From Leptolyngbyaceae cyanobacterium (lineage in GTDB: Bacteria; Cyanobacteriota; Cyanobacteriia; Phormidesmidales; Phormidesmidaceae), in assembly GCA_965263355.1 (NCBI GenBank), contig CBDHHL010000032.1, positions 3,168,001 through 3,232,000 of the forward strand: a stretch of DNA of 64,000 bases, in the 5' to 3' direction. A program made the position numbers and the translations under genes. A model generated the notes under the pieces. It searched no databases. It saw only the letters and a list, made by a program, of their open reading frames with translations, and was not told the origin of the DNA. Positions 1-64,000 of the stretch are shown here, one piece after another (positions within the stretch are counted from its first letter, which is position 1; every line of letters begins with the position of its first letter).

Positions 1-563
1 GATCCTCAGCCACTAAAATCTTGAGCCCATGATGACTACCATTGAGCTGGGCACCCCCTGAGGATGAGAAATCTTGAGAGATAGAACTCCTAATCTTATG
101 CAATTCTGGGACCTGAGAAATCGATTAACCCAATTGGGCTACAACCGACCCCGTTGCATTTCCGTGCCAAGGAAACTGTTCAAGATATTCTTTCCAGAAT
201 TTAGCAAGCTTGGCGATTAGTTGTTCTGTGTAATGATATTCTTTGCGAAAAAAGAGACTAATACTAAACGTGGTGAGGCATGTAATTGCTAAAATAGGCC
301 AACCTATGTTGAGTGGTAAAGCTTCATTCATAATTGAATAATTGTTCAGACTCACTTCCTACAGGACAATCTTTCAGTTAAAGGTTCTTCAATTAAGGTA
401 ATAGGCTACCAGATTCAAGATATTACCTGCTACCCTCGGCTCAGAATCGTACAAAGAGCTTTCAATGTATACAACTCAAGCAATATCTTGAAAATCAGTA
501 TTTTCGGTTTTTAATATTTTTTTCAGATTGACCTGACATTTACATTTACGAATCGAAGTCTAC

Positions 564-656
564 GCCTAACGGCCCCTGTCAGCGGTGCGACTAAGTCTTA
601 AAAAAGTGCCCGAGCATTTTGTGATTCGTAGAATCCTCTGCACGCGCTAGTTAGAG
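564..656 (-). other. attC-like (integron cassette) recombination site, isolated
   Basis: Minus strand reads CTCTAAC-tagcg-cgTGCAGagga...caccgCTGAcag-gggcc-GTTAGGC: a TAAC...GTTA core, a GTTRRRY R' box and an inner TGCAG/CTGA pair with one extra base; 93 bp. Confidence 0.5.
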
Positions 657-715
657 TGGATAGATGGAAAGCGTCAAGATAGTCACCTTCACTCTGCTGA
701 CAAAACAACTAACTC

Positions 716-1291
716 CTACAAGGATCCTGAATTATCCGGTTTGACGATTAACATGCCCATAACTTCAGCTTTTTGACTGGGATCAGTTGTTGTCACAACA
801 ATATTCAATTCCCCATCACTCAGATCAACCGGATAAGGCCCAAACCGCGACCAGCCCCTATAAGGCAAATTCCCCATCTCGGTCTCAACCACCTCACCTT
901 CAATATCTACACTCATAATGCGTTGAGCCCCCCGCTGGTTTTCCATAAACCAGAAATAAATCTCATACTCAGCACCATAGATGATTTGATCAATATTCAA
1001 ACGACCCGTTTTGGCAATGCTGCTGTTAAGTAGTAGCTGAGTAGTCTCATCTGTCGCTGGCTGTGGCTGCAGGTCGGTGGTCAGTTCTTCCACATCCCGC
1101 AGCATCATGCCATTGGCCTTGGAGTCCGCCTGAGATGTCCAACGATAGCCGCCGGTTTCAAAACCACCTTTGCCATTAAAGTTGACCCCGCGAACTAAGG
1201 CCCCCTCAATGGGTGGCAGGTCCACGGGGGCGGTTGCACCGCTGCAAGCCGATAGCAGGGCTGTGGCAATTACGATCAGAGAGAGTCGCAT
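716..1291 (-). CDS. Lipoprotein with a putative malectin-like carbohydrate-binding beta-sandwich domain
   Basis: Lipobox LLSAC at the N-terminus; VNFNG...YEIYFWFMEN...V.IEG...GPY.V...DGELNI pattern. Confidence 0.55.
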   Translation of the reverse strand: MRLSLIVIATALLSACSGATAPVDLPPIEGALVRGVNFNGKGGFETGGYRWTSQADSKANGMMLRDVEELTTDLQPQPATDETTQLLLNSSIAKTGRLNIDQIIYGAEYEIYFWFMENQRGAQRIMSVDIEGEVVETEMGNLPYRGWSRFGPYPVDLSDGELNIVVTTTDPSQKAEVMGMLIVKPDNSGSL

Positions 1292-1369
1292 GGTTGCACC
1301 TTATCAGAGAGAATCTGGCCCAAGTTTATCGAGGTTAACCCCAATCGTCAGAAAAGCAGCTGCAAAAAT

Positions 1370-2710
1370 TTAAGACTGTGTCCGCTCTAACCAGCCACGC
1401 ATTTTGCCAGGATTCAATAACCCGTAGGGATCAACCTTAGCCTTAAACGCCACCTGGGTTTGATTAATTTCCTTGCGTCCTCCATCTTCCAGGATGTACG
1501 TATGGGGATTGGCAATAAAGGCTCCCTGAGTCTCGTGATAGCGAATAATCTCATTGAGTCGGTCTTCAGTGGTGTAACGCACCAGCTGCAGAGCGGCTGG
1601 ACATACCTGTCCGTGAACCCGAAAGAACTCCAGGTGCATCATTACCTCATCTCCAAAGTGGTCGTACATTTGCTCTAACAGCTGCATCTTTGGGTCGTAG
1701 GGAAATAGCGTTTGCAAATATGTCAGACTGGTATCCACATTGCGGGCATGTAAGGTCGTGTGATTCCAGGTAAATTCTGCCAGGGCCGCCCCTTTTTTAG
1801 CTTCCTGGGCACTTTTTTCATAGGTGATGGTGCCCCCCAAGGCATTGACCAATTCCCTAAACGGTTCTAACGATGATTCTGCAATCATCACCAGGGCTGC
1901 TGTTTTGCCCGTTGGCAAAGCCTCTTGCAACGCTGCGAAATAACTGGGAATGGGCCAGGCATGGATGCTAATCAGCTTTTTGATAATGCCGTCTGCCTCG
2001 CCCAGGATATAGCCAAACCGAGCCGCAGTCATAAAGTCATCAAAGGTGACAATTACCTCTGCCCAGGGATAAGCAGGCCCTAACGGGATCTCTAGCTCAG
2101 TAATAATGCCATTGGTGCCGTAGGCATGGTTTACTTTTTGCACCTCGTCACCCCGCAGTTCTAAAATGCGTGGCTCATCTTCCATGGTGACCACACGTAC
2201 GGCTTGCAGATTGCCGCGATCGGCCAGCTGACCATAGGTAATGGAGCCAATGCCACCGCTCCCACCACCAATAAATCCCCCAATCGTAGCAGTTCGATAG
2301 GTGGAGGGAGCCATGCGAATTTCCCAGCCCTGTTCGCGGGTGATTTTATCAATAGCTGCGAGTTTAGCGCCTGCTTCGACACAGGCTAGACCAGGCTTGA
2401 CCCATTTCACGCGGTTTAGCAAACTCAGGTCCAAAATTATCCCACCTTCAAGGGGAATACACTGACCATAGTTACCGGTACCTGCTCCTCGTACTGTCAG
2501 CGGTGTCTTGGTCTGAACACATGCTTTGGCGACTTGGAGAATCTCAGTTTCGTTGGTCGGTCGGACCACAAGATCGGCTACTTTATCCTCTAGCTGGGCG
2601 GCCAAAACTGGGCTGAAGTGATAGTAGTCCTTAGAGAGCTTAGCGACCTGGCTGGGATCTTGGATCAGGGTGAGATCGTTCAGTAGAGGAAGTAGGGCGG
2701 GGTTGGGCAT
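1370..2710 (-). CDS. FAD-binding oxidoreductase (FAD_binding_4/GlcD-like)
   Basis: VRGAGTGNYG, TIGGFIGGGSGG, C-terminal DPYGLLNPGK. Start moved to ATG 2710 because the upstream extension is a purine-rich repeat. Confidence 0.85.
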   Translation of the reverse strand: MPNPALLPLLNDLTLIQDPSQVAKLSKDYYHFSPVLAAQLEDKVADLVVRPTNETEILQVAKACVQTKTPLTVRGAGTGNYGQCIPLEGGIILDLSLLNRVKWVKPGLACVEAGAKLAAIDKITREQGWEIRMAPSTYRTATIGGFIGGGSGGIGSITYGQLADRGNLQAVRVVTMEDEPRILELRGDEVQKVNHAYGTNGIITELEIPLGPAYPWAEVIVTFDDFMTAARFGYILGEADGIIKKLISIHAWPIPSYFAALQEALPTGKTAALVMIAESSLEPFRELVNALGGTITYEKSAQEAKKGAALAEFTWNHTTLHARNVDTSLTYLQTLFPYDPKMQLLEQMYDHFGDEVMMHLEFFRVHGQVCPAALQLVRYTTEDRLNEIIRYHETQGAFIANPHTYILEDGGRKEINQTQVAFKAKVDPYGLLNPGKMRGWLERTQS

Positions 2711-3000
2711 AGGGAGAGGGGGAGCAAGGGGAGCAGAGGAGAGGGGGAGACGTTGCAAGACGCACAGATCCCACCGTAAGGGTCAGGGAAAATGCCTTAC
2801 CTACCTCTACAGTAGGAGTAGTGTGACAAGAATTTCCAACCGAATCAAGATAAATTCTGTTGGCATCCGCTTGCCATAATGCATAAACAGCAAAACAGCG
2901 ACCCTAAGGCCGCTGCTTAAAACGCTGTATGAACTTTTTTAATCCTAAAGTAAAACTATTTGAGTACTTTAGTTAGATAGTCCGGCTATTGGGCCATTAT

Positions 3001-4098
3001 CTAGTTCAACGTTGTTAACGCAACACAAGACAAAAGACCTGCCAGCAGGTAGAAAACACTCACCACTTGAATTTCAGACCAGCCGGATAGCTCAAAATGA
3101 TGGTGCAAAGGAGCCATTTTGAACAGTCGCTTACCTTTTCCATCGGGACCCTTGGTGGCCTTGTAGTAACTGACCTGCATGATCACTGATACAGTCTCAG
3201 CTACAAATAGCAAGGTGATGATCAATAGCGCAAACAGGTGGCCACTCAAAATGCCAACAGCGGCTAAGGCACCACCCAGTGCTAAAGAACCAGTATCGCC
3301 CATAAAGACCTTGGCAGGGTTACGATTGTGGGTCAGAAAACCAACGCAGGCACCCGCCATTGCAGCGCAGAAAACCATCAGCTCTGGATAGTCTGGGGCA
3401 ATCAAAGCGCCTAGACCTAGCAGTGCGATCGCACCCGTACCCCCCATCAGACCATCCACACCATCGGTCAGATTAGTCGCATTGCTCTCGGCCACCATGG
3501 TAAATCCAGCCAGGGGCCAAAACAGAAATCCTAGGGGCAACAGGATGCCGAAGGGCAACGCAATTGTCGTAATTTCAGCTGTTTGAGTCGCCATGGCCCA
3601 AGCACAAAACACAATGGCAAACCCAATTTGTAGCGCCAGCTTCATTTTGGGAGAAATACCTTTGTTGGAGCGACGCTTTAGTACTTGCCAGTCGTCAATC
3701 CAACCGATAAAACCGTAGGCTAAGGTTAAGACACAAACTGCCACCGTATTGATGGCACCCCCCGAGGCTAGAATGGCCACTAGCAACGCCACGGGCACGA
3801 AAAATATGCCGCCCATGGTAGGAGTCCCAGCCTTTTTTAAATGTGCTTTTGGCCCCTCTTCTCGAATAAATTGACCTGCTTTGAGCTGCTTGAGAATTGG
3901 TACCACACCATACCCTAGTAAAGCAGCCCCAACAGCTGATATCAGAAATGGCATTAGCAGGCTTGACTGAGTTAACCAGTCACGACCTGCCCAAATATCT
4001 AAACCAGCTGCTAAACATGACAGCGTGCCCATTAAAAGCACCGAAAGGCCAGTACCTGTTAGGGCCGTTGCCCTAGAGGTAAAGAATTTAGCATCCAC
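3001..4098 (-). CDS. mraY: Phospho-N-acetylmuramoyl-pentapeptide transferase
   Basis: KKAGTPTMGG, NATNLTDGVDGL, VFMGDTGSLALG and MAPLHHHFE motifs. Confidence 0.97.
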   Translation of the reverse strand: MDAKFFTSRATALTGTGLSVLLMGTLSCLAAGLDIWAGRDWLTQSSLLMPFLISAVGAALLGYGVVPILKQLKAGQFIREEGPKAHLKKAGTPTMGGIFFVPVALLVAILASGGAINTVAVCVLTLAYGFIGWIDDWQVLKRRSNKGISPKMKLALQIGFAIVFCAWAMATQTAEITTIALPFGILLPLGFLFWPLAGFTMVAESNATNLTDGVDGLMGGTGAIALLGLGALIAPDYPELMVFCAAMAGACVGFLTHNRNPAKVFMGDTGSLALGGALAAVGILSGHLFALLIITLLFVAETVSVIMQVSYYKATKGPDGKGKRLFKMAPLHHHFELSGWSEIQVVSVFYLLAGLLSCVALTTLN

Positions 4099-4368
4099 AA
4101 CTCACGTCCTTCACACACCACACACTTCAAGCGTTTAGCCCCTCTTTCCGTACAGAATATACTGCAGATAGGAGTGCTAAATGAACAAATCGGCCTCACT
4201 TTATCGATTCTCTAGTGAATATTGCTAAAAGTCTAGGAATCTAGGCTACAAAATTGCTAAGTATAAAGGCTTATTGATTACGTAACCTTATGTATTAATT
4301 GTCTTAGTCCAAGTTGAAATCTGTAGATTCTTTACTGGAATAACGACCGATCTGGACATGGGCAAGGT

Positions 4369-4614
4369 TTATTCATCAGGTTCATCATCATCTGAGCTAT
4401 CGTCCGAATCGTCAAAGCTGGCATCATCGCTACCCATCAGATCGGAAATTTCTTCGCTATCGGCTTCGTCAGGAATGTTTTCTACAGATTCGCGAGGAAT
4501 CAAGCGACCTGTACTTTCCAGCCAGCGCAAAATTGAAGAGTCACCCCGTTCTGGAATGACTGCTGCATGCTGTTGCCGAGGGATTTGTTGTACGGAGGGA
4601 TTGTATTTAGTCAT
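4369..4614 (-). CDS. Small acidic cyanobacterial protein (DUF3134-like)
   Basis: YNPS...P..Q.A.VIP...SSIL.WLESTGRLIPRE plus an acidic tail; upstream of mraY. Confidence 0.7.
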   Translation of the reverse strand: MTKYNPSVQQIPRQQHAAVIPERGDSSILRWLESTGRLIPRESVENIPDEADSEEISDLMGSDDASFDDSDDSSDDDEPDE

Positions 4615-4951
4615 ACGCGTTTAGGGTTGAAATTAGCCTTGGGTAAATAACTATACCTAACTCTTATGGCAAAAAATAGAGTTCAATCTACGAGATGTAT
4701 CGTGCAAACTACGCATCTTGAAAACTACCGTTTCCTACATACGGATTATGTGAATCCCTGCATCAAAATATACAGTACCTAAGAAGGCACCACGAATGTG
4801 GCTCAATCTGGGGGCGAATGTTCAGCATTTCTTACCATGCCATGTCAATAAAGTATGAAAATATGTTTGTGTCAAGTCCCTAGAAATAATTATTTTCTAG
4901 TCCTTGAAATATGCAGCGATATGGTTAGGCTTTTGTTTGCTGCGCTGATGT

Positions 4952-5560
4952 TTGCTACTACAAATGCCAATGCTTGAAAAAACTGACCTATTAGATGCGA
5001 TCGCACCCACCAATCGTGGTTTATTGGCAGCTCCTGAGCAAAAACAAGACATCCTAGACAAGATTGCCCGATTGGAGACCTGCAATCCCACGCCCATGCC
5101 CTTGCAGGCAGGAGAGCTTTTGAATGGCAACTGGCAGTTGCTGTACACCACCAGTGCCGAGCTTTTAGGAATTGACCGATTTCCCTTACTGGCCTTGGGC
5201 AATATCTACCAGTGTGTACGGATGGAACAACAACGGATCTACAATCTGGCGGAAATCAGGTCGGTTATAGGGGGTTTGGTCTCTGTAACCGCTACGTTTA
5301 AGGCTGTGTCCGACCAGCGAGTAAATGTTAGTTTTGATCGCGCTATTTTTGGGTTGCAATCTACCCTGGGTTATCAGAATCCGGATCAGTTTATTCAGGC
5401 GATGCAGCAAACGGAAAAATTCAATTTGCTCAAGGGCATTGATTTTGGTGTGAGTTCGAACCGGGAACCTGGCTGGTTGGACGTAACGTATCTAGATCAA
5501 ACCATGCGCATTGGTCGGGGTAACCAGGGTAGCGTATTTGTCCTGAGGAAGGTGGTGTAG
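4952..5560 (+). CDS. PAP/fibrillin family protein (start may be ATG 4964 or 4970)
   Basis: LE..NPTP.P...LL.GNW.LLYTTS and GWLDVTYLD..MRIGRGN.GSVFVL. Confidence 0.9.
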   Translation: MLLQMPMLEKTDLLDAIAPTNRGLLAAPEQKQDILDKIARLETCNPTPMPLQAGELLNGNWQLLYTTSAELLGIDRFPLLALGNIYQCVRMEQQRIYNLAEIRSVIGGLVSVTATFKAVSDQRVNVSFDRAIFGLQSTLGYQNPDQFIQAMQQTEKFNLLKGIDFGVSSNREPGWLDVTYLDQTMRIGRGNQGSVFVLRKVV

Positions 5561-6337
5561 GTGCTACCGGTTCTTGCGCTTTCACAGTCGCATCTGACAT
5601 TGTTGGAAACCTGTCCGCGACGGTTTCAGTACATTTTTGATCAGGCGTTAGCTGTCCCCCCATCGCCTGAGGGGAAAGAGGCCGCCTTGTGGGGCAGTCA
5701 ATTTCATCTCTTAATGCAGCAACAGGCGTTGGGCATTCCCATTGATGCCATGGTTATGGCTAACAAGGATATGGCGGCTAAGGTTGAGGCGCTCAGGCAA
5801 AAGGCTCCCCACTTGTTTCAGCCAACGCCTGATGAACAATTACGGCAAAGTGAGCATCAGCGGACGCTGGCGTTTAATGGATATGTGTTTACTGTCATCT
5901 ATGATTTGGTGGTACTCACGGCTAACTCGGGGCTCATCGTTGATTGGAAGACTTATCTAAAACCGCCATCGCAGGCTCGTCTTGCCCGTGATTGGCAAAC
6001 CCGTCTCTATTTATACGTATTAGCTGAAACCAGTGAGCTGGCACCTGAGCAGGTAACCATGGCTTACTGGTTTGTCCGTCACCGAGATCGACAGCAGCAA
6101 GATTTACCCCCTAGCGCCTATCGATATGTGTATAGCTTGCAGCAGCATGATCAAACCAGAGCCGACCTATTGAGACTGACTGATCGTCTATCTAACTTGC
6201 GTCAGCGAGTGGAGTTTCCTCAAACTGATAACCTCGACTGCTGTACCCACTGCCCCTTTCAGATTCGGTGTCAGCGCCGGGACGAACCAGACTTACTGGT
6301 TAATTTGGATGCGATTGACGAAATTTCGCTGAATTGA
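5561..6337 (+). CDS. PD-(D/E)XK nuclease, AddB/Cas4-like with Fe-S staple cysteines
   Basis: LSQS.L..LETCPRRF, G..FH, YDL...IVDWKT, Q..LY, C-terminal CxxCPF..RC. Confidence 0.8.
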   Translation: MLPVLALSQSHLTLLETCPRRFQYIFDQALAVPPSPEGKEAALWGSQFHLLMQQQALGIPIDAMVMANKDMAAKVEALRQKAPHLFQPTPDEQLRQSEHQRTLAFNGYVFTVIYDLVVLTANSGLIVDWKTYLKPPSQARLARDWQTRLYLYVLAETSELAPEQVTMAYWFVRHRDRQQQDLPPSAYRYVYSLQQHDQTRADLLRLTDRLSNLRQRVEFPQTDNLDCCTHCPFQIRCQRRDEPDLLVNLDAIDEISLN

Positions 6338-6530
6338 GCTAGATAAATCTAATTAAACAATGGAATTAGAAATACCCTATTGAAGGGTCTGGCTTTTTTG
6401 CAGGTGGTTAACTAAACTTAAAATATAGATATAAGTAAATCATTTCTGGTTTCGAATAGATTTCAGTAAATGATATTTGAAGTTATCGGCTAGTGCAGCG
6501 TTAAAGCTAAACGTTTGGGTTGGTTACTGA

Positions 6531-6597
6531 TAAAGAGTGAAGGGTAAAGAGTGACTCTTCATCCCTTTAAACTCTTTACTCTTTACCCGTCTTACCC
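6531..6597. repeat. Short tandem/inverted heptamer-like repeat (TAAAGAG / CTCTTTA) able to form a hairpin
   Basis: gggtaaagagt (6542-6552) pairs with actctttaccc (6578-6588). Confidence 0.6.
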
Positions 6598-6735
6598 GAA
6601 ATATTAGGCTTGACAGACCGCTAGGTGAAAGATTGCTCTGATTGGAGCTGGGGATTACTCCGATCACAGTTTTTGGTATCTGTTTGATTGGCGGATGCAA
6701 TGTTATGTCCCTGATGTTGCTCTCTAAGTTTCTTC

Positions 6736-8598
6736 ATGGCTGAGATTTATTTGCAGACCGGATGGCTGATTCCGCTTTATCCACTAATCGGCACGCTGTT
6801 GACAATTCCTTGGATGTCTCTCCGGCGTACTGGGCCTCGTCCGGCCGGATATATTAATCTTTTGACAACAGTGATTGCTCTGATTCATACCTTGTTATGT
6901 TTGCAGGCTGTCTGGGGTCAGGAGGCAATGCGCTGGTCGTTTACCTGGTTGCAGGTAGCTGATCTTTCAGTTTCATTGCCATTTGTGTTGTCTTCCCTGA
7001 ATCTGGCAGCGGTCATGATGGTGACCGGTTTGAATCTGCTGGCCCAGGTCTACGCCATTGGCTATTTGGAAATGGATTGGAGTTGGGCTCGCTTATATGC
7101 CTTACTCGCCATATTTGAGGCCGGGATGTCAGCGCTGTTGCTGTGCGACTCGTTGTTCTTTAGCTATATGATGCTGGAGATTTTGACTCTGGGAACCTAC
7201 TTGATTGTTGGTTTTTGGTTCAATCAGCCTCGAGTGGTGACAGGGGCACGGGATGCGTTTTTGACAAAACGGGTGGGCGATTTAATTCTGTTAATGGGGG
7301 TTATTGCGCTGTATCCTTTGGCGGGTACCTGGAACTATAGTGAGCTAGCCGAGTGGGCCAGTACTCAGCCGATTAGTGGTTCTACAGCAACACTGCTGGG
7401 TTTGGCGCTGCTGGCGGGACCCGTTAGTAAATGTGCGCAGTTTCCTTTGCACTTATGGTTAGACTCCGCCATGGAGGGACCGCTGCCGACAACTATTTTG
7501 CGGAACTCTGTGGTGATTCCGGTGGGTGCCTGGGTATTGATTAAACTTACGCCAGTCTTTGCGTTGTCCTCAGTTGTAGACAATGTGGCAGTGGCCATTG
7601 GTACGGTGTCGGCCATTGGAGGGGCATTGATTTCCATCGCTCAGGTGGATATGAAGCGGGTCTTGTCCTATCTGACGAGTGCGTTTATGGGGCTGGTTTT
7701 TATTGCGGTGGGGACTTCCCAGGTTGGTATTGCGTTCTTCCTGTTGATGAGCTTTGCGGTTGCGATCGCAGCCCTGATTGCCAGTACCGGGTCTGTCATT
7801 CTCAACTGTGTGACCCAGGACTTGACCCAGGTGGGTGGTCTTTGGTCCCGTCGTCCGATTACGGGGCTATCTTTTATCTTCGGAGCCTTAGGGCTATTGG
7901 GCTTACCTCCCTTTGGTGGGTTTTGGTCAATGCGATTTTTAGAAACCAGTCTCTGGTACGAGGGGCAGATTGTCCCATTTGTCATTGTTTTGGTGATTAA
8001 TGGCCTTTGCGCCTTAAGTTTAGTGCGCATGTTCTGCCTAATCTTTTGTGGTAAGCCTACACCAATGAGCAGTCGGGCGCCAGAACCCATTTGGTCTGTG
8101 GTGATTCCCATGGTAGCAATGGCCGCGTTGACTTTGCATGTACCCATCGTCTTGGAAACCCTGAAACTCTTACCTCTGACTCAAACAGCGATTGGTAATG
8201 TGGGCTTGCTCATAATTGGGTCTAGTGTTGTTGGTCTAGGATTGGGTATGGTCCTGTACGGCACACCGCGAGAGAAACTGCCAACGGACTCTTTGCCTGG
8301 ATGGTTGGTTAATCTTGTTGCCGACGACTTCTATACCAGCGGTCTATATCAAAACCTCTTTATTTGGCCAGTAGCTACCACAGCCACAGTCTTTAACTGG
8401 CTAGAACGCTACGTGATTGACGGCGTTGTCAACCTGGTGGGGGTGGTGTCACTGCTCAGTGGTGAGACCCTCAAGTATAGCAATGTGGGACGTTCTCAGG
8501 TTTACGTTCTCACTATTGCAGTGTGTGTAGTGCTGCTGGGGCTATTCATGAGTTGGAGCTATTTTCCTAACCTTGGTCATGTTGCCTTTAGTTTTTAA
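6736..8598 (+). CDS. ndhF3: NDH-1 subunit F3 (high-affinity CO2 uptake)
   Basis: ND5-like membrane protein, RRTGPRPAGY, ARDAFLTKRVGD, KCAQFPLHLWLD; first gene of an ndhF-ndhD-cupA-cupS operon. Confidence 0.9.
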   Translation: MAEIYLQTGWLIPLYPLIGTLLTIPWMSLRRTGPRPAGYINLLTTVIALIHTLLCLQAVWGQEAMRWSFTWLQVADLSVSLPFVLSSLNLAAVMMVTGLNLLAQVYAIGYLEMDWSWARLYALLAIFEAGMSALLLCDSLFFSYMMLEILTLGTYLIVGFWFNQPRVVTGARDAFLTKRVGDLILLMGVIALYPLAGTWNYSELAEWASTQPISGSTATLLGLALLAGPVSKCAQFPLHLWLDSAMEGPLPTTILRNSVVIPVGAWVLIKLTPVFALSSVVDNVAVAIGTVSAIGGALISIAQVDMKRVLSYLTSAFMGLVFIAVGTSQVGIAFFLLMSFAVAIAALIASTGSVILNCVTQDLTQVGGLWSRRPITGLSFIFGALGLLGLPPFGGFWSMRFLETSLWYEGQIVPFVIVLVINGLCALSLVRMFCLIFCGKPTPMSSRAPEPIWSVVIPMVAMAALTLHVPIVLETLKLLPLTQTAIGNVGLLIIGSSVVGLGLGMVLYGTPREKLPTDSLPGWLVNLVADDFYTSGLYQNLFIWPVATTATVFNWLERYVIDGVVNLVGVVSLLSGETLKYSNVGRSQVYVLTIAVCVVLLGLFMSWSYFPNLGHVAFSF

Positions 8599-8650
8599 AT
8601 CGGCTAGTTGTTGTCAAAGTCTTTAATCTCCTTATAACTCATCAGAAGCT

Positions 8651-10225
8651 ATGACGTTAACTCTACTCATAGGGCTGCCCCTGATAGGAACCCTGGCCAT
8701 ACTTCTCTTTCCTGCCGCCAAGGCAAAGTTGGTGGCCCTGTGGGGAGCCGGTATTCCCCTGTTGTGGAACATTTGGGTGTTTAGTCAGTTTGATCTTAGC
8801 AATAGTCACTTTCAGTGGGGAGAGTCAGCGGCCTGGTTGCCGGTTCTCGGTCTCAACTATGAGTTGGGCATAGATGGTTTGGGTCTTCTGATGGTTGCGC
8901 TCAATACGTTTCTCACCTGGATTGCCATCTACAGTGCTAGACCCGATGTGGAACGCCCTCGTCTGTTCTTTAGCTTGATGCTGATGACCAGCAGCGTCAT
9001 TTCAGGGGCGTTTTTAGCGCAAAATTTTCTGCTGTTCTTTCTCTTCTATGAGGCTTGCCTGATTCCCCTGTATCTATTGATCAATATCTGGGGTGGTGAA
9101 AGGCGTGGTTATGCGGCCACTAAGTTTTTGATTTACACCGCTATTTCTGGGGCCTTGATTTTGGTTGGTGGATTTGGTTTGCTGTGGCTGGGTGGGGCTG
9201 AGGACTTTAGCTATGGTGCTCTGGCGGCAACTAGTTTGCCGTTACAGTGGCAAGTGCTATTGCTGGTCCCGCTCGCCATTGGCTTTGGCATCAAAGTTCC
9301 CATGGTCCCGCTGCACACCTGGCTGCCTGATACCTATGTGGCCGCCTCTACGCCCGTGGCAATTTTGCTGGGGGGGGTGTTGGCAAAGCTCGGTACCTAT
9401 GGCTTGCTGCGATTTGGCTTCAGTCTGCTCCCCGATGGATGGGCCGTAATTGCTCCATGGATTGCGATATGGGCTGCTATGACCATTATTTACTGCGCGT
9501 TTTTGGCGATTGTGCAGCGGGATATTAAACGTATGGTGGCCTATAGCTCTGTCAGTCACATGGGCTATGTACTGCTGGGTAGTGCGGCAGGCAACGATTT
9601 GAGTTTGTCAGGATGTATTGCTCAAATGGTGGCCCATGGGTTGGTATTGGCCATCTTGTTCCATCTGGTAGGTGTGATTGAAGCTAAGGTGGGTAGTCGC
9701 GAACTAGACCAGCTCAATGGGCTGATGAATCCAGTGCGTGGATTACCATTTGTCAGTGCAACGTTGTTGTTGGGGGCGATGTCCAGTGCGGGTATTCCTG
9801 GGTTGGTGAGTTTTGCCGCTGAGTTTGCTGTGTTTCAGGGCAGCTATCGTGTATTTCACTGGCAGGCACTGATGGGTGTAGTCGGTACGGGTTTGACAGC
9901 TGTATACTTTGTGATTTTGTTGAACCGCACCTGCTTTGGTCGCTTGGATAATCAGCGAGCCTATTTTCCTAAGGTCTCGTTTAATGAAAAGGCTCCAGCC
10001 TTGATTTTAGTTATTGTGATCATTGCCCTGGGAGTGCAGCCCAATTGGTTATTCCGCTGGAGTGAGCCAAGGGAGGTTAAGGCCATTGAGATTGTTCCTC
10101 GTACCCAGCAGACAGTGACCTTGGATGAAGTGGGTGGTTTGTTATTGGGTAGCGCAGACGCTTCGAGAATTTTGGATTCGGGTATGAGGGTGTCTTACGC
10201 AGACGCACCGAAAATTTTAGATTGA
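8651..10225 (+). CDS. ndhD3: NDH-1 subunit D3
   Basis: ND4-like, KVPMVPLHTWLPD, LNGLMNPVRGLP, LNRTCFGRL. Confidence 0.9.
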   Translation: MTLTLLIGLPLIGTLAILLFPAAKAKLVALWGAGIPLLWNIWVFSQFDLSNSHFQWGESAAWLPVLGLNYELGIDGLGLLMVALNTFLTWIAIYSARPDVERPRLFFSLMLMTSSVISGAFLAQNFLLFFLFYEACLIPLYLLINIWGGERRGYAATKFLIYTAISGALILVGGFGLLWLGGAEDFSYGALAATSLPLQWQVLLLVPLAIGFGIKVPMVPLHTWLPDTYVAASTPVAILLGGVLAKLGTYGLLRFGFSLLPDGWAVIAPWIAIWAAMTIIYCAFLAIVQRDIKRMVAYSSVSHMGYVLLGSAAGNDLSLSGCIAQMVAHGLVLAILFHLVGVIEAKVGSRELDQLNGLMNPVRGLPFVSATLLLGAMSSAGIPGLVSFAAEFAVFQGSYRVFHWQALMGVVGTGLTAVYFVILLNRTCFGRLDNQRAYFPKVSFNEKAPALILVIVIIALGVQPNWLFRWSEPREVKAIEIVPRTQQTVTLDEVGGLLLGSADASRILDSGMRVSYADAPKILD

Positions 10226-10336
10226 AGAATATGTTCGGTTTGGAATGTTAAGTTGCGTGCGTTTTTTCGGTTGATATTGGTGGGTTTGTGGTGGAGAACC
10301 CAACCTGCGTGATTGTCTTTCTTTTGGGTAAGGATT

Positions 10337-11626
10337 ATGTCTACAACGATTGCTGCGACATTGCCGCCGTCTACACATCCCCATGCTGATGTTATTCATC
10401 GGCTGGAGGCGGGTGGTTCTATGCTGCCGGATACGCCGGAAAACCTGATGCAGATCATTGGGATTTATAAGGCCTATGCGGTTCCCATGGATTTCTACTG
10501 GCGGGATTTGTTGTATATCGCTGAGCAGGTGTTTCTGGAACCGCTGCCGTTCTTTAAGTACTTTATTTCCAAGGAGTATTTAGACCGCCACAACGTATAT
10601 GCTGGAGACAAATCACCGTTGAGAATCTGGCGTGGGCAGGGAGAAGCTCATCCCGAACTGACGGACTTTATCACCCAAGGAGCGTGGAACCGTAAGTTAC
10701 CTCGGTTGCTGCACCACCTTGGCCATGACCGCATCAATATGGAGTTTGCCGAAGCTTGTATGCGGGCGATGTTCTGGCACGAGGACATTAATCCTAAATT
10801 TAATGCCTATCTCTACAGTGATGACTACAGGGTGGCGGCGGACAAGGCAATTAAGGCTTACTTCAAAGGTAATGTGGTTATGTCGGGGCTATATAAGCTA
10901 TTCCCCGACATGTTCCTGGAGCAAGTGCGCCAGAGGTCTTACTATGCCAACCTGGGTCTCTTTTGGGAGGTAATGGCTCCGGTTTTCTTTGAGATGTCGG
11001 ATATCTATGATGAGGGTGGTTTTAAAGGAGTGCCCGATGCCATGGAATTTTTGGTGAATGGCATTTTTGCGGTGGCAGGGCGTCCTATTTATCACCATGT
11101 TTATATCGGTGGCGAATGCTTTGAGATTATTCCCAAGTCAGCAGGAATGACTTGGCTGTATGAAGCAGCCTTGCCCTATGTAGAGGCGGTTTTTTATCGC
11201 ACAACACCATTTAGAGGGACTAAATCCTACGATGCCCAGGTACATCAGGTACCCCGTGATCAGTCAGACTTTCACTATGGCATTCTCTATGCCGATGTGT
11301 TTCCAGTCGGTAGTGCTGGCATTCCCCCCACGCTGCTGATGCATGATATGCTGCGCTTTCTGCCCCCATATTTGGAGGACTATTACCAGCAGCACTGTCG
11401 GGGTGAAGATGACCAGCTAGTTCAGTTGGGTATCACGTTTCAGCGCTCGATGTATAACGTTACATCGGCAGTGATTCAAGCCCTACGAGCAGCCCTGTAT
11501 TACCCACTGGATGATCCGAACCCGGAGCATTTGATGGCTAACCGACGCTTTTTTGAGCAGCAGATGGATCGGTTGACGCGATCAGAGGCCCGTTTGCGTG
11601 ATATTCAGACGGCTGACTATCGCTAA
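10337..11626 (+). CDS. cupA: CO2 hydration protein CupA/ChpY
   Basis: HRLEAGGSMLPDTPENLMQIIGIYKAY, DRINMEFAEACM; operon context; ATG start at 10337. Confidence 0.93.
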   Translation: MSTTIAATLPPSTHPHADVIHRLEAGGSMLPDTPENLMQIIGIYKAYAVPMDFYWRDLLYIAEQVFLEPLPFFKYFISKEYLDRHNVYAGDKSPLRIWRGQGEAHPELTDFITQGAWNRKLPRLLHHLGHDRINMEFAEACMRAMFWHEDINPKFNAYLYSDDYRVAADKAIKAYFKGNVVMSGLYKLFPDMFLEQVRQRSYYANLGLFWEVMAPVFFEMSDIYDEGGFKGVPDAMEFLVNGIFAVAGRPIYHHVYIGGECFEIIPKSAGMTWLYEAALPYVEAVFYRTTPFRGTKSYDAQVHQVPRDQSDFHYGILYADVFPVGSAGIPPTLLMHDMLRFLPPYLEDYYQQHCRGEDDQLVQLGITFQRSMYNVTSAVIQALRAALYYPLDDPNPEHLMANRRFFEQQMDRLTRSEARLRDIQTADYR

Positions 11627-11711
11627 AAAATGGTGTGGTGTGGCGTTCCATGGAACGTCCCTATAGCGTCAACGATGATCTACTAGATGTCTTCTGAATT
11701 TTGCTTTGATC

Positions 11712-12113
11712 ATGTCAACTATTGTCGATATTGCCCTTAACACCCCTGGTTTTGAAACCTTGGTTGCAGCTGTGCAGGCGGCTAACTTGGTAGAAACATT
11801 ACAGGGAGAAGGGCCATTTACGGTATTTGCTCCCAATGACGATGCCTTTGCAAAGCTGCCGCCCAATACAGTGAATAATTTGGTGCAAAACCCTCCGCAG
11901 TTAGGTCGTATTCTTTGTTACCATGTCGTCCCTGGTATCTGGGAGGCTGCACAATTGCGGCAGATGTCTCAGGTGGTATCGGTGGAAGGATCGCCCATTC
12001 CTATTCGTAGCCATAGTCCTCTAGAAGTGAAAAATGCGACTGTGATTGCTGAGGACATTAAGGCTATAAACGGAATAATTCATGTCATTGATACAGTCAT
12101 ATTGATGGGCTAG
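11712..12113 (+). CDS. cupS: Fasciclin-domain protein CupS
   Basis: [17 protein letters not shown] and [11 protein letters not shown]1 motifs; downstream of cupA. Confidence 0.85.
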
Positions 12114-12165
12114 CCCATGGTTAAATCCTGCGCTATAGTCTGAGTCTTGTGTCAAAATGTAAAGC

Positions 12166-13215
12166 GTGTGGATTACTTCGTCTCCTACGTCAGCTAAAAA
12201 GCCGACTAAAATTGCTCTTGGTAACTTTGATGGTGTTCATCTTGGCCACCAGCGGGTTATTCAGCCTGTTTTGACCCACAAGGGTGGTATGCCATCCTTG
12301 ATTTTAGCTGAAGATATTTGTTTGCAGGCTGCTGAGGCTTATGGTTATAGCTATTTGCCAGAGACTGGGATTGCAGACCAACTGACTGTCCCATCGTCTG
12401 GATTTTCTGACTGGGCATCGGTAGTGACTTTTTTTCCCCATCCCAGAGAGTTTTTCTCAGGTCGGTCTCGTCCGTTGTTAACGCCATTAGAGGAAAAGAG
12501 CCGTCAGCTGGCTTGTTTGGGGGTAGATCAGCTTGTATTACTGCCATTTAATGCGGCCCTGGCGAATCTAGATGCGGTTACGTTTGTAGAACAGACATTA
12601 ATTAAGGATTTGCAGGCGACCCACATTAGTGTGGGCAGTGATTTCCATTTTGGTAAGGATCGTGGCGGTAATGCGGAGTTGTTAAGTGAGATTGCCGCCT
12701 GTCAGAATATCCCAGTTACCATCGTACCTCTGCACAATGATGATGAAGGGCGCATCAGCAGCTCACGTATTCGCCAAGCCTTGAGCGATGGCGAAATTAC
12801 TAAAGCCAACGGCTTGTTGGGACGGTCCTATACCTTAACTGGGACGGTCGTTCTGGGGCAACAACTAGGCCGTACCCTTGGTTTCCCTACTGCAAACCTG
12901 AAGCTGCCCAGTGATAAGTTGATTCCTCGCCAGGGTGTATACAGCGTTAAAGTGTTTGGCATTTGCCCAGAGCAAAAAAACATCCTTGGTGTGATGAATA
13001 TTGGTAATCGCCCTACTGTTGATGGGCAGTCGATGAGTGTCGAGGTACACATATTTGACTGGGAAGGGGATTTATATGGGAAAACGATCTCGGTCAGTTT
13101 AGAGAGTTTTATCCGACCAGAACGAAAATTTGAATCGTTAGATGCCTTAAAAGTGCAGATCGCACAAGATTGTGAAACGGTAAGAGGTTTTTTTCAGCAA
13201 ATATTAGTTGGATAG
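12166..13215 (+). CDS. ribF: Bifunctional riboflavin kinase/FAD synthetase
   Basis: GNFDGVHLGH, ISSSRIR, GRTLGFPTAN, NIGNRPT. Confidence 0.96.
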   Translation: MWITSSPTSAKKPTKIALGNFDGVHLGHQRVIQPVLTHKGGMPSLILAEDICLQAAEAYGYSYLPETGIADQLTVPSSGFSDWASVVTFFPHPREFFSGRSRPLLTPLEEKSRQLACLGVDQLVLLPFNAALANLDAVTFVEQTLIKDLQATHISVGSDFHFGKDRGGNAELLSEIAACQNIPVTIVPLHNDDEGRISSSRIRQALSDGEITKANGLLGRSYTLTGTVVLGQQLGRTLGFPTANLKLPSDKLIPRQGVYSVKVFGICPEQKNILGVMNIGNRPTVDGQSMSVEVHIFDWEGDLYGKTISVSLESFIRPERKFESLDALKVQIAQDCETVRGFFQQILVG

Positions 13216-13845
13216 TGTTATCAGGTTTCTGGTTGCTTGCTTTTGCTTCGTGTGGATACTTTTCATGTGCTTCTTGACTGTATTTGGAGTAATCCCCAAT
13301 TCTACAGAAATTTGCTTGTAGGTTAAGTCATGACGATGTAGAAACCAGACCTCTTTTTCCCTAGGAGTAAGCCCATATTGTTCAACCTCTTCAATAAGAA
13401 TATTTTCGACAGCCTGCTGGCGATCTTCAATCATGAGTACAAGGCATGGATGCTCCAGTTGCTCAAGCTTTAGCCATTGAGAACGAATGTGTAGAATGGT
13501 GGCATCTTGGGTTACGATATCAAATTCAGTCAACCAGTTTTGTTTTGGAAAGTGGTGTCGACTTTGAATTAGAGATTGACAAATATGCCAAATTTCTTCA
13601 GGAATTTTGTTGCTTGCCGAGCACTTGGGTCGCAGCCGATTTAAAATTTTGTGGGCACCGTTGCTAGCATAAATTAATTGTTGTTGCTCTGTAAAGACTA
13701 GAATAGCATCAATTAATTCCTGGATCAGGTCTACAGCAAAGGAAGGTTTTTTATTTTTTTGCGTAGATGGTTTTCTAGAAGTCTGCTGATTGGAGTCCTG
13801 CCTGCTTACTACCCTAAGACTAGTATTGAGAGGAGATACTTCCAT
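13204..13845 (-). CDS. PAS-like + LuxR-type HTH transcriptional regulator
   Basis: C-terminal LTPREKEV...TYKQISVELGITPNTVKKHMKSI; N-terminal ILVF....LIYAS PAS-like start. Confidence 0.85.
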   Translation of the reverse strand: MEVSPLNTSLRVVSRQDSNQQTSRKPSTQKNKKPSFAVDLIQELIDAILVFTEQQQLIYASNGAHKILNRLRPKCSASNKIPEEIWHICQSLIQSRHHFPKQNWLTEFDIVTQDATILHIRSQWLKLEQLEHPCLVLMIEDRQQAVENILIEEVEQYGLTPREKEVWFLHRHDLTYKQISVELGITPNTVKKHMKSIHTKQKQATRNLITLSN

Positions 13846-13965
13846 GATAGCTACTATGTTACGGGGGTTAATCTTGAATTCGCATACCAGAAAAGAAGAG
13901 TTGACGATGAAAATGACTGGGTTAGAAAGTAATATTATTTGAGCCTAAAAAAGACAAGTTTACCT

Positions 13966-14919
13966 TTAGAGAGAAACTGTTAGCGCTATTTGTTCTATCA
14001 TCCAATGGCAAACCTTGTTGACTTCTATACCTGGCCATTGTTGACTTTGATTAGCGAGTTGTACAGTTGGGGTTGGCAGTATTGATACAGTGACATCTTT
14101 GAAATCTTGATTCTGGTGGTTCTGAAGCTGTCTAGTGAGACTGCTGTTATGGCTTCTGATTGCAGGTAATGTTTGGTGAATTAGCCACTGAGCAACAGTG
14201 TTGATGGCTAATTCTGACCAGTCTGTGGTGTTTATGACTGCGTTAGGAGGATTGGTATTGCTATCAATGCCATTGTCGTCTACCTCAGTGACAGCAGCAC
14301 GAATCTCTCGAGAATTAATGTACTCCGCCTGCATCATTGCTCGAAACGAAGGATATCGATCAGCTCCAGGTAACCAGTCTGCTAAGAACCAGGCCTCCCA
14401 TTCTCCATCTTCTGTCATGACATCGGGATTCAGAAGATAAAGAGCAGCATCGTTCACTTCGCTAATTTCTAGAGCTGTTTCCAAATAGTTAACCCTGATT
14501 TGGCGACAGTCTTGCTCCTCTCCGTAAACAAAATACTCCTCATCGGTTATGGTTGATTGGCTAGCTGTACCATTGATATCTGAAGATGGGCTGTTGTCAT
14601 AGCGCTCAAGCCATTGCTGAAACCACTCTGGGTGAGTCTCAGCAAACCAGGCAATTTTGTCGACGGACCAGAGATGCTTAATAAAAGGAGTGGTTTCTTT
14701 CCATCCGTTGCTGGCTTTGAGAAATGCTCGATAGGAAGGTGGCAACGTGATACCTAGCCTAGCTTCAACTGCCAAAATTTGTTCTTCAGTAGCACCTGGA
14801 TAGCCTAACCATTGTTCCTGCTGATCCTTGTCCAAGTTTTGGAGCTGCTGATCTTGCCCATCCTCTAATATCTCCTGACTCCATTGTTTCAGGAACTCTG
14901 ACCAATTAAAGTGAGTCAT
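13966..14919 (-). CDS. SMI1/KNR4 (SUKH) domain protein with an uncharacterised C-terminal extension
   Basis: WLGYPGATEEQI...EARLG..LPPSYRAFLKASNGW and LLNP.V..EDGEWEAW..A.W.PGA.RY.SF; ATG at 14919 lies 13 nt after the upstream stop. Confidence 0.85.
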   Translation of the reverse strand: MTHFNWSEFLKQWSQEILEDGQDQQLQNLDKDQQEQWLGYPGATEEQILAVEARLGITLPPSYRAFLKASNGWKETTPFIKHLWSVDKIAWFAETHPEWFQQWLERYDNSPSSDINGTASQSTITDEEYFVYGEEQDCRQIRVNYLETALEISEVNDAALYLLNPDVMTEDGEWEAWFLADWLPGADRYPSFRAMMQAEYINSREIRAAVTEVDDNGIDSNTNPPNAVINTTDWSELAINTVAQWLIHQTLPAIRSHNSSLTRQLQNHQNQDFKDVTVSILPTPTVQLANQSQQWPGIEVNKVCHWMIEQIALTVSL

Positions 14920-14932
14920 TTTTGCAAGGTAT

Positions 14933-15592
14933 TTAAGTGACTTGTAATACAGGGACTTCAATAAAAGTAGGTAATGCCTGCATATTTTCAATGGTTAGTA
15001 GAACTTGCAGACGGTAAATTCCCTTTTGTAAACTGGCAGTCGGTAGATACACAGTATAGGGCTCCTGTTGAGGAGAGAGTTTGGTCGACGTTAGCACTCC
15101 CAAGGACATGCTTTCTCCTCCTTTTAATTTACGAGCATAGCACTCTAGTCGGTACGAGGCATTGTCTGGCACTTGCGTCAGAATATCTTGTTCTAGGAGA
15201 CTAAACCGCACGACTAATGAAAATGGAAAGTTGCCTTTGATCGGACTAGGAAATATCATGTTGGGTTTGTACAGACCCATTGCTGCAACAGCTGAGGGCG
15301 GTTGAAGAATGAATAAATCGTCTATATTAGCTGTGAGCAGTTGGCTGGTGTCCAGGGTTGTTGCCCGTAGAGCAGCAGGAGCGGGTGGAATGACTCCAGC
15401 TACTTGCGATCGCATCCATGATTGTAGATTCTCCTCCTCAATTCCCGACCAGGTTTCTTCCTGTTCTGTCGCTAAGTGACGCACTAGCGTTCGATAATAA
15501 ACATTGTCGTCATCTTGTCTGGCCTGAAACTCAACGGTAAAAGCTGCAAATGTTTGCCAGTTTTCCGGCGTCTGAGGAGTGGGTGAAACCAT
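14933..15592 (-). CDS. Uncharacterised two-domain protein (N-terminal W-x10-W module + C-terminal beta-rich domain)
   Basis: 219-aa ORF in operon arrangement; similarity to neighbouring ORFs. Confidence 0.8.
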   Translation of the reverse strand: MVSPTPQTPENWQTFAAFTVEFQARQDDDNVYYRTLVRHLATEQEETWSGIEEENLQSWMRSQVAGVIPPAPAALRATTLDTSQLLTANIDDLFILQPPSAVAAMGLYKPNMIFPSPIKGNFPFSLVVRFSLLEQDILTQVPDNASYRLECYARKLKGGESMSLGVLTSTKLSPQQEPYTVYLPTASLQKGIYRLQVLLTIENMQALPTFIEVPVLQVT

Positions 15593-15649
15593 GCTAGTGT
15601 CAGTTGCCTCATTTGCTTCCAGAGTAAGGCTAAAGGTGTTACGTAATTG

Positions 15650-15720
15650 CTTATGGCCTGAGGCTAACTTACTGGAACCAGAGATCTCTCCCCGGTTCTA
15701 TAAAGTTAGCCTGGCCTAAG
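15650..15720 (-). terminator. Long imperfect stem-loop between the 188-aa and 219-aa genes (attenuator or mRNA stabiliser)
   Basis: ggctaacttta (15662-15672) pairs with taaagttagcc (15701-15711); further pairing ggaacc/ggttct inside and cttatggcc/ggcctaag outside. Confidence 0.55.
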
Positions 15721-15734
15721 TCCGCTGACTGTAC

Positions 15735-16301
15735 TTATGCGTCGTAAACTTGCATCAATACGCCTGCAACATAGCCTGCACCCAAGAGACATGGAGCACA
15801 AGGGTGATCGGACATTTCGATGTTAGCGACGGCTGCTATGAGGTAGAAACCAGGTGTCATGCCAGCAGCGTTGGCTGTGCCAGCCCATTCAATTTCATAC
15901 TCATACGTATCCTTTTGAGTAGTAATAGTGGTGGCAACATCAACTTCAGTCGCGTGACCACCACAGCCTTCGATGCAGAAATTGATTTTAACGTCAATGC
16001 CTAAGCATAGGAGAAGCTTAGTTAGGGGAGTATGATTGAAAACAACCTTGACCTTTAGCTTGAAATACTCGTTCTTTTCAACAATTTGAGCTTTATTAGC
16101 AGGTGCTACTTGCTCTGGAAGAGCTGGATTAGCGACCGATGCTACAACCTGTAATTCGCACATTTCAAATTCAACAGGCCCCAAAATATTTCTGGAGTAT
16201 GTTTCAGAAGATGCATACTCACGAGTTAGTTGCTCACTTTTTGGTCTGGCGGCATTGGGAGAAGCACCAAAAGGCGCTCCTTTGGGAATTGTGATCGACA
16301 T
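15735..16301 (-). CDS. Uncharacterised cysteine-rich beta-rich protein
   Basis: 188-aa ORF with a clear SD (AAGAGGAAAAACCT-ATG); six Cys including CIEGC and CAPC. Confidence 0.85.
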   Translation of the reverse strand: MSITIPKGAPFGASPNAARPKSEQLTREYASSETYSRNILGPVEFEMCELQVVASVANPALPEQVAPANKAQIVEKNEYFKLKVKVVFNHTPLTKLLLCLGIDVKINFCIEGCGGHATEVDVATTITTQKDTYEYEIEWAGTANAAGMTPGFYLIAAVANIEMSDHPCAPCLLGAGYVAGVLMQVYDA

Positions 16302-16741
16302 AGGTTTTTCCTCTTAAATACAGAGTAATTACGATTTTGAGGTAGTAGAGCGAATGCCAATTCAACAATTTGTATTGCTAACTACTGTCATTTGTTGAAC
16401 TGAAGAACTCTTTCTTGCTACCTGAGGTTATGATGCCGAATTCATCTAAGTTTGAAAATTCTCCCATGGGGATACCCTGATTGGGGTGATCAGCTTTTGA
16501 GGTGATCATGCTAGATGTAGTGGCATGTTCTGGGGTTTCCCCTTAAAAAACACTATATGAGCTACTCTACCTATAAGGCAGAACCTGATTGAGCCCTCTA
16601 CTCAGATGTGAGCTTGAATGAGAAAATGCATAAACTAGACGGTTTTGTCGTGTGTAGGTGGTACCCAGGCAGGGTACTTTTAGGACCAAAATCAGGGTAG
16701 ATCTAAAAAAATACGATTAACATTCTGTAAAAATTAGGGCA

Positions 16742-17185
16742 ATGTTTATGGATAGTGTCAGCATTCACAGTATGCCGATTCTTTGCCAAATGCAGGATTT
16801 GGTCATCGTGACAAGCCAGACGGATCAGACTGCCACTGATACAATTTTGTGGCATGACAAACCCTTTTCAGTTCAAGTGTCACTAAGGTTTCAGGGGACT
16901 AATGCGATCGCATTACTAGCCTTGAGCCCGATTATTCAAGTCGACTTCTATGCCAGGTCTTTACAAGCTGGTTCAAATCTGGATTTAGGTGTTGTCACTG
17001 TTGAAACAGCCATTGAGTCTATAAATTATACACCTACTCTACAGTTGAATTCACCCACGGAAATTGGCTTTACGGCAACGGCTGTCTATCGTATAGGAGC
17101 CTTGGTTAGAATCGGTGCATTGGATCAACCTGGGTTACTCTGTGGTGTATTAGAAAATCTTGTAGTACAAATTTATCGAAATTAG
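16742..17185 (+). CDS. Uncharacterised beta-rich protein, paralogous to the two divergent ORFs
   Basis: 147-aa ORF; shared motifs PFSV.V, YAR.L..G....LGV, YRI, VQIY. Confidence 0.8.
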   Translation: MFMDSVSIHSMPILCQMQDLVIVTSQTDQTATDTILWHDKPFSVQVSLRFQGTNAIALLALSPIIQVDFYARSLQAGSNLDLGVVTVETAIESINYTPTLQLNSPTEIGFTATAVYRIGALVRIGALDQPGLLCGVLENLVVQIYRN

Positions 17186-17495
17186 TAGAACGTTGATCAA
17201 TAACCTCATCCTAAATCCACGCTTAAATCATATCGTTGTAGTACAAATGCTTCGTTGCAATATATCGTCTTGTCTAAGTAAACTTAGTTGACATTTTAAG
17301 ATAAGGTTTCCAGATTAAAGAATGAATAGGCTGAATCAGTTAGCTGAGGCTTAGTATCTTCATCGATATTATGCTTGAGCTTTAACATGTTTAGTCTTGA
17401 CATCGTGCATCTCAAGAACAATTTCTTTTATCAGTAGCAAATTTGATTGTGCTTCAGCTAATCCAATATCCCTGTAAGATATTTTTATACATATC

Positions 17496-18083
17496 ATGGA
17501 AGTTTTTGCTGATTGGGAGAATGTTCTTCCAGTAAGTTCTTTAAAAGATCATGACGAACCGGATTTTCTTTGGAGTATTCTTGAAAGTTCAATTCAGGGG
17601 ATTCTAATATTACATGATGTTGATCATTTGCTCTACGCTAATCAACATGCGTGCAGAATTCTACGCAAGATGGATCCAACGTTTTCCCAAAAAAGTGCTC
17701 TTCCAGAAGAGATAAATTATATTTTTCGGTCTCTTCAAGAAATTCGTCACCTGTTTCCCAAGCAAGATTGGCTGATAGAAACCAAAATTCTGACTGATCA
17801 ATCAGCAAGCTTTGAAATCCAGGCACGCTGGACCCATTTGAAGTCAACAAACTCCAAGTGTTTACTTTTGATGCTGCAAGATTCTGATCAGCAACGCCAG
17901 GATATTGCCTTGGAGGAAGCAACTCGCTATAACCTGACTGCCCGCGAAACCGATGTTTGGCTATTATACAGAGTAGGTTATGCGTATAAAGAAATTGCTG
18001 TAGAGCTAGATATTACATCAAATACGGTGAAAAAGCATATGAAAAATATTTGGGCCAAGCAGCAGTCTCAGGCAGACGATTAG
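17496..18083 (+). CDS. PAS-like + LuxR-type HTH transcriptional regulator (paralog of 13204-13845)
   Basis: LTARETDV...YKEIAVELDITSNTVKKHMKNI; shares PEEI, RH.FPKQ.WL.E and CL.LM..D with the paralog. Confidence 0.85.
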   Translation: MEVFADWENVLPVSSLKDHDEPDFLWSILESSIQGILILHDVDHLLYANQHACRILRKMDPTFSQKSALPEEINYIFRSLQEIRHLFPKQDWLIETKILTDQSASFEIQARWTHLKSTNSKCLLLMLQDSDQQRQDIALEEATRYNLTARETDVWLLYRVGYAYKEIAVELDITSNTVKKHMKNIWAKQQSQADD

Positions 18084-18100
18084 ATCCCATAGGAACCTGT

Positions 18101-18994
18101 TTAACTTAAGCGACTTAGCCATAAAACGATAGGGAGTGTCCCCAGACTAAAGAGTGTCGATACTACAATGGTTCTTGCTACGCGTACGGTATCGCCTCCC
18201 AGTTCGGTGACCCAAATTAATGAATTAACTGCCACAGGCATAGCTGACTGCAATACCACTACCTGACGATCTATACCAGTGAGACCCACTAGGCTAGCAA
18301 TATTAAAGGCTATTAACGGTGATATCACTAGCCGGAGTCCTGAGCCCATCAGTTCATAACGTCCGCAGACAAAAGGGGTTTCGGATAGCTGTATGCCTAG
18401 CATTAATAGAGCAACTGGGATTGCGCCTTCACTGAGCAGGGTGACACCCCGTTCGATAGGGAGAGGCATTGCGGTACCCGAACCTTGGAGGAAAATGCCT
18501 GCGATCGCAGCCCATAGAACTGGTAAACACAGGGTATACCGTAACCCTTTGAGCACCCCTTCCCCTTTGAGCACGATGGGAAATACACTGGCGGACATTA
18601 AACTGACCCCCACCAGGTAAACAATCGCGCGTTCTAACCCCTCTTCTCCTAAGGAAAAGAGAACAAATGGTAGCCCCATATTACCGACATTGGCAAAGAT
18701 TGTTGTGGCGATTAGACTCTTTTTTTGATCGGAGGAGAACTTGAGAAAATTGCCGAGAATAACGGCAAGAAGATAGAGGAGACTGGTGTGGATGACAAAG
18801 GTAAGAAGGATTGCGATCGCATTCCCAAATGCCAATGTAGTTTTAGCCAAGCTATGGAGTACCAACGCAGGTACCAGGGCATAAATACTTAGTTTTGCCA
18901 GGGTTTGGCGCTCCAGTGCAAACACGTGCCCTACCCAAATCCCCACCAAGGCCACCAGTGCAATGGGTAAAACCGCTGAAATTAAAATTTCCAT
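18101..18994 (-). CDS. AEC (auxin efflux carrier/malate permease) family transporter
   Basis: Multi-TM; FANVGNMGLP, QSAMPVAVN. Confidence 0.88.
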   Translation of the reverse strand: MEILISAVLPIALVALVGIWVGHVFALERQTLAKLSIYALVPALVLHSLAKTTLAFGNAIAILLTFVIHTSLLYLLAVILGNFLKFSSDQKKSLIATTIFANVGNMGLPFVLFSLGEEGLERAIVYLVGVSLMSASVFPIVLKGEGVLKGLRYTLCLPVLWAAIAGIFLQGSGTAMPLPIERGVTLLSEGAIPVALLMLGIQLSETPFVCGRYELMGSGLRLVISPLIAFNIASLVGLTGIDRQVVVLQSAMPVAVNSLIWVTELGGDTVRVARTIVVSTLFSLGTLPIVLWLSRLS

Positions 18995-19187
18995 TAAAGT
19001 GCAACCCAGCGATAAAAAAGCCTTTATATCCTAGCGTTTTAACCAGTTTCAGGCCGAGAAGCGATGGGGGCAGATGAATGAGGTCACAGACATCAAGGAT
19101 TGCACTTAATAGACAGCTTACGAGAGTTGAGGATGGTCTCAGTGACTCTTTCTCAAAAAGTGTCTAGAACTCTAAAAAACAATTTCC

Positions 19188-19454
19188 CTAAGCCTTCTGC
19201 GCAATGTGAAATGCTGATGTATAGGCAAGCATTAGTTTACCCTCAAACTCTTGATCGATAATAGTTGCCAGATCATTAAATAAGCGTTGTTGTGCGGTAC
19301 TTTCAAGGTCTAAATAGGGAGAATATGTGGTCAACAAGGTAAGAGGTCTAGCCTGGTTATAGGCTTGAGCTGCTCTTGAATACCAGGCCTTGCGTTGTTC
19401 TAACTGTCGATTTGCATAGCCGGAAATGATTTGTTTTAGGGTTGGCTTATGCAT
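19188..19454 (-). pseudogene. Internally deleted class I SAM-dependent methyltransferase remnant
   Basis: N-terminal RKAWYS.AA.AYN.ARP is joined directly to C-terminal LL.TYSPY..L...LF..L...AYTSAFHIAQK; no SAM-binding GxG motif. Confidence 0.6.
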
Positions 19455-19460
19455 GGCAAC

Positions 19461-19643
19461 TTATGGCAAGGATCCACCATCCCATTCATGGTTGGGGTCA
19501 GGATAAAAGGTGATGCCGCTGCCTTCGCCACCGCCACAGCGAATGGCCACTAGCCAACCGCCTGGGACCTTAGCCCGCCATGCGCCTAATCCGCCCACCG
19601 GTTGATTTTTGCAATTCAGCTTTTCCCAGATGAATTCAGGCAT
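19461..19643 (-). CDS. Small hypothetical protein
   Basis: 60 aa with a RAKVPGGWLV...ITFYPDP.HEW motif. Confidence 0.65.
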   Translation of the reverse strand: MPEFIWEKLNCKNQPVGGLGAWRAKVPGGWLVAIRCGGGEGSGITFYPDPNHEWDGGSLP

Positions 19644-19834
19644 CGTTTGGTTGCTCAGTAGGATTAATCATAGGATATGGTATCCCGGCTAAATAACGCA
19701 CTATCCAACGGCCTAGTTGGGATTGTAAGGCTTTGATTAGGGTGCGATCGCGCTCTGTCCAAACCCTTAGAATATCAAACACGCAGGGTTCTAAAATGCC
19801 ATAGAATTCACCAGTATGGTAAATGGGGGCGTGT

Positions 19835-21380
19835 CAGGGTAATTGCAGTTATTTAGTATAAATTGTACTTGACAGAAAGTATTAAATAGTGGGTCAGTGT
19901 GATCACCAAATGATTCTAAACCCAATGCTAATAACAAGTGTTAATATGCAGCTCAATTTAGAACCCATGCAACATGACCTCTTAACAGAATGATGTGAAG
20001 TTCTCTCAATCCAGATTCGTGTTGTGCTCAGCATTAACACACCAGAAACACTACACCTCAGCTTCAGTGTCAGCACTAGCCATGAGTAACGACAAAAGAT
20101 AATTATTATCCATGGCAGCCCGATACCGCTTTGTGTTGATACTACCTTTGCTAGAATCTCGTTTTATGAGATTGATGCACAAACGTCGAAGTAATCCTAT
20201 ATTCTCCGGTCCATGGTCTTTTCGAATTCGACTTTGGTCCTCTTTGAAGGTCACATCTAGAACCCAATGGAGACTATTTTCAATACTCCAATGGGACCGA
20301 ATCGATTGCCCAAAAACACTGGCATCTGATTCTAAACTGCTGATATAAAAGCAGATGTTTTCTTCTTCTTTGTTCGGTAGAATTCGTCTACGACGAACCA
20401 TCACAATACTCTTTAACCCTTTCCATTTCTGCACATTGGGGAGGTCTGGCACTTGCTCAATCGAGACAACCCACACCTGACGATGCTCAATGCGATCATG
20501 TCCTGCTTCAGTAGTATGCTCATAACTATAGTCAATGTCCTGCCATTCATTGGCTCGGGCCTGTTCAAAAAAATCTTTAACACCCTGATAGAGATTGTCT
20601 TGATTCGCCTTGAGCGCCAATATATAGTCCCCTCCACCCTGAATAATTTGCTCTGCAATGGCCGTTTGCGTCCCCATCGCATCGATGGTGATGATTGTTC
20701 CTTCTAAGGACAACATTTCAAGCAGCTCAGGAATGGCCGTAATCTCATTGGATTTGGTATCGACCCGTTGCTGAGCTAACACTAAGTGATGTTCTGATGC
20801 CCAGGCACTCACGCTATGGAGTGCTTTACCCCCCACCTTCCGATCCTTCGACCCCCGCAAGGTCTTGCCATCGATATGGATGACTTTGATCTGTAATTGG
20901 GTTGTTATTTGCTCTATCCAACCCAAGAAAAACTGATGAAACTGCTCTGGGTCGATCACTCTAAACACCCTTGAGAAAGTATCGTGCGACGGGATGCCAT
21001 GGGGCAATTCCAAAAACGTCGATAACCATTCCTGTTTTGCCTCACCATAGGTTTCGACCTCCGTCATCGTGTTGGACCCAGCTAAGGTCGCAAAGATGGC
21101 GATGGTGACGATATCAATCAGTAAATGGAGGGGGTTTCGTTTCGTACGAGGGTCATCTAGGTTCTTGATCTCATCAAGCATCGTGTGCTTGAGCGTTGGG
21201 GTGGGACTGGACTTGGATAGGGGCAACGATGGTGGACCAAACCCTTTTGACATAAAGCTAAACCCGTACTGGGATGGTTGAAGGACAAGTTTTGAAGCTA
21301 GCAAACTCCAAGCCCTATCCACCATTCAATCAGTACTAATTGTCAAGTACAATTTATACCAAATAGCTGCGATACCCCTG
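19835..21380 (-). mobile_element. ISAs1-family insertion sequence (1546 bp)
   Basis: Terminal IRs starting CAGGG: 19835-19874 versus the reverse complement of 21341-21380 match at 35/40; contains a transposase. Confidence 0.9.
20051..21325 (-). CDS. ISAs1-family DDE transposase (likely start ATG 21253)
   Basis: GIPSHDTF.RVF, IDGKTLRGS, KSNEITAIP, TIDAMG, LALK.NQ, R.HW.IENSLHWVLDV.F.ED. Confidence 0.95.
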   Translation of the reverse strand: MVDRAWSLLASKLVLQPSQYGFSFMSKGFGPPSLPLSKSSPTPTLKHTMLDEIKNLDDPRTKRNPLHLLIDIVTIAIFATLAGSNTMTEVETYGEAKQEWLSTFLELPHGIPSHDTFSRVFRVIDPEQFHQFFLGWIEQITTQLQIKVIHIDGKTLRGSKDRKVGGKALHSVSAWASEHHLVLAQQRVDTKSNEITAIPELLEMLSLEGTIITIDAMGTQTAIAEQIIQGGGDYILALKANQDNLYQGVKDFFEQARANEWQDIDYSYEHTTEAGHDRIEHRQVWVVSIEQVPDLPNVQKWKGLKSIVMVRRRRILPNKEEENICFYISSLESDASVFGQSIRSHWSIENSLHWVLDVTFKEDQSRIRKDHGPENIGLLRRLCINLIKRDSSKGSINTKRYRAAMDNNYLLSLLMASADTEAEV

Positions 21381-21603
21381 CCTGCAGGGCAGATGTGCGA
21401 GTATTTTTAAGAGTAGCCTCTTCCTCCAGATTCACCAGACTCAAAACCACCCGATTGTCCAGCTCGGTAGCGATCTCAGAGACATCTAACTGCGCAATGT
21501 TGCCCATAACAACGGCATCAGCAGTCCCCAGCGACTCCCCATCTTGCTGGCGCAAGTACTGGTTCAGTTGAGCTAATAAAAGAGAAAGTGCGTTATAAAT
21601 CAT
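21381..21603 (-). pseudogene. 5' fragment of a DUF4255/Pvc16(Afp16)-like gene truncated by ISAs1
   Basis: MI..AL..L...LNQYL...VV.GNIA...VVLSLVNLEEEATLKN matches the DUF4255 N-terminus as I recall it; the frame runs into the IS IR after about 74 codons. Confidence 0.7.
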
Positions 21604-22175
21604 AAACGTCGACGGCGTTGAAAGGCCTCAAACATTTCCTGGCGTCTCAATATCAAGCCCCAGAATCAAAATTAGAAAAGTCAATCCACGTTGGCAAATT
21701 TGCCAAAATGAACCTCCAAATCGATGTAGAAAATCGGCTAATCACAAACCCGAGGGATAATTGGGAAGAAAGACGATTTGTTAGGAAAATAACAATTTAT
21801 AATTAATTCCTGAAAAGAGAAATTTCAAAAACCCATTTGACTATCTCATCAAATAGCTAAACTCTAATTTTTTCAGGAAGATAAAAACACCCCAATTGAC
21901 TGTGGGAGTAAGATTATCATAGATAACCCTAATCTCAGGTGTCTAGAATCAACATGCACTAAATGTGACTCCTGGATAACACACCAAAATGCTACACGCT
22001 CAGTAAAGCTAAGTTGCCTTTTAAGTCGCTTCTTGTCATTTTTGTTAACATTTTAACTTGTGTTGATATCGTTAAAACTTTCTAAAGAGTCATTGGTAAA
22101 CAGATCTCTGTCAAACTTTAATTTGCTCGAAAATTAAAATAGGGGCGAATGGTTTCGATCTTGTCTAAAAATAAA

Positions 22176-22193
22176 AGTACCCTCATGGGTACT
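22176..22193. promoter_or_regulatory. Palindromic operator-like site AGTACCC-N4-GGGTACT
   Basis: Perfect 7-bp arms in the roughly 1-kb divergent intergenic region. Confidence 0.4.
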
Positions 22194-22643
22194 GTCAAAA
22201 TCCTGTATTCAAGGATTTAATCAATAAACAAAGTTGATCGCGCTAAGTTAAGTCCAATTAATTGGGCGTAATTATTGTGTTTAGTCGATCAACATGTATG
22301 GCTTGGTAGTGCTGTTAAGGGCAGGGTAGAGAAAAGTAACGTTACTCACTATCCCTGAAAAGTAAGGGTTTCAGGTGAATTGTATTATTCTCTAGCCTTC
22401 TCTGGGCCTTCTGAAATAGACTGTCGGAAGACCTAACTTATAAATTTCATAAAACAACTCACTCAACTTCAATTGAATAAAAGTTGAGGCACCTGAACCA
22501 CTGGTTAACGTGCTCGACGTTTGAGGCTTTCCTAAAAGACTTTTTTGTTGCCAACTTAATAGGTCTGGTCAGCGAGTTTATATGGCGTTTAAGTGTTCAG
22601 CATAGGTTCGATATAACAAAGATATTAAGGAGAAAGAGTGCAA

Positions 22644-23975
22644 ATGAATATCTACCAAGAGTTATGGACGATTGATCTTGAGCATAATGGTTGTTCGGTT
22701 AGTGCAAAAGACAAAGATGGTAACTGGATTTTACCCAGTGCTGACATTCTGATTGATGAGCAAAAAGAAGCCACTCAAACTGATCAGGCCCCTGACCCTC
22801 TTTTTGCCTATGTAAACCCAGCTAAATTAGATTTACCAAGCTATCAAGCGCTCATCGCGTTGCTCAACAATTACGTAGTGAATGTTCGCCTGAGCGAAGA
22901 CCATCTGGGTGACAATCAGGTTGAAGATGGTGAAATCGAGACGTTCCTAGATACCATACTTGAAACTGATGTCATGAAACGGGCCCAGAAGCATATGCGT
23001 GAAACCCTAGCTTTTAAGGAAGCCGCAGATAATCTGAAAACCGAGTTAAAACGCATCTGGTTTGAGCTATACACCAATCACTTCAATCGTATAGCTGTCC
23101 CCTTTGCCTCAGGCTTTGAGCATGTGTTTGTTGGTGAGGGTAAGCGCAGAGGTAATGGCATTGGTGGGTACCATTCATGGATTAAATACTACCTTGACGA
23201 AAAAAATGACCGTGTTGATTTTCAAGGCTTCAACTATGATGGTAACTTTAATCGCCAAAGTCTAGCAGGCAGTACCGTTCCGATGGTTGCCACTATCAAA
23301 ATGCAATGGACCCCTTTGGATATCTTTGGTGCCCCTATTGGCCTTTTGGAGAAAGACATGGGTGGCTTCTTTGTTGGCCCAAGCCCTGAATTACAAATTG
23401 CATTGGGTACTGTAGCCTTTTATGAAAGTAAAGCAAATCTGTTTGATCGGGCTTCAGGTAACGAGAAAAAGGTTGAGATCATGAATGGGCTCTTCCATTT
23501 GGTTATGTACCGTAGTACCACGGTAGATCAACAAAGAGGAGATCATATTCGTTCATTCTTTCCTAAATTCAAGGCACCCTTGCAAGGTACAGGCACTGAT
23601 GTTGTTATACCAGTTGAGGGAGATCGCGATGATACTATTAATAGTGGTATTATCCGAATTGTGAAAGCACTAGTGAACCCTGAGGGATCGGACATGGGAC
23701 GAGAATGGGTTGAAATAGAGAATAATTCGGACTCTATCATTGACCTGAACGGCTGGACAATTGCTGACAAACTAGATCGTCGTGAGCCTGTTTTAGGTCA
23801 AATAGAACCAGGGAAAACAAGACGTATCATGATGACAAGACGCACTCATGACAATGCCCAGCTTGGGAATAGTGGGGGGGTGATCAAGGTTTATAATTCT
23901 AGCGATGACCTGGTTGCTCAAGTCAGCTATGGTAAAGTCGCATCTGGTGCAACATTGTTTTTTGTTGAGGCATAG
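22644..23975 (+). CDS. XendoU/EndoU-family endoribonuclease fused to a C-terminal lamin-tail domain
   Basis: SGFEHVFVGE, GGYHSW..YY..EK, K..GGFFVG.SPE..IAL.T EndoU motifs; I..ALVNP.G.D.GREWVEI.N...IDL.GW.I.D and LGNSGG.I LTD motifs; AGGAG SD upstream (start could also be GTG 22638). Confidence 0.85.
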   Translation: MNIYQELWTIDLEHNGCSVSAKDKDGNWILPSADILIDEQKEATQTDQAPDPLFAYVNPAKLDLPSYQALIALLNNYVVNVRLSEDHLGDNQVEDGEIETFLDTILETDVMKRAQKHMRETLAFKEAADNLKTELKRIWFELYTNHFNRIAVPFASGFEHVFVGEGKRRGNGIGGYHSWIKYYLDEKNDRVDFQGFNYDGNFNRQSLAGSTVPMVATIKMQWTPLDIFGAPIGLLEKDMGGFFVGPSPELQIALGTVAFYESKANLFDRASGNEKKVEIMNGLFHLVMYRSTTVDQQRGDHIRSFFPKFKAPLQGTGTDVVIPVEGDRDDTINSGIIRIVKALVNPEGSDMGREWVEIENNSDSIIDLNGWTIADKLDRREPVLGQIEPGKTRRIMMTRRTHDNAQLGNSGGVIKVYNSSDDLVAQVSYGKVASGATLFFVEA

Positions 23976-24108
23976 GCTATCAAACAAAAGATAGTCTCGA
24001 ATGACTCTTGGGTCATCGAGCTGGCTGCTTGGCTGGATACTAATAAATCCAAAAAAGTCGAAAATATGGCTTGAGCAAGCCTAGAGGGTTTTATCGAGCC
24101 ATTCTTTG

Positions 24109-25263
24109 CTACCTTATCTCTCCTACAGTCACTAAATACAGTGCCGCTTCTTCTTCGCCGTCAACTTCCAATAGTTCGTTAAGTGGATCGTCAAAGAACG
24201 CGCCAATGCCGCATACACCTAAACCCAGGGCGGTAGCGGCCAAATATAAGTTTTGACCTAAGTGCCCGGCTTCCATCAGCACATAACGGTACGTGCGCTC
24301 ATGATACTTCCAGCGCGTTCGTTGAAAAATACCTGAGACAACAAAACAAACCTGTGCTTCTCCTAGAAAATCCTGATTTAGCCCTGCCGTAATTAATGGT
24401 TGCCGGAGGTCTCCTGCTTTTACCAGTTCTAGCTGGTGATTTTGCACAGCATGGTGATATAGGCCAGGTTCTAACCCATCTACGCGATGCACAATGGGAT
24501 AAATTTCTAACGGATACAGAGCGCCAGATGACGGTACTGTGCGAAACTCTCGCTCATCCCAGGTGATGCCTTGTGCCAGATACAGTAGCCTTGAAAGGTG
24601 TTCCAGAGATAATGTGCTTTGGGTGTTATAGCGACGGCGTGAACGACGGGTAGTCATCGCTGTTGCTACGTTCAATCTAGTGATGGGAGAAGTCTCTGAC
24701 GGGTCAACCTTAGGCAGCTCAATCTGTTGACTATGGGGATAGGTTTTGTAACGTGGTGGCTCCTGGCCCCAGTTGAGAATAGTGGCAATGGTTTCGCCAT
24801 ACCCCGGCTGGCTCCACTTATGATATAACAACCCTACATCTTGATTCACGTCTGCCAGACTAATGGTTTGTTGCGGTGTGACAAATCGCTCAAATCCGAT
24901 ACCGGTAGCAATAGCCAAAAGAAACAGCAACAGATTCCGCCGTCCCTTAGGTGCAGGTGTGACAGATTGGGATAGCTCGGTGGGCTGGGCTATTTCTGGT
25001 GGTGGGCTAGCGCTTTTAGTCGATGATAGTTTGCCAGAACGGTCTCGAAAGCGATTCCGGATAAATGCTTTCACCCGCGCCCAGGTTTGGATTAAATGCG
25101 TAATTGCTAGCCCCATCCACAGGTAACCTACCTGACTATGAAAGCCAAAGTGATGTAACCCCATGGCATCTGCAATTAACCCGGTGATAAAAACATAGAC
25201 GCTGCTCCCCACTAGCAGGGTAATGACGACGTAGTCAAGATCGCGCCGTTTTACTATTGCCAT
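24109..25263 (-). CDS. SagB/ThcOx-type nitroreductase-fold FMN oxidoreductase with an N-terminal membrane domain
   Basis: RRS.R.Y, R..PS.GALYPLEIY, KY.ER.YRY..MEAGH..QN.YL.A..LGLG. Confidence 0.85.
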   Translation of the reverse strand: MAIVKRRDLDYVVITLLVGSSVYVFITGLIADAMGLHHFGFHSQVGYLWMGLAITHLIQTWARVKAFIRNRFRDRSGKLSSTKSASPPPEIAQPTELSQSVTPAPKGRRNLLLFLLAIATGIGFERFVTPQQTISLADVNQDVGLLYHKWSQPGYGETIATILNWGQEPPRYKTYPHSQQIELPKVDPSETSPITRLNVATAMTTRRSRRRYNTQSTLSLEHLSRLLYLAQGITWDEREFRTVPSSGALYPLEIYPIVHRVDGLEPGLYHHAVQNHQLELVKAGDLRQPLITAGLNQDFLGEAQVCFVVSGIFQRTRWKYHERTYRYVLMEAGHLGQNLYLAATALGLGVCGIGAFFDDPLNELLEVDGEEEAALYLVTVGEIR

Positions 25264-25403
25264 AGGCCCTCACAAAGCGATCATCCAATAGCATTTTGCT
25301 CTGACATTTCCACAGTGTCATTAAATACCTGACAGTTGGCATCAAGTTTTCCAGTAGCCAGTGCATTTAAGGCGTCATAGTAGTCATCAAACCATTCCAG
25401 TAC

Positions 25404-25433
25404 TTAGAAAGTATCGAATTAGAAAGTATCGAA
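25404..25433 (+). repeat. Perfect 15-bp tandem duplication (TTAGAAAGTATCGAA x2)
   Basis: Read directly from the sequence. Confidence 0.85.
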
Positions 25434-25699
25434 AAAAGCTGAGAGTACTCTGAGGTTTGCTTTAGTAAACACTGATCTCGTTGAACCTGTTCGAGGTATA
25501 GACTGTTGTTTGAAAGATGAGTAAATTCTCACTTTTCTATCGGTGATATTTTAATCTTGTCTATCAGCCTGAATGGCAGCACAGTGTTCGAATGCGCTTG
25601 AATGCATTATGGCTTAAGGCTGTTAATCCTTAAGTGACTGAGCTGAGCTCCCTTATGTTGGGATCTTTACTGATTGGTACGGTTCGGACTGTTAGACGT

Positions 25700-27019
25700 T
25701 TATCCCTCATCTCTGGGGCAGACTGCGCTTTTTGGGGTCACTAGCACCTTATCTACCCGATTGCCATCCATATCCATGACTTCCACAATGAAGTCATTCC
25801 ATTCGAAATGATCGGTAGCTTTGGGAATACGCCCGAGTTGATGAATGACGAGTCCACCAAGGGTGTAATAACTGGCTGTCTTATCGGAGAATTCTTTCAG
25901 GCCCAGGCAGCTGTAAACATCATCAATATTCATCATGCCGCCCAAGAGCCATGAACCATCGTCTCGTTGCCGTGGCTTGTCGCTGGGTTCATCTAGGGAG
26001 GGTGCATCCCCTACTAAGGCTTCGAGGATATCCCATAGGGTGACTAATCCCTGGATAATGCCATATTCATCTACGACCAATGCTGTGTGTACCCGTGAGC
26101 GTTTAAACTGTTCTAGTAGGGGGAGCGATCGCGATATTTCTGGAATCACTAACGGCTGCTCTAAATCTACCGTCAGATCTAAAGGATCGTCATTGAGTGC
26201 CCGATTCAGTAAAGAATTAACGCTAACCAGGCCTAAAATATTATCTAAACTGCTCTGACATACGGGGAGTCGTCGGTAGCGACTGGCAATGATTTTTCGT
26301 TGATTTTCGGTGGCGGTATCTTCTAAGTCGAGCCAGATAATTTCAGGGCGTGGGGTCATAATCGAGGTTACTTGGCGGTCCCCCAGGCGAAAAACCCGCT
26401 CCATAATTTCCTGCTCAGCCACTTCTAAGGTGCCTTCTTCGGTGCCCTGTTGGATAAAGGCCCGGATTTCTGCCTCAGTGACACTGGGGCCATCGTCAGC
26501 CTGAATGTTGAGCAGTTGTACTACGAGATTTGTGGAAAAGCTCAGGAGGGCGACGATGGGTGCAGCCAGCTTGGAAAGCATGGCCATGGGTTGGGCGATG
26601 ACCTTGGCAATGGCTTCAGGCATAGTCAGGGCCAGTTGCTTTGGTACCAGTTCGCCTAAAATCAAAGATAGGTAGGTAATAATCGCTACCACCAGTGGAA
26701 ATGCCAGGGTGTTGGCATAGGCGGCTAGACCCGGAATTTTACCGAGTAAGCCAGCTACCGGTTCTGATAGGGCCGAGCCCCCAAAGGCACCGCTGACAAT
26801 GCTGATCAGGGTAATGCCTACCTGCACCGTAGAGAAAAAGTTATCGGGGCGTTTGGCTAATTTGAGGGCGGCCTGGGCGTTGCGATCGCCCCTACGAGCC
26901 GCCTGTTCTAAACGGACCTTGCGAGCCGACACCACGGCCAGTTCCGACATAGCAAATACGCCGTTGGCAATAATCAATGCCAAGATAATCAAGATTTTGG
27001 TGAGCATAGACCCAAGCAA
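25700..27019 (-). CDS. Hemolysin/CNNM family protein (DUF21-CBS-CorC)
   Basis: NGVFAMSELA, STVQVGIT, GELVPK, IMTPR, VVDEYG, TLGG...LGRIP. Confidence 0.92.
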   Translation of the reverse strand: MLGSMLTKILIILALIIANGVFAMSELAVVSARKVRLEQAARRGDRNAQAALKLAKRPDNFFSTVQVGITLISIVSGAFGGSALSEPVAGLLGKIPGLAAYANTLAFPLVVAIITYLSLILGELVPKQLALTMPEAIAKVIAQPMAMLSKLAAPIVALLSFSTNLVVQLLNIQADDGPSVTEAEIRAFIQQGTEEGTLEVAEQEIMERVFRLGDRQVTSIMTPRPEIIWLDLEDTATENQRKIIASRYRRLPVCQSSLDNILGLVSVNSLLNRALNDDPLDLTVDLEQPLVIPEISRSLPLLEQFKRSRVHTALVVDEYGIIQGLVTLWDILEALVGDAPSLDEPSDKPRQRDDGSWLLGGMMNIDDVYSCLGLKEFSDKTASYYTLGGLVIHQLGRIPKATDHFEWNDFIVEVMDMDGNRVDKVLVTPKSAVCPRDEG

Positions 27020-27081
27020 ACAGCGGAATCTTTATCCTACTATCAGTGCGTTTTCTTGCTTGTGATCAAAATGTCTCAGCG

Positions 27082-27447
27082 TTATTCATCTAAGTCTTTG
27101 CCAATCATTAGACGATGCCCATCAATGGTACGCAAGCCAAACTCGCGCATTCCCCAGGGCTCATCCCGTAGCGGTTTAATAATTTCTACATCCTGGGCCA
27201 TAACCTTGCTGTACTCGGTATCCACATCGTCCACAACAAAATATGCAAAGTAAGAATGATCCCCCAGGTCTTGTGGAGGAATAGCATCGGGACATTCTCC
27301 AGCCATAATGCGGCAGTTATCGCGGACATACATACGCCAGCCAGGATCACCCATATCTTCGATGGTGAAGCCCAGCACATCGCGGTAGAAGGCCGCTGAT
27401 ATGTTCAGATTAGGAACGGCTAATACATAAAGAGTGCGTTGAATCAT
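27082..27447 (-). CDS. VOC/glyoxalase-bleomycin resistance family protein
   Basis: FYRDVLGF; PWGMREF..R..DG. Confidence 0.88.
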   Translation of the reverse strand: MIQRTLYVLAVPNLNISAAFYRDVLGFTIEDMGDPGWRMYVRDNCRIMAGECPDAIPPQDLGDHSYFAYFVVDDVDTEYSKVMAQDVEIIKPLRDEPWGMREFGLRTIDGHRLMIGKDLDE

Positions 27448-27597
27448 TGCAACATAACAATGTGCTACTACGCTAATTGTAGTAGTCCATTATCAACTTA
27501 ATGTCACGTAAATAGGCTATCGTTTCCGTCATCCCTAAGTAGGTGGTCCCAACTAGCTATCAGAGTGAACTCAGTCGAACCGGCTGAGTCGCAGAGG

Positions 27598-27816
27598 TTA
27601 AACAGCTTGTTTGCATTTTATAACGGATCTACTCAAAAGGATGCCATCGCCAGCATTTATACGGAGAGTGTCATTACCCTCTTGACCGGTCAGTTTAGTT
27701 TGGTCTTCATTACTAAAGAGTATGTTGTCTTCAGCATTGCCAAAAATTTCTTCAAGCTCTTCTAATAGTGTCTGTTCAATAGTAAGAGTAAATGATGTTT
27801 TTCCTCGATTGTTCAT
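27598..27816 (-). pseudogene. Possible remnant of an RTX-type Ca-binding repeat protein
   Basis: L.GQEGNDTL nonapeptide-like motif in a short ORF. Confidence 0.3.
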
Positions 27817-28014
27817 GTATTTCTCGACTGATAGCAGTTGTGATTGCCTGGTTCAAGGCCTAGGATGATCCTATGGATTATTGAACGAAAGGTAATCGGT
27901 GATAGTTACTTAACTCATATGAGGAGAAAATGAAGCTAATCAAATAACCTTCAAAAGGTAATATCACTGACTCAACAACAACTGCTAGGGCGATATAGAA
28001 TTGGTGACTATGAA

Positions 28015-28404
28015 CTACAGCCCCATAAAATCTTTGAGAGCAAGTTTATGACGGTTTTTTAGGCGTTTGGAGGCAAGGCCACCGACCTGAATCTGTTTGA
28101 CTATGGTGTTTGAACATTGTCCCTTAGCGGTTCGATTGCCCGTTGGCATTAGCTTAGCTAGATCCCTTGCCGTTAGTTCTCGGGCAAACCGATAATTGAC
28201 CACCGATTCATGGATAATGAAGTCTGGTACGTCAGGGCCTGGTTTTAGAATACAGACGGTTTCTGATTTGGGTTGACGGCTATTGATGCTGACAAATAGA
28301 TGTCGAGTTTTGCTGGTTTTTGCGATCGCAACATATAAATGCTTCCCTTTCGGCGGTGTTTTGATCAAAAAAGCATCGCCAAGACGAATAGAGAGGCTAG
28401 TCAT
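28015..28404 (-). CDS. Putative toxin (possibly PemK/MazF-like) cognate to the Panacea antitoxin
   Basis: Basic ORF of about 129 aa whose ATG overlaps the antitoxin stop (ATGACTAG); GDAF...HL.V.....V.I.S...C.L......FI.H.S.V.Y pattern. Confidence 0.5.
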   Translation of the reverse strand: MTSLSIRLGDAFLIKTPPKGKHLYVAIAKTSKTRHLFVSINSRQPKSETVCILKPGPDVPDFIIHESVVNYRFARELTARDLAKLMPTGNRTAKGQCSNTIVKQIQVGGLASKRLKNRHKLALKDFMGL

Positions 28405-28981
28405 GGGCAAACTTATCCCCTAAGACTTCATCGAGATAGGCTTCGCGCATTACATCCGCTTGAATGCGCACAATTTCGGCATCACTTTTACCCAGGTTTT
28501 TAAGGATTTCTTCTACCACAATGGGAATAGCTGAGCCGTTCGGATCTTGCCATTCCGGCAGATCATGGGTCCACTCAGCCACCTCAAATGGGTCCAAATG
28601 ACCGAAGGTATCATATACCTGTTGGAGAATCATTTCTTCTTCCTCACAGAGTTCTCCATCCCCCGGATCACCTAGCAGAGAAATACAATTCTCTTCACGG
28701 GGAGAGATAAATTTAGACCAAAGGGGGAGAGCATTTTCCACTGGGAGGCCTTTAATCAGGTCATAGACACCGCTAAGCACTGGGCCATAGTCCATGGAGA
28801 CGTAGCAGTCCCCCGTAATTGGTTGCTCCATTTGCGCTAGGGCTACTCGGTCGGCAATGTATAACATTTTGAGTAAACCGAGATACTTCATCGGTTTACC
28901 ATGACGCTTCAGGAGTATGGCTGCTGCCTCTACCGCTTTTTCTGGATAAAACTGAAACTCAATAGCCATAATTAGTTTCAC
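28397..28981 (-). CDS. Panacea/SocA-like (DUF4065) antitoxin (likely start ATG 28969)
   Basis: LKMLYIADR.......PITGD.Y.SM.YGPV.S.VYD and TH.LPEW motifs. Confidence 0.8.
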   Translation of the reverse strand: MKLIMAIEFQFYPEKAVEAAAILLKRHGKPMKYLGLLKMLYIADRVALAQMEQPITGDCYVSMDYGPVLSGVYDLIKGLPVENALPLWSKFISPREENCISLLGDPGDGELCEEEEMILQQVYDTFGHLDPFEVAEWTHDLPEWQDPNGSAIPIVVEEILKNLGKSDAEIVRIQADVMREAYLDEVLGDKFAHD

Positions 28982-29178
28982 TGATGATTTCGATCATTTT
29001 TATACTTCGACCTAGTACATCTTTATTGTAGGCACTATAGGCAATTACCGTCATCCGTGAGGATTATGGGGGAATGTTCGCTAGAAACGTTAGCTTGTAA
29101 TTGAATCATTCAATATTCTTTACGGCTCACAATCCTAAAGTCTGTAGGTAAGCTGTAGTCAGTTCACTGAGGGCAGCT

Positions 29179-30087
29179 ATGCGCGATCGCATCGACCAAA
29201 TCGTTCAGAATCTAAATAAAACCATCGTTGGTAAGGAACTTCCTATTCGGCTAGTGCTCGTGGCGATGCTGTCCGGTGGTCACGTTCTGCTCGAAGATGT
29301 ACCTGGTGTGGGTAAAACCCTACTGGCTAAGTCTCTGGCCCGTTGCATCGATGGCAAATTTCAGCGGATTCAGTGTACGCCTGATCTACTCCCCAGCGAT
29401 GTCACTGGCACGAACATATGGAACCCTAGTAGCGGTGGGTTTCAGTTTATGCCAGGGCCAGTATTTTCCAATGTACTACTGGCCGATGAAATCAATCGAG
29501 CCACACCTCGGACTCAGTCGGCCTTACTGGAAGTAATGGAAGAACATCAGGTTACCCTCGACGGTGTATCTCGCCCAGTCCCCGCACCATTTTTTGTGAT
29601 TGCGACCCAAAATCCTGTGGAATACCAGGGGACATTTCCGTTGCCTGAGGCCCAGATGGATCGCTTTGCTCTTTCCCTAAGTTTGGGGTATCCAAGCGCT
29701 GACGAAGAATTAAAAATGCTACATAATCTGGCTCAGCCAGTACAGCCTACTGATCTACAGCCTTGCATCACCCTAGATGAAATGCATAGCCTGCAGCAGC
29801 AATGCCGTCAGGTTAAGGTGGAAGACTCGGTGCAGCACTACATGATTAGACTGGTACGGGCTACCCGTGACCATGATGATGTTGCTTTGGGGGTTAGCCC
29901 TCGAGGGACGGTGGCCCTCTATCGTGCCGTACAAGCCTTCGCCTTTTTAGAAGATCGAGACTATGTCTTGCCAGATGATGTTAAGTCACTAGCGACATCA
30001 GTCTTGGCCCATCGCTTAATCGCTAGCGGTGGCCACAAAAGCGCTCCCATTATTGCCCAACTATTAGATACAGTAACCGTCCCGTAG
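29179..30087 (+). CDS. MoxR family AAA+ ATPase
   Basis: HVLLEDVPGVGKT, RIQCTPDLLPSD, DEINRA, ATQNP, LPEAQMDRF. Confidence 0.95.
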   Translation: MRDRIDQIVQNLNKTIVGKELPIRLVLVAMLSGGHVLLEDVPGVGKTLLAKSLARCIDGKFQRIQCTPDLLPSDVTGTNIWNPSSGGFQFMPGPVFSNVLLADEINRATPRTQSALLEVMEEHQVTLDGVSRPVPAPFFVIATQNPVEYQGTFPLPEAQMDRFALSLSLGYPSADEELKMLHNLAQPVQPTDLQPCITLDEMHSLQQQCRQVKVEDSVQHYMIRLVRATRDHDDVALGVSPRGTVALYRAVQAFAFLEDRDYVLPDDVKSLATSVLAHRLIASGGHKSAPIIAQLLDTVTVP

Positions 30088-30199
30088 AAATAGCACGCAT
30101 GTTTTGCTGGTTTAGGCTAAGCTATCGCGCTCCATTTTTCTCAGGTTGTCTTTAAAAAAATCGAGTACCCTTGAAACGTTGTGTTAGTCTGAGTCAGCA

Positions 30200-31081
30200 A
30201 TGCGAAAACTGTTGGGTATGGCCCTAGTGACCGCTTTATTAGCCGTCAGTTGTGCCCTGATCAATCCCCCGTTATCGAGTCAAACCCCTGCTAATAGCCA
30301 AAGTGACGCTATGGCAGAACTGCACAAGGGGGATGTCCCCATCGCATCTCCTGCAGCTAAAGATGTTGATCCTGACTCTGTAATTACCGAGGATGTTACC
30401 TACGGCACCCTGGACGGTGTCCCCTTTGAGGGCTACCTGGTTAAGCCTGCTGATGCAACTGAACCTTTGCCAGGTCTAATTGTGATTCAAGAATGGTGGG
30501 GCCTGAACGAGAATATTCGCACTATGACCCGTCGTCTGGCGGCAGAAGGTTACACGGCCTTGGCTGTTGATCTCTATGATGGACAAGTGGCAGACAACCG
30601 GGATGACGCTAAAACTTTAGTGCAAGCGGCTATTCAAAATTCCGATCGCCTCAGACAAAATGTAGTAGCTGCCTATAATTATCTGACTAACGACCAGCAA
30701 GTTCCTAAGGTTGGTAGCATCGGTTGGTGTTTTGGTGGGTTTTGGTCCTTAAATACAGCCCTTGCCTTGCCTGCGGATCTCGATGCTGCTGTGATTTACT
30801 ATGGGGGCCAAATTTCCACTGATCCGGCTGTGCTTGAACCCCTGCAAATGCCTATCCAGGGCCATTTCGGCTCATTGGATACCAATCCCTCTCCCGAGAC
30901 AGTTCAAGCATTTGAAACCACATTAAATGATTTGGGTAAAAGTGCTGAGATTTACATCTATGAAGGAGCCAATCATGCGTTTGCAAATCCCTCCGGTACT
31001 CGTTATAACGCTGAGGCTGCAGACCTTTCCTGGCAAAGAACTGTGGCGTTTCTAAAGCAGCATTTGCAAGGTAATAGCTGA
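30200..31081 (+). CDS. Dienelactone hydrolase family lipoprotein
   Basis: Lipobox LAVSC; QEWWGLN, GWCFGG, HAFAN. Confidence 0.9.
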   Translation: MRKLLGMALVTALLAVSCALINPPLSSQTPANSQSDAMAELHKGDVPIASPAAKDVDPDSVITEDVTYGTLDGVPFEGYLVKPADATEPLPGLIVIQEWWGLNENIRTMTRRLAAEGYTALAVDLYDGQVADNRDDAKTLVQAAIQNSDRLRQNVVAAYNYLTNDQQVPKVGSIGWCFGGFWSLNTALALPADLDAAVIYYGGQISTDPAVLEPLQMPIQGHFGSLDTNPSPETVQAFETTLNDLGKSAEIYIYEGANHAFANPSGTRYNAEAADLSWQRTVAFLKQHLQGNS

Positions 31082-31166
31082 GACATTAGTGATTTGGCAG
31101 CGTCCTAAGTAGGTAAATTTAATTTTTTCTAAGATACGAATAAACTGTTAAACGGCTTAGAATTTG

Positions 31167-31234
31167 CCCCAAACCCCCAATTTTCTGTGGACTTTTAGTC
31201 TAGTCTCCCCCACAATTGGGGGACTGAAGAGGGC
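31167..31234. repeat. Degenerate cyanobacterial palindromic dispersed repeat (CCCCCAA..TGGGGGA type)
   Basis: ccccaaacccccaatt...tcccccacaattggggga between convergent genes. Confidence 0.55.
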
Positions 31235-31267
31235 CTCGATATCTGATAGCTAATGAGGATCATCTAC

Positions 31268-32320
31268 TTAGTAGCGACTGCGTCTAGCTTCAATTTCGGC
31301 TTGCACAGTATCCGGGACTGCCGATAGCAGGTCATAGCCCGTGGCAAGTTCAATCCGATCAATAGAGGTTTGGTAAGTTTGCCAACGGTCGTCGAGGCGA
31401 TCACTGTTGGGCATATCTACCGCAATGATCTCAGTGCCATAGGTAACATTGTCTACGGTTGGGGCATTGTCAAAGACAACAATTGCTTTCCAGACTCGGC
31501 TAGGGGGAATAATCCGCTCCTTCGCAATGGGGCGCTTTTGCCCATATACTCCAGCAATGATGTACAACGTTTTATTTTGTTGATAAAGCAGGTCACGGCA
31601 ATAATTTTCCAATTCTTTCCATGGCCCCCGGTTGTTCTCGGCTGTTTGAGGAAAAATATTGGTCATCAAAAATGTTGCCGAGTTGTCTTGCTCGTTGGCG
31701 GTACGGTCGGCTGAAGGTACCATATGCCCACGATCGTAACCGCTATTGGTATAGTCTCCAGGGGTCACCTGGTAGGTACCCTTAGGTAAAATGCCATCGG
31801 GTCTGAAGTCGTTTTGCCGTTCGGTGTTGCCTATCCAGTCATGACTTAGCACCCAACTAGCCCAGCGCAGTATGCCACGACTTTGGCTGTAAGCAAGCAC
31901 GTAGGGTCCTCGATCAATCAAGTAATTATCACTATTTTCTTGCCCTGCATGGCTAGGATTGCCCAAGGCAATGTGTGGGTTATTGGAAAAATAGGTTTCC
32001 CAATCTAGTTCTGGTGTACTTTGCGGCAATCGTTCACAGGCACGACCATTGCCATCACCATCTAGGTTATGTGGATCGCCTTGAAACTCATCAAGCACTA
32101 GTTGGGCTAAATCCTGACTCACAAAATCACCGCAGTCGCAGTTCTGCTCAACACAAGGAGGTAAGTGGGCATGGGGATCGCTCAGGTCGTTGGCCAAATC
32201 CTCGCAGCCTGTTGCTGTCAGCAGTAGGAGAGCCGCCTGTATTGAATGCTTAAGCCACCATGGCCAAGGTGCTAAATTCCAGTGCCTCAACGTTTTATCC
32301 AAAGGGTGATCTGCTCCCAT
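31268..32320 (-). CDS. DNA/RNA non-specific endonuclease (NucA-type) with an N-terminal Excalibur-like Ca-binding domain
   Basis: YDRGHMVPS, TF.MTN..PQ...NRGPW..LE; CDC.DF..Q..AQ...DP..LDGDGNG.ACE. Confidence 0.88.
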   Translation of the reverse strand: MGADHPLDKTLRHWNLAPWPWWLKHSIQAALLLLTATGCEDLANDLSDPHAHLPPCVEQNCDCGDFVSQDLAQLVLDEFQGDPHNLDGDGNGRACERLPQSTPELDWETYFSNNPHIALGNPSHAGQENSDNYLIDRGPYVLAYSQSRGILRWASWVLSHDWIGNTERQNDFRPDGILPKGTYQVTPGDYTNSGYDRGHMVPSADRTANEQDNSATFLMTNIFPQTAENNRGPWKELENYCRDLLYQQNKTLYIIAGVYGQKRPIAKERIIPPSRVWKAIVVFDNAPTVDNVTYGTEIIAVDMPNSDRLDDRWQTYQTSIDRIELATGYDLLSAVPDTVQAEIEARRSRY

Positions 32321-32513
32321 GAGTGTACCCTGGTGTTAGTACAAAAATATTATCAATATTACAAAATGCATCCTTATGCGTCCTTTGGTATCCCCCATGG
32401 AGGGATGGGGAAACGGCAGTATACTGTTAACTGCGCTGGACGATTTCGCTAAAGGATTTTTCCAACGAAGCTTCTGGCAGACGACCCATCCACTATTTAA
32501 CCGATTGGTGACT

Positions 32514-32981
32514 ATGCTCAACAACGCAATTGCCTTACTAAACGCTTGGTTCCCGGCTACTGAGGTCCATGCCCACTGTGATGGTCCCTGTGGTGTTTAC
32601 GATCCGTCTGCTGCTCGCATCACCGCTGAAGCTGTGCTCTCCATGACCAAGAAAATTTTGGCCCTTGAGGAGCCTGCGGATGCTGCTGGTAAAGTAGCCT
32701 ATGCTAATACCCTTTCTCGTTACATTGCGATTAAGGAAGAGCAGGCTCAAAAGACTAAGGATGATTTGCTAATTCTGTGGACTGATTACTTTAAGCCAGT
32801 GCATTTAGAGTCCCATCCTGACCTCCATGACACCTTCTGGAAAGCTGCTAAACTTTGCTCTGCTTGCAAAGTAGAGGTTAGTCAGCAGCATGCTGAAGAA
32901 CTAATGACTGCAGTTGAGAAGATCCACACTATCTTCTGGGCAACTAAGGGCCGTGATGTGGCTTGGTATACCGCTAGCTAG
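32514..32981 (+). CDS. sodN: Nickel superoxide dismutase precursor
   Basis: Ni-hook HCDGPCGVYDP after a short leader; start at ATG 32514. Confidence 0.95.
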   Translation: MLNNAIALLNAWFPATEVHAHCDGPCGVYDPSAARITAEAVLSMTKKILALEEPADAAGKVAYANTLSRYIAIKEEQAQKTKDDLLILWTDYFKPVHLESHPDLHDTFWKAAKLCSACKVEVSQQHAEELMTAVEKIHTIFWATKGRDVAWYTAS

Positions 32982-33005
32982 TGGTTGTATAGTCAATATT
33001 TAAGG

Positions 33006-33041
33006 AAACCCGCAAGGTTATTAATGCTTTGCGGGTTTTTT
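33006..33041 (+). terminator. Intrinsic terminator after sodN
   Basis: aaacccgcaa...ttgcgggttt followed by a T-tract. Confidence 0.7.
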
Positions 33042-33100
33042 GTATTTGCTTAGGGCATTACCGTAGCGCAGCGGAGGCATCCCCGGAGGGGTATCGGACA

Positions 33101-33556
33101 ATGGGCGGACAGTGGGCAAATGGGCAATATCTGACGGCAGGGCAATACCTTCCAGATGCTAGTTGGGGGGATTATATTCAGTGGTTTTTGGGGCGGCGGC
33201 AGCGATTTGTGGTGCGGGAAAATTCTATGCTGCCTACACTGATGCCAGGCGATACTGTTTTGGCAGAGCTGGGCAGTGCCGTAACCGTGGGAGATATTGC
33301 GCTAGTGCATTGGGGCGGTTTGCAAAAAACATCAGAGACAACCGATGCACCTTCTAACCGAGATGTTGCCTCCAGGAGTGCTCCTGCTATTTTGCTGGTT
33401 AAACGGGTCAGTGAAATCTTCTATGACGGTAGTGTCTACTTGATCAGCGATAATGCAAATGAGCCTAATGCCCGTGATAGCCGACACTTTGGTGTCATAG
33501 AATCACGACAGGTAATTGGCCGCGTGACGAGCCGTTTGGCTTCGTTACCGGAGTAG
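33101..33556 (+). CDS. sodX: Ni-SOD maturation protease (S26 family)
   Basis: SMLPTL..GD, LVKRV, DN.....DSRHFG; immediately downstream of sodN. Confidence 0.85.
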   Translation: MGGQWANGQYLTAGQYLPDASWGDYIQWFLGRRQRFVVRENSMLPTLMPGDTVLAELGSAVTVGDIALVHWGGLQKTSETTDAPSNRDVASRSAPAILLVKRVSEIFYDGSVYLISDNANEPNARDSRHFGVIESRQVIGRVTSRLASLPE

Positions 33557-33657
33557 TTTTTCTAAACCACGCCCAAGTTGAAACCCATAGCTTTTGCTAC
33601 AGAAAAACGATTTTTCGGGGTGTGGACAAGATTTATATTTCTTCACTTAACCGCCCA

Positions 33658-34146
33658 ATGGCAGTTCCCATTAATATTAGCCCCGCAACCCATGATGATG
33701 TCCCACTGCTCTTTGAGTTAGTTATGGCGTTGGCAGAGTATGAAAATTTAGCCCATGAAGTCACTGGGGCACCAGAAGACTTGGAAAAATATCTCTTTGG
33801 TGATGTTCCTAGGGCCCATGCTATCGTTGCCCGTATTGATGGTGCTCCTGCTGGTTTCGCACTTTATTTTTTCAATTTCTCTACATTTCTGATGAAACCA
33901 GGGGTTTATTTAGAGGATTTATTTGTTTTGCCAGGATATCGACGTCGAGGTGTGGGTACTGCGATTTTTCAATATCTTGCCCAGATTGCTTTAGCGAAAG
34001 GTTGTGGGCGTTTTGAGTGGAGTGTTCTGGATTGGAATCAGCCCGCCATTGATTTTTATATGTCTAAAGGTGCCGTAATGCTGAATGATTGGCGTACCTG
34101 TCGTGTTACTGGTAGGGCCTTAGAAAATTTGGCAATCAATGATTAG
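33658..34146 (+). CDS. GNAT N-acetyltransferase (SSAT-like)
   Basis: YLEDLFV.P.YRRRGVG, WSVLDWN.PAI.FY. Confidence 0.92.
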   Translation: MAVPINISPATHDDVPLLFELVMALAEYENLAHEVTGAPEDLEKYLFGDVPRAHAIVARIDGAPAGFALYFFNFSTFLMKPGVYLEDLFVLPGYRRRGVGTAIFQYLAQIALAKGCGRFEWSVLDWNQPAIDFYMSKGAVMLNDWRTCRVTGRALENLAIND

Positions 34147-34181
34147 GCAGGACCCGGCTTACAAAATACATACCTGACAGA

Positions 34182-34640
34182 CTACTCGCCTGAAAAATAC
34201 TGATGTAGTGAATCAAACATAGTCTGTAGTTCTGTGGGTAATCGCCGAACAATTTTGCGTTGAGCGGTATTGATGGGCACCAGTAGGATTTGTCCTGTGA
34301 TGCAAAGCTGTTTGGCATTGTCCGTTGTATCGTAAATCTCGTAAAACCAGTTCAGTTTGATGTTACGCGTTAGTTCTAGCCGAGTTTTAACTAACCCTCT
34401 AGCCCCTAAGGTTAGTGACTGGTGATAGCGTAGTTGGAGATCGACTACTGGTAAATCGTAGCCTGCTCTAACAACGTCTTCGAATGGAAACTCAAGGGTG
34501 CGGAGACACTCTACCCTGGCTGTTTCCATCCATTGAATATAAGTGCCATGCCAGACAACACCGCTGTAGTCCGTGTGGTGGGGCTGTACCCGAAAACCAT
34601 AGTCAAACCAGCGGTGAGTCATAGATAAATCAACTATCAA
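34182..34640 (-). CDS. Acyl-CoA thioesterase (YbgC/4HBT hotdog family)
   Basis: RV..HHTD..GVVWHG.Y..W.E.AR. Confidence 0.88.
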   Translation of the reverse strand: MIVDLSMTHRWFDYGFRVQPHHTDYSGVVWHGTYIQWMETARVECLRTLEFPFEDVVRAGYDLPVVDLQLRYHQSLTLGARGLVKTRLELTRNIKLNWFYEIYDTTDNAKQLCITGQILLVPINTAQRKIVRRLPTELQTMFDSLHQYFSGE

Positions 34641-34736
34641 ACTACGAATTGTGAATCCTGCTTTAGTTTATAAAAACAGGTTGCGTATCATAGATATTTA
34701 TACATCCTTAAGAGCCTATTCAATAGGGTTTAGTCA

Positions 34737-35594
34737 ATGATTGAAAAGATTTTGCTCGCTAGTGTTGGTCCTGGCAACACGGAAAACATGTTTAAAGCCC
34801 TGCTGGAAATCCCTATGATTCAGCGATCGCAAGTAACTGTACTCAAGGTGGTTTCCCCTCAAAGAGGCGCTAGCAGCATGGAGGCGCAGCGCTCTGAGAG
34901 TGAGCAAGAATTAGCCGATACAATCGCTCGCTTGGGGATTGAGGCGTCAAAGGTAACCCCAATGTTGCGGGAGGGCGATCCCAAATCTGAGGTGTGTAAA
35001 GTCGCCGATGAAATTGATGCGAGTTTAATCATTATGGGCTCCCGTGGTTTAGGCGGGCTCAAGGCAATTTTGAAAAATTCGGTCAGTCAGTATGTATTCC
35101 AGCTGTCCTCAAAGCCTATGCTGCTGGTAAAAGACGACCTATATAGCATTCGCCCTGTCAAACGGGTCTTAGTGGCGCTCGATAAGTCCGATATGGCAAA
35201 AGAATCGCTCAAAGTTGCCATTGATCTGACCCGTGATGTCAAAGATAGCGAGCTGGTGTTTGTACACACCTTGTCTGATTTACGCAGTTCTCTAGCTGAG
35301 GCCATCAATGCCAATCCTGAGACTGACCCAGTGTTGGCACCGGCAATTGCCGAAGCAAAACGCTATCGAATTAACTACCGTTGTGTTGCTCCCGAGGGTA
35401 AGCCTGGTCAGCGCATTTGTGAATTGGCCGATGACTTAAATGTAAATTTGCTTATTCTAGGCTCCCCCGACCGTCGTCCGTCTATTGCGAAGGGGTTACC
35501 TGATATTGACCGGCTATTGGGCGGCTCCCTGTCAGACTATGTACGTATCAATGCTCCCTGTCCTGTTTTGCTGACACGCATTGAAACTGACTGA
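34737..35594 (+). CDS. Universal stress protein (two Usp domains)
   Basis: GDP...IIMGSRG....SVS and GSLSDYV...APCPVL. Confidence 0.92.
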   Translation: MIEKILLASVGPGNTENMFKALLEIPMIQRSQVTVLKVVSPQRGASSMEAQRSESEQELADTIARLGIEASKVTPMLREGDPKSEVCKVADEIDASLIIMGSRGLGGLKAILKNSVSQYVFQLSSKPMLLVKDDLYSIRPVKRVLVALDKSDMAKESLKVAIDLTRDVKDSELVFVHTLSDLRSSLAEAINANPETDPVLAPAIAEAKRYRINYRCVAPEGKPGQRICELADDLNVNLLILGSPDRRPSIAKGLPDIDRLLGGSLSDYVRINAPCPVLLTRIETD

Positions 35595-35614
35595 TTAAAT
35601 CTTTCGTAGTCTTT

Positions 35615-35644
35615 CGTAGGGCTATCCCTTGGAGGTGCCCTACG
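35615..35644. repeat. GTAG-type REP-like hairpin
   Basis: cgtagggc...gccctacg; its left arm overlaps a 10-bp tandem repeat (tctttcgtag x2, 35600-35619). Confidence 0.5.
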
Positions 35645-35679
35645 CTATCCTTGACCCACCTTTGCAATTATTTGTAACT

Positions 35680-36315
35680 ATGGCGTCGTTATCCCACACC
35701 ATTGAAGCAATCCTCTACCTCAAGGCAAAGCCACTCACGATTTCCCAGATTGCCGAATATGCCAAGTGTGATAAAGATGCAGCGGCAGCGGGGCTGATTC
35801 AATTGATGGGAGACTATGCCCATCGTGAAGGGGCCTTAGAAATTGCTGAGACTGAAAATGGTTACAGTCTGCAGCTACGTCAGCCCTTTAAACCTCTCCT
35901 AGATGAGCTGATTCCCTTAGACATTGGCTTGGGCGCGCTACGGACCCTGGCCGCAATCGCTATGCAGGGGCCTATTAGTCAGACAGATCTGGTTGATTTA
36001 CGCGGCTCAGGTGCCTATGGCCATGTCCATGAGTTAGTTGATCAAGGATTCGTGCGGCGACGGCGACAATCCGATGGCCGTTCTTTTTGGTTACAAGTGA
36101 CTGAAAAGTTTTATCAACGTTTTGAGATTGATAAACTTCCACAAATTAATTTACCTGAGGTCCAGGATGATTCCTCAGAGTTTACAGACGATGCCGTTGA
36201 GGAAGCTCCAGCAACCGCTGATAATTCTGCGTCAGATTCTGGGGCTCAAAATACTTCTAATTCTTTTTCTGAGCCTGATGTAGCGATAGATTCAGGTCTG
36301 CTCTCAGAAGCCTGA
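35680..36315 (+). CDS. scpB: SMC-Scp complex subunit ScpB
   Basis: IEAILY, ALRTLAAIA..GPI.Q..LV.LRG, T.KF...F. Confidence 0.9.
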   Translation: MASLSHTIEAILYLKAKPLTISQIAEYAKCDKDAAAAGLIQLMGDYAHREGALEIAETENGYSLQLRQPFKPLLDELIPLDIGLGALRTLAAIAMQGPISQTDLVDLRGSGAYGHVHELVDQGFVRRRRQSDGRSFWLQVTEKFYQRFEIDKLPQINLPEVQDDSSEFTDDAVEEAPATADNSASDSGAQNTSNSFSEPDVAIDSGLLSEA

Positions 36316-36473
36316 AAGTTTACTAAGGAGTTAATGGCTTATTAAGCTATCGTTAATCTATGCGATATGCTAGGGCATCTTGAAGATATGTTGTTCACAC
36401 TGATATTCATATAAGTGTTGGCTGAAATCGGCTTTATCACGCTAAGGTAATTAGAAGCAATACATACTCATTT

Positions 36474-36845
36474 ATGTTTAACCCTGATAGCGCCCAGTTC
36501 ATTGGCATGGGTTCTGACGATGCACAGGTCAACCAGTTATTAAAGTACCTCCAGCATCAGCCACCAGAGGTTCTGACTCGCGTTGCCCAGTCAGTGAGTG
36601 GTGAAATAAAGCAAATTATTTCTCAAAACGTTCAGGGGCTAATCGGGGTACTACCCTCTGAGGGGTTTAATGTACAGGTTACAACCGACCGTGAAAATTT
36701 GGCTGGATTGCTAGCGTCTGCCATGATGACTGGATATTTTCTCAGGCAAATGGAGCAGCGTATGGAGTTAGAGTCTACCTTAGCTGGCGTATCCCCCTTA
36801 GAGAATGATCTAGAAAGCGATAATCTGTCAGAGCTAGATAGTTAG
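36474..36845 (+). CDS. DUF760 family protein
   Basis: N.LL.YLQ...PE, RENLAGLLASAMMTGYFLR.ME.R. Confidence 0.85.
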   Translation: MFNPDSAQFIGMGSDDAQVNQLLKYLQHQPPEVLTRVAQSVSGEIKQIISQNVQGLIGVLPSEGFNVQVTTDRENLAGLLASAMMTGYFLRQMEQRMELESTLAGVSPLENDLESDNLSELDS

Positions 36846-36918
36846 TTGGAGCCTTATGCTCAACTCGTTAGCCTCAGGAAGTTGAAACGCTAGCGCAGTA
36901 AGTAGTTAGCCCACTGGA

Positions 36919-38154
36919 CTAATAAAGCTCATCAGGCATTTTTGTCGGTTTAACCTCCAGCGTTTTAAGCTGGCCTTTGCGATGAACTTCTACTTGTAGC
37001 GATTTTCCAATACTGCTGGCTTCAACCTGAGCTTGGACATCAGTTGCTGTAGCAACGTTTATTTCATTAACTTTGCTAATCACATCACCGCGTTGGATGC
37101 CAGCCGCTTCAGCGGGTGTGTCTTCCATGACGCGAATGACCATGACCCCTGAATCAGCTTCAATCTCAAAGTCAATATCCTCGCTCTCATTAATGCGCTG
37201 ACGCATTTCTGGATTGAGATTGACCATCTGAATGCCTAGGTAAGGATGCTGAACTTCACCATGCTTAAAAAGCTGGTCACCTATCCGCGTTGCCGTTTCA
37301 ATTGGAATCGCAAAACCCAGACCCTGAGCCCCGGCACGAATAGCTGTATTCATGCCAATCACCTTCCCTTTGGCATTAAGCAGTGGCCCACCAGAGTTAC
37401 CTGGATTAATGGCGGCGTCGGTTTGAATGAACTGCACACGCTTGTCAGAGATGCCCACCTGCGAACTGGTCCGGCCTAAGGCACTAATGATGCCAGCGGT
37501 TACAGTATTGTCTAGGCCCAGGGGGTTACCAATGGCAATGGCCCATTGCCCTGCCGCTAGATTATTGGTTGAACCCAGGGGGGCTGTCGGTAAGTTATCG
37601 CCATCGATTTTGACGACAGCGATATCCGTGACAGGATCGGTGCCAATTACGTCACCTTCAAATGTTCGTCCGTCGTTCAACGTCACATTAACTGTTTTGG
37701 CTCCCTCCACCACATGAGCATTGGTCATGACTTGGCCATCACTGCTGAGGATAAACCCAGAGCCTGTACCCTGTTCAAGACGTTCAGGGAATTCTGGCTG
37801 AGGTGGCAACTCGTCATCACTAAAAAAGCGCTTGAAGAGTGGATGTTCAAAGGGTTCTGACACACCTCTGACCGATCGTGAGGCATCGATACGCACAACG
37901 GCAGGACCTACCTGCTCAGCGGCGGCTGCAATAAAATTAGGATTGTCAATTGGGGCATAGCTATTTGGCTGGGGTTGAGCGACAGCCTCTGAAGACTCAG
38001 TTGCTGTTCTGACAATCGAAGTGGCAAGCGGCAACGCGTTATCCGGTTCCTCAACAACGGGCTTGAAAAAATAGCTACGACTGGCCCAGCCAGCTCCACT
38101 ACCAATACAGAGTAGGCTCGCATATACAACCAATTGTTTTGTAGAAATTTTCAT
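36919..38154 (-). CDS. HtrA/Deg serine protease with PDZ domain (HhoA/HhoB type)
   Basis: TNAHVV, DIAV, QTDAAINPGNSGGPL, C-terminal PDZ. Confidence 0.95.
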   Translation of the reverse strand: MKISTKQLVVYASLLCIGSGAGWASRSYFFKPVVEEPDNALPLATSIVRTATESSEAVAQPQPNSYAPIDNPNFIAAAAEQVGPAVVRIDASRSVRGVSEPFEHPLFKRFFSDDELPPQPEFPERLEQGTGSGFILSSDGQVMTNAHVVEGAKTVNVTLNDGRTFEGDVIGTDPVTDIAVVKIDGDNLPTAPLGSTNNLAAGQWAIAIGNPLGLDNTVTAGIISALGRTSSQVGISDKRVQFIQTDAAINPGNSGGPLLNAKGKVIGMNTAIRAGAQGLGFAIPIETATRIGDQLFKHGEVQHPYLGIQMVNLNPEMRQRINESEDIDFEIEADSGVMVIRVMEDTPAEAAGIQRGDVISKVNEINVATATDVQAQVEASSIGKSLQVEVHRKGQLKTLEVKPTKMPDELY

Positions 38155-38324
38155 GGCTGCTTTCTGAACGATTAGCGATGAGGGCTTTAATGAACTTACC
38201 TTAGCGAAGATTAACGCGAAAATGTGTTAGACACATCGTTTAGATCGCTTTGTTCATGGTACTGAATGTCGGTGCTGTGCTCAGGTAAATTTTTCTACCG
38301 TAGCTGCGGAATGCTGGTCTGCTG

Positions 38325-39197
38325 TTGTTTACAACCCTGGGTGCTTTAAAGATGCATATATTTCAAAGATTTCATAAATATCTATTACTAATTTCTGGAT
38401 TTAGTCTGATTTTCGTCGGTGTTTCCCCATCTGTTGATGCGTCACCCTGTCCTCAATCCGCATTGTCTCAGGTTGTTCGGCATCGGGTTGAGAATGGCGA
38501 AACCCTAAGCGCGATTGCGGCTCAATATGGATTATTTCCGGCAACACTGATAGCCTTAAATCCTAATGTGTCATCCCAAGGAGCGTTATCTCGGGGGCAA
38601 GTGATTAAAGTGCCTCCTTTTAACGGTAGGGTGGCTCAGGTTGGTGCTGGCCAAACTTGGCAATCCCTAGCCGAACGCTATGAAACTAGGGCTGATTTAT
38701 TATTTGAAGTAAACGGTTGTCCTGCCACATTGCCTAGTCGTATTTTTATTCCGGGTGGTCATCGGGGCACTGCTGTGGCTGCCTCAGTTACATTGAAGTA
38801 TCCATTACCAGAGTTAACGAGGCTGGTCCTTAGTTATGGTTGGCAGCCTCATCCTCAGCGAGACGAGCTTACGTTTAACAGTGGTATTGCCTTCGCGGCT
38901 ATGCCAGGGACCGAAGTTAGGTTAGCTGCCAACGGTGTGATTGCGTTTGTTGGAGAAAATAACGACACTCTAATGGTCGTGGTTAATCATCGTAATGGTC
39001 TGCAAACTCGTTATGGAAACCTCAGTAATGTTGAGTTTGCCGTTGGTGATGCGGTTACTGAAGGTGTTCGTTTGGGTACCGTAGCGGGTGATGCTGCAGA
39101 ATCTTTTATGTACTTTGAAGTGCGTACAAATTCAAATGAAGGCTGGGTAGCACGGGATCCGGGTTTATATTTGCCAGAATTAGACTTGCAGCGTTAA
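38325..39197 (+). CDS. LysM + M23/LytM domain protein, catalytically degenerate
   Basis: LysM H.V..GETLS.IA..YG; M23 fold motifs present but the Zn ligands are substituted. Confidence 0.8.
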   Translation: MFTTLGALKMHIFQRFHKYLLLISGFSLIFVGVSPSVDASPCPQSALSQVVRHRVENGETLSAIAAQYGLFPATLIALNPNVSSQGALSRGQVIKVPPFNGRVAQVGAGQTWQSLAERYETRADLLFEVNGCPATLPSRIFIPGGHRGTAVAASVTLKYPLPELTRLVLSYGWQPHPQRDELTFNSGIAFAAMPGTEVRLAANGVIAFVGENNDTLMVVVNHRNGLQTRYGNLSNVEFAVGDAVTEGVRLGTVAGDAAESFMYFEVRTNSNEGWVARDPGLYLPELDLQR

Positions 39198-39412
39198 TTG
39201 CCTGAGGTATGAAACCTTGTCTAAATCCGGAACAAACGTTTTTTCGTCGAAGAAACTACAGACTGAGGCTGGAACATAATCTGGGCAAAGTTGCTGAATA
39301 TCTGAAGAATTGCAGCGTAAAGCTAGTCATCTTGAGTAAGAAGGCTTACAATGCCGATATTCTATGTCCAATACCATGGGTGAGGGTGCTTTTGTAAGGA
39401 ACGTGTTGTGCT

Positions 39413-40354
39413 ATGGCTAGGCATCCAAGTTTGTCTGAGCGATTGTCTAAGACAGTAAAAGTTTTTTTTAACGGTGCTTCGAGGCGTAATACTCGTTCCC
39501 GTGGTACGCGATTGGGTCATCCACCGGCTGCACAACATAAAGCTGCTAGTACAAAAACGCCCCCCAAAAAGCCAACTCGTATTGCAGATAAGTCGGCCCA
39601 GGTAAATCAGAACAAGGCTGTTAGAAACGGCTCTTTTTGGTCAAGTTTGTTTTGGGTAAGGCCATGGTTGTTGGTGATTGCCCTATGGCTCACGTTTGTT
39701 TTAATGATTGTGATCGCCCTCGCAGGTCTTTCTAACCCTGGTCGTGAAATAGTGTTAGATCCAGTGGATAGTGCCATTGTGGGGCAACCTTTGAGTACAC
39801 CGGATACGGCGGCGGTTTCTCGCCTGATCCCTCGGGATGAAACGAGGTTGCCTCGCCGAGATCCAGCGGCTACGTTACCACCAGTGGAGGCTGAGCGTGC
39901 CATGCCTGTTTGGCCTTTGTTGGTGATGGTGGTGGCTTGTGCCGGGGGATGTATGCTGATGTCAAATCAAGGGCTGTTAGCACCCGAGTCTCGTCGAGGA
40001 CGGCGGCGGGTTGTGGTCTCACAGACAGGGCTTCGGCCTGTGGCAAATTCCCGGCCTGGGCGTTCGCTTAGCAAACGGCAACAACGGCGCTCAAAGCAGC
40101 GTCGTCTCGCAGCTCAGCGTCCGGCCTCTCAAGTGATGACTTTTCGTCCTGGCCAAAGGTTACGCAATACTTCCCCGCAGTCGAGACCCATTGAGTCTAA
40201 GTCTGTTTCCTTTGCGGTTAGCTCGCATGATCAGACCCCTACTTCCGTAACCGTTGTTCCAGACAATGAAAGCTCTTCCCTAGATTGGAAAGAAGGTAGT
40301 TTGGCCCATCGGTTAGATGTACGTCAGACCCGGTCGATTCGGTCGTTTCTATGA
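39413..40354 (+). CDS. Hypothetical membrane protein (two TM helices, Arg-rich)
   Basis: Long ORF; C-terminal VTVVP..E...LDW...SLA..LD.R motif. Confidence 0.65.
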   Translation: MARHPSLSERLSKTVKVFFNGASRRNTRSRGTRLGHPPAAQHKAASTKTPPKKPTRIADKSAQVNQNKAVRNGSFWSSLFWVRPWLLVIALWLTFVLMIVIALAGLSNPGREIVLDPVDSAIVGQPLSTPDTAAVSRLIPRDETRLPRRDPAATLPPVEAERAMPVWPLLVMVVACAGGCMLMSNQGLLAPESRRGRRRVVVSQTGLRPVANSRPGRSLSKRQQRRSKQRRLAAQRPASQVMTFRPGQRLRNTSPQSRPIESKSVSFAVSSHDQTPTSVTVVPDNESSSLDWKEGSLAHRLDVRQTRSIRSFL

Positions 40355-40407
40355 GCCCGTTATTTAGCCTAAGAGGGCAATTGTCTTTTCGTTAAGCAGG
40401 TTTTTTC

Positions 40408-41325
40408 TTGGCTGGCTTGCCGGTTATTTATCACTCTGACTATGTAACACCTCTGCCTGCGGGGCATCGGTTTCCGATGCCAAAGTTTAAGCTGCTGCGG
40501 GATTTGCTTGTGCGAGAGCGGGTGATTGCTGAAGACCAAATTTATCAGCCAGGGCGTCCGCCCCAAGATTGGTTAGAGCTGGTGCATGATTCATCTTATG
40601 TACAGGCTTACTGTGAAGGAGGTTTAGAGCCTAAGGCTCAACGCCGTATTGGCTTACCTTGGAGCGAGGGGTTAGTGAGGCGGACCTGTACTGCCGTAGG
40701 AGGGACTATTCTGACGGCTAAGCTAGCGTTGAACCATGGCTTAGCTTGTAATACGGCGGGGGGGACTCACCATGCGTTTCCAGGCTATGGGGCTGGATTT
40801 TGTATTTTTAATGATATTGCGATCGCAACCCGCCTGCTCAAGCGCCAAAACCTCCTCAAAACTGTCCTAGTAGTCGATTTAGACGTTCATCAAGGCGACG
40901 GCACCGCCTGGATTTTTCGCGATGACCCCAGCGTATTTACCTTTTCCATGCACTGTGCCGTTAATTTTCCAGGTCGTAAGCAAACCAGCGACCTGGATGT
41001 TCCCTTAGTAGAGGGCACTGAAGATGATGACTATTTAGCAAAATTAGCCGTCTACTTACCGAGTTTACTCACCCAGGTCAACCCTGATTTGGTAATTTAT
41101 GACGCCGGGGCCGATCCCCATCGAGATGATCGCCTGGGTAAACTGGCATTGACAGATGAAGGACTTTACCGACGTGATCAATACGTCTTGGAAACCTGCG
41201 TACGTGCAGGCTACCCAGTCGCCTGTGTCATCGGTGGTGGCTATGGCAAGGACATGAAAGCGCTAATTTATCGGCACTCATACTTGCATCGAACTGCCGT
41301 CGAAGTCTATCGAAAATACTGCTAA
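40408..41325 (+). CDS. Histone deacetylase family protein
   Basis: GGTHHA, GFC.FND, DLDVHQGDGT, GAD....D.LG, GGGY. Confidence 0.95.
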   Translation: MAGLPVIYHSDYVTPLPAGHRFPMPKFKLLRDLLVRERVIAEDQIYQPGRPPQDWLELVHDSSYVQAYCEGGLEPKAQRRIGLPWSEGLVRRTCTAVGGTILTAKLALNHGLACNTAGGTHHAFPGYGAGFCIFNDIAIATRLLKRQNLLKTVLVVDLDVHQGDGTAWIFRDDPSVFTFSMHCAVNFPGRKQTSDLDVPLVEGTEDDDYLAKLAVYLPSLLTQVNPDLVIYDAGADPHRDDRLGKLALTDEGLYRRDQYVLETCVRAGYPVACVIGGGYGKDMKALIYRHSYLHRTAVEVYRKYC

Positions 41326-41389
41326 AAATTTAAGATGGAACAGTATCGACCCAACTGTTCCTCCATAAAAGCAATACAGTTTTTATTTT

Positions 41390-42289
41390 TTGCCCATGCC
41401 TTGGACCGTCATTACTTTTTATAAGTTTGTAAAACTCAATAATTTTGAGGCTCTGCGTCAGCCTATTTTGGAGTTGTGTCGGTCTCAGGGCATTAAAGGA
41501 ACAATTCTGCTGGCACTTGAAGGAATTAACTCCACAGTTTCAGGGACAGATACTGCCCTAAATGCCTTGCTGTCTCACTTGAAGCAAGACCCACGTTTAG
41601 CCGATCTGACCCATAAAACGTCATGGGCTGAGGACCAACCGTTCCCTCGGATGAAGGTTAAGCTTAAAAAAGAGATTGTTACCCTAGGGCAACCGGACGT
41701 GAGTCCGACTAAACAGGTGGGAACGTATGTCGATCCTAAGGACTGGAACCAGGTGATTGCGGATCCGGAGGTGGTGGTGGTGGATACCCGGAATACCTAT
41801 GAGGTGGATATCGGTACTTTCCAGGGAGCCAATAACCCACAAACTGAGTCATTTCGAGAGTTTCCTCACTATGCAAAAGAACAATTAGATCCCACCAAGC
41901 ATAAGAAAGTGGCTATGTTTTGCACTGGGGGTATTCGCTGTGAAAAAGCCTCTTCCTACCTTCTGGACCAGGGGTTTGAGCAGGTTTATCACCTTAAAGG
42001 TGGCATCCTAAAGTACTTGGAAGAGGTCCCAGCTGAAGAGAGTCTTTGGCAAGGTGAATGTTTTGTCTTTGACCAGCGAGTAACCGTACAACATGGATTA
42101 GAACCTGGTAACTACACCATGTGTCGTGGCTGTGGTAATCCAGTTTCTGGGGAGGCTATGCAGTCACCCCACTATGTGCCAGGGCTGTCATGTCCTAGTT
42201 GTTACGCCCAACTCACTGATAAGCAGCGTATGCGTTTTGCTGAACGGATCAAACAACGACAGCTAGAGAAACAGAGAGAATCTCTCTAA
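41390..42289 (+). CDS. trhO: Rhodanese-domain tRNA uridine(34) hydroxylase (YceA/TrhO)
   Basis: [38 protein letters not shown]. Confidence 0.88.
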
Positions 42290-43123
42290 CTAACGTGCTA
42301 CAGCCAAGGCAGAGGGTAAAGGAATATTCTCTTCAATTCGATATCCTTGCTGCTCGATCAGGTGTTGCAATTTGCGCACACGTTTTCGGGAAGGTGGATG
42401 ACTGGCCAAAATTGCTAACTCAGGACGCTTTTCCTGACTCAAACGCTCAAAGAAATCAGTTGCTCCGCCTGCATGGCCATAGGTTTGGTTAAGTAAAGTG
42501 AGGCCTATCTGATCAGCCTGTTGTTCTTGCTGCTGTGAGAACTGGGCATTGGAAAGGGTAGAAATACTATTGGTTGCTATGGAGCCTATGGTCCCAAAGT
42601 CACCTAATAATGTCGAAAGGGAAAGACGGATTAAGACCTGGCGACTAAGACCGCGCAGATGGTCACGGTTGGCAAAATGACCAAGCTCATGGCCTAGAAC
42701 CATCATAAGCTCATTTTCGGAGGTGACTTCGGCTAGTAGTCCCTGGTAGATGATGATGCGATCGCCTGGAATCGCCAAGGCATTAACAGTCTCGTCTGGC
42801 ACATATAACACTTGATAAGCTCGATCATTTCTCTGCTCAGTAGGTAAATGCTCTTCTAACCGGTCTAGCAATTGATTTAGCGTATCCTGTGCTGCCGATG
42901 GCTCAGCTTGGGCCTCATAAGTCGGCACAATGGCTCTGCCCAACTGTTGCTCTACGCTGGTTGGAATGAGCCAGACCAAAACACCTGATAACCAAAATGC
43001 AAGGCCGATGGCTAAGCCGATACCTGCAAGAAACAAACCTAACAGTGTCAGTAACTGACGATTGCTAGGTGGTGGCGTTGTGTCACTGTAAGCTGCTGTG
43101 CCAGGAGGCAGTTCAATGGGCAT
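42290..43123 (-). CDS. M48 family metallopeptidase
   Basis: VNA.A.PG, HELGH, E..AD, SHP. Confidence 0.9.
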   Translation of the reverse strand: MPIELPPGTAAYSDTTPPPSNRQLLTLLGLFLAGIGLAIGLAFWLSGVLVWLIPTSVEQQLGRAIVPTYEAQAEPSAAQDTLNQLLDRLEEHLPTEQRNDRAYQVLYVPDETVNALAIPGDRIIIYQGLLAEVTSENELMMVLGHELGHFANRDHLRGLSRQVLIRLSLSTLLGDFGTIGSIATNSISTLSNAQFSQQQEQQADQIGLTLLNQTYGHAGGATDFFERLSQEKRPELAILASHPPSRKRVRKLQHLIEQQGYRIEENIPLPSALAVAR

Positions 43124-43129
43124 ATTAAT

Positions 43130-43831
43130 CTAATCGTTGCTTTTTGTTGGTCGGAAAGGATTGAGGAAATTAATTAGCGAGTAGATGTTACGGGACTGCA
43201 CCCACAGGCGTCCTGAACCACTAAAACGAGCTACCAAACCCTCTCCACCAAAAATACCGGTTCTTAACCCCCTAAACGATAGGCCACTAATCATTTCTAC
43301 GTTATAAGTAAGGGTATCTTCAAACGCGACAATATAGCCCGTGTCTACGACATAGTCGCCTTCTACAGGAATTTCTAAAATTGCTCCAAAGGAGCTAAAC
43401 CAAAAGTCTCCTTGCCCTGTAACTTTGAGTAGAAACAGGGATTCTCCACTAAAGAACCCTTTAAATCCTTGAAATTTACTGTCAATGGACACCCCTGGCC
43501 CCGCTGCGACAAAGCCAGACGACTGTACCATCAAATTTTGACTACCATCCAAAACATAGTGCTGAATATCTCCAGGAACACCTGGTGATATATACAATTC
43601 TCCGGGTTGGCCGTTTGCTGTAAATTCGCTGATAAATAGAGATTCGCCCCCCAGCATTCTACCCAGGCCTTGTTTCCATCCTCCTTTCGCTTTTGATTTC
43701 ATGTCGATACAGCTATCCATGGCCGCCATCGCTCCAGCTTCCACAGATACTGTTTGATTGGGCTGGAGGCTGAGCTTGAGTGAAGCGTAGGCAGGGTTAT
43801 GTTCGATGGAATAAGTGATTGTGCTACTCAT
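43130..43831 (-). CDS. AIM24/TIGR00266 family protein
   Basis: EAGAMAAM, GGESLF, VDTG..VAF, GEG. Confidence 0.9.
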   Translation of the reverse strand: MSSTITYSIEHNPAYASLKLSLQPNQTVSVEAGAMAAMDSCIDMKSKAKGGWKQGLGRMLGGESLFISEFTANGQPGELYISPGVPGDIQHYVLDGSQNLMVQSSGFVAAGPGVSIDSKFQGFKGFFSGESLFLLKVTGQGDFWFSSFGAILEIPVEGDYVVDTGYIVAFEDTLTYNVEMISGLSFRGLRTGIFGGEGLVARFSGSGRLWVQSRNIYSLINFLNPFRPTKSND

Positions 43832-43876
43832 CTGGTGCGATTCCTAGTGGGTGACGGGTTAATGAATAGAGGGCGG

Positions 43877-44018
43877 GGTTCGACTGCGCTCACCCCTGAT
43901 TTTTTCCATGGGCTCAATCCTCGGTTTTTTCTCACTTTTGATTAGGTGAGCGAAGTCGCCATGTATTTACCAGGTGGGCAAAATCGCCATGTATTCGCTA
44001 GGTGAGCGAAGTCGAACC
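43877..44018. repeat. REP/MITE-like element with 18-bp terminal IRs and internal 28-bp tandem units
   Basis: ggttcgactgcgctcacc (43877-43894) versus ggtgagcgaagtcgaacc (44001-44018), one mismatch; units start at 43944, 43972 and 44000. Confidence 0.75.
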
Positions 44019-44695
44019 TAGCGAGGCGGTAATTTACCACCGACTAATTGTCCAAAGGAGCCAGGATTATGGGTTTGGCAAAAGACCTTACCCTGTCCTC
44101 TAAATTGGCAGACAAACCCCTCTCCTCCAAAAAACGCTCCAGCCCAGCTTTTATTGGCTTTAGCGATGTTGTAGTTGAGGGTGTTTTCAAAGGCAACAAT
44201 ATGGCCTGTATCAACGATGTATTCTCCATCGACATCCACGTCATAAATGCCACCAAAGGCGCTGAGTAGGACTAAACCAGAACCGCTAGCTGTGAGCCAG
44301 AAAAGAGATTCTCCTGAAAAGAGACTTTTGAAGCCGGTAAAGCCTAAGTCAATGTCTACTCCAGGGGTGCTAGCCATATAGCCCGTTGATTGAACAATTA
44401 GTTCTGTGTCGTTGAGAGTATAGGGGAGAATGTCGCCAATCAATTTGGGGGCAAGGTATAGCTCTGCAGAGCTATTGCCTGAGCGAAAGACGCTCATAAA
44501 GAGGGACTCTCCCGCGAGCATGCGTTTTAATCCACCGAAAACGCCACCGCCCTTACCCTTACGAAGGGTAGTGCTGACGTTAACAAATCCGCTCATGGCG
44601 ACCATGGCTCCGGCTTCGGCAATTATTTCCTCTTGGGGCTCCATGAAAATTTTTGCGATCGCACTATCCGGCTGATGTAATAGTTCAAGTTTCAT
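44018..44695 (-). CDS. AIM24/TIGR00266 family protein
   Basis: AEAGAMVAM, GESLF, VDTGHIVAF, GGEG. Confidence 0.9.
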   Translation of the reverse strand: MKLELLHQPDSAIAKIFMEPQEEIIAEAGAMVAMSGFVNVSTTLRKGKGGGVFGGLKRMLAGESLFMSVFRSGNSSAELYLAPKLIGDILPYTLNDTELIVQSTGYMASTPGVDIDLGFTGFKSLFSGESLFWLTASGSGLVLLSAFGGIYDVDVDGEYIVDTGHIVAFENTLNYNIAKANKSWAGAFFGGEGFVCQFRGQGKVFCQTHNPGSFGQLVGGKLPPR

Positions 44696-44747
44696 ACTGT
44701 TCCAAACTCATAAGATTTCAGGTTGGTTGTTGAGTCAGTTTTTTCAC

Positions 44748-45410
44748 CTATCGCAGTTTTGACCTGAGGAATCCAACTAATCCATCCATGCTGCGAGACT
44801 GAAGATATATTTTGCCTCGCCCCGTGAGCCGATTGATAAACCCTTCGCCGGAGGTAATGGAACCCAACATGCCACCGGAAAGGCCAATATTCATTGTGAT
44901 ACTGGGTTCATAGGCCACTAAATGGCCGTTATCGACAATAAATTCATTTTTGACATCTACTTCAGAGAGGCCTCCATAGGCACCAAAGAAGACTAGCCCC
45001 TGACCGCCCAACTTGAGTTTAAATAATCCTTCACCAGCAAACCAGCTAGAAAAGCCTGCCCACCGTAGTTCTACTTTGACTCCGGAACTATGGGCGATGT
45101 AAGCTCCCGGCTGCAGGCACAGCTCATTGCCGTTCAGTTCTATGCGAGTAATGTCGCCAATGGTAGATTGAGTCAGCACTAGCTCTTGGGCGCTATTGGT
45201 CCGATTAGCAAATTGATTTAAAAATAGAGATTCGCCACCGAAAAAAGCCTTTAGCAATCCTGGAATTAGCCCACCAAAAAAGCCTGTGCTCATGGCTATC
45301 TGGCCATCCATGCTAGCCATGGCCCCGGCTTCGGCAAAAATGCGCTCCCCTGGCTCTAAGGTAATAAATAAAGTGGCAAACGCTGGCTTGTAGCGAACTT
45401 CGTACTTCAT
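44748..45410 (-). CDS. AIM24/TIGR00266 family protein
   Basis: AEAGAMASM, GGESLF, VDNGHLVA, SGEG. Confidence 0.9.
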   Translation of the reverse strand: MKYEVRYKPAFATLFITLEPGERIFAEAGAMASMDGQIAMSTGFFGGLIPGLLKAFFGGESLFLNQFANRTNSAQELVLTQSTIGDITRIELNGNELCLQPGAYIAHSSGVKVELRWAGFSSWFAGEGLFKLKLGGQGLVFFGAYGGLSEVDVKNEFIVDNGHLVAYEPSITMNIGLSGGMLGSITSGEGFINRLTGRGKIYLQSRSMDGLVGFLRSKLR

Positions 45411-45610
45411 CGCTAACGCTCCCGTAGGTTTAGTCGTGAATGGGTGTAATCCATCTCAGACTACCTAGCTGAGGCTGTAAAATAACAGCCTCAGTTGATA
45501 AAGCGCAACATAAACATCCATCTAGGTATATGGGGCGCTGAACTTAGTCAGGACTAAAGGGGAGTCCAGATAAATTGTTCTACATTTCAGATAGTTAACT
45601 AGCTCTTAGC

Positions 45611-45994
45611 TCAATCATTATGATGGGAGGGGGCTGCGACATCACTGGTCAACCCTTGTGCCGCTTCATCGGTTTTGGCCGCCATGATGAAATCATTACG
45701 GTGAAGTCCATTGAGGGCATGGGTCCACCAGGTTACGGTGACTTTGCCCCATTCGGTGAGCAAGGCTGGATGATGTTGCTCTGTTTCTGCGATCGCACCC
45801 ACCTTATTAGTAAATTCTAGGGCGGTCTTAAAATCGCCAAAGTTATAGATCCGCTGCAATTGAGAGACACCATCTACATCAATGATCTCCCAATCTGGAA
45901 TCTGAGGCTTGAGTTCTGCAATTTCAGTATCGCTGGCGGGCGGTACCTTTCCACTACAGGGAATACAGGTTTGATTTGTCAGTGAATCACTCAT
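45611..45994 (-). CDS. phhB: Pterin-4-alpha-carbinolamine dehydratase
   Basis: AE...HHP, WWTH...GLH.NDFIMAAK.D. Confidence 0.88.
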   Translation of the reverse strand: MSDSLTNQTCIPCSGKVPPASDTEIAELKPQIPDWEIIDVDGVSQLQRIYNFGDFKTALEFTNKVGAIAETEQHHPALLTEWGKVTVTWWTHALNGLHRNDFIMAAKTDEAAQGLTSDVAAPSHHND

Positions 45995-46016
45995 CTATTT
46001 CCCTCCTGGGTTTAGT

Positions 46017-46044
46017 AGGCAAGGACTTGTGTCAGTCCTTGCCT
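46017..46044 (-). terminator. Stem-loop after acnB
   Basis: aggcaaggact/agtccttgcct 11-bp stem. Confidence 0.5.
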
Positions 46045-46055
46045 CAAGGTTCTCA

Positions 46056-48665
46056 TTAACCGGCTGCAACGGCTTCTTTTTCGATCTTTTCCTCTTCGTC
46101 TTTAGAGATTACCCGACCCTCATCTTCAAACCCTTTAAGTTGGTCAAAGTTGAGATATCGATATAATTCATCTGCAAAAGGATCGATTTTCTTAGCAACA
46201 ATCTCTAAATATTCATCCATATTAGGAATACGGCCTAACAATGCACAGGCTGCCGCTAGTTCAGCTGACCCCAGATACACCTGTGCGCCTTTACCCATGC
46301 GGTTGTTAAAGTTCCGGGTGGAGGTTGAGAATACCGTTGCGCCATCTTCCACACGGGCCTGGTTCCCCATACAGAGAGAACATCCTGGCATCTCAGTCCG
46401 GGCCCCCGCAGCGGCAAAGGTGCCGTAGTAACCTTCCTTACGCAGCTGTTGCTCATCCATGCGGGTGGGTGGACAAATCCAGAGACGCCCTTTGACCGTG
46501 CCAGCTCCTTCAAGCACCTTGGCCGATGCCCGATAGTGACCAATGTTGGTCATACAGGAGCCAATAAAGACCTCATCAACTTTGTTGTCAACAACATCTG
46601 AGAGAGTTTTAATGTTGTCGGGGTCATTAGGGGCAGCAACCAGGGGCTCCTTAATCTCATTGAGATCAATTTCAATCACTTCTGCATATGCCGCATCTTT
46701 GTCCGCTGACATCAGGCTGGGGTTAGCTAACCAATCTTCCATCGCCGCAATCCGTCGAGCCAACGTGCGCGCATCAGCGTACCCACGGGCAATCATATTC
46801 TTCATTAGGGCCACATTTGACCGCAGATATTCAGCGACGGTCTCTTCACTAAGCTTGATGGTGCAACCTGCGGCAGACCGTTCTGCTGTAGCATCAGTCA
46901 GCTCAAAGGCTTGCTCCAGCTTCAGGTCAGGTAAGCCTTCCATCTCAATAATGCGACCGGAGAAAACATTTTTCTTGTTCTTTTTCTCCACGGTCAATAG
47001 CCCTTTCTGAATGGCTACATATGGAATTGCATTAACAATATCTCGCAGCGTAATTCCAGGCTGTAGTTCACCTTTGAATTTGACCAGTACCGACTCCGGC
47101 ATATCCAGTGGCATGGCACCGATAGCTGCAGCAAAGGCCACCAGACCAGATCCGGCTGGGAAGGAGATGCCCAAGGGGAAGCGGGTATGGGAGTCACCAC
47201 CAGTACCAACCGTATCAGGCATCAGCATGCGGTTGAGCCATGAGTGAATGATGCCATCACCAGGTTGTAGCGCGACACCGCCACGGGACGCAAAGAAATC
47301 AGGTAACGTAGCATGGGTTTCCACATCCACTGGTTTCGGATAGGCGGCAGTATGGCAGAAGGTTTGCAGCACTAGGCCTGCACTAAAGCCAAGACAGGCT
47401 AATTCCTTCATCTCATCACGGGTCATGGGACCAGTGGTGTCTTGGGAACCGACAGTTGTCATTAGAGGCTCACAGGACATGCCAGGACGTACACCAGGTA
47501 GACCGCAGGCTTTACCTACCATCTTCTGGGCTAAGGTATATCCCTTGCCAGTCTCCGCTGGGGCTGCAGGCCGTACAAACACATTGCTGGGGTCTAGCCC
47601 TAACGCTGCACGCGTCTTATCTGTCAGGGCACGACCAATCATTAGAGGAATACGCCCACCGGCCCTTACCTCATCTAAAAGGGTGTCAGGGGTGAGACTA
47701 AAGGTGGAAATAACCGTACCATCCTTAGTGATTTCTCCTTTGCGCACGTGGATGGTGACGACATCGCCAGTTTCCATTTGGGAAACGTCACATTCAATGG
47801 GCAGCGCACCGGAGTCTTCTGCTGTATTGAAGAAAATGGGAGCAATTTTACCGCCGAGGATGTAGCCACTTGTTCTCTTGTTAGGAACGTGGGGAATGTC
47901 CTCGCCCAAATGCCAGATGACGGAGTTCATGGCTGACTTGCGGGAAGAGCCGGTACCGACAACGTCACCCACATAGGCAACTGGATTGCCCTTGGTTTTA
48001 AGTTCGGCAATGGTTTCCAGGGCCTTGGGCATTTTCGATTCCAGCATGACCAAACCGTGCAAAGGGATGTCTGGACGGCTAGTGGCATGGGGGGCAGGGG
48101 ATAGATCGTCTGTGTTGGTTTCGCCAGGTACCTTGAAGACTGTGATGTCGATGGTATCGGGGACCTCAGGCTTGTTGGTAAACCACTCTGCGGCGGCCCA
48201 TGCATCGATTACTTGTTGGGCGTAGTTGCTACCGTTGTCATTGCTCTGGGCCACAGCCAGGACATCATTAAAGGCGTCATAGACTAGCAGCGTTTTTTTC
48301 AGGGCATCCGTGGCTGCTTGGGCCAGTTCTGCGTCCGTCGACTTGAGGAGATCAACCAGGGACTGGACGTTATAGCCTCCTAACATGGTGCCGAGTAGTT
48401 GCACGGCGCTGAGGGGGGATATTAACGGACTGGTGGTTTCGCCTTTGGCAATGGCGGTGAGGAAGGAGGCTTTGACATAGGAGGCTTGGTCTACACCGGG
48501 GGGGATGCGATCGCACAGCAAATGCATCAAAAACTCCGCTTCACCCTCTGGTGGAGTTTTTAGAAGTTCACAGAGGTCAGCAGTCTGCTCCGCAGTAAGG
48601 GGTAAGGGGGGAATGCCCAACGCCGCCCGTTGCTCGACATGTTTGCGATAGTGTGTAAGCATCAT
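46056..48665 (-). CDS. acnB: Aconitate hydratase B
   Basis: [46 protein letters not shown]. Confidence 0.97.
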
Positions 48666-48790
48666 TTTTGCTGCGCTCTGAATATAAAGGAATCGGTGCT
48701 TTGCAAAGCCTAAATGCTTAAGGAAATCAGCATTTTAGGCCCATGATTTTACCATTAATCATATAGCAATTTTAAATTTTCATAATGACA

Positions 48791-48827
48791 AAAAAGGTGC
48801 TGTAGCAGACGCCTGCAGCACCTTTTT
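48791..48827 (-). terminator. Bidirectional intrinsic terminator downstream of mscS
   Basis: aaaaaggtgctg...cagcaccttttt. Confidence 0.75.
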
Positions 48828-48879
48828 GTTTAGCAAAGTTGATTACTTGTATAAGCAATTTGAGTTGCCTAAAAGTTGT

Positions 48880-49716
48880 CTATGCCGCCTGTTGATGCAC
48901 AGTAAAGTGTTGTGCAGGGGCAGGGAAACCAGCTTGACCAAAGCTCTCACGAATAACTTTGTTGGTATCAAAGTATACCTGCCAGTAGTCGTTGTTGTTG
49001 CAGTAGGGACGTACTGCTAACACAGGCCCCATGGGTGTGAATTCTAAAATCTCTACATCCGGTGCAGGGTCTGTAGAAACATTAGGAATCTCTGCTAAGC
49101 GATCCTTGAGAAGTGAGATTGCTTGGTTTGGATCAACTGTGTTGTCTAGCTGGGCAACCAGGTCAACCCGACGGTAAGGATTGGCCGAAAAGTTTTGGAT
49201 AGTGTCCGAAAAAATGGTGTTGTTGCCGACAAAGGTTTTCACATTGTCCATGGTGTTGATAGTGGTAACAAACAGCCCAATCTCTTCAACAGTTCCAGTA
49301 ATGCCACCAGCTGTAATAAAGTCGCCCACTTTGAAAGGTCGCAAGACTACTAGGAAAGCCCCGGCTGCAAAGTGAGCTAACAAGCCACTCCAGGCTGCCC
49401 CGATGGCAATACCACCTGCTGCTAGGATTGCTGCGAAAGAGGTGGTTTCAACGCCAAAGAAACCTAAAATAGCGACAACTAAGATGATGTTCAGTAAAAC
49501 ACCAAGAGTGGACTTGAGGTAAACGATTAATGTGGGTTCAATCGTGGACTTCTTGAGGCTATTACTTACAAGGCCAATGGCAAACTTGATCAACCATCGT
49601 CCAACAACCCAAAGAATAATTGCCCCAATGATCTTGAGACCCACATCGGCCAGAGTACTCCCGGCACTCTCGAGAATGCCCGACCACGGTCCTGCTTGCA
49701 AAAGAATTGGATTCAT
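48880..49716 (-). CDS. mscS: Small-conductance mechanosensitive channel
   Basis: AAILAAGG.AIG.A, RPFKVGD, G.VEEIGLF.T. Confidence 0.9.
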   Translation of the reverse strand: MNPILLQAGPWSGILESAGSTLADVGLKIIGAIILWVVGRWLIKFAIGLVSNSLKKSTIEPTLIVYLKSTLGVLLNIILVVAILGFFGVETTSFAAILAAGGIAIGAAWSGLLAHFAAGAFLVVLRPFKVGDFITAGGITGTVEEIGLFVTTINTMDNVKTFVGNNTIFSDTIQNFSANPYRRVDLVAQLDNTVDPNQAISLLKDRLAEIPNVSTDPAPDVEILEFTPMGPVLAVRPYCNNNDYWQVYFDTNKVIRESFGQAGFPAPAQHFTVHQQAA

Positions 49717-49878
49717 TGTGATTCTATCTAGCCATCAACTTGTTTCAGTGCGTAATTATAATATTGGTTGGTAGAAAGCCAGCTCTTCCGCTAAAACACT
49801 TAAGCTTCTAGCGCATATTGTCGTTTCAGTTGCTTACGCTGAGGCAATATTGTCAATTTACTGCCAGCCATACCGGCT

Positions 49879-50256
49879 ATGTGCTCTGTGAAACATTCGT
49901 CATCATCAAACGCCCTATTACGGCTACGCCTGTATCTAAATTTAGTACCTGTATTTGGAGTGCCGGCTTCTCTATGGACGCTTTACGGGACTAATAGACA
50001 ACCCGAACCAACGTTGAAACAGGTCAGTCGTTTAGCAGTTGTTTTAGGCATGGGATGGCTGTTGGCGACTGTCTTACTCAGTGCTGGTGCCCACAGCGAA
50101 TTTTCTCAAGCCGCCACTCTCCGACTTTGGCTGGTCAACGGGTTTGTCGGTACCGGATATTTTGTAGCAAATTTATGGCTGATGCTGCGGGTGTCCAGAG
50201 GTAAGACTATTAAGTTGCCGGGGCTCACTACGTTGAGTCGACGTCTGCCAGACTAG
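49879..50256 (+). CDS. Hypothetical membrane protein
   Basis: Hydrophobic helices; LVPV.G....LWTL and LPG....SRRLP. Confidence 0.6.
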   Translation: MCSVKHSSSSNALLRLRLYLNLVPVFGVPASLWTLYGTNRQPEPTLKQVSRLAVVLGMGWLLATVLLSAGAHSEFSQAATLRLWLVNGFVGTGYFVANLWLMLRVSRGKTIKLPGLTTLSRRLPD

Positions 50257-50560
50257 TGTTGCGTTTTAATAAGATCCATCTTTTTAGAAAAATATTGCTA
50301 CCATGCTGCTAAAAAATAGACGGCGTTTCTGCGCGATCTTGATTTTTCCTTGCGTTGAGCAATGATAGCTATGCTCAGTCCTTGCGCATATTTAGAACTG
50401 TAGTTTTTCTGCAGCAGCGGTGACCGGTTTTAGCTTGGGCATGGTTTAATTATCCAATCGTAGCTGTGCCGATAATGCTTGCCCTGGCAGCTACAGTTCA
50501 GCTTTTTTACTTATCCAGTTCTATCTAGTTCCAATTACTATCCAGGCTTGAGGTCATTCC

Positions 50561-51970
50561 GTGTCCATTCCACACCGTAAAAATCAACCCGCTCGGCAGC
50601 CCATAAAGAAGAAGAGGGGAGTGGCTAAACATCGCCGTGGTTGGCTGGGCATCCCAAAATGGGCCTGGATCACGTTATCACTGGCTAGTGTGGCGACTAT
50701 TTCAGCAGGCACAGGGGCGTTGCTGGCTGTTTCGATGCATAGTAAGCCGTTATTACAGAGCCAACTTTCCCCTGAAGAGGCCGCTGTTTTTAGTGAAGGT
50801 GAGCCTATTCTCTCCTCCAGCAGCCTGCGCTTACCTCGGTTGACTCGACCGGTCAATATTCTAGTACTTGGGGTTAAGGTATTAACCTCCGATCTGGATA
50901 AACCCATTGAGGGTATGGAAGATCTTGGCTATCACGCTCTAGTCAATTCTTTTGAAGGGTTGTCTGATACCATGCTCCTGCTGCGCTTTAACCCTCGCAC
51001 GGGTCAGCTAGTGGTAATGTCTGTTCCTCGCGATACACGGGCATTAGTTAATGGAGTATTGACTAAAATTAATGAAGCCAATTTAGACGGGGGGCCTGCA
51101 CTCACAGCAGAGTCCTTGAGCGATTTGCTGGGTGGTGTGGCGATTGACCGCTATGTTCGCATTAATGTTCAAGGGGTGGAAAAGCTGATTGATGCCCTAG
51201 GTGGCGTGACGGTTAACGTGCCACAGGATATGAAGTATCAAGATGATAGTCAGCATTTATATATCAATCTTAAGGCCGGTCGTCAGACTCTAGATGGTGA
51301 TCAGGCGCTTCAGTTTCTGCGGTTTCGTTATGACGAAAATGGCGATATTGGCCGAGTGCAACGGCAGCAGACAATGATGCGAGCGGTGATTGAACAGACG
51401 CTTAATCCTACAACGATTGCGCGATTACCCAAAATTTTGTCAGTCATTCAGTCCCACGTAGATACTAATTTGTCTGTCGAAGAATTGGTCGCTTTAGTGG
51501 GGTACGGGGCTCAGACTAGCCGCTCAGATGTGCAGATGTTGATGCTTCCCGGCAACTTCAGTAACCCGTCAGAATATAGTCGCAGTTTCTGGCTGCCAAA
51601 CTATGCTGGGATCGACGAGATGGTAGAGCAATACTTTGGCTTGGAGGCTGCTCAGGTGATGGAGGCTGCAAGTCCTTCATACCTGCGTGTAGTAATTCAA
51701 GATAGTACAGGTGATGACCTTGCTATCCAGTCTTTGATGGACAGTCTGTATGATAGCGGTTACCGTAATGTTAGCCTTGGTTATGACTTAAATGAGGCGC
51801 TGCCGGAAACTCGGATTGTTGCCCAACGGGGAGATCGTGCTAGTGCGTTAATGTTACAGCGGTTCTTACGCGTTGGTGAGGTTCGCGTAGAAAGTACAGG
51901 CAACCTTGAATCAGATATTACAATTCAGTTAGGTGAAGATTGGCTAGGGGAACATGGAGCTGCCCTTTAA
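50561..51970 (+). CDS. LCP (LytR-CpsA-Psr) family protein with LytR_C domain
   Basis: SDTMLL.R, S.PRDT, KIN.A, RFR....GDIGRVQRQQ, DITI.LG.DW. Confidence 0.93.
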   Translation: MSIPHRKNQPARQPIKKKRGVAKHRRGWLGIPKWAWITLSLASVATISAGTGALLAVSMHSKPLLQSQLSPEEAAVFSEGEPILSSSSLRLPRLTRPVNILVLGVKVLTSDLDKPIEGMEDLGYHALVNSFEGLSDTMLLLRFNPRTGQLVVMSVPRDTRALVNGVLTKINEANLDGGPALTAESLSDLLGGVAIDRYVRINVQGVEKLIDALGGVTVNVPQDMKYQDDSQHLYINLKAGRQTLDGDQALQFLRFRYDENGDIGRVQRQQTMMRAVIEQTLNPTTIARLPKILSVIQSHVDTNLSVEELVALVGYGAQTSRSDVQMLMLPGNFSNPSEYSRSFWLPNYAGIDEMVEQYFGLEAAQVMEAASPSYLRVVIQDSTGDDLAIQSLMDSLYDSGYRNVSLGYDLNEALPETRIVAQRGDRASALMLQRFLRVGEVRVESTGNLESDITIQLGEDWLGEHGAAL

Positions 51971-52494
51971 TGGCCAATGATCGTATTTATCAATTGAAGA
52001 TCACCTTAACTGACAGTGACCCCCAGATCTGGCGGCGGTTGTTGGTGAGTGCCAATACAAACTTAGAAGAGCTGCATCGGATTGTGCAGATTGCCATGGG
52101 TTGGCAAAATCTATCAAGTTATCACTATCGTATTGGCAAGCAGCGGTCTGATACGGAGCCTTGTCTGCTGCAAATGCCCTTGAATGAAATTGTACGTGAT
52201 GATTTGGTGCGATTTAGCTATGTGTATGATCTGCGCGATGGCTGGTTTCACACCATCGAGGTAGAAATGGTGCTACCTGCCGATCCTCAAGGGCACTATC
52301 CCCACTGTGTTACTGGGGAATTGCGCTGTCCGCCTGAGGGATGTGGCGGCATCTGGGGGTATAACGAACTCTTGGAAATCCTAAACGACCCTGACGATCC
52401 GCAATATATGGCCCGATGGGATGAAGTGGGTAATGACTTTGATCCCGATTATTTTGATTTGAGTTTGGTTAATATGCAGCTACACGCCGGTTAG
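51970..52494 (+). CDS. Plasmid pRiA4b ORF3-like protein
   Basis: YQLKI.L....P.IWRR, LH..VQ.AMGW, Y.YD..D.W.H, CPPE.CGG..GY; TAATG overlap with the LCP stop. Confidence 0.85.
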   Translation: MANDRIYQLKITLTDSDPQIWRRLLVSANTNLEELHRIVQIAMGWQNLSSYHYRIGKQRSDTEPCLLQMPLNEIVRDDLVRFSYVYDLRDGWFHTIEVEMVLPADPQGHYPHCVTGELRCPPEGCGGIWGYNELLEILNDPDDPQYMARWDEVGNDFDPDYFDLSLVNMQLHAG

Positions 52495-52505
52495 GGTGAG
52501 GCTAA

Positions 52506-52916
52506 TTATTTCCCTGAGTCAGAAATTTGCTTAAAGTCTTGAGCCGCTTGCTGCCAACCACGACGAATCTGTGGCCCTTGGTAGTGAATAAACCATTGGG
52601 CGCGGATAGCCAATAGCGCCATTTCCATTGGCAAGGTGAACTCGATTAGCCCTTTGCGTCGGAGGGTCCCTACGTAGGTGTCAAACTGCTGTTTTAACTC
52701 ATTTAACTCAGTCAAATACCAGTCAAGGCTGGCATGGCGCAGTGAAGCAGATTTTTTGATTCGCTCTAGCTCTGTTCTAAATGTACTCAGCGAGGCCATA
52801 AATATCTGATCCCGCATCTTATCTTGCAGCATATGCTGACTAAAAAGATGCTGGGTGCTTAAGGCTTGATAGTTCTTATCGGCGATGTGTTGAGAACGCT
52901 TAGAGATGTGCCGCAT
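52506..52916 (-). CDS. Hypothetical protein
   Basis: 136-aa ORF in series with the NUDIX gene and sir. Confidence 0.55.
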   Translation of the reverse strand: MRHISKRSQHIADKNYQALSTQHLFSQHMLQDKMRDQIFMASLSTFRTELERIKKSASLRHASLDWYLTELNELKQQFDTYVGTLRRKGLIEFTLPMEMALLAIRAQWFIHYQGPQIRRGWQQAAQDFKQISDSGK

Positions 52917-52964
52917 ACCTATGTATATGAGTGATGAATAAGTGATGAGGACGATGGTGAGAAA

Positions 52965-53513
52965 TTACGATGCTGGCCAAATGTTAGCAAATTCGTTGCT
53001 AAGACATCGCCGTAGAATATCTTGGTGATTAAACGCTAATTCCATCTCCAAGGCTTTATCTAAGGTAAACCAGCCGACATCAGTCACCTCACCTGTACTG
53101 ACTTGGGGGGTCAATTTAGGTAGCTCTGCACCCTGACTGAGGAATACCATCAGCGGATAGTGCATAGTGACGTTCTGAGAGCGACGGGGTTCACTAAAAA
53201 CTAAGCTGGGTTGGTCAAGGGAACCTTCTAGACGGTGCTTGGCCTGGATTTCTGTTAAATCCAGGCCAAGCTCTTCCCACACTTCACGCACAACGGCACC
53301 ACCAATGGTTTCGTCATAGTCCAGATAGCCGCCAGCTAAACACCACTTGCCTACCTCAGACGGTAAGTCGGGACCGCGTTTATTTAAGGGGACGTAGGCT
53401 TTACCGTTGTAAATGACGACCAAAATGGCCAAAACGGTAACACTACGGCTGATCCAAAGCTCCTCACCGTCGACGATGACACAACGATTTGGAGTACTGG
53501 TGAACTTAGCCAT
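52965..53513 (-). CDS. NUDIX hydrolase
   Basis: GGYLDYDET...AVVREVWEELG Nudix box; LAFNH. Confidence 0.9.
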   Translation of the reverse strand: MAKFTSTPNRCVIVDGEELWISRSVTVLAILVVIYNGKAYVPLNKRGPDLPSEVGKWCLAGGYLDYDETIGGAVVREVWEELGLDLTEIQAKHRLEGSLDQPSLVFSEPRRSQNVTMHYPLMVFLSQGAELPKLTPQVSTGEVTDVGWFTLDKALEMELAFNHQDILRRCLSNEFANIWPAS

Positions 53514-53534
53514 GGATTAACCCGAACAAAGGGC

Positions 53535-55490
53535 TTAGGTGCTCTGGTTGTTAAGATACGCTGCGATCGCATCTTCTGCAATCTGGGCCATGCTTACGCC
53601 CTTAGCGGTTGCAGTTTCCTTAAGCTGTAGATAGACATCGCCAGAGATACCCACACGGTGCTTGCGACGGCCTGATGCTTTCTTGTTTGCAGGCACATAG
53701 GATTCAGAGAAATTGTGGAGGGCATCGAAGCCGATGCGATCACAAAAATCACCAAAGCTTTCACTTGACTGACGACCTTTCTTAAAGAAGGCAAACATTG
53801 GCTCTAGGGTAGTTTCTAGCTCGTCAATGTTCATTTTTTGCATATAGGGCTGAGCCAGCCGCGTCTGATTGGGGGAGCCTCCTAGCCATAGTTGGTAAGC
53901 ATTGGGGCCACTACCGACAAAACCCAACTCAGCCATGTAAGGACGTGCGCAGCCATTAGGGCAACCGGTCATGCGAATCACAAAGTGCTCTTTTTTTAGC
54001 CCCAATTTGTTAAGTAATGATTGAATTCGTTCTAACACCGTGGGTATGGCTCGTTCTGACTCAGTCACAGCCAAACCACAGGTAGGTAGCGCTGGGCAAG
54101 CCATCGCATAGCGGTGGAGCAGATTGATTTGATCGTCTGCATCAATGCCATTGCTACGCAGGATGTGATCGATTTCAGCTTGATCGGCTGGGTCAATCTC
54201 GGTCAGTAGCAAACTCTGGTTGCCTGTTAGACGTATAGGAAGACGATAGCGCAGCTCAATTTCCTTCAGTGCCGACTTGATTTTGAAGGCACCATTGTCA
54301 TAAATACGTCCGTTTTCAATGTGAATACCGAGGAAAAGCTTGCCATCCCCCTGTTCGTGCCAACCTAAGTAGTCGTAGAACTTCCACTCAGGCAGGGGCT
54401 TAAAAGGTTGAATACTCTTACCAAAGTACTCCTCAACTTGGGCACGGAACTTCTCCACGCCCCAGTCATTGATCAGGTACTTCATACGGGCGTGACGACG
54501 CTGTACCCGATCACCATAGTCACGCTGGGTGGCCACAATGGCCTTCATCAGGTCATAAATATCGTCTTTATCGACATAGCCAATCTCATCAGCAATGCGG
54601 GCAAAGGTTTCTTCCTTGTTGTGGGTACGGCCCATGCCACCGCCAGCAAGGACATTAAAGCCCAATAACTCTTTATTCTCATCGACAATCACCACCAGAG
54701 TAACGTCCTGAGTGTAGGCATCAATGGAGTTATCACCTGGCACAGTCACTGAGCACTTAAATTTACGTGGCATGTAGTGGGTGCCATAGATGGGCTCAAC
54801 GCTGTCATTGAAAACAGTGCCACTGTCATTGCGTTGACGAGCGGCAACTACATCTGGGTGTTCTTCTGCGGTAACCGCCTTTTCACCATCTAGCCAAATC
54901 TCGTAATAGGCAGAGGTTTGAGGTGTGAGTAAATCAGCAATCCGATTGGCATAATCTCGGGCATAGACATACTCAGGCTTGTCCTTGAAGGGCGCAGGAA
55001 CTGCCATTACATTGCGGTTGAGATCGCCACAGGCTCCCAGGGTAGACCCCATGCTACGAATGATCGACGCCATGGTTGCCTTGAGATTTTTCTTCAAGAT
55101 GCCATGGAGCTGAAACGCTTGACGGGTAGTGGCTCGAATATTGCCATAACCGTACTTATCAGATAGCTCATCCAGCGTTAAATACAGCTCTGGTGATACC
55201 AGCCCCCCTGGATTGCGGGTTCGCAGCATCATACGATAATCCTTTTCCTGACCTTTAACCCGGTTATCCCGATTGTCCTGTTGATAGGACCCATGGAATT
55301 TAAGAATTTGGATGCCATCTTCACTAAAGTGGGTGGTATCTTGGGCTAGCTCAGTAGCAACGGGCTCGCGAAGAAACTGACTCCGCTCTTTAATGCCTTC
55401 CAGCCTTGACACTTTCTTCACAGAATTCTGAACAACAGGACCCGCAGCCTGAGCTACTTGCTTACTAGGAGAAATCGGAGTTTGAACCAT
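53535..55490 (-). CDS. sir: Ferredoxin-dependent sulfite reductase
   Basis: [32 protein letters not shown]; start at ATG 55490. Confidence 0.95.
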
Positions 55491-55875
55491 GATGTAGCGG
55501 TCGATAGCAGAACAATAAAAGGTGAATCCGAAAAGCATGCAAGCATTGGCAAAAAATGCTCAAGCCTGGTATGGGCGCTTCGGTCAGTGGACTGGGGGTC
55601 GGGAGACTAGCAAGGCTAAATTTTAATTGGGTCGCTAGCTAATGTTGGAATTACCAAGTAAATCGTTAGACTTTATTGCCCGGTAATCCGCTCGGGATAG
55701 TGGGGTATATCTAATGGTATCATTGCTAACCATTTTGTCTATGGGTAGCTTCGTAGTAAATGTTAGCTAACGCTGAAAATTAGCCTTGGACTTGAGATTG
55801 CAATACCCCCATCTCAACTAAGCCTTTAGGATTGAGCCAGGGTGTTGTCTAAATCAAATTTCTGGAGGTTTAGGG

Positions 55876-56133
55876 ATGGCAGATGCCATGATGTACAGCG
55901 AAGATATGTTTGTGTTACTAATGCCAGGCAGCGATGAGATCTTTGTGGAGCCCGATGAGCTGCTGGAAAAGCTAAGGGTTATGTTAGAGCACTATCCTGG
56001 TGTGCTTCCCAGAGACTTACAAAAGTTTGACTTAGTCGACCAGCAGGCCCAGCATCTACGGGATACCGCTTGTGAGTTTGAGGTGACCCCAGGCGTTTCA
56101 TGGCAATGGTATGCCGTACGATTGGAAAAGTAG
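55876..56133 (+). CDS. Chlororespiratory reduction protein 7 (CRR7) family
   Basis: M.D..MY.ED.FV.L, LP.DL.KF, QWYAVRLEK. Confidence 0.85.
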   Translation: MADAMMYSEDMFVLLMPGSDEIFVEPDELLEKLRVMLEHYPGVLPRDLQKFDLVDQQAQHLRDTACEFEVTPGVSWQWYAVRLEK

Positions 56134-56230
56134 TAGCATTGCCTGCAATGCCCATCAGGCTGCCTTTTTTTTTAGAACTATGTAGAATAAAGAGCAAATA
56201 GTGCTGTTGTTCGGAGCGATTAGCTGACCT

Positions 56231-57109
56231 GTGGATGAACTCAGGACAGGGTTAGAGTTGGCAACCCATGACGAACTGGCCGCCTTAGCCGAAGTACTCT
56301 TTCGACCAAAGTTTAATCCTCTAGATTATTGGTGCATTCCTTCACCTCAGGTAGTGCAGGCCTGCGATCGCATCCATTGTATAAAGCAGATAGATGCTCG
56401 ACTGCGCTATTTGGCCGCTGATGGGCTGACGGTGCTGCGGCAAGATACTCAGCAGCTCAGCTATCGCCAGATCTTATTGCAGCTGGGTCGACAGCTTAAG
56501 CTCCAGCTATCAACGCGGCTTTCCACCCTCGATTTAGAGGCTGAAATTTTTTTGCAATTGCTGGAAAAAACCTGGTATCGGCTGACTCCACGTCAGCAAC
56601 GCCAGTTACAGAGACGGTTGACCAGTGAACTGGCCCAAATGGAAGAAGTCCAAGACGAATTCCAACGGCTATCCCCTCAGGTCAGACAAAATCCCATGGC
56701 CCTGGTGCTTAAGGGGGGCAGTGCAGTTGCGGTTAATTCAGTCATTCGCCCCTGGCTGCTCCAGCAGATCGCAAAGCAATTTGCCCTACAGTTTGCTCGC
56801 TATCAGGTGGCTCAACAAACCTTACGTGGGGCTACCGCGTTGGGCAATCAAGTTCAAGGTAGGGCGGTTATGCATCTAGCTTCTCGTGGCATGGCTATTA
56901 ATGCCGCCCGTTATGGTGCTGTGCGGAGTGTCTTTGCTTGTCTTGGTCCGGCCCTATGGGCTTGGTTTGTAGTTGATTTGGGTTGGCGGGCGATTGCATC
57001 GAACTACACCCGAGTGCTTCCTGTTGTATTTACCTTGGCTCAGATTCGATTGATCCGTGATCCGGGTAATGAGCGATCACGGGAAGCAACGTTAGAAGCG
57101 GCAGCATAA
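56231..57109 (+). CDS. YaaW/UPF0174-like protein
   Basis: KFNPLDY, R.LAADG.TVL, DLGWRAIA.NY.R. Confidence 0.75.
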   Translation: MDELRTGLELATHDELAALAEVLFRPKFNPLDYWCIPSPQVVQACDRIHCIKQIDARLRYLAADGLTVLRQDTQQLSYRQILLQLGRQLKLQLSTRLSTLDLEAEIFLQLLEKTWYRLTPRQQRQLQRRLTSELAQMEEVQDEFQRLSPQVRQNPMALVLKGGSAVAVNSVIRPWLLQQIAKQFALQFARYQVAQQTLRGATALGNQVQGRAVMHLASRGMAINAARYGAVRSVFACLGPALWAWFVVDLGWRAIASNYTRVLPVVFTLAQIRLIRDPGNERSREATLEAAA

Positions 57110-57127
57110 TCTGGCACCTGAATAAAC

Positions 57128-57592
57128 ATGACAAACAGTGTCTCTGACGACAGTCCCAAAAATCACTATGAACTCCTGGGGGTGAAGCCGACGGCTTCTG
57201 CCCAGGAGATTCGGCGTGCCTATCGCGAATTAAGCAAACTCTATCATCCTGATACGACTGAATTGTCGAGTGCGATCGCAACCCAGAAGTTTCAGGCACT
57301 GAATGAAGCCTATGGCATTTTGAGTAATCCAGAGCAGCGGCTTAGCTACGATCATAAAATTGGCTATTCCCGTTTTTATGTCAGCCAATCCCCTCAAGAC
57401 GTGGATAATGGCTCTGGCAAGGTATCCTTTGAATCTCGCTATACCTATTTAGACCCCACCGATCGACCCCTATCTGCCGGAGAAATCTTTGCCCTATTTA
57501 TATTGGGGATCACATTTGCCGCCTGCCTAGCACTAGTATTGATTTTAGGGATTGCCGATAGTGACTTTACCCTATCTGCTCTGAAGTCCTAA
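57128..57592 (+). CDS. DnaJ-domain protein with a C-terminal TM helix
   Basis: HY.LLGV, YHPD, R..YD; RPLSAGEIFAL. Confidence 0.9.
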   Translation: MTNSVSDDSPKNHYELLGVKPTASAQEIRRAYRELSKLYHPDTTELSSAIATQKFQALNEAYGILSNPEQRLSYDHKIGYSRFYVSQSPQDVDNGSGKVSFESRYTYLDPTDRPLSAGEIFALFILGITFAACLALVLILGIADSDFTLSALKS

Positions 57593-57625
57593 GCTAATAA
57601 TCTCAAAATTACATAGTCATATCCC

Positions 57626-57898
57626 ATGGTTCTTCCCTCTGCTGATACCCCTCTGTACAATCATACGCTGCCTGATATTGAGCTATGGCTGACCCAGCAG
57701 GGGTGTAAGCAGAATATCTCTGAACTCAACCGTTGGGAAATTTCTAAAGCAGCCTGGCGGGCAGACTTAGTCCTTGAAACAGATTCCCTCGTTGTCCGGT
57801 ATATGGAGGCTGGTGATGGGAGCGAGGATATTCAACGTGGTTTTAAGTATTCTCTTAGCCGTCAAGACTTAGAGGATGCGATTTTTACCGGACCATAA
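57626..57898 (+). CDS. DUF3143-like cyanobacterial protein
   Basis: TPLYNH.LP.IE.WL and FKYSLSR.D.E.AIF.GP. Confidence 0.8.
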   Translation: MVLPSADTPLYNHTLPDIELWLTQQGCKQNISELNRWEISKAAWRADLVLETDSLVVRYMEAGDGSEDIQRGFKYSLSRQDLEDAIFTGP

Positions 57899-57975
57899 CG
57901 TTGTCACGAGAACTTTTTTTGGTTTTCGGGTTAGTGCAGACATAGCTTAGTTGCGTAACTCTTTGAAGATATTGG

Positions 57976-58389
57976 TTAGAAATATTGATCACATCGGTCT
58001 GATTTGCAGACACGATACGTTGATTCATAGGTGGATGGACGGCGGCCAAACAATCGATATCGATTATCTCTGATAAAGGCATAAAGCCTATCACCACTAC
58101 GCTTTAAACCTGGGAAGCTGCGATAGGCGGCAATAAATAGTGTGCCAACAGGTAGCAGTGCGCCAATTTCTTCAGCGGCATTACTTCCTTGCCATCGCCG
58201 CGTGGGATTAGTCTCATCAATCAGTAGCATACCCAACTCACAGTCAGTTGCTGTAACGTTAAATGTCTCTAGCATTTCAGTATCTTGCATCGAGACATAG
58301 CGAAATCGGGTTCCCTGATCAAGCCACTCTAACCACTGCACTAAAGTACTGCAGAGATTGCAGTCACCGTCGTAGATCACACAGTACAT
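57976..58389 (-). CDS. DCC1-like thiol-disulfide oxidoreductase
   Basis: YDGDCNLC, RDNRY.LFG; start at ATG 58389. Confidence 0.88.
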   Translation of the reverse strand: MYCVIYDGDCNLCSTLVQWLEWLDQGTRFRYVSMQDTEMLETFNVTATDCELGMLLIDETNPTRRWQGSNAAEEIGALLPVGTLFIAAYRSFPGLKRSGDRLYAFIRDNRYRLFGRRPSTYESTYRVCKSDRCDQYF

Positions 58390-58635
58390 AACATTTTGCG
58401 TAAAATTTTGATGTCTAAAAAAAGGATGCATCCCTAGCATTGAGTTCCGCAGAGGCTTGGCATAAAGCAAACACCCCATGAGCACCTTAATACTTACCCA
58501 TCACATATCCTTTCAAATTATGGAGTTAAGGGATTACAGGAACTCAAAATGTAGTCCGCTATACGTTAAGAAGGTTGTTAAAGGCACAAAATCACCGAAT
58601 AAAGCATGTTAGCTTAGGCACATTTTCTGATTTTT

Positions 58636-58654
58636 CTTAACCTGACCTTTACCT
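58636..58654 (+). promoter_or_regulatory. Pho box (SphR/PhoB site) upstream of pstS
   Basis: CTTAACCT-gac-CTTTACCT: 11-bp-period direct repeat resembling the cyanobacterial PyTTAAPyPy(T/A) consensus. Confidence 0.65.
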
Positions 58655-58721
58655 TGAGTCGCTAGTTTTCACCAAGAATGTCTCTAGACATTTTTGGTGA
58701 GGAGTTTAATTTTAAGCAATC

Positions 58722-59744
58722 ATGGAATTCAAAGCACGGAAAATGCGCTACGCATACTCAGCGACTCTGCTTGCTCTATTAACTAGCCTGGCTGCTTGCG
58801 GCGGTGGCACTACTGATACCGCTGGCGCTCCTGCTGACGGTGGTACTGAAGTTGCGTCTGGTGGCGTATCTGGTGACGTTTTAATTGATGGTTCTAGTAC
58901 TGTATTTCCCATTGCAGAAGCAATGAGTGAAGAATTCAGTATTGCTAACCCTGGTGTGAATGTAACCGTTGGTGTTTCTGGCTCCGGTGGCGGTTTTAAG
59001 AAGTTCTGCGCTGGTGAAACTGATGTTTCTAATGCGTCTCGTCCTATCAAGGATGAAGAGGTTGCAGCTTGTGAAGAAGCGGGTATTGAGTTTATCGAAG
59101 TACCCATTGCTTTTGACGGTCTAACAATTGTTACTAATCAAGGTAACGACTGGGCTCAGTGCTTGACTGTAGAACAGCTAAATACCATGTGGTCCCCTGA
59201 TTCTGAAGGTTCAGTTGCTAACTGGAATCAGGTTGACGCATCTTTTCCTGATCAGGCATTGGGTCTCTATGGTCCTGGTACTGACTCCGGTACATTCGAT
59301 TACTTCACTGACGAAGTTAATGGTGAAGAGGGTGCAAGTCGTGGTGACTACACTGCTAGCGAAGACGATAACGTTATCGTTAATGGTGTAACTGGCGATG
59401 AGGGTGCTTTAGGCTACTTTGGTTATGCTTACTTTGAAGAGAATTCTGGCTCTTTGAAGGCTGTTGAGATTCAAAACGAAGATGGTGATTGTGTGGCTCC
59501 TTCTACGGAGACCATCGCTGATGGTTCCTACAATCCCATGTCTCGTCCCTTGTTCTTCTACGTCAAGAAAGAAGCCTATGACACTAAGGAGCAAGTGAAG
59601 GCCTTTGTTGACTTCATGCTTGATCCTAAGAACGGTGAGTTGATTGGTGATGCTGGTTATGTAGCGTTACCTGATGATATCCTAGCCAACTCCAAGGCTC
59701 GTGTTGATGAAGTCAAGCTAGGTACTGATCCTACTAACCTTTAG
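58722..59744 (+). CDS. pstS: Phosphate ABC transporter substrate-binding lipoprotein
   Basis: Lipobox LAAC; DGSSTVFP, SGSGGG, DSGTFDYF, SRPLF.Y. Confidence 0.95.
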   Translation: MEFKARKMRYAYSATLLALLTSLAACGGGTTDTAGAPADGGTEVASGGVSGDVLIDGSSTVFPIAEAMSEEFSIANPGVNVTVGVSGSGGGFKKFCAGETDVSNASRPIKDEEVAACEEAGIEFIEVPIAFDGLTIVTNQGNDWAQCLTVEQLNTMWSPDSEGSVANWNQVDASFPDQALGLYGPGTDSGTFDYFTDEVNGEEGASRGDYTASEDDNVIVNGVTGDEGALGYFGYAYFEENSGSLKAVEIQNEDGDCVAPSTETIADGSYNPMSRPLFFYVKKEAYDTKEQVKAFVDFMLDPKNGELIGDAGYVALPDDILANSKARVDEVKLGTDPTNL

Positions 59745-59786
59745 GGTTTGACGCCCATCAGCATATCTGTCTGATTAGGTGCTTTC

Positions 59787-59823
59787 AGCTGGAGGGGGTG
59801 ACTGCCCTCTCCAGCTCTCTTTA
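59787..59823 (+). terminator. Stem-loop after pstS
   Basis: agctggagggg...ccctctccagct followed by a T-rich tail. Confidence 0.65.
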
Positions 59824-60042
59824 CTAAAAAGAAGTTCTGTTCTGCATTGCTCGATGCAGACTTCGAAGAGTTTTTGAGATAGTTTGTTTGTGCATCTAGG
59901 GCGTTTGCTTTCCGGAGGGAAAGACTAGTTAGCCGCTTAGATGCGTTTTATCATTGTCCACGTCCAAAACGGTTGTTTTGACCCATGGCGATGCAGGTGC
60001 CTGGACGTGGTTTAGCCCCAACCCGCGCTGAGGACTTTGTGC

Positions 60043-61023
60043 ATGACAGCTGAGCTTCCCATAACCGATATTGCTCCAGATGCCTGGAAACCGAATCGTG
60101 GTCGTTCTGAAACTATTCAGTTGATCATCAAAATTATTTGTGGAGCATTTGCAACGATTTCGATTTTGACCACTATTGGCATTATTGGAACGTTGATTTT
60201 TGAAGCGTTCTCGTTTTTTGGAGACTTGCCAGGTGAGCTTTCGAAGGATGGTGAGCAAGTTTCCTACATTCAAGGTGTTATTCACTTTTTGACTGCTGGG
60301 CGCTGGACCCCTTTGTTTGCCAGTAAGCAGTTTGGGATTTTTGTGTTAATCAGTGCCACGCTGATGATTACTTTTATCTCCATTATTGTGGCGCTTCCCT
60401 TAGGTCTATTGGCGGCTATTTGTTTGAGTGAGTATGCCAGTCCTAAGCTACGCCAAATCCTTAAGCCCGTTCTAGAGATTTTGGCGGGTGTGCCAACGGT
60501 AGTTTATGGCTACTTTGCGCTGTTAACGGTGACTCCGTTTTTGAAGGCATTTTTACCTGTGGAGGGTTTTAACTCCTTAAGTGCAGGCATTGTTTTAGGC
60601 GTTATGATTACGCCGATGGTGGCTTCTTTGAGTGAAGACGCTATTTATTCTGTTCCTCAAACCCTGCGAGATGGTTCCTATGCGTTGGGTGGGACTAAGC
60701 GTGAAACGGTTTGGTCCGTTGTGTTGCCTGCTGCTCTCTCCGGTATTGTTTCGTCATTGATTCTGGCGATGTCACGAGCCATTGGTGAGACTATGATTGT
60801 GACCCTGGCAGCTGGTGCAAACCCCACCCTGGGCTTTAATCCATTTGTTCCTGTGATGACTATGACGGCCTACATCGTACAGGTGACTAAGGGGGATGCT
60901 CCTCACGGCACAATTGCCTATGAAACTCTCTACGCCGTGGGTATGACGCTGTTTCTTATTACCCTTGCACTCAACATTTTTAGTTTCTGGTTTGTGCGTC
61001 GCTTCCGTCAAAAGTACGACTAG
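60043..61023 (+). CDS. pstC: Phosphate ABC transporter permease
   Basis: LAGVPTVVYG, SRAIGETM; operon order. Confidence 0.95.
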   Translation: MTAELPITDIAPDAWKPNRGRSETIQLIIKIICGAFATISILTTIGIIGTLIFEAFSFFGDLPGELSKDGEQVSYIQGVIHFLTAGRWTPLFASKQFGIFVLISATLMITFISIIVALPLGLLAAICLSEYASPKLRQILKPVLEILAGVPTVVYGYFALLTVTPFLKAFLPVEGFNSLSAGIVLGVMITPMVASLSEDAIYSVPQTLRDGSYALGGTKRETVWSVVLPAALSGIVSSLILAMSRAIGETMIVTLAAGANPTLGFNPFVPVMTMTAYIVQVTKGDAPHGTIAYETLYAVGMTLFLITLALNIFSFWFVRRFRQKYD

Positions 61024-61098
61024 CGAATTTGGCAAGGTTTTGTTGGCTTAGGTCATTTGGGCAGTAGTAGGGAAATTGAGCAAATAGGAATAAAGGAT

Positions 61099-62007
61099 AT
61101 GACGGCTCAAGGGATTGACAGTAAGGATGTAGCGATTGGCAACTTTAAGCAAAATTTGTCGGGTCGCTATAACTTGGATAGAGTATTTGCGACAGCAGCC
61201 TGGACCGCAACTATTATTGCTGTTCTGGTATTGGCATGGTTGTTGTTCACAATTTTGAAGGACGGTTTAGGAACTATAAACTGGAACTTTTTTAATGCTT
61301 TTCCGTCTCGGAAGGCTGAACAAGCGGGTATTAAGCCAGCGTTCTTTGGTACTTTGTGGCTAATGGCGGTTGTGGCAGCCACATCTTTCCCTATTGGGGT
61401 GGGCTCGGCTATCTATTTAGAGGAATTTGCCACTGATAACTGGTTTAGTCGCCTAGTGGAAATCAACATTGGTAACTTGGCAGGCGTGCCTTCTATCATT
61501 TATGGTTTGCTGGGTTTGGCTGTCTTTAAGCGAATTATGGAGCCAATTACAGGGGGGAATAGCGTACTCTCTGGTGGCTTGACGCTGTCATTGTTAATCT
61601 TGCCGGTCATTATTGTGGCAACACGAGAAGCGCTGAGGGCCGTGCCAAACAGCATTCGTCTCGCGGGGTTTGCTCTGGGGGCTAATAAGTGGCAGGTTAT
61701 TTGGAACCATGTTTTGCCCAGTGCTATGCCTGGGGTTTTGACAGGGGTGATTCTGGCATTATCCCGTGCAATTGGCGAAACAGCTCCCTTAATCGCCATT
61801 GGTGCAGTTGCGTTTATTCGTTCTACGCCTAGCAGTTTACAGAGCCCGTTTACGGCGATGCCGATTCAAATTTATAACTGGGTTGGCCGTCCTCAGGCTG
61901 AGTTCCACAGTATTGCGGCATCTGGAATTATTGTGCTGATGGTGATGTTGTTGCTGATGAATACCATTGCTATCTATTTCCGTAATCGTTTCCAACAAAC
62001 ACGGTAG
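61099..62007 (+). CDS. pstA: Phosphate ABC transporter permease
   Basis: [21 protein letters not shown]. Confidence 0.95.
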
Positions 62008-62069
62008 CTGTTGCTGCAACTACAGTTGCCATTTTTTCGACATTGGGTACTAGCAGGAATACTAAGACT

Positions 62070-62867
62070 ATGCAAGACACACGTCCTCAAACAATGACTG
62101 ATACGGCGTTAAAGGCTGAAAAAATCTCGGTTTACTACGGTTCTACCTTGGCAGTAAAGGATGTTTTCCTAGACATTCCCCGCAATCAAATTGTGGCTTT
62201 TATTGGTCCGTCTGGATGTGGTAAGAGTACTGTTCTACGTTGCTTTAACCGCATGAATGACTTGATCCCTAGCGCTCGTGTCGAGGGCAACATTCTGTTT
62301 GATGGAGAAGATATCAAGCGGTTTGATCCTGTGGAGCTGCGTCGTCGGGTAGGCATGGTGTTTCAGAAGCCTAATCCCTTTCCCAAATCTATTTACGAAA
62401 ATATTGCTTTTGGTGCTCGTATTAATGGTTACCAGGGTGATATGGATGAGCTGGTAGAGCGTTCTCTAAAGGGTGCAGCTCTTTGGGATGAAGTCAAGGA
62501 TAAGCTTAAAGAAAGTGGTCTTGGTTTATCTGGTGGTCAGCAGCAGCGTTTGTGTATTGCTCGTGCGATCGCAATCGAACCTGAGGTTATTCTCATGGAC
62601 GAACCCTGTTCTGCCTTAGACCCCATTTCTACCCTGAAAGTTGAAGAGCTGATGCATGATCTGAAGACGCAGTACACGATTGTGATTGTGACTCATAACA
62701 TGCAGCAAGCGTCTCGTGTGTCAGACAAGACGGCGTTTTTCAATGCTCAGGCCACTGAAGCTGGCGGTAAGATGGGTTACCTGGTTGAGTACGACGATAC
62801 CCAGGTTATCTTTAGCAACCCTCGCGAAGAGTATACCCGCGATTATGTGTCTGGCCGATTTGGTTAA
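62070..62867 (+). CDS. pstB: Phosphate ABC transporter ATPase
   Basis: [43 protein letters not shown]. Confidence 0.97.
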
Positions 62868-62956
62868 TTAACTGATTTGGTTTGGATATCATCTATCGTT
62901 AAAACGTTGCAAAAATTTTTGTAGGGGTGCTCTTTGTGGGTACCCTGTTTTTTTGA

Positions 62957-63002
62957 GTTATTTCAGTAGGGGCATTGCATGCAATGCCCCTACTGAAATA
63001 AC
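62957..63002. repeat. Perfect 46-bp palindrome with a GTAG REP core
   Basis: gttatttcagtaggggcattgca|tgcaatgcccctactgaaataac. Confidence 0.9.
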
Positions 63003-64000
63003 AAAATGCCTGTCTGTAGTAGGCCAATGGTCAATCCCAGAATTCCCCCAAGGTTAACAATGGCTTGTAGCTCATTGCGGACAATACCTTGAATGGCCAT
63101 TTCCAGGTTACGGGGCGATGTGGCGGTGACTCGGTCCATGATCACCTGATCGATATCAAGAATAGGGATAGCTTTAGCAACGATATTTTCTAAGTCTTCT
63201 TCTAAATATCGTTCTAGAATTAAGGCCATTTCTTGGCTAGCAGTATCCAAAGACTCCATCACTACTGGAGAGGTTTGTAACCGTTTAAGCAGCCGTTGGG
63301 CTACCTTTTGCCAATTGATGGAATCACTCAGCCCTTTAAACAGGGGGACTCCATCAGTTTGTAAATAGTTGCGAATAGTTTCACGTAGTGTGGTTCTTAA
63401 CTGTTGAACAGTCGATATAGGCAACTCCTGCAGGGAGAAATTTTGTAGCCATTCTTGAAACCGATTTTCCACTCGCAGAGCGGTAATCAGTTCAGAAACT
63501 CGATTATTGCATTTGGTTGGTTCATCGAGACAGTAGGTGCGCAAACGGGTGAGCGCATTGCGAACGCCAAAAATATTGGCGACTACCCAATAGGTGCCGC
63601 TAGTTTTCTCCCGTAGAGTTTCGTCGATCACCTTGATATTACGATCGGTAAGAAAATCTATGATCAATCGACGTAGACGGTCAGGCGGCACAATGCCTTG
63701 ACGTACCCAGATAGATATTTGTTTAGCCTGATCTTCGCTAAGACGAAAGTTCAGCAGTACCTGATCAAAAATATGGTCAATTTGGTCAGCGAGAAAATTT
63801 TCATCTTTGGCCCATACTTTCAGCATTTTGGGTAATGATTGGCCCAGCATGTCCTGGAGAATATTGCCGAGAATGTGGGCGGTTTTATCTTGATTAGAGG
63901 TTTGGGTTTGGGTGAGTGCTAAGTCTAATAACCAGCGAATAGCCCCTTCCATCCGTTCGGTTTTGAGTAGCCGTTTGGCTAGACGCTGTAACTCCTCTGG
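62990..64000 (-). CDS. DUF445 family protein (5' end outside the window)
   Basis: Frame is open to the window edge ([12 protein letters not shown]...); C-terminal [15 protein letters not shown]. Confidence 0.85.

Follow-up and report, generated by a model that had tools for sequence, protein, structure and literature searches.

The closest known counterparts of the gene analysed here are the ribonucleases XendoU of Xenopus (PDB ID: 2c1w) and human EndoU/PP11 (PDB ID: 9ftw), the latter of which is switched on by Ca2+. According to the reports of Malard et al., E217 and E284 of human EndoU are the ligands of Ca2+ site 1, D179 and D315 those of site 3, and the exchanges D179A, E284A and E290A each abolish activity (PMC11275989, PMC11961692), with E290 linking Ca2+ site 1 to the catalytic histidine as a relay (PMC11275989). 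The same reports describe the long N-terminal extension of the enzyme as eukaryote-specific and call its Ca2+ switch "a unique evolutionary adaptation" of eukaryotes (PMC11275989, PMC11961692). The bacterial EndoU toxins (PF14436; CdiA-CT, MafB, Tox-EndoU) belong to the same superfamily and exhibit the catalytic histidines, but form the short tips of large secreted proteins, need no cofactor and are each paired with a cognate immunity gene. Nidovirus NendoU (coronavirus Nsp15, arterivirus Nsp11) shares the catalytic core, but differs in its N-terminal domains, forms hexamers and does not have the extension with the Ca2+ sites in common with the EndoU enzymes. A lamin-tail domain (LTD) joined to a nuclease is in turn known from ExeM/NucH/Xds-type proteins (LTD, OB and EEP domains): ExeM is a DNase that carries a signal peptide and an N-terminal LTD within a single polypeptide (PMC6085458).

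Here we describe a cyanobacterial gene that encodes a XendoU domain fused to an LTD and that, judged by alignment, retains the Ca2+-activation residues previously thought to be confined to eukaryotes. The gene lies in a stretch of 64,000 nucleotides (the window), and its main features are the following:

22627..22638, forward strand: purine-rich Shine-Dalgarno-like stretch AAGGAGAAAGAG, 5' of the ATG (direct sequence reading)
22644..23975, forward strand: complete coding sequence of the 443-aa XendoU-LTD protein, from the ATG at 22644 to the stop codon ending at 23975
22644..23579, forward strand: XendoU ribonuclease domain, aa 1-312 (PF09412, AF2 secondary structure, Foldseek)
23649..23972, forward strand: lamin-tail domain (Ig-like beta sandwich), aa 336-443 (PF00932, all-beta in the AF2 model)

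A GTG at 22638 is a further start candidate; the closest relatives, with lengths of 439-449 aa, exhibit the same M-x-IYQ start as the window protein. Searches with the two Pfam profiles, as proposed in the first-pass annotation, placed both domains above the curated cut-offs: XendoU (PF09412) was matched at aa 28-307 with E 1.4e-54 and 185.4 bits (cut-off 32.3), covering profile positions 16-262 of 262, and the LTD (PF00932) at aa 336-430 with E 1.7e-10 and 41.7 bits (cut-off 34.3), with a short linker (aa ~313-335) between the two domains. The score for the short bacterial EndoU type (PF14436), 13.5 bits, in contrast stayed below the cut-off of 25.3. The closest matches of a PDB sequence search were in agreement with this assignment (XendoU 2c1w, E 2.7e-27; human EndoU 9ftw, E 7.2e-25), as was the AF2 model of the window protein, built from 138 sequences (pLDDT 92.5, pTM 0.90): the model has a strand/helix cap at its N-terminus, helices at aa 59-140 that form the "extension", and a duplicated, beta-rich catalytic core. 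Chains of 9ftw and 2c1w made up the top five Foldseek matches (E 9e-18 to 2e-15, target TM 0.73-0.80), while the nidoviral enzymes (E 3e-4 to 1e-2, target TM ~0.2) and the structure of a bacterial CDI toxin complex (5hkq, E 3.3e-3) matched weakly; the LTD retrieved the Ig folds of lamin A/C and B1 (E 2.6e-4 to 1.5e-3, target TM ~0.5). The long motif pattern listed in the first-pass annotation is present in its entirety in the translation:

aa 6-11: ELWTID
aa 52-57: PLFAYV
aa 67-77: YQALIALLNNY
aa 101-112: FLDTILETDVMK
aa 138-143: IWFELY
aa 156-165: SGFEHVFVGE
aa 175-187: GYHSWIKYYLDEK
aa 237-256: KDMGGFFVGPSPELQIALGT

We mapped individual residues onto human EndoU through a phmmer alignment and counted their conservation across 138 aligned bacterial relatives. 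The catalytic residues are found at these codons:

23118..23123, forward strand: E159-H160, where E159 aligns with human E284 (Ca2+ site 1) and H160 with the catalytic H285; both conserved in 138/138 relatives
23172..23174, forward strand: H177, aligned with the catalytic H300 of human EndoU; 138/138 relatives
23352..23354, forward strand: K237, aligned with the catalytic K343 of human EndoU; 138/138 relatives

By domain, by fold and by its H160/H177/K237 triad, which aligns with that of 9ftw, the window protein is a member of the XendoU/EndoU family (PF09412). What had been observed at first pass is hence confirmed, namely a XendoU of the long, eukaryotic type and not of the short toxin type, fused to an LTD and with both histidines and the lysine intact; the interpretation placed upon it has fared less uniformly and is supported in part. 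The window protein shares with XendoU and human EndoU the full-length domain including the N-terminal helical extension; it differs from them in being encoded by an intron-less bacterial gene, in its C-terminal LTD and in sequence (~25% identity over the Foldseek alignment), and it exhibits extra loops that face gaps in 2c1w, such as aa 199-213 and 224-236.

The residues that align with the Ca2+ switch of the human enzyme are, in addition to E159:

22782..22784, forward strand: D47, aligned with human D179 (Ca2+ site 3); D in 118/138 relatives, with the exceptions mostly in a deep clade
22896..22901, forward strand: E85-D86, aligned with human E217 (Ca2+ site 1), with the register uncertain by one residue; at the E85 position, E in 131/138 relatives and D in 5
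23136..23138, forward strand: E165, aligned with the human relay residue E290; E in 137/138 relatives and D in 1
23217..23219, forward strand: D192, aligned with human D315 (Ca2+ site 3); N in 76 and D in 48 of the 138 relatives

The same alternation between D and N at the position equivalent to D315 has been described for eukaryotes (PMC11961692). Going by the alignment, the acidic residues needed for Ca2+ activation of human EndoU, relay included, are kept in the window protein (D47, E85/D86, E159, E165 and D192) and in its bacterial relatives. From these six to seven aligned residues we infer that the bacterial XendoU-LTD proteins depend on a divalent cation. As the window gene and several hundred bacterial relatives possess the extension together with the same switch residues, the Ca2+ switch is probably older than the eukaryotes, or at least not confined to them, and would become open to study in simple bacterial proteins.

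The fusion itself is no oddity. In a protein collection we found 718 homologues of the window protein, both domains being present in 114 of the best 120, and a collection of 185,579 species genomes contained 183 stretches encoding a relative, from which 80 loci representing 11 phyla were kept; the homologues are already labelled in databases as "lamin tail domain-containing protein" or "poly(U)-specific endoribonuclease". The first-pass annotation had stated that an architecture already common and functionally characterised in bacteria would speak against its reading: common it is, whereas our literature search found no paper describing a bacterial XendoU-LTD fusion. Early XendoU papers reportedly noted cyanobacterial homologues, and the expectation that these are sporadic holds, with XendoU-LTD genes in 7/401 sampled cyanobacterial genomes, two of the seven carrying in-frame stops. 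Of 401 genomes sampled from the order to which the Roseobacter relative belongs, one was positive, this being the centre genome itself. Distant full-length relatives reside on plasmids of Nostoc sp. C057 and of Sinorhizobium/Rhizobium, and the tree mixes phyla: XendoU-LTD is a bacterial family of wide but patchy distribution that moves horizontally. Such a distribution disfavours the suggestion made at first pass that the protein is an RNA-processing enzyme. A housekeeping or regulatory role in RNA processing, comparable to the release of snoRNAs by XendoU, would agree with the family and catalytic residues shared with the eukaryotic processing enzyme, and with proteins that are leaderless and hence cytoplasmic by default; with presence in so few cyanobacteria, broken copies among them, with a genomic context that differs between lineages, a low-GC accessory location beside an insertion sequence in the window and a tree that mixes phyla, we regard it as improbable.

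The unrooted tree also bears on the possible inter-domain transfer raised in the first-pass annotation. The 11 named eukaryotes all belong to a group that spans 29 rows (SH-aLRT 88), and ten of these 11 to its core of 27 rows (SH-aLRT 99, stem length 1.0), and all bacterial rows including the window lie on the other side of a single branch; the window gene and the related locus L001 are together sister to the copies from Roseobacteraceae (SH-aLRT 96). With named eukaryotes and bacteria on opposite sides of one branch, the gene is not a recent eukaryotic import, while for an ancient transfer the direction is unreadable from a tree lacking a root. A recent acquisition from a eukaryote that has no adapted bacterial function would fit the long "eukaryotic" domain type and the fact that the best-matching solved structures are animal proteins; besides the tree, it is contradicted by the nearest relatives, which are bacterial and 76-88% identical to the window protein compared to ~25-40% for animal proteins, and by the LTD, which is absent from the rows of the eukaryote clade and fused to XendoU only in bacteria within the tree set. 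We therefore give this explanation hardly any credence.

Within the window, the gene is an ordinary accessory gene, solitary and placed in a low-GC patch next to an insertion sequence: the coding sequence has a GC content of 43.5% and a GC3 of 39.6% (0.40), compared to a GC3 of ~0.5 in the flanking housekeeping genes. Upstream of it lie:

19835..21380, reverse strand: ISAs1-family insertion sequence with 47-nt terminal inverted repeats (context, outside the RNase gene)
21343-21603, reverse strand: Pvc16_N-like ORF remnant, truncated and abutted by the ISAs1-family element
21604..22626, no strand assigned: ~1 kb with no convincing gene, the place at which 18/80 related loci have an ExeM-like EEP nuclease gene

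A tblastn search of the window with two EEP partners gave nothing below E 2 that would indicate such a gene or its remnant, no Rfam family matched in 21300-24300, and a promoter scan upstream of the gene returned no more sites than expected from shuffled sequence. The Pvc16_N-like remnant ~1 kb upstream, a SUKH-1 immunity-type gene 8 kb upstream and the frequent occurrence of EndoU-fold domains as toxin tips, as set out in surveys of such systems (PMC3482391, PMC3113570), could be taken to indicate a delivered effector, which was one of the roles considered at first pass: the protein would then be a polymorphic toxin or the cargo of a contractile injection system, destined for competitors or host cells. 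Unlike the EndoU toxins, however, the window protein has a long and N-terminal ribonuclease domain that falls below the toxin profile cut-off, begins at residue 3 and is preceded by neither a trafficking nor a repeat domain, while an immunity gene is adjacent in 0/80 loci and small ORFs (30-120 aa) within 700 bp are common to no more than sets of five close relatives. Derivation as an injection-system cargo from the Pvc16_N remnant was rejected: the piece is itself a truncated leftover, further injection-system genes were not found in the window, and their components are absent among the Pfam matches of the relatives' scanned neighbours. Because both a delivery domain and an immunity gene are absent, a delivered effector is disfavoured and appears highly improbable to us.

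With regard to localisation, the annotated lack of a signal peptide stands: the conserved IYQxLWxxD begins at residue 3 as a confidently modelled helix, and the maximum N-terminal hydropathy of the window protein is low. The domain likewise starts within 14 residues of the initiator methionine in 153/186 bacterial relatives, whilst 15/186 (~8%, by a crude heuristic) have leaders resembling signal peptides, with the cut immediately ahead of the conserved DIYQ. The window protein is distinguished from ExeM by being a leaderless RNase with a C-terminal LTD, with no OB or EEP domain and no EEP partner. Across the 80 loci, this EEP gene directly upstream of XendoU-LTD (18/80) is the only recurrent neighbour; its product, likewise leaderless, can be aligned with the DNase domain of ExeM/NucH (NF033681, E 2.4e-9). 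The remaining 133 immediate neighbours form a heterogeneous set, and conserved secretion genes were not detected among the scanned neighbours. Hydrolases nevertheless accompany the family in several lineages. In Primorskyibacter (L002) and on plasmids of rhizobia (L082, L095), the gene after XendoU-LTD encodes an S8 peptidase, and the next one an MBL hydrolase. Among the 80 genome loci this cassette is seen in two only (complete in L002; S8 alone in L003), the remainder being plasmid records. The MBL protein matches PADLOC LmuA (8.6e-46), PADLOC Avs1a (1.5e-34) and NCBIfam Avs1a (2.9e-43) and the S8 protein PADLOC "subtilase" (3e-37), with the scores of both lying under the NCBIfam equivalog cut-offs. 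The order found in Roseobacteraceae and on rhizobial plasmids resembles the effector pairs of an MBL protein and a protease in anti-phage systems (Avs1a of AVAST type 1, MBL-type LmuA of Lamassu; PADLOC "subtilase" and IetS), but differs from these in that no sensor NTPase, be it STAND, SMC or another, was recognised beside the cassettes, and the window has neither S8 nor MBL. Furthermore, S. chiapasense has genes for a caspase-family protein and for a patatin near XendoU-LTD; consecutive genes of a B. cereus plasmid encode patatin, XendoU, Endonuclease I, an S8 protease and a histidine phosphatase; and in one relative (P0144) XendoU is fused to a NucA-type endonuclease (Endonuclease_NS). The window protein and two EEP partners matched 0 families of PADLOC-DB 2.0, and the window protein gave no NCBIfam match. 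The defence RNase proposed at first pass is a possible role that gains some support from the neighbours of relatives; the window protein itself has neither a PADLOC match nor a partner gene.

The explanation that we favour, with a probability of about 0.5, is that the intact, leaderless XendoU-LTD is a divalent-cation-gated, U-specific RNase that is latent in the cytoplasm and serves in accessory dismantling during cell death or anti-phage conflict. Such an enzyme would cut single-stranded RNA at uridylates, as XendoU and human EndoU do, through a metal-independent, RNase-A-like chemistry that would leave 2',3'-cyclic phosphate ends. Activity would require a divalent cation (Ca2+, possibly Mn2+) to occupy the sites between extension and core, upon which the hairpin carrying E165 and H160 would become ordered. 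Assuming that free Ca2+ is low in the bacterial cytoplasm, the protein should remain latent there and become active upon a breach of the envelope or its own release, and this latency would explain how a potentially lethal RNase can be kept with no antitoxin: ionic gating is a putative way for a cell to house a dangerous RNase. The LTD is, in bacteria, a putative tether or substrate-binding module. XendoU also uses Mn2+, and the cytoplasm might for this reason not keep XendoU-LTD off. Less certain than this enzymology is the role as a "dismantling" RNase in cell death or anti-phage conflict, for which the cassettes of relatives with other leaderless hydrolases (S8, MBL, EEP) speak and through which the family is linked to parts common to anti-phage systems.

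As for the physiological role, we infer that it lies either in cell death or defence or in nucleic-acid salvage, and the leaders, the secreted-type LTDs, the ExeM/NucH-like partner and the NucA-type fusion fit extracellular salvage at least equally well. The protein would in that case be an enzyme of the extracellular space or envelope, released in a Sec-independent manner by lysis or non-classical export, activated by Ca2+ outside and held by its LTD near the cell or substrate, where together with DNases and phosphoesterases it would turn environmental RNA into phosphate and nucleosides. In bacteria, LTDs are described as a typical feature of hydrolases that are secreted or reside in the periplasm or membrane, and LTD deletion is reported to lower ExeM activity in vitro (PMC6085458); LTD-nuclease proteins have also been proposed to take part in DNA foraging (PMC8289736). 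PLD-like, Metallophos and His_Phos neighbours at four loci (L013, L071, L075, L079) point in the same direction, as does the resemblance of the window LTD to that of a gene annotated as "DNA/RNA non-specific endonuclease" on an Acaryochloris plasmid. On the other hand, most relatives, the window protein included, and also the EEP partners are leaderless, secretion genes are not conserved nearby, and the patchiness in both sampled sets (7/401, 1/401) is unusual for nutrient acquisition, though compatible with it. Taken together, we consider salvage a possible but tentative explanation. The Anabaena protein All2314, a "putative endoU-like nuclease" listed in an exoproteome (PMC10957091), was considered in this connection and set aside: it has a SignalP-predicted leader, and no tie to the XendoU-LTD family could be drawn.

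An extension of the cation-gated latent RNase, which we regard as doubtful, would see in XendoU-LTDs calcium-triggered self-destruct RNases that need no antitoxin and act within leaderless "dismantling" cassettes, the Ca2+ switch of animals and plants being inherited from them. If true, they would be harmless at low cytoplasmic Ca2+ and fire once the envelope is breached, with phage lysis and partner phospholipases or proteases as examples of the cause. The cassettes, among whose components would be a DNase of ExeM type, an S8 subtilase, an MBL hydrolase resembling Avs1a/LmuA, a caspase and a patatin, would be undescribed, and their carriers would be cyanobacteria, myxobacteria, planctomycetes and Bacteroidota as well as plasmids.

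No XendoU-LTD match was obtained among 50,697 records of a phage collection. Nitroreductase genes neighbour XendoU-LTD in both the window and one related locus (L005), but the two proteins are unrelated (BLASTP E 0.12) and we consider this shared context a coincidence. Metagenomic proteins (P0002-P0019) are 55-88% identical to the window protein, and a metagenome scan for the contexts of close relatives yielded a single, LTD-only locus (L084). In the deep LTD clade, 9/10 clusters are without informative names, and the cluster of P0131 is labelled solely as "poly(U)-specific endoribonuclease".

The RNase gene of the window is a single open reading frame:

22644–23975 (+): XendoU-LTD coding sequence, 443 aa (LTD, lamin-tail domain)

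Using Pfam, the product was matched by XendoU (PF09412, E 1.4e-54) at aa 28–307, covering profile positions 16–262 of 262, and by the LTD (PF00932, E 1.7e-10) at aa 336–430, whilst the short bacterial EndoU toxin model remained under threshold; none of the NCBIfam models matched. The only solved structures related by sequence were XendoU (2c1w, E 2.7e-27) and human EndoU (9ftw, E 7.2e-25). An AlphaFold2 model calculated from 138 homologues exhibits a mean pLDDT of 92.5 and a pTM of 0.90 with no segment below 50, and chains of these two structures proved to be its closest PDB folds in Foldseek (E 9e-18 to 2e-15, target TM 0.73–0.80), with Nsp15 and the CDI EndoU toxin far below as much weaker matches; the C-terminal domain matched the Ig folds of lamin A/C and B1. 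In the alignment H160, H177 and K237 occupy the positions of the catalytic triad, and the protein opens directly with the conserved IYQxLWxxD helix and therefore has no cleavable leader. The first-pass annotation had described a long XendoU type rather than a short bacterial EndoU, with both catalytic histidines and the lysine intact, a C-terminal LTD and no signal peptide: each of these readings holds, every motif that it listed was found, and the protein is securely an intact XendoU family member with an LTD.

Excerpts of Malard et al. (PMC11275989; PMC11961692) describe the allosteric activation of human EndoU by Ca2+, with E217 and E284 as ligands of site 1, D179 and D315 as ligands of site 3 and E290 relaying the signal to the catalytic H285; the D179A, E284A and E290A variants are dead and E290D is active. 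The long N-terminal extension is called eukaryote-specific there. Human residues were mapped onto the window protein by phmmer alignment, with the common numbering confirmed at H285, H300 and K343:

D179 (site 3) to D47: D in 118/138 relatives, 16 gaps and 4 substitutions
E217 (site 1) to E85/D86, register ambiguous owing to a one-residue gap: E85 is E in 131/138, D in 5
E226 (site 2) to E97: E in 137/138
E284 (site 1) to E159: E in 138/138
E290 (relay) to E165: E in 137/138, D in 1
D315 (site 3) to D192: N in 76/138, D in 48

The exceptions at D47 belong mostly to a deep clade in which this segment diverges, and the D/N alternation at the D315 equivalent is the same as that reported in these excerpts for eukaryotes. 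At the level of sequence and predicted fold, the long extension and the switch residues are a feature of the bacterial XendoU-LTD family also; given their conservation in bacterial relatives, they would not be exclusive to eukaryotes. From these alignments we infer that bacterial XendoU enzymes may be gated by cations, and we assign a probability of roughly 0.7 to activity depending on a divalent cation via the conserved sites.

In order to place the protein, the XendoU domain was extracted from 173 proteins for FastTree, and 87 rows picked to span the clades (leaving out 86 others) were analysed using IQ-TREE (LG+C20 PMSF); both trees come from quick searches and have no root. Cluster members identified eleven rows as eukaryotic (two Branchiostoma, Holothuria, Cyprinus, Eptatretus, Ischnura, Crassostrea, Parastrongyloides, Bigelowiella, Ploeotia and Polarella), and ten of these fall within a single 27-row clade (SH-aLRT 99, stem of 1.0 substitutions per site in IQ-TREE) whose rows exhibit no LTD. 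Together with Polarella and one unnamed row, this clade forms one side of a branch with a support of 88, and all 58 bacterial rows lie on the opposite side, so a eukaryote did not recently donate the window protein. Of the inter-domain transfer previously considered, the recent version falls away, and on an unrooted tree an old link could run in either direction; a bacterial origin of eukaryotic EndoU is proposed in passages of earlier comparative work (PMC3113570, PMC3417536). In the bacterial part of the tree the window protein pairs with L001, a marine cyanobacterial MAG (76% identity), and two copies from Roseobacteraceae form the sister group of this pair (SH-aLRT 96, IQ-TREE), which is horizontal spread between phyla.

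The protein homologue search returned 718 homologues at E <= 1e-3 out of 3990 candidates; the precomputed Pfam column assigns both domains to 114 of the best 120 and XendoU alone to 6. An exhaustive search of representatives found 3747 proteins at E <= 1e-3 (a set that includes LTD-only proteins), 966 at <= 1e-10 and 72 at <= 1e-30. A collection with one genome for each of 185,579 species yielded 183 stretches coding for a relative; the best 80 of these loci, to which all locus-level results refer, comprise 55 from Cyanobacteriota, 6 Bacteroidota, 5 Myxococcota, 3 each from Pseudomonadota and Planctomycetota, 2 each from Acidobacteriota and Latescibacterota and 1 each from Bacillota, Melainabacteria, Chlorobiota and Gemmatimonadota. 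XendoU-LTD is rare inside phyla: PF09412 occurs in 7/401 sampled genomes from the phylum of L001, in agreement with the sporadic cyanobacterial homologues of the first-pass annotation, and in 1/401 from the order of the Roseobacter relative, namely the centre genome only. In-frame stops interrupt 2 of the 7 (L088, G016:C6, and L090, G177:C32, with 3 and 4 stops), apparently pseudogenes. Distant full-length copies (28–29% identity) reside on plasmids of Nostoc sp. C057, three Sinorhizobium and one Rhizobium, and three Bacillus megaplasmids carry XendoU copies without LTD; the phage collection contained no match. Source databases use labels including 'lamin tail domain-containing protein', 'poly(U)-specific endoribonuclease' and 'Endoribonuclease XendoU'. 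Literature searches for XendoU together with lamin tail domain or with Nostoc returned nothing, papers naming PF09412 held nothing on bacterial members of this type, and the LTD and the XendoU-LTD architecture are both absent from the available text of a 2026 BECR survey; the bacterial subfamily is securely one known to databases and unstudied.

Neighbours were analysed by calling ORFs in these 80 loci (longest ORF, >=70 aa) and clustering them. The sole recurrent neighbour is a gene of the EEP family, directly upstream on the same strand in 18/80 loci, all cyanobacterial, which fall into three distinct regions of the XendoU tree and include L001. Its Nostocales form aligns with the ExeM/NucH DNase domain (NF033681, E 2.4e-9, below cut-off), and this partner is likewise leaderless. 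In three Coleofasciculus loci (L015, L020, L021; ~5660–7390) the partner is longer, 550–581 aa, with a putative von Willebrand A-like N-terminal part, and the XendoU-LTD protein there has a ~130-aa N-terminal extension of no family. The other immediate neighbours (n=133) are heterogeneous, housekeeping or unknown, with a few phosphoesterases (PLD-like in L013 and L071, Metallophos in L075, His_Phos in L079) and a caspase-domain gene in L066. A mechanical call of small flanking ORFs (>=30 aa) found none of 30–120 aa within 700 bp common beyond sets of five close loci. There is therefore no conserved antitoxin/immunity or secretion gene in the 80 loci. Given the likely divalent-cation dependence, latency would be the most economical explanation of a leaderless RNase without antitoxin: the enzyme would be latent at cytoplasmic Ca2+ and switched on by envelope breach or release.

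Such an enzyme could serve extracellular salvage or act in conflict or cell death. Among bacterial relatives whose domain is complete at its N-terminus (n=186), the domain begins <=14 residues from the Met in 153, and a crude hydropathy rule assigns a signal-peptide-like leader, often ending just ahead of DIYQ, to 15/186. Variant architectures comprise Endonuclease_NS, XendoU and LTD (P0144), two XendoU and LTD (P0131), XendoU and two LTD (P0166) and, with a leader, XendoU and DUF6359 (P0145, P0147). Salvage is favoured by this minority with leaders, a NucA fusion in a relative, the ExeM-like partner gene and the LTD itself: passages of PMC6085458 propose that LTDs direct proteins to membranes and report that ExeM activity in vitro drops on LTD deletion, the sole experimental hint on the LTD. 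A second cassette consists of XendoU-LTD followed by an S8 peptidase and an MBL-fold hydrolase, and is complete in Primorskyibacter (L002):

L002, 3731–10987: XendoU-LTD/S8/MBL cassette
L082, 4982–10783: the same cassette, rhizobial plasmid
L095, 4977–10783: the same cassette, rhizobial plasmid

The rhizobial plasmids with the cassette belong to S. meliloti and Rhizobium sp., and Roseobacter sp. L003 exhibits XendoU-LTD and S8 only; L094 and L083 were also grouped with these loci. The cassette is found both in the sister clade of the window protein and, as an independent occurrence, in the clade furthest from it. Its MBL protein matches PADLOC LmuA (8.6e-46), RTasMBL and Avs1a and, with a score short of the equivalog cut-off, NCBIfam Avs1a (2.9e-43), and its S8 protein matches PADLOC 'subtilase' (3e-37); no sensor NTPase was recognised in cassettes of this type. 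The recurrent cassette may constitute a conflict module of multiple hydrolases, as yet undescribed. These hydrolase cassettes, the plasmid or island location, the patchiness and the pseudogenes favour conflict or cell death, and we rank an effector role in either slightly above salvage, the enzymology being common to both. Lipase-like, caspase or patatin genes lie close to such cassettes (caspase-family and patatin genes in S. chiapasense), a conserved 302-aa protein of no family precedes the rhizobial plasmid cassette, and a B. cereus megaplasmid carries patatin, XendoU, Endonuclease I, S8 and histidine phosphatase in a row.

The window itself is a segment of cyanobacterial chromosome (NDH-1/ChpY CO2-uptake genes, a PAP-fibrillin gene, ribF and genes with phosphate-transporter-like domains) and shows no trace of an EEP partner gene. 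The XendoU-LTD gene sits at the margin of an accessory patch with lower GC (GC3 0.40 versus ~0.5 in flanking housekeeping genes), ~1.3 kb from an insertion sequence. Other features of the window include:

13204–13845 and 17496–18083: two LuxR/GerE-type regulators, low-GC3 block
13966–14991: SUKH-1/SMI1_KNR4 immunity-type protein, same block
19835–21380: ISAs1-family IS, 47-nt terminal inverted repeats 19835–19881 and 21334–21380, transposase 20051–21325 (−)
24109–25263 (−): SagB-family dehydrogenase domain (TIGR03605, 153 bits, above cut-off), convergent with the RNase gene
28397–28981 (−): SocA/Panacea-domain antitoxin (Pfam E 4e-24)
43130–45410 (−): three tandem AIM24-family paralogues (Pfam E ~1e-60 to 1e-65 each)

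The IS adjoins and cuts an 86-aa ORF remnant (together 19835–21603) that matches Pvc16_N weakly (E 9e-5), and no other contractile-injection genes occur in the window. No peptide-maturation partners were noticed near the SagB-family gene, whose product has a hydrophobic region at its N-terminus. The low-GC3 block (13204–18083, GC3 0.36–0.42) holds three further ORFs without a family in Pfam, NCBIfam or PADLOC. The SocA/Panacea gene is overlapped by a 131-aa ORF of no family (28015–28410), and the two (28015–28981) are likely a toxin-antitoxin pair. A NucA-like DNA/RNA non-specific endonuclease (Endonuclease_NS, E 1.3e-51) is encoded 7 kb downstream of the RNase gene, adjoining a nickel superoxide dismutase and an S26/S24-like peptidase gene (31268–33556).
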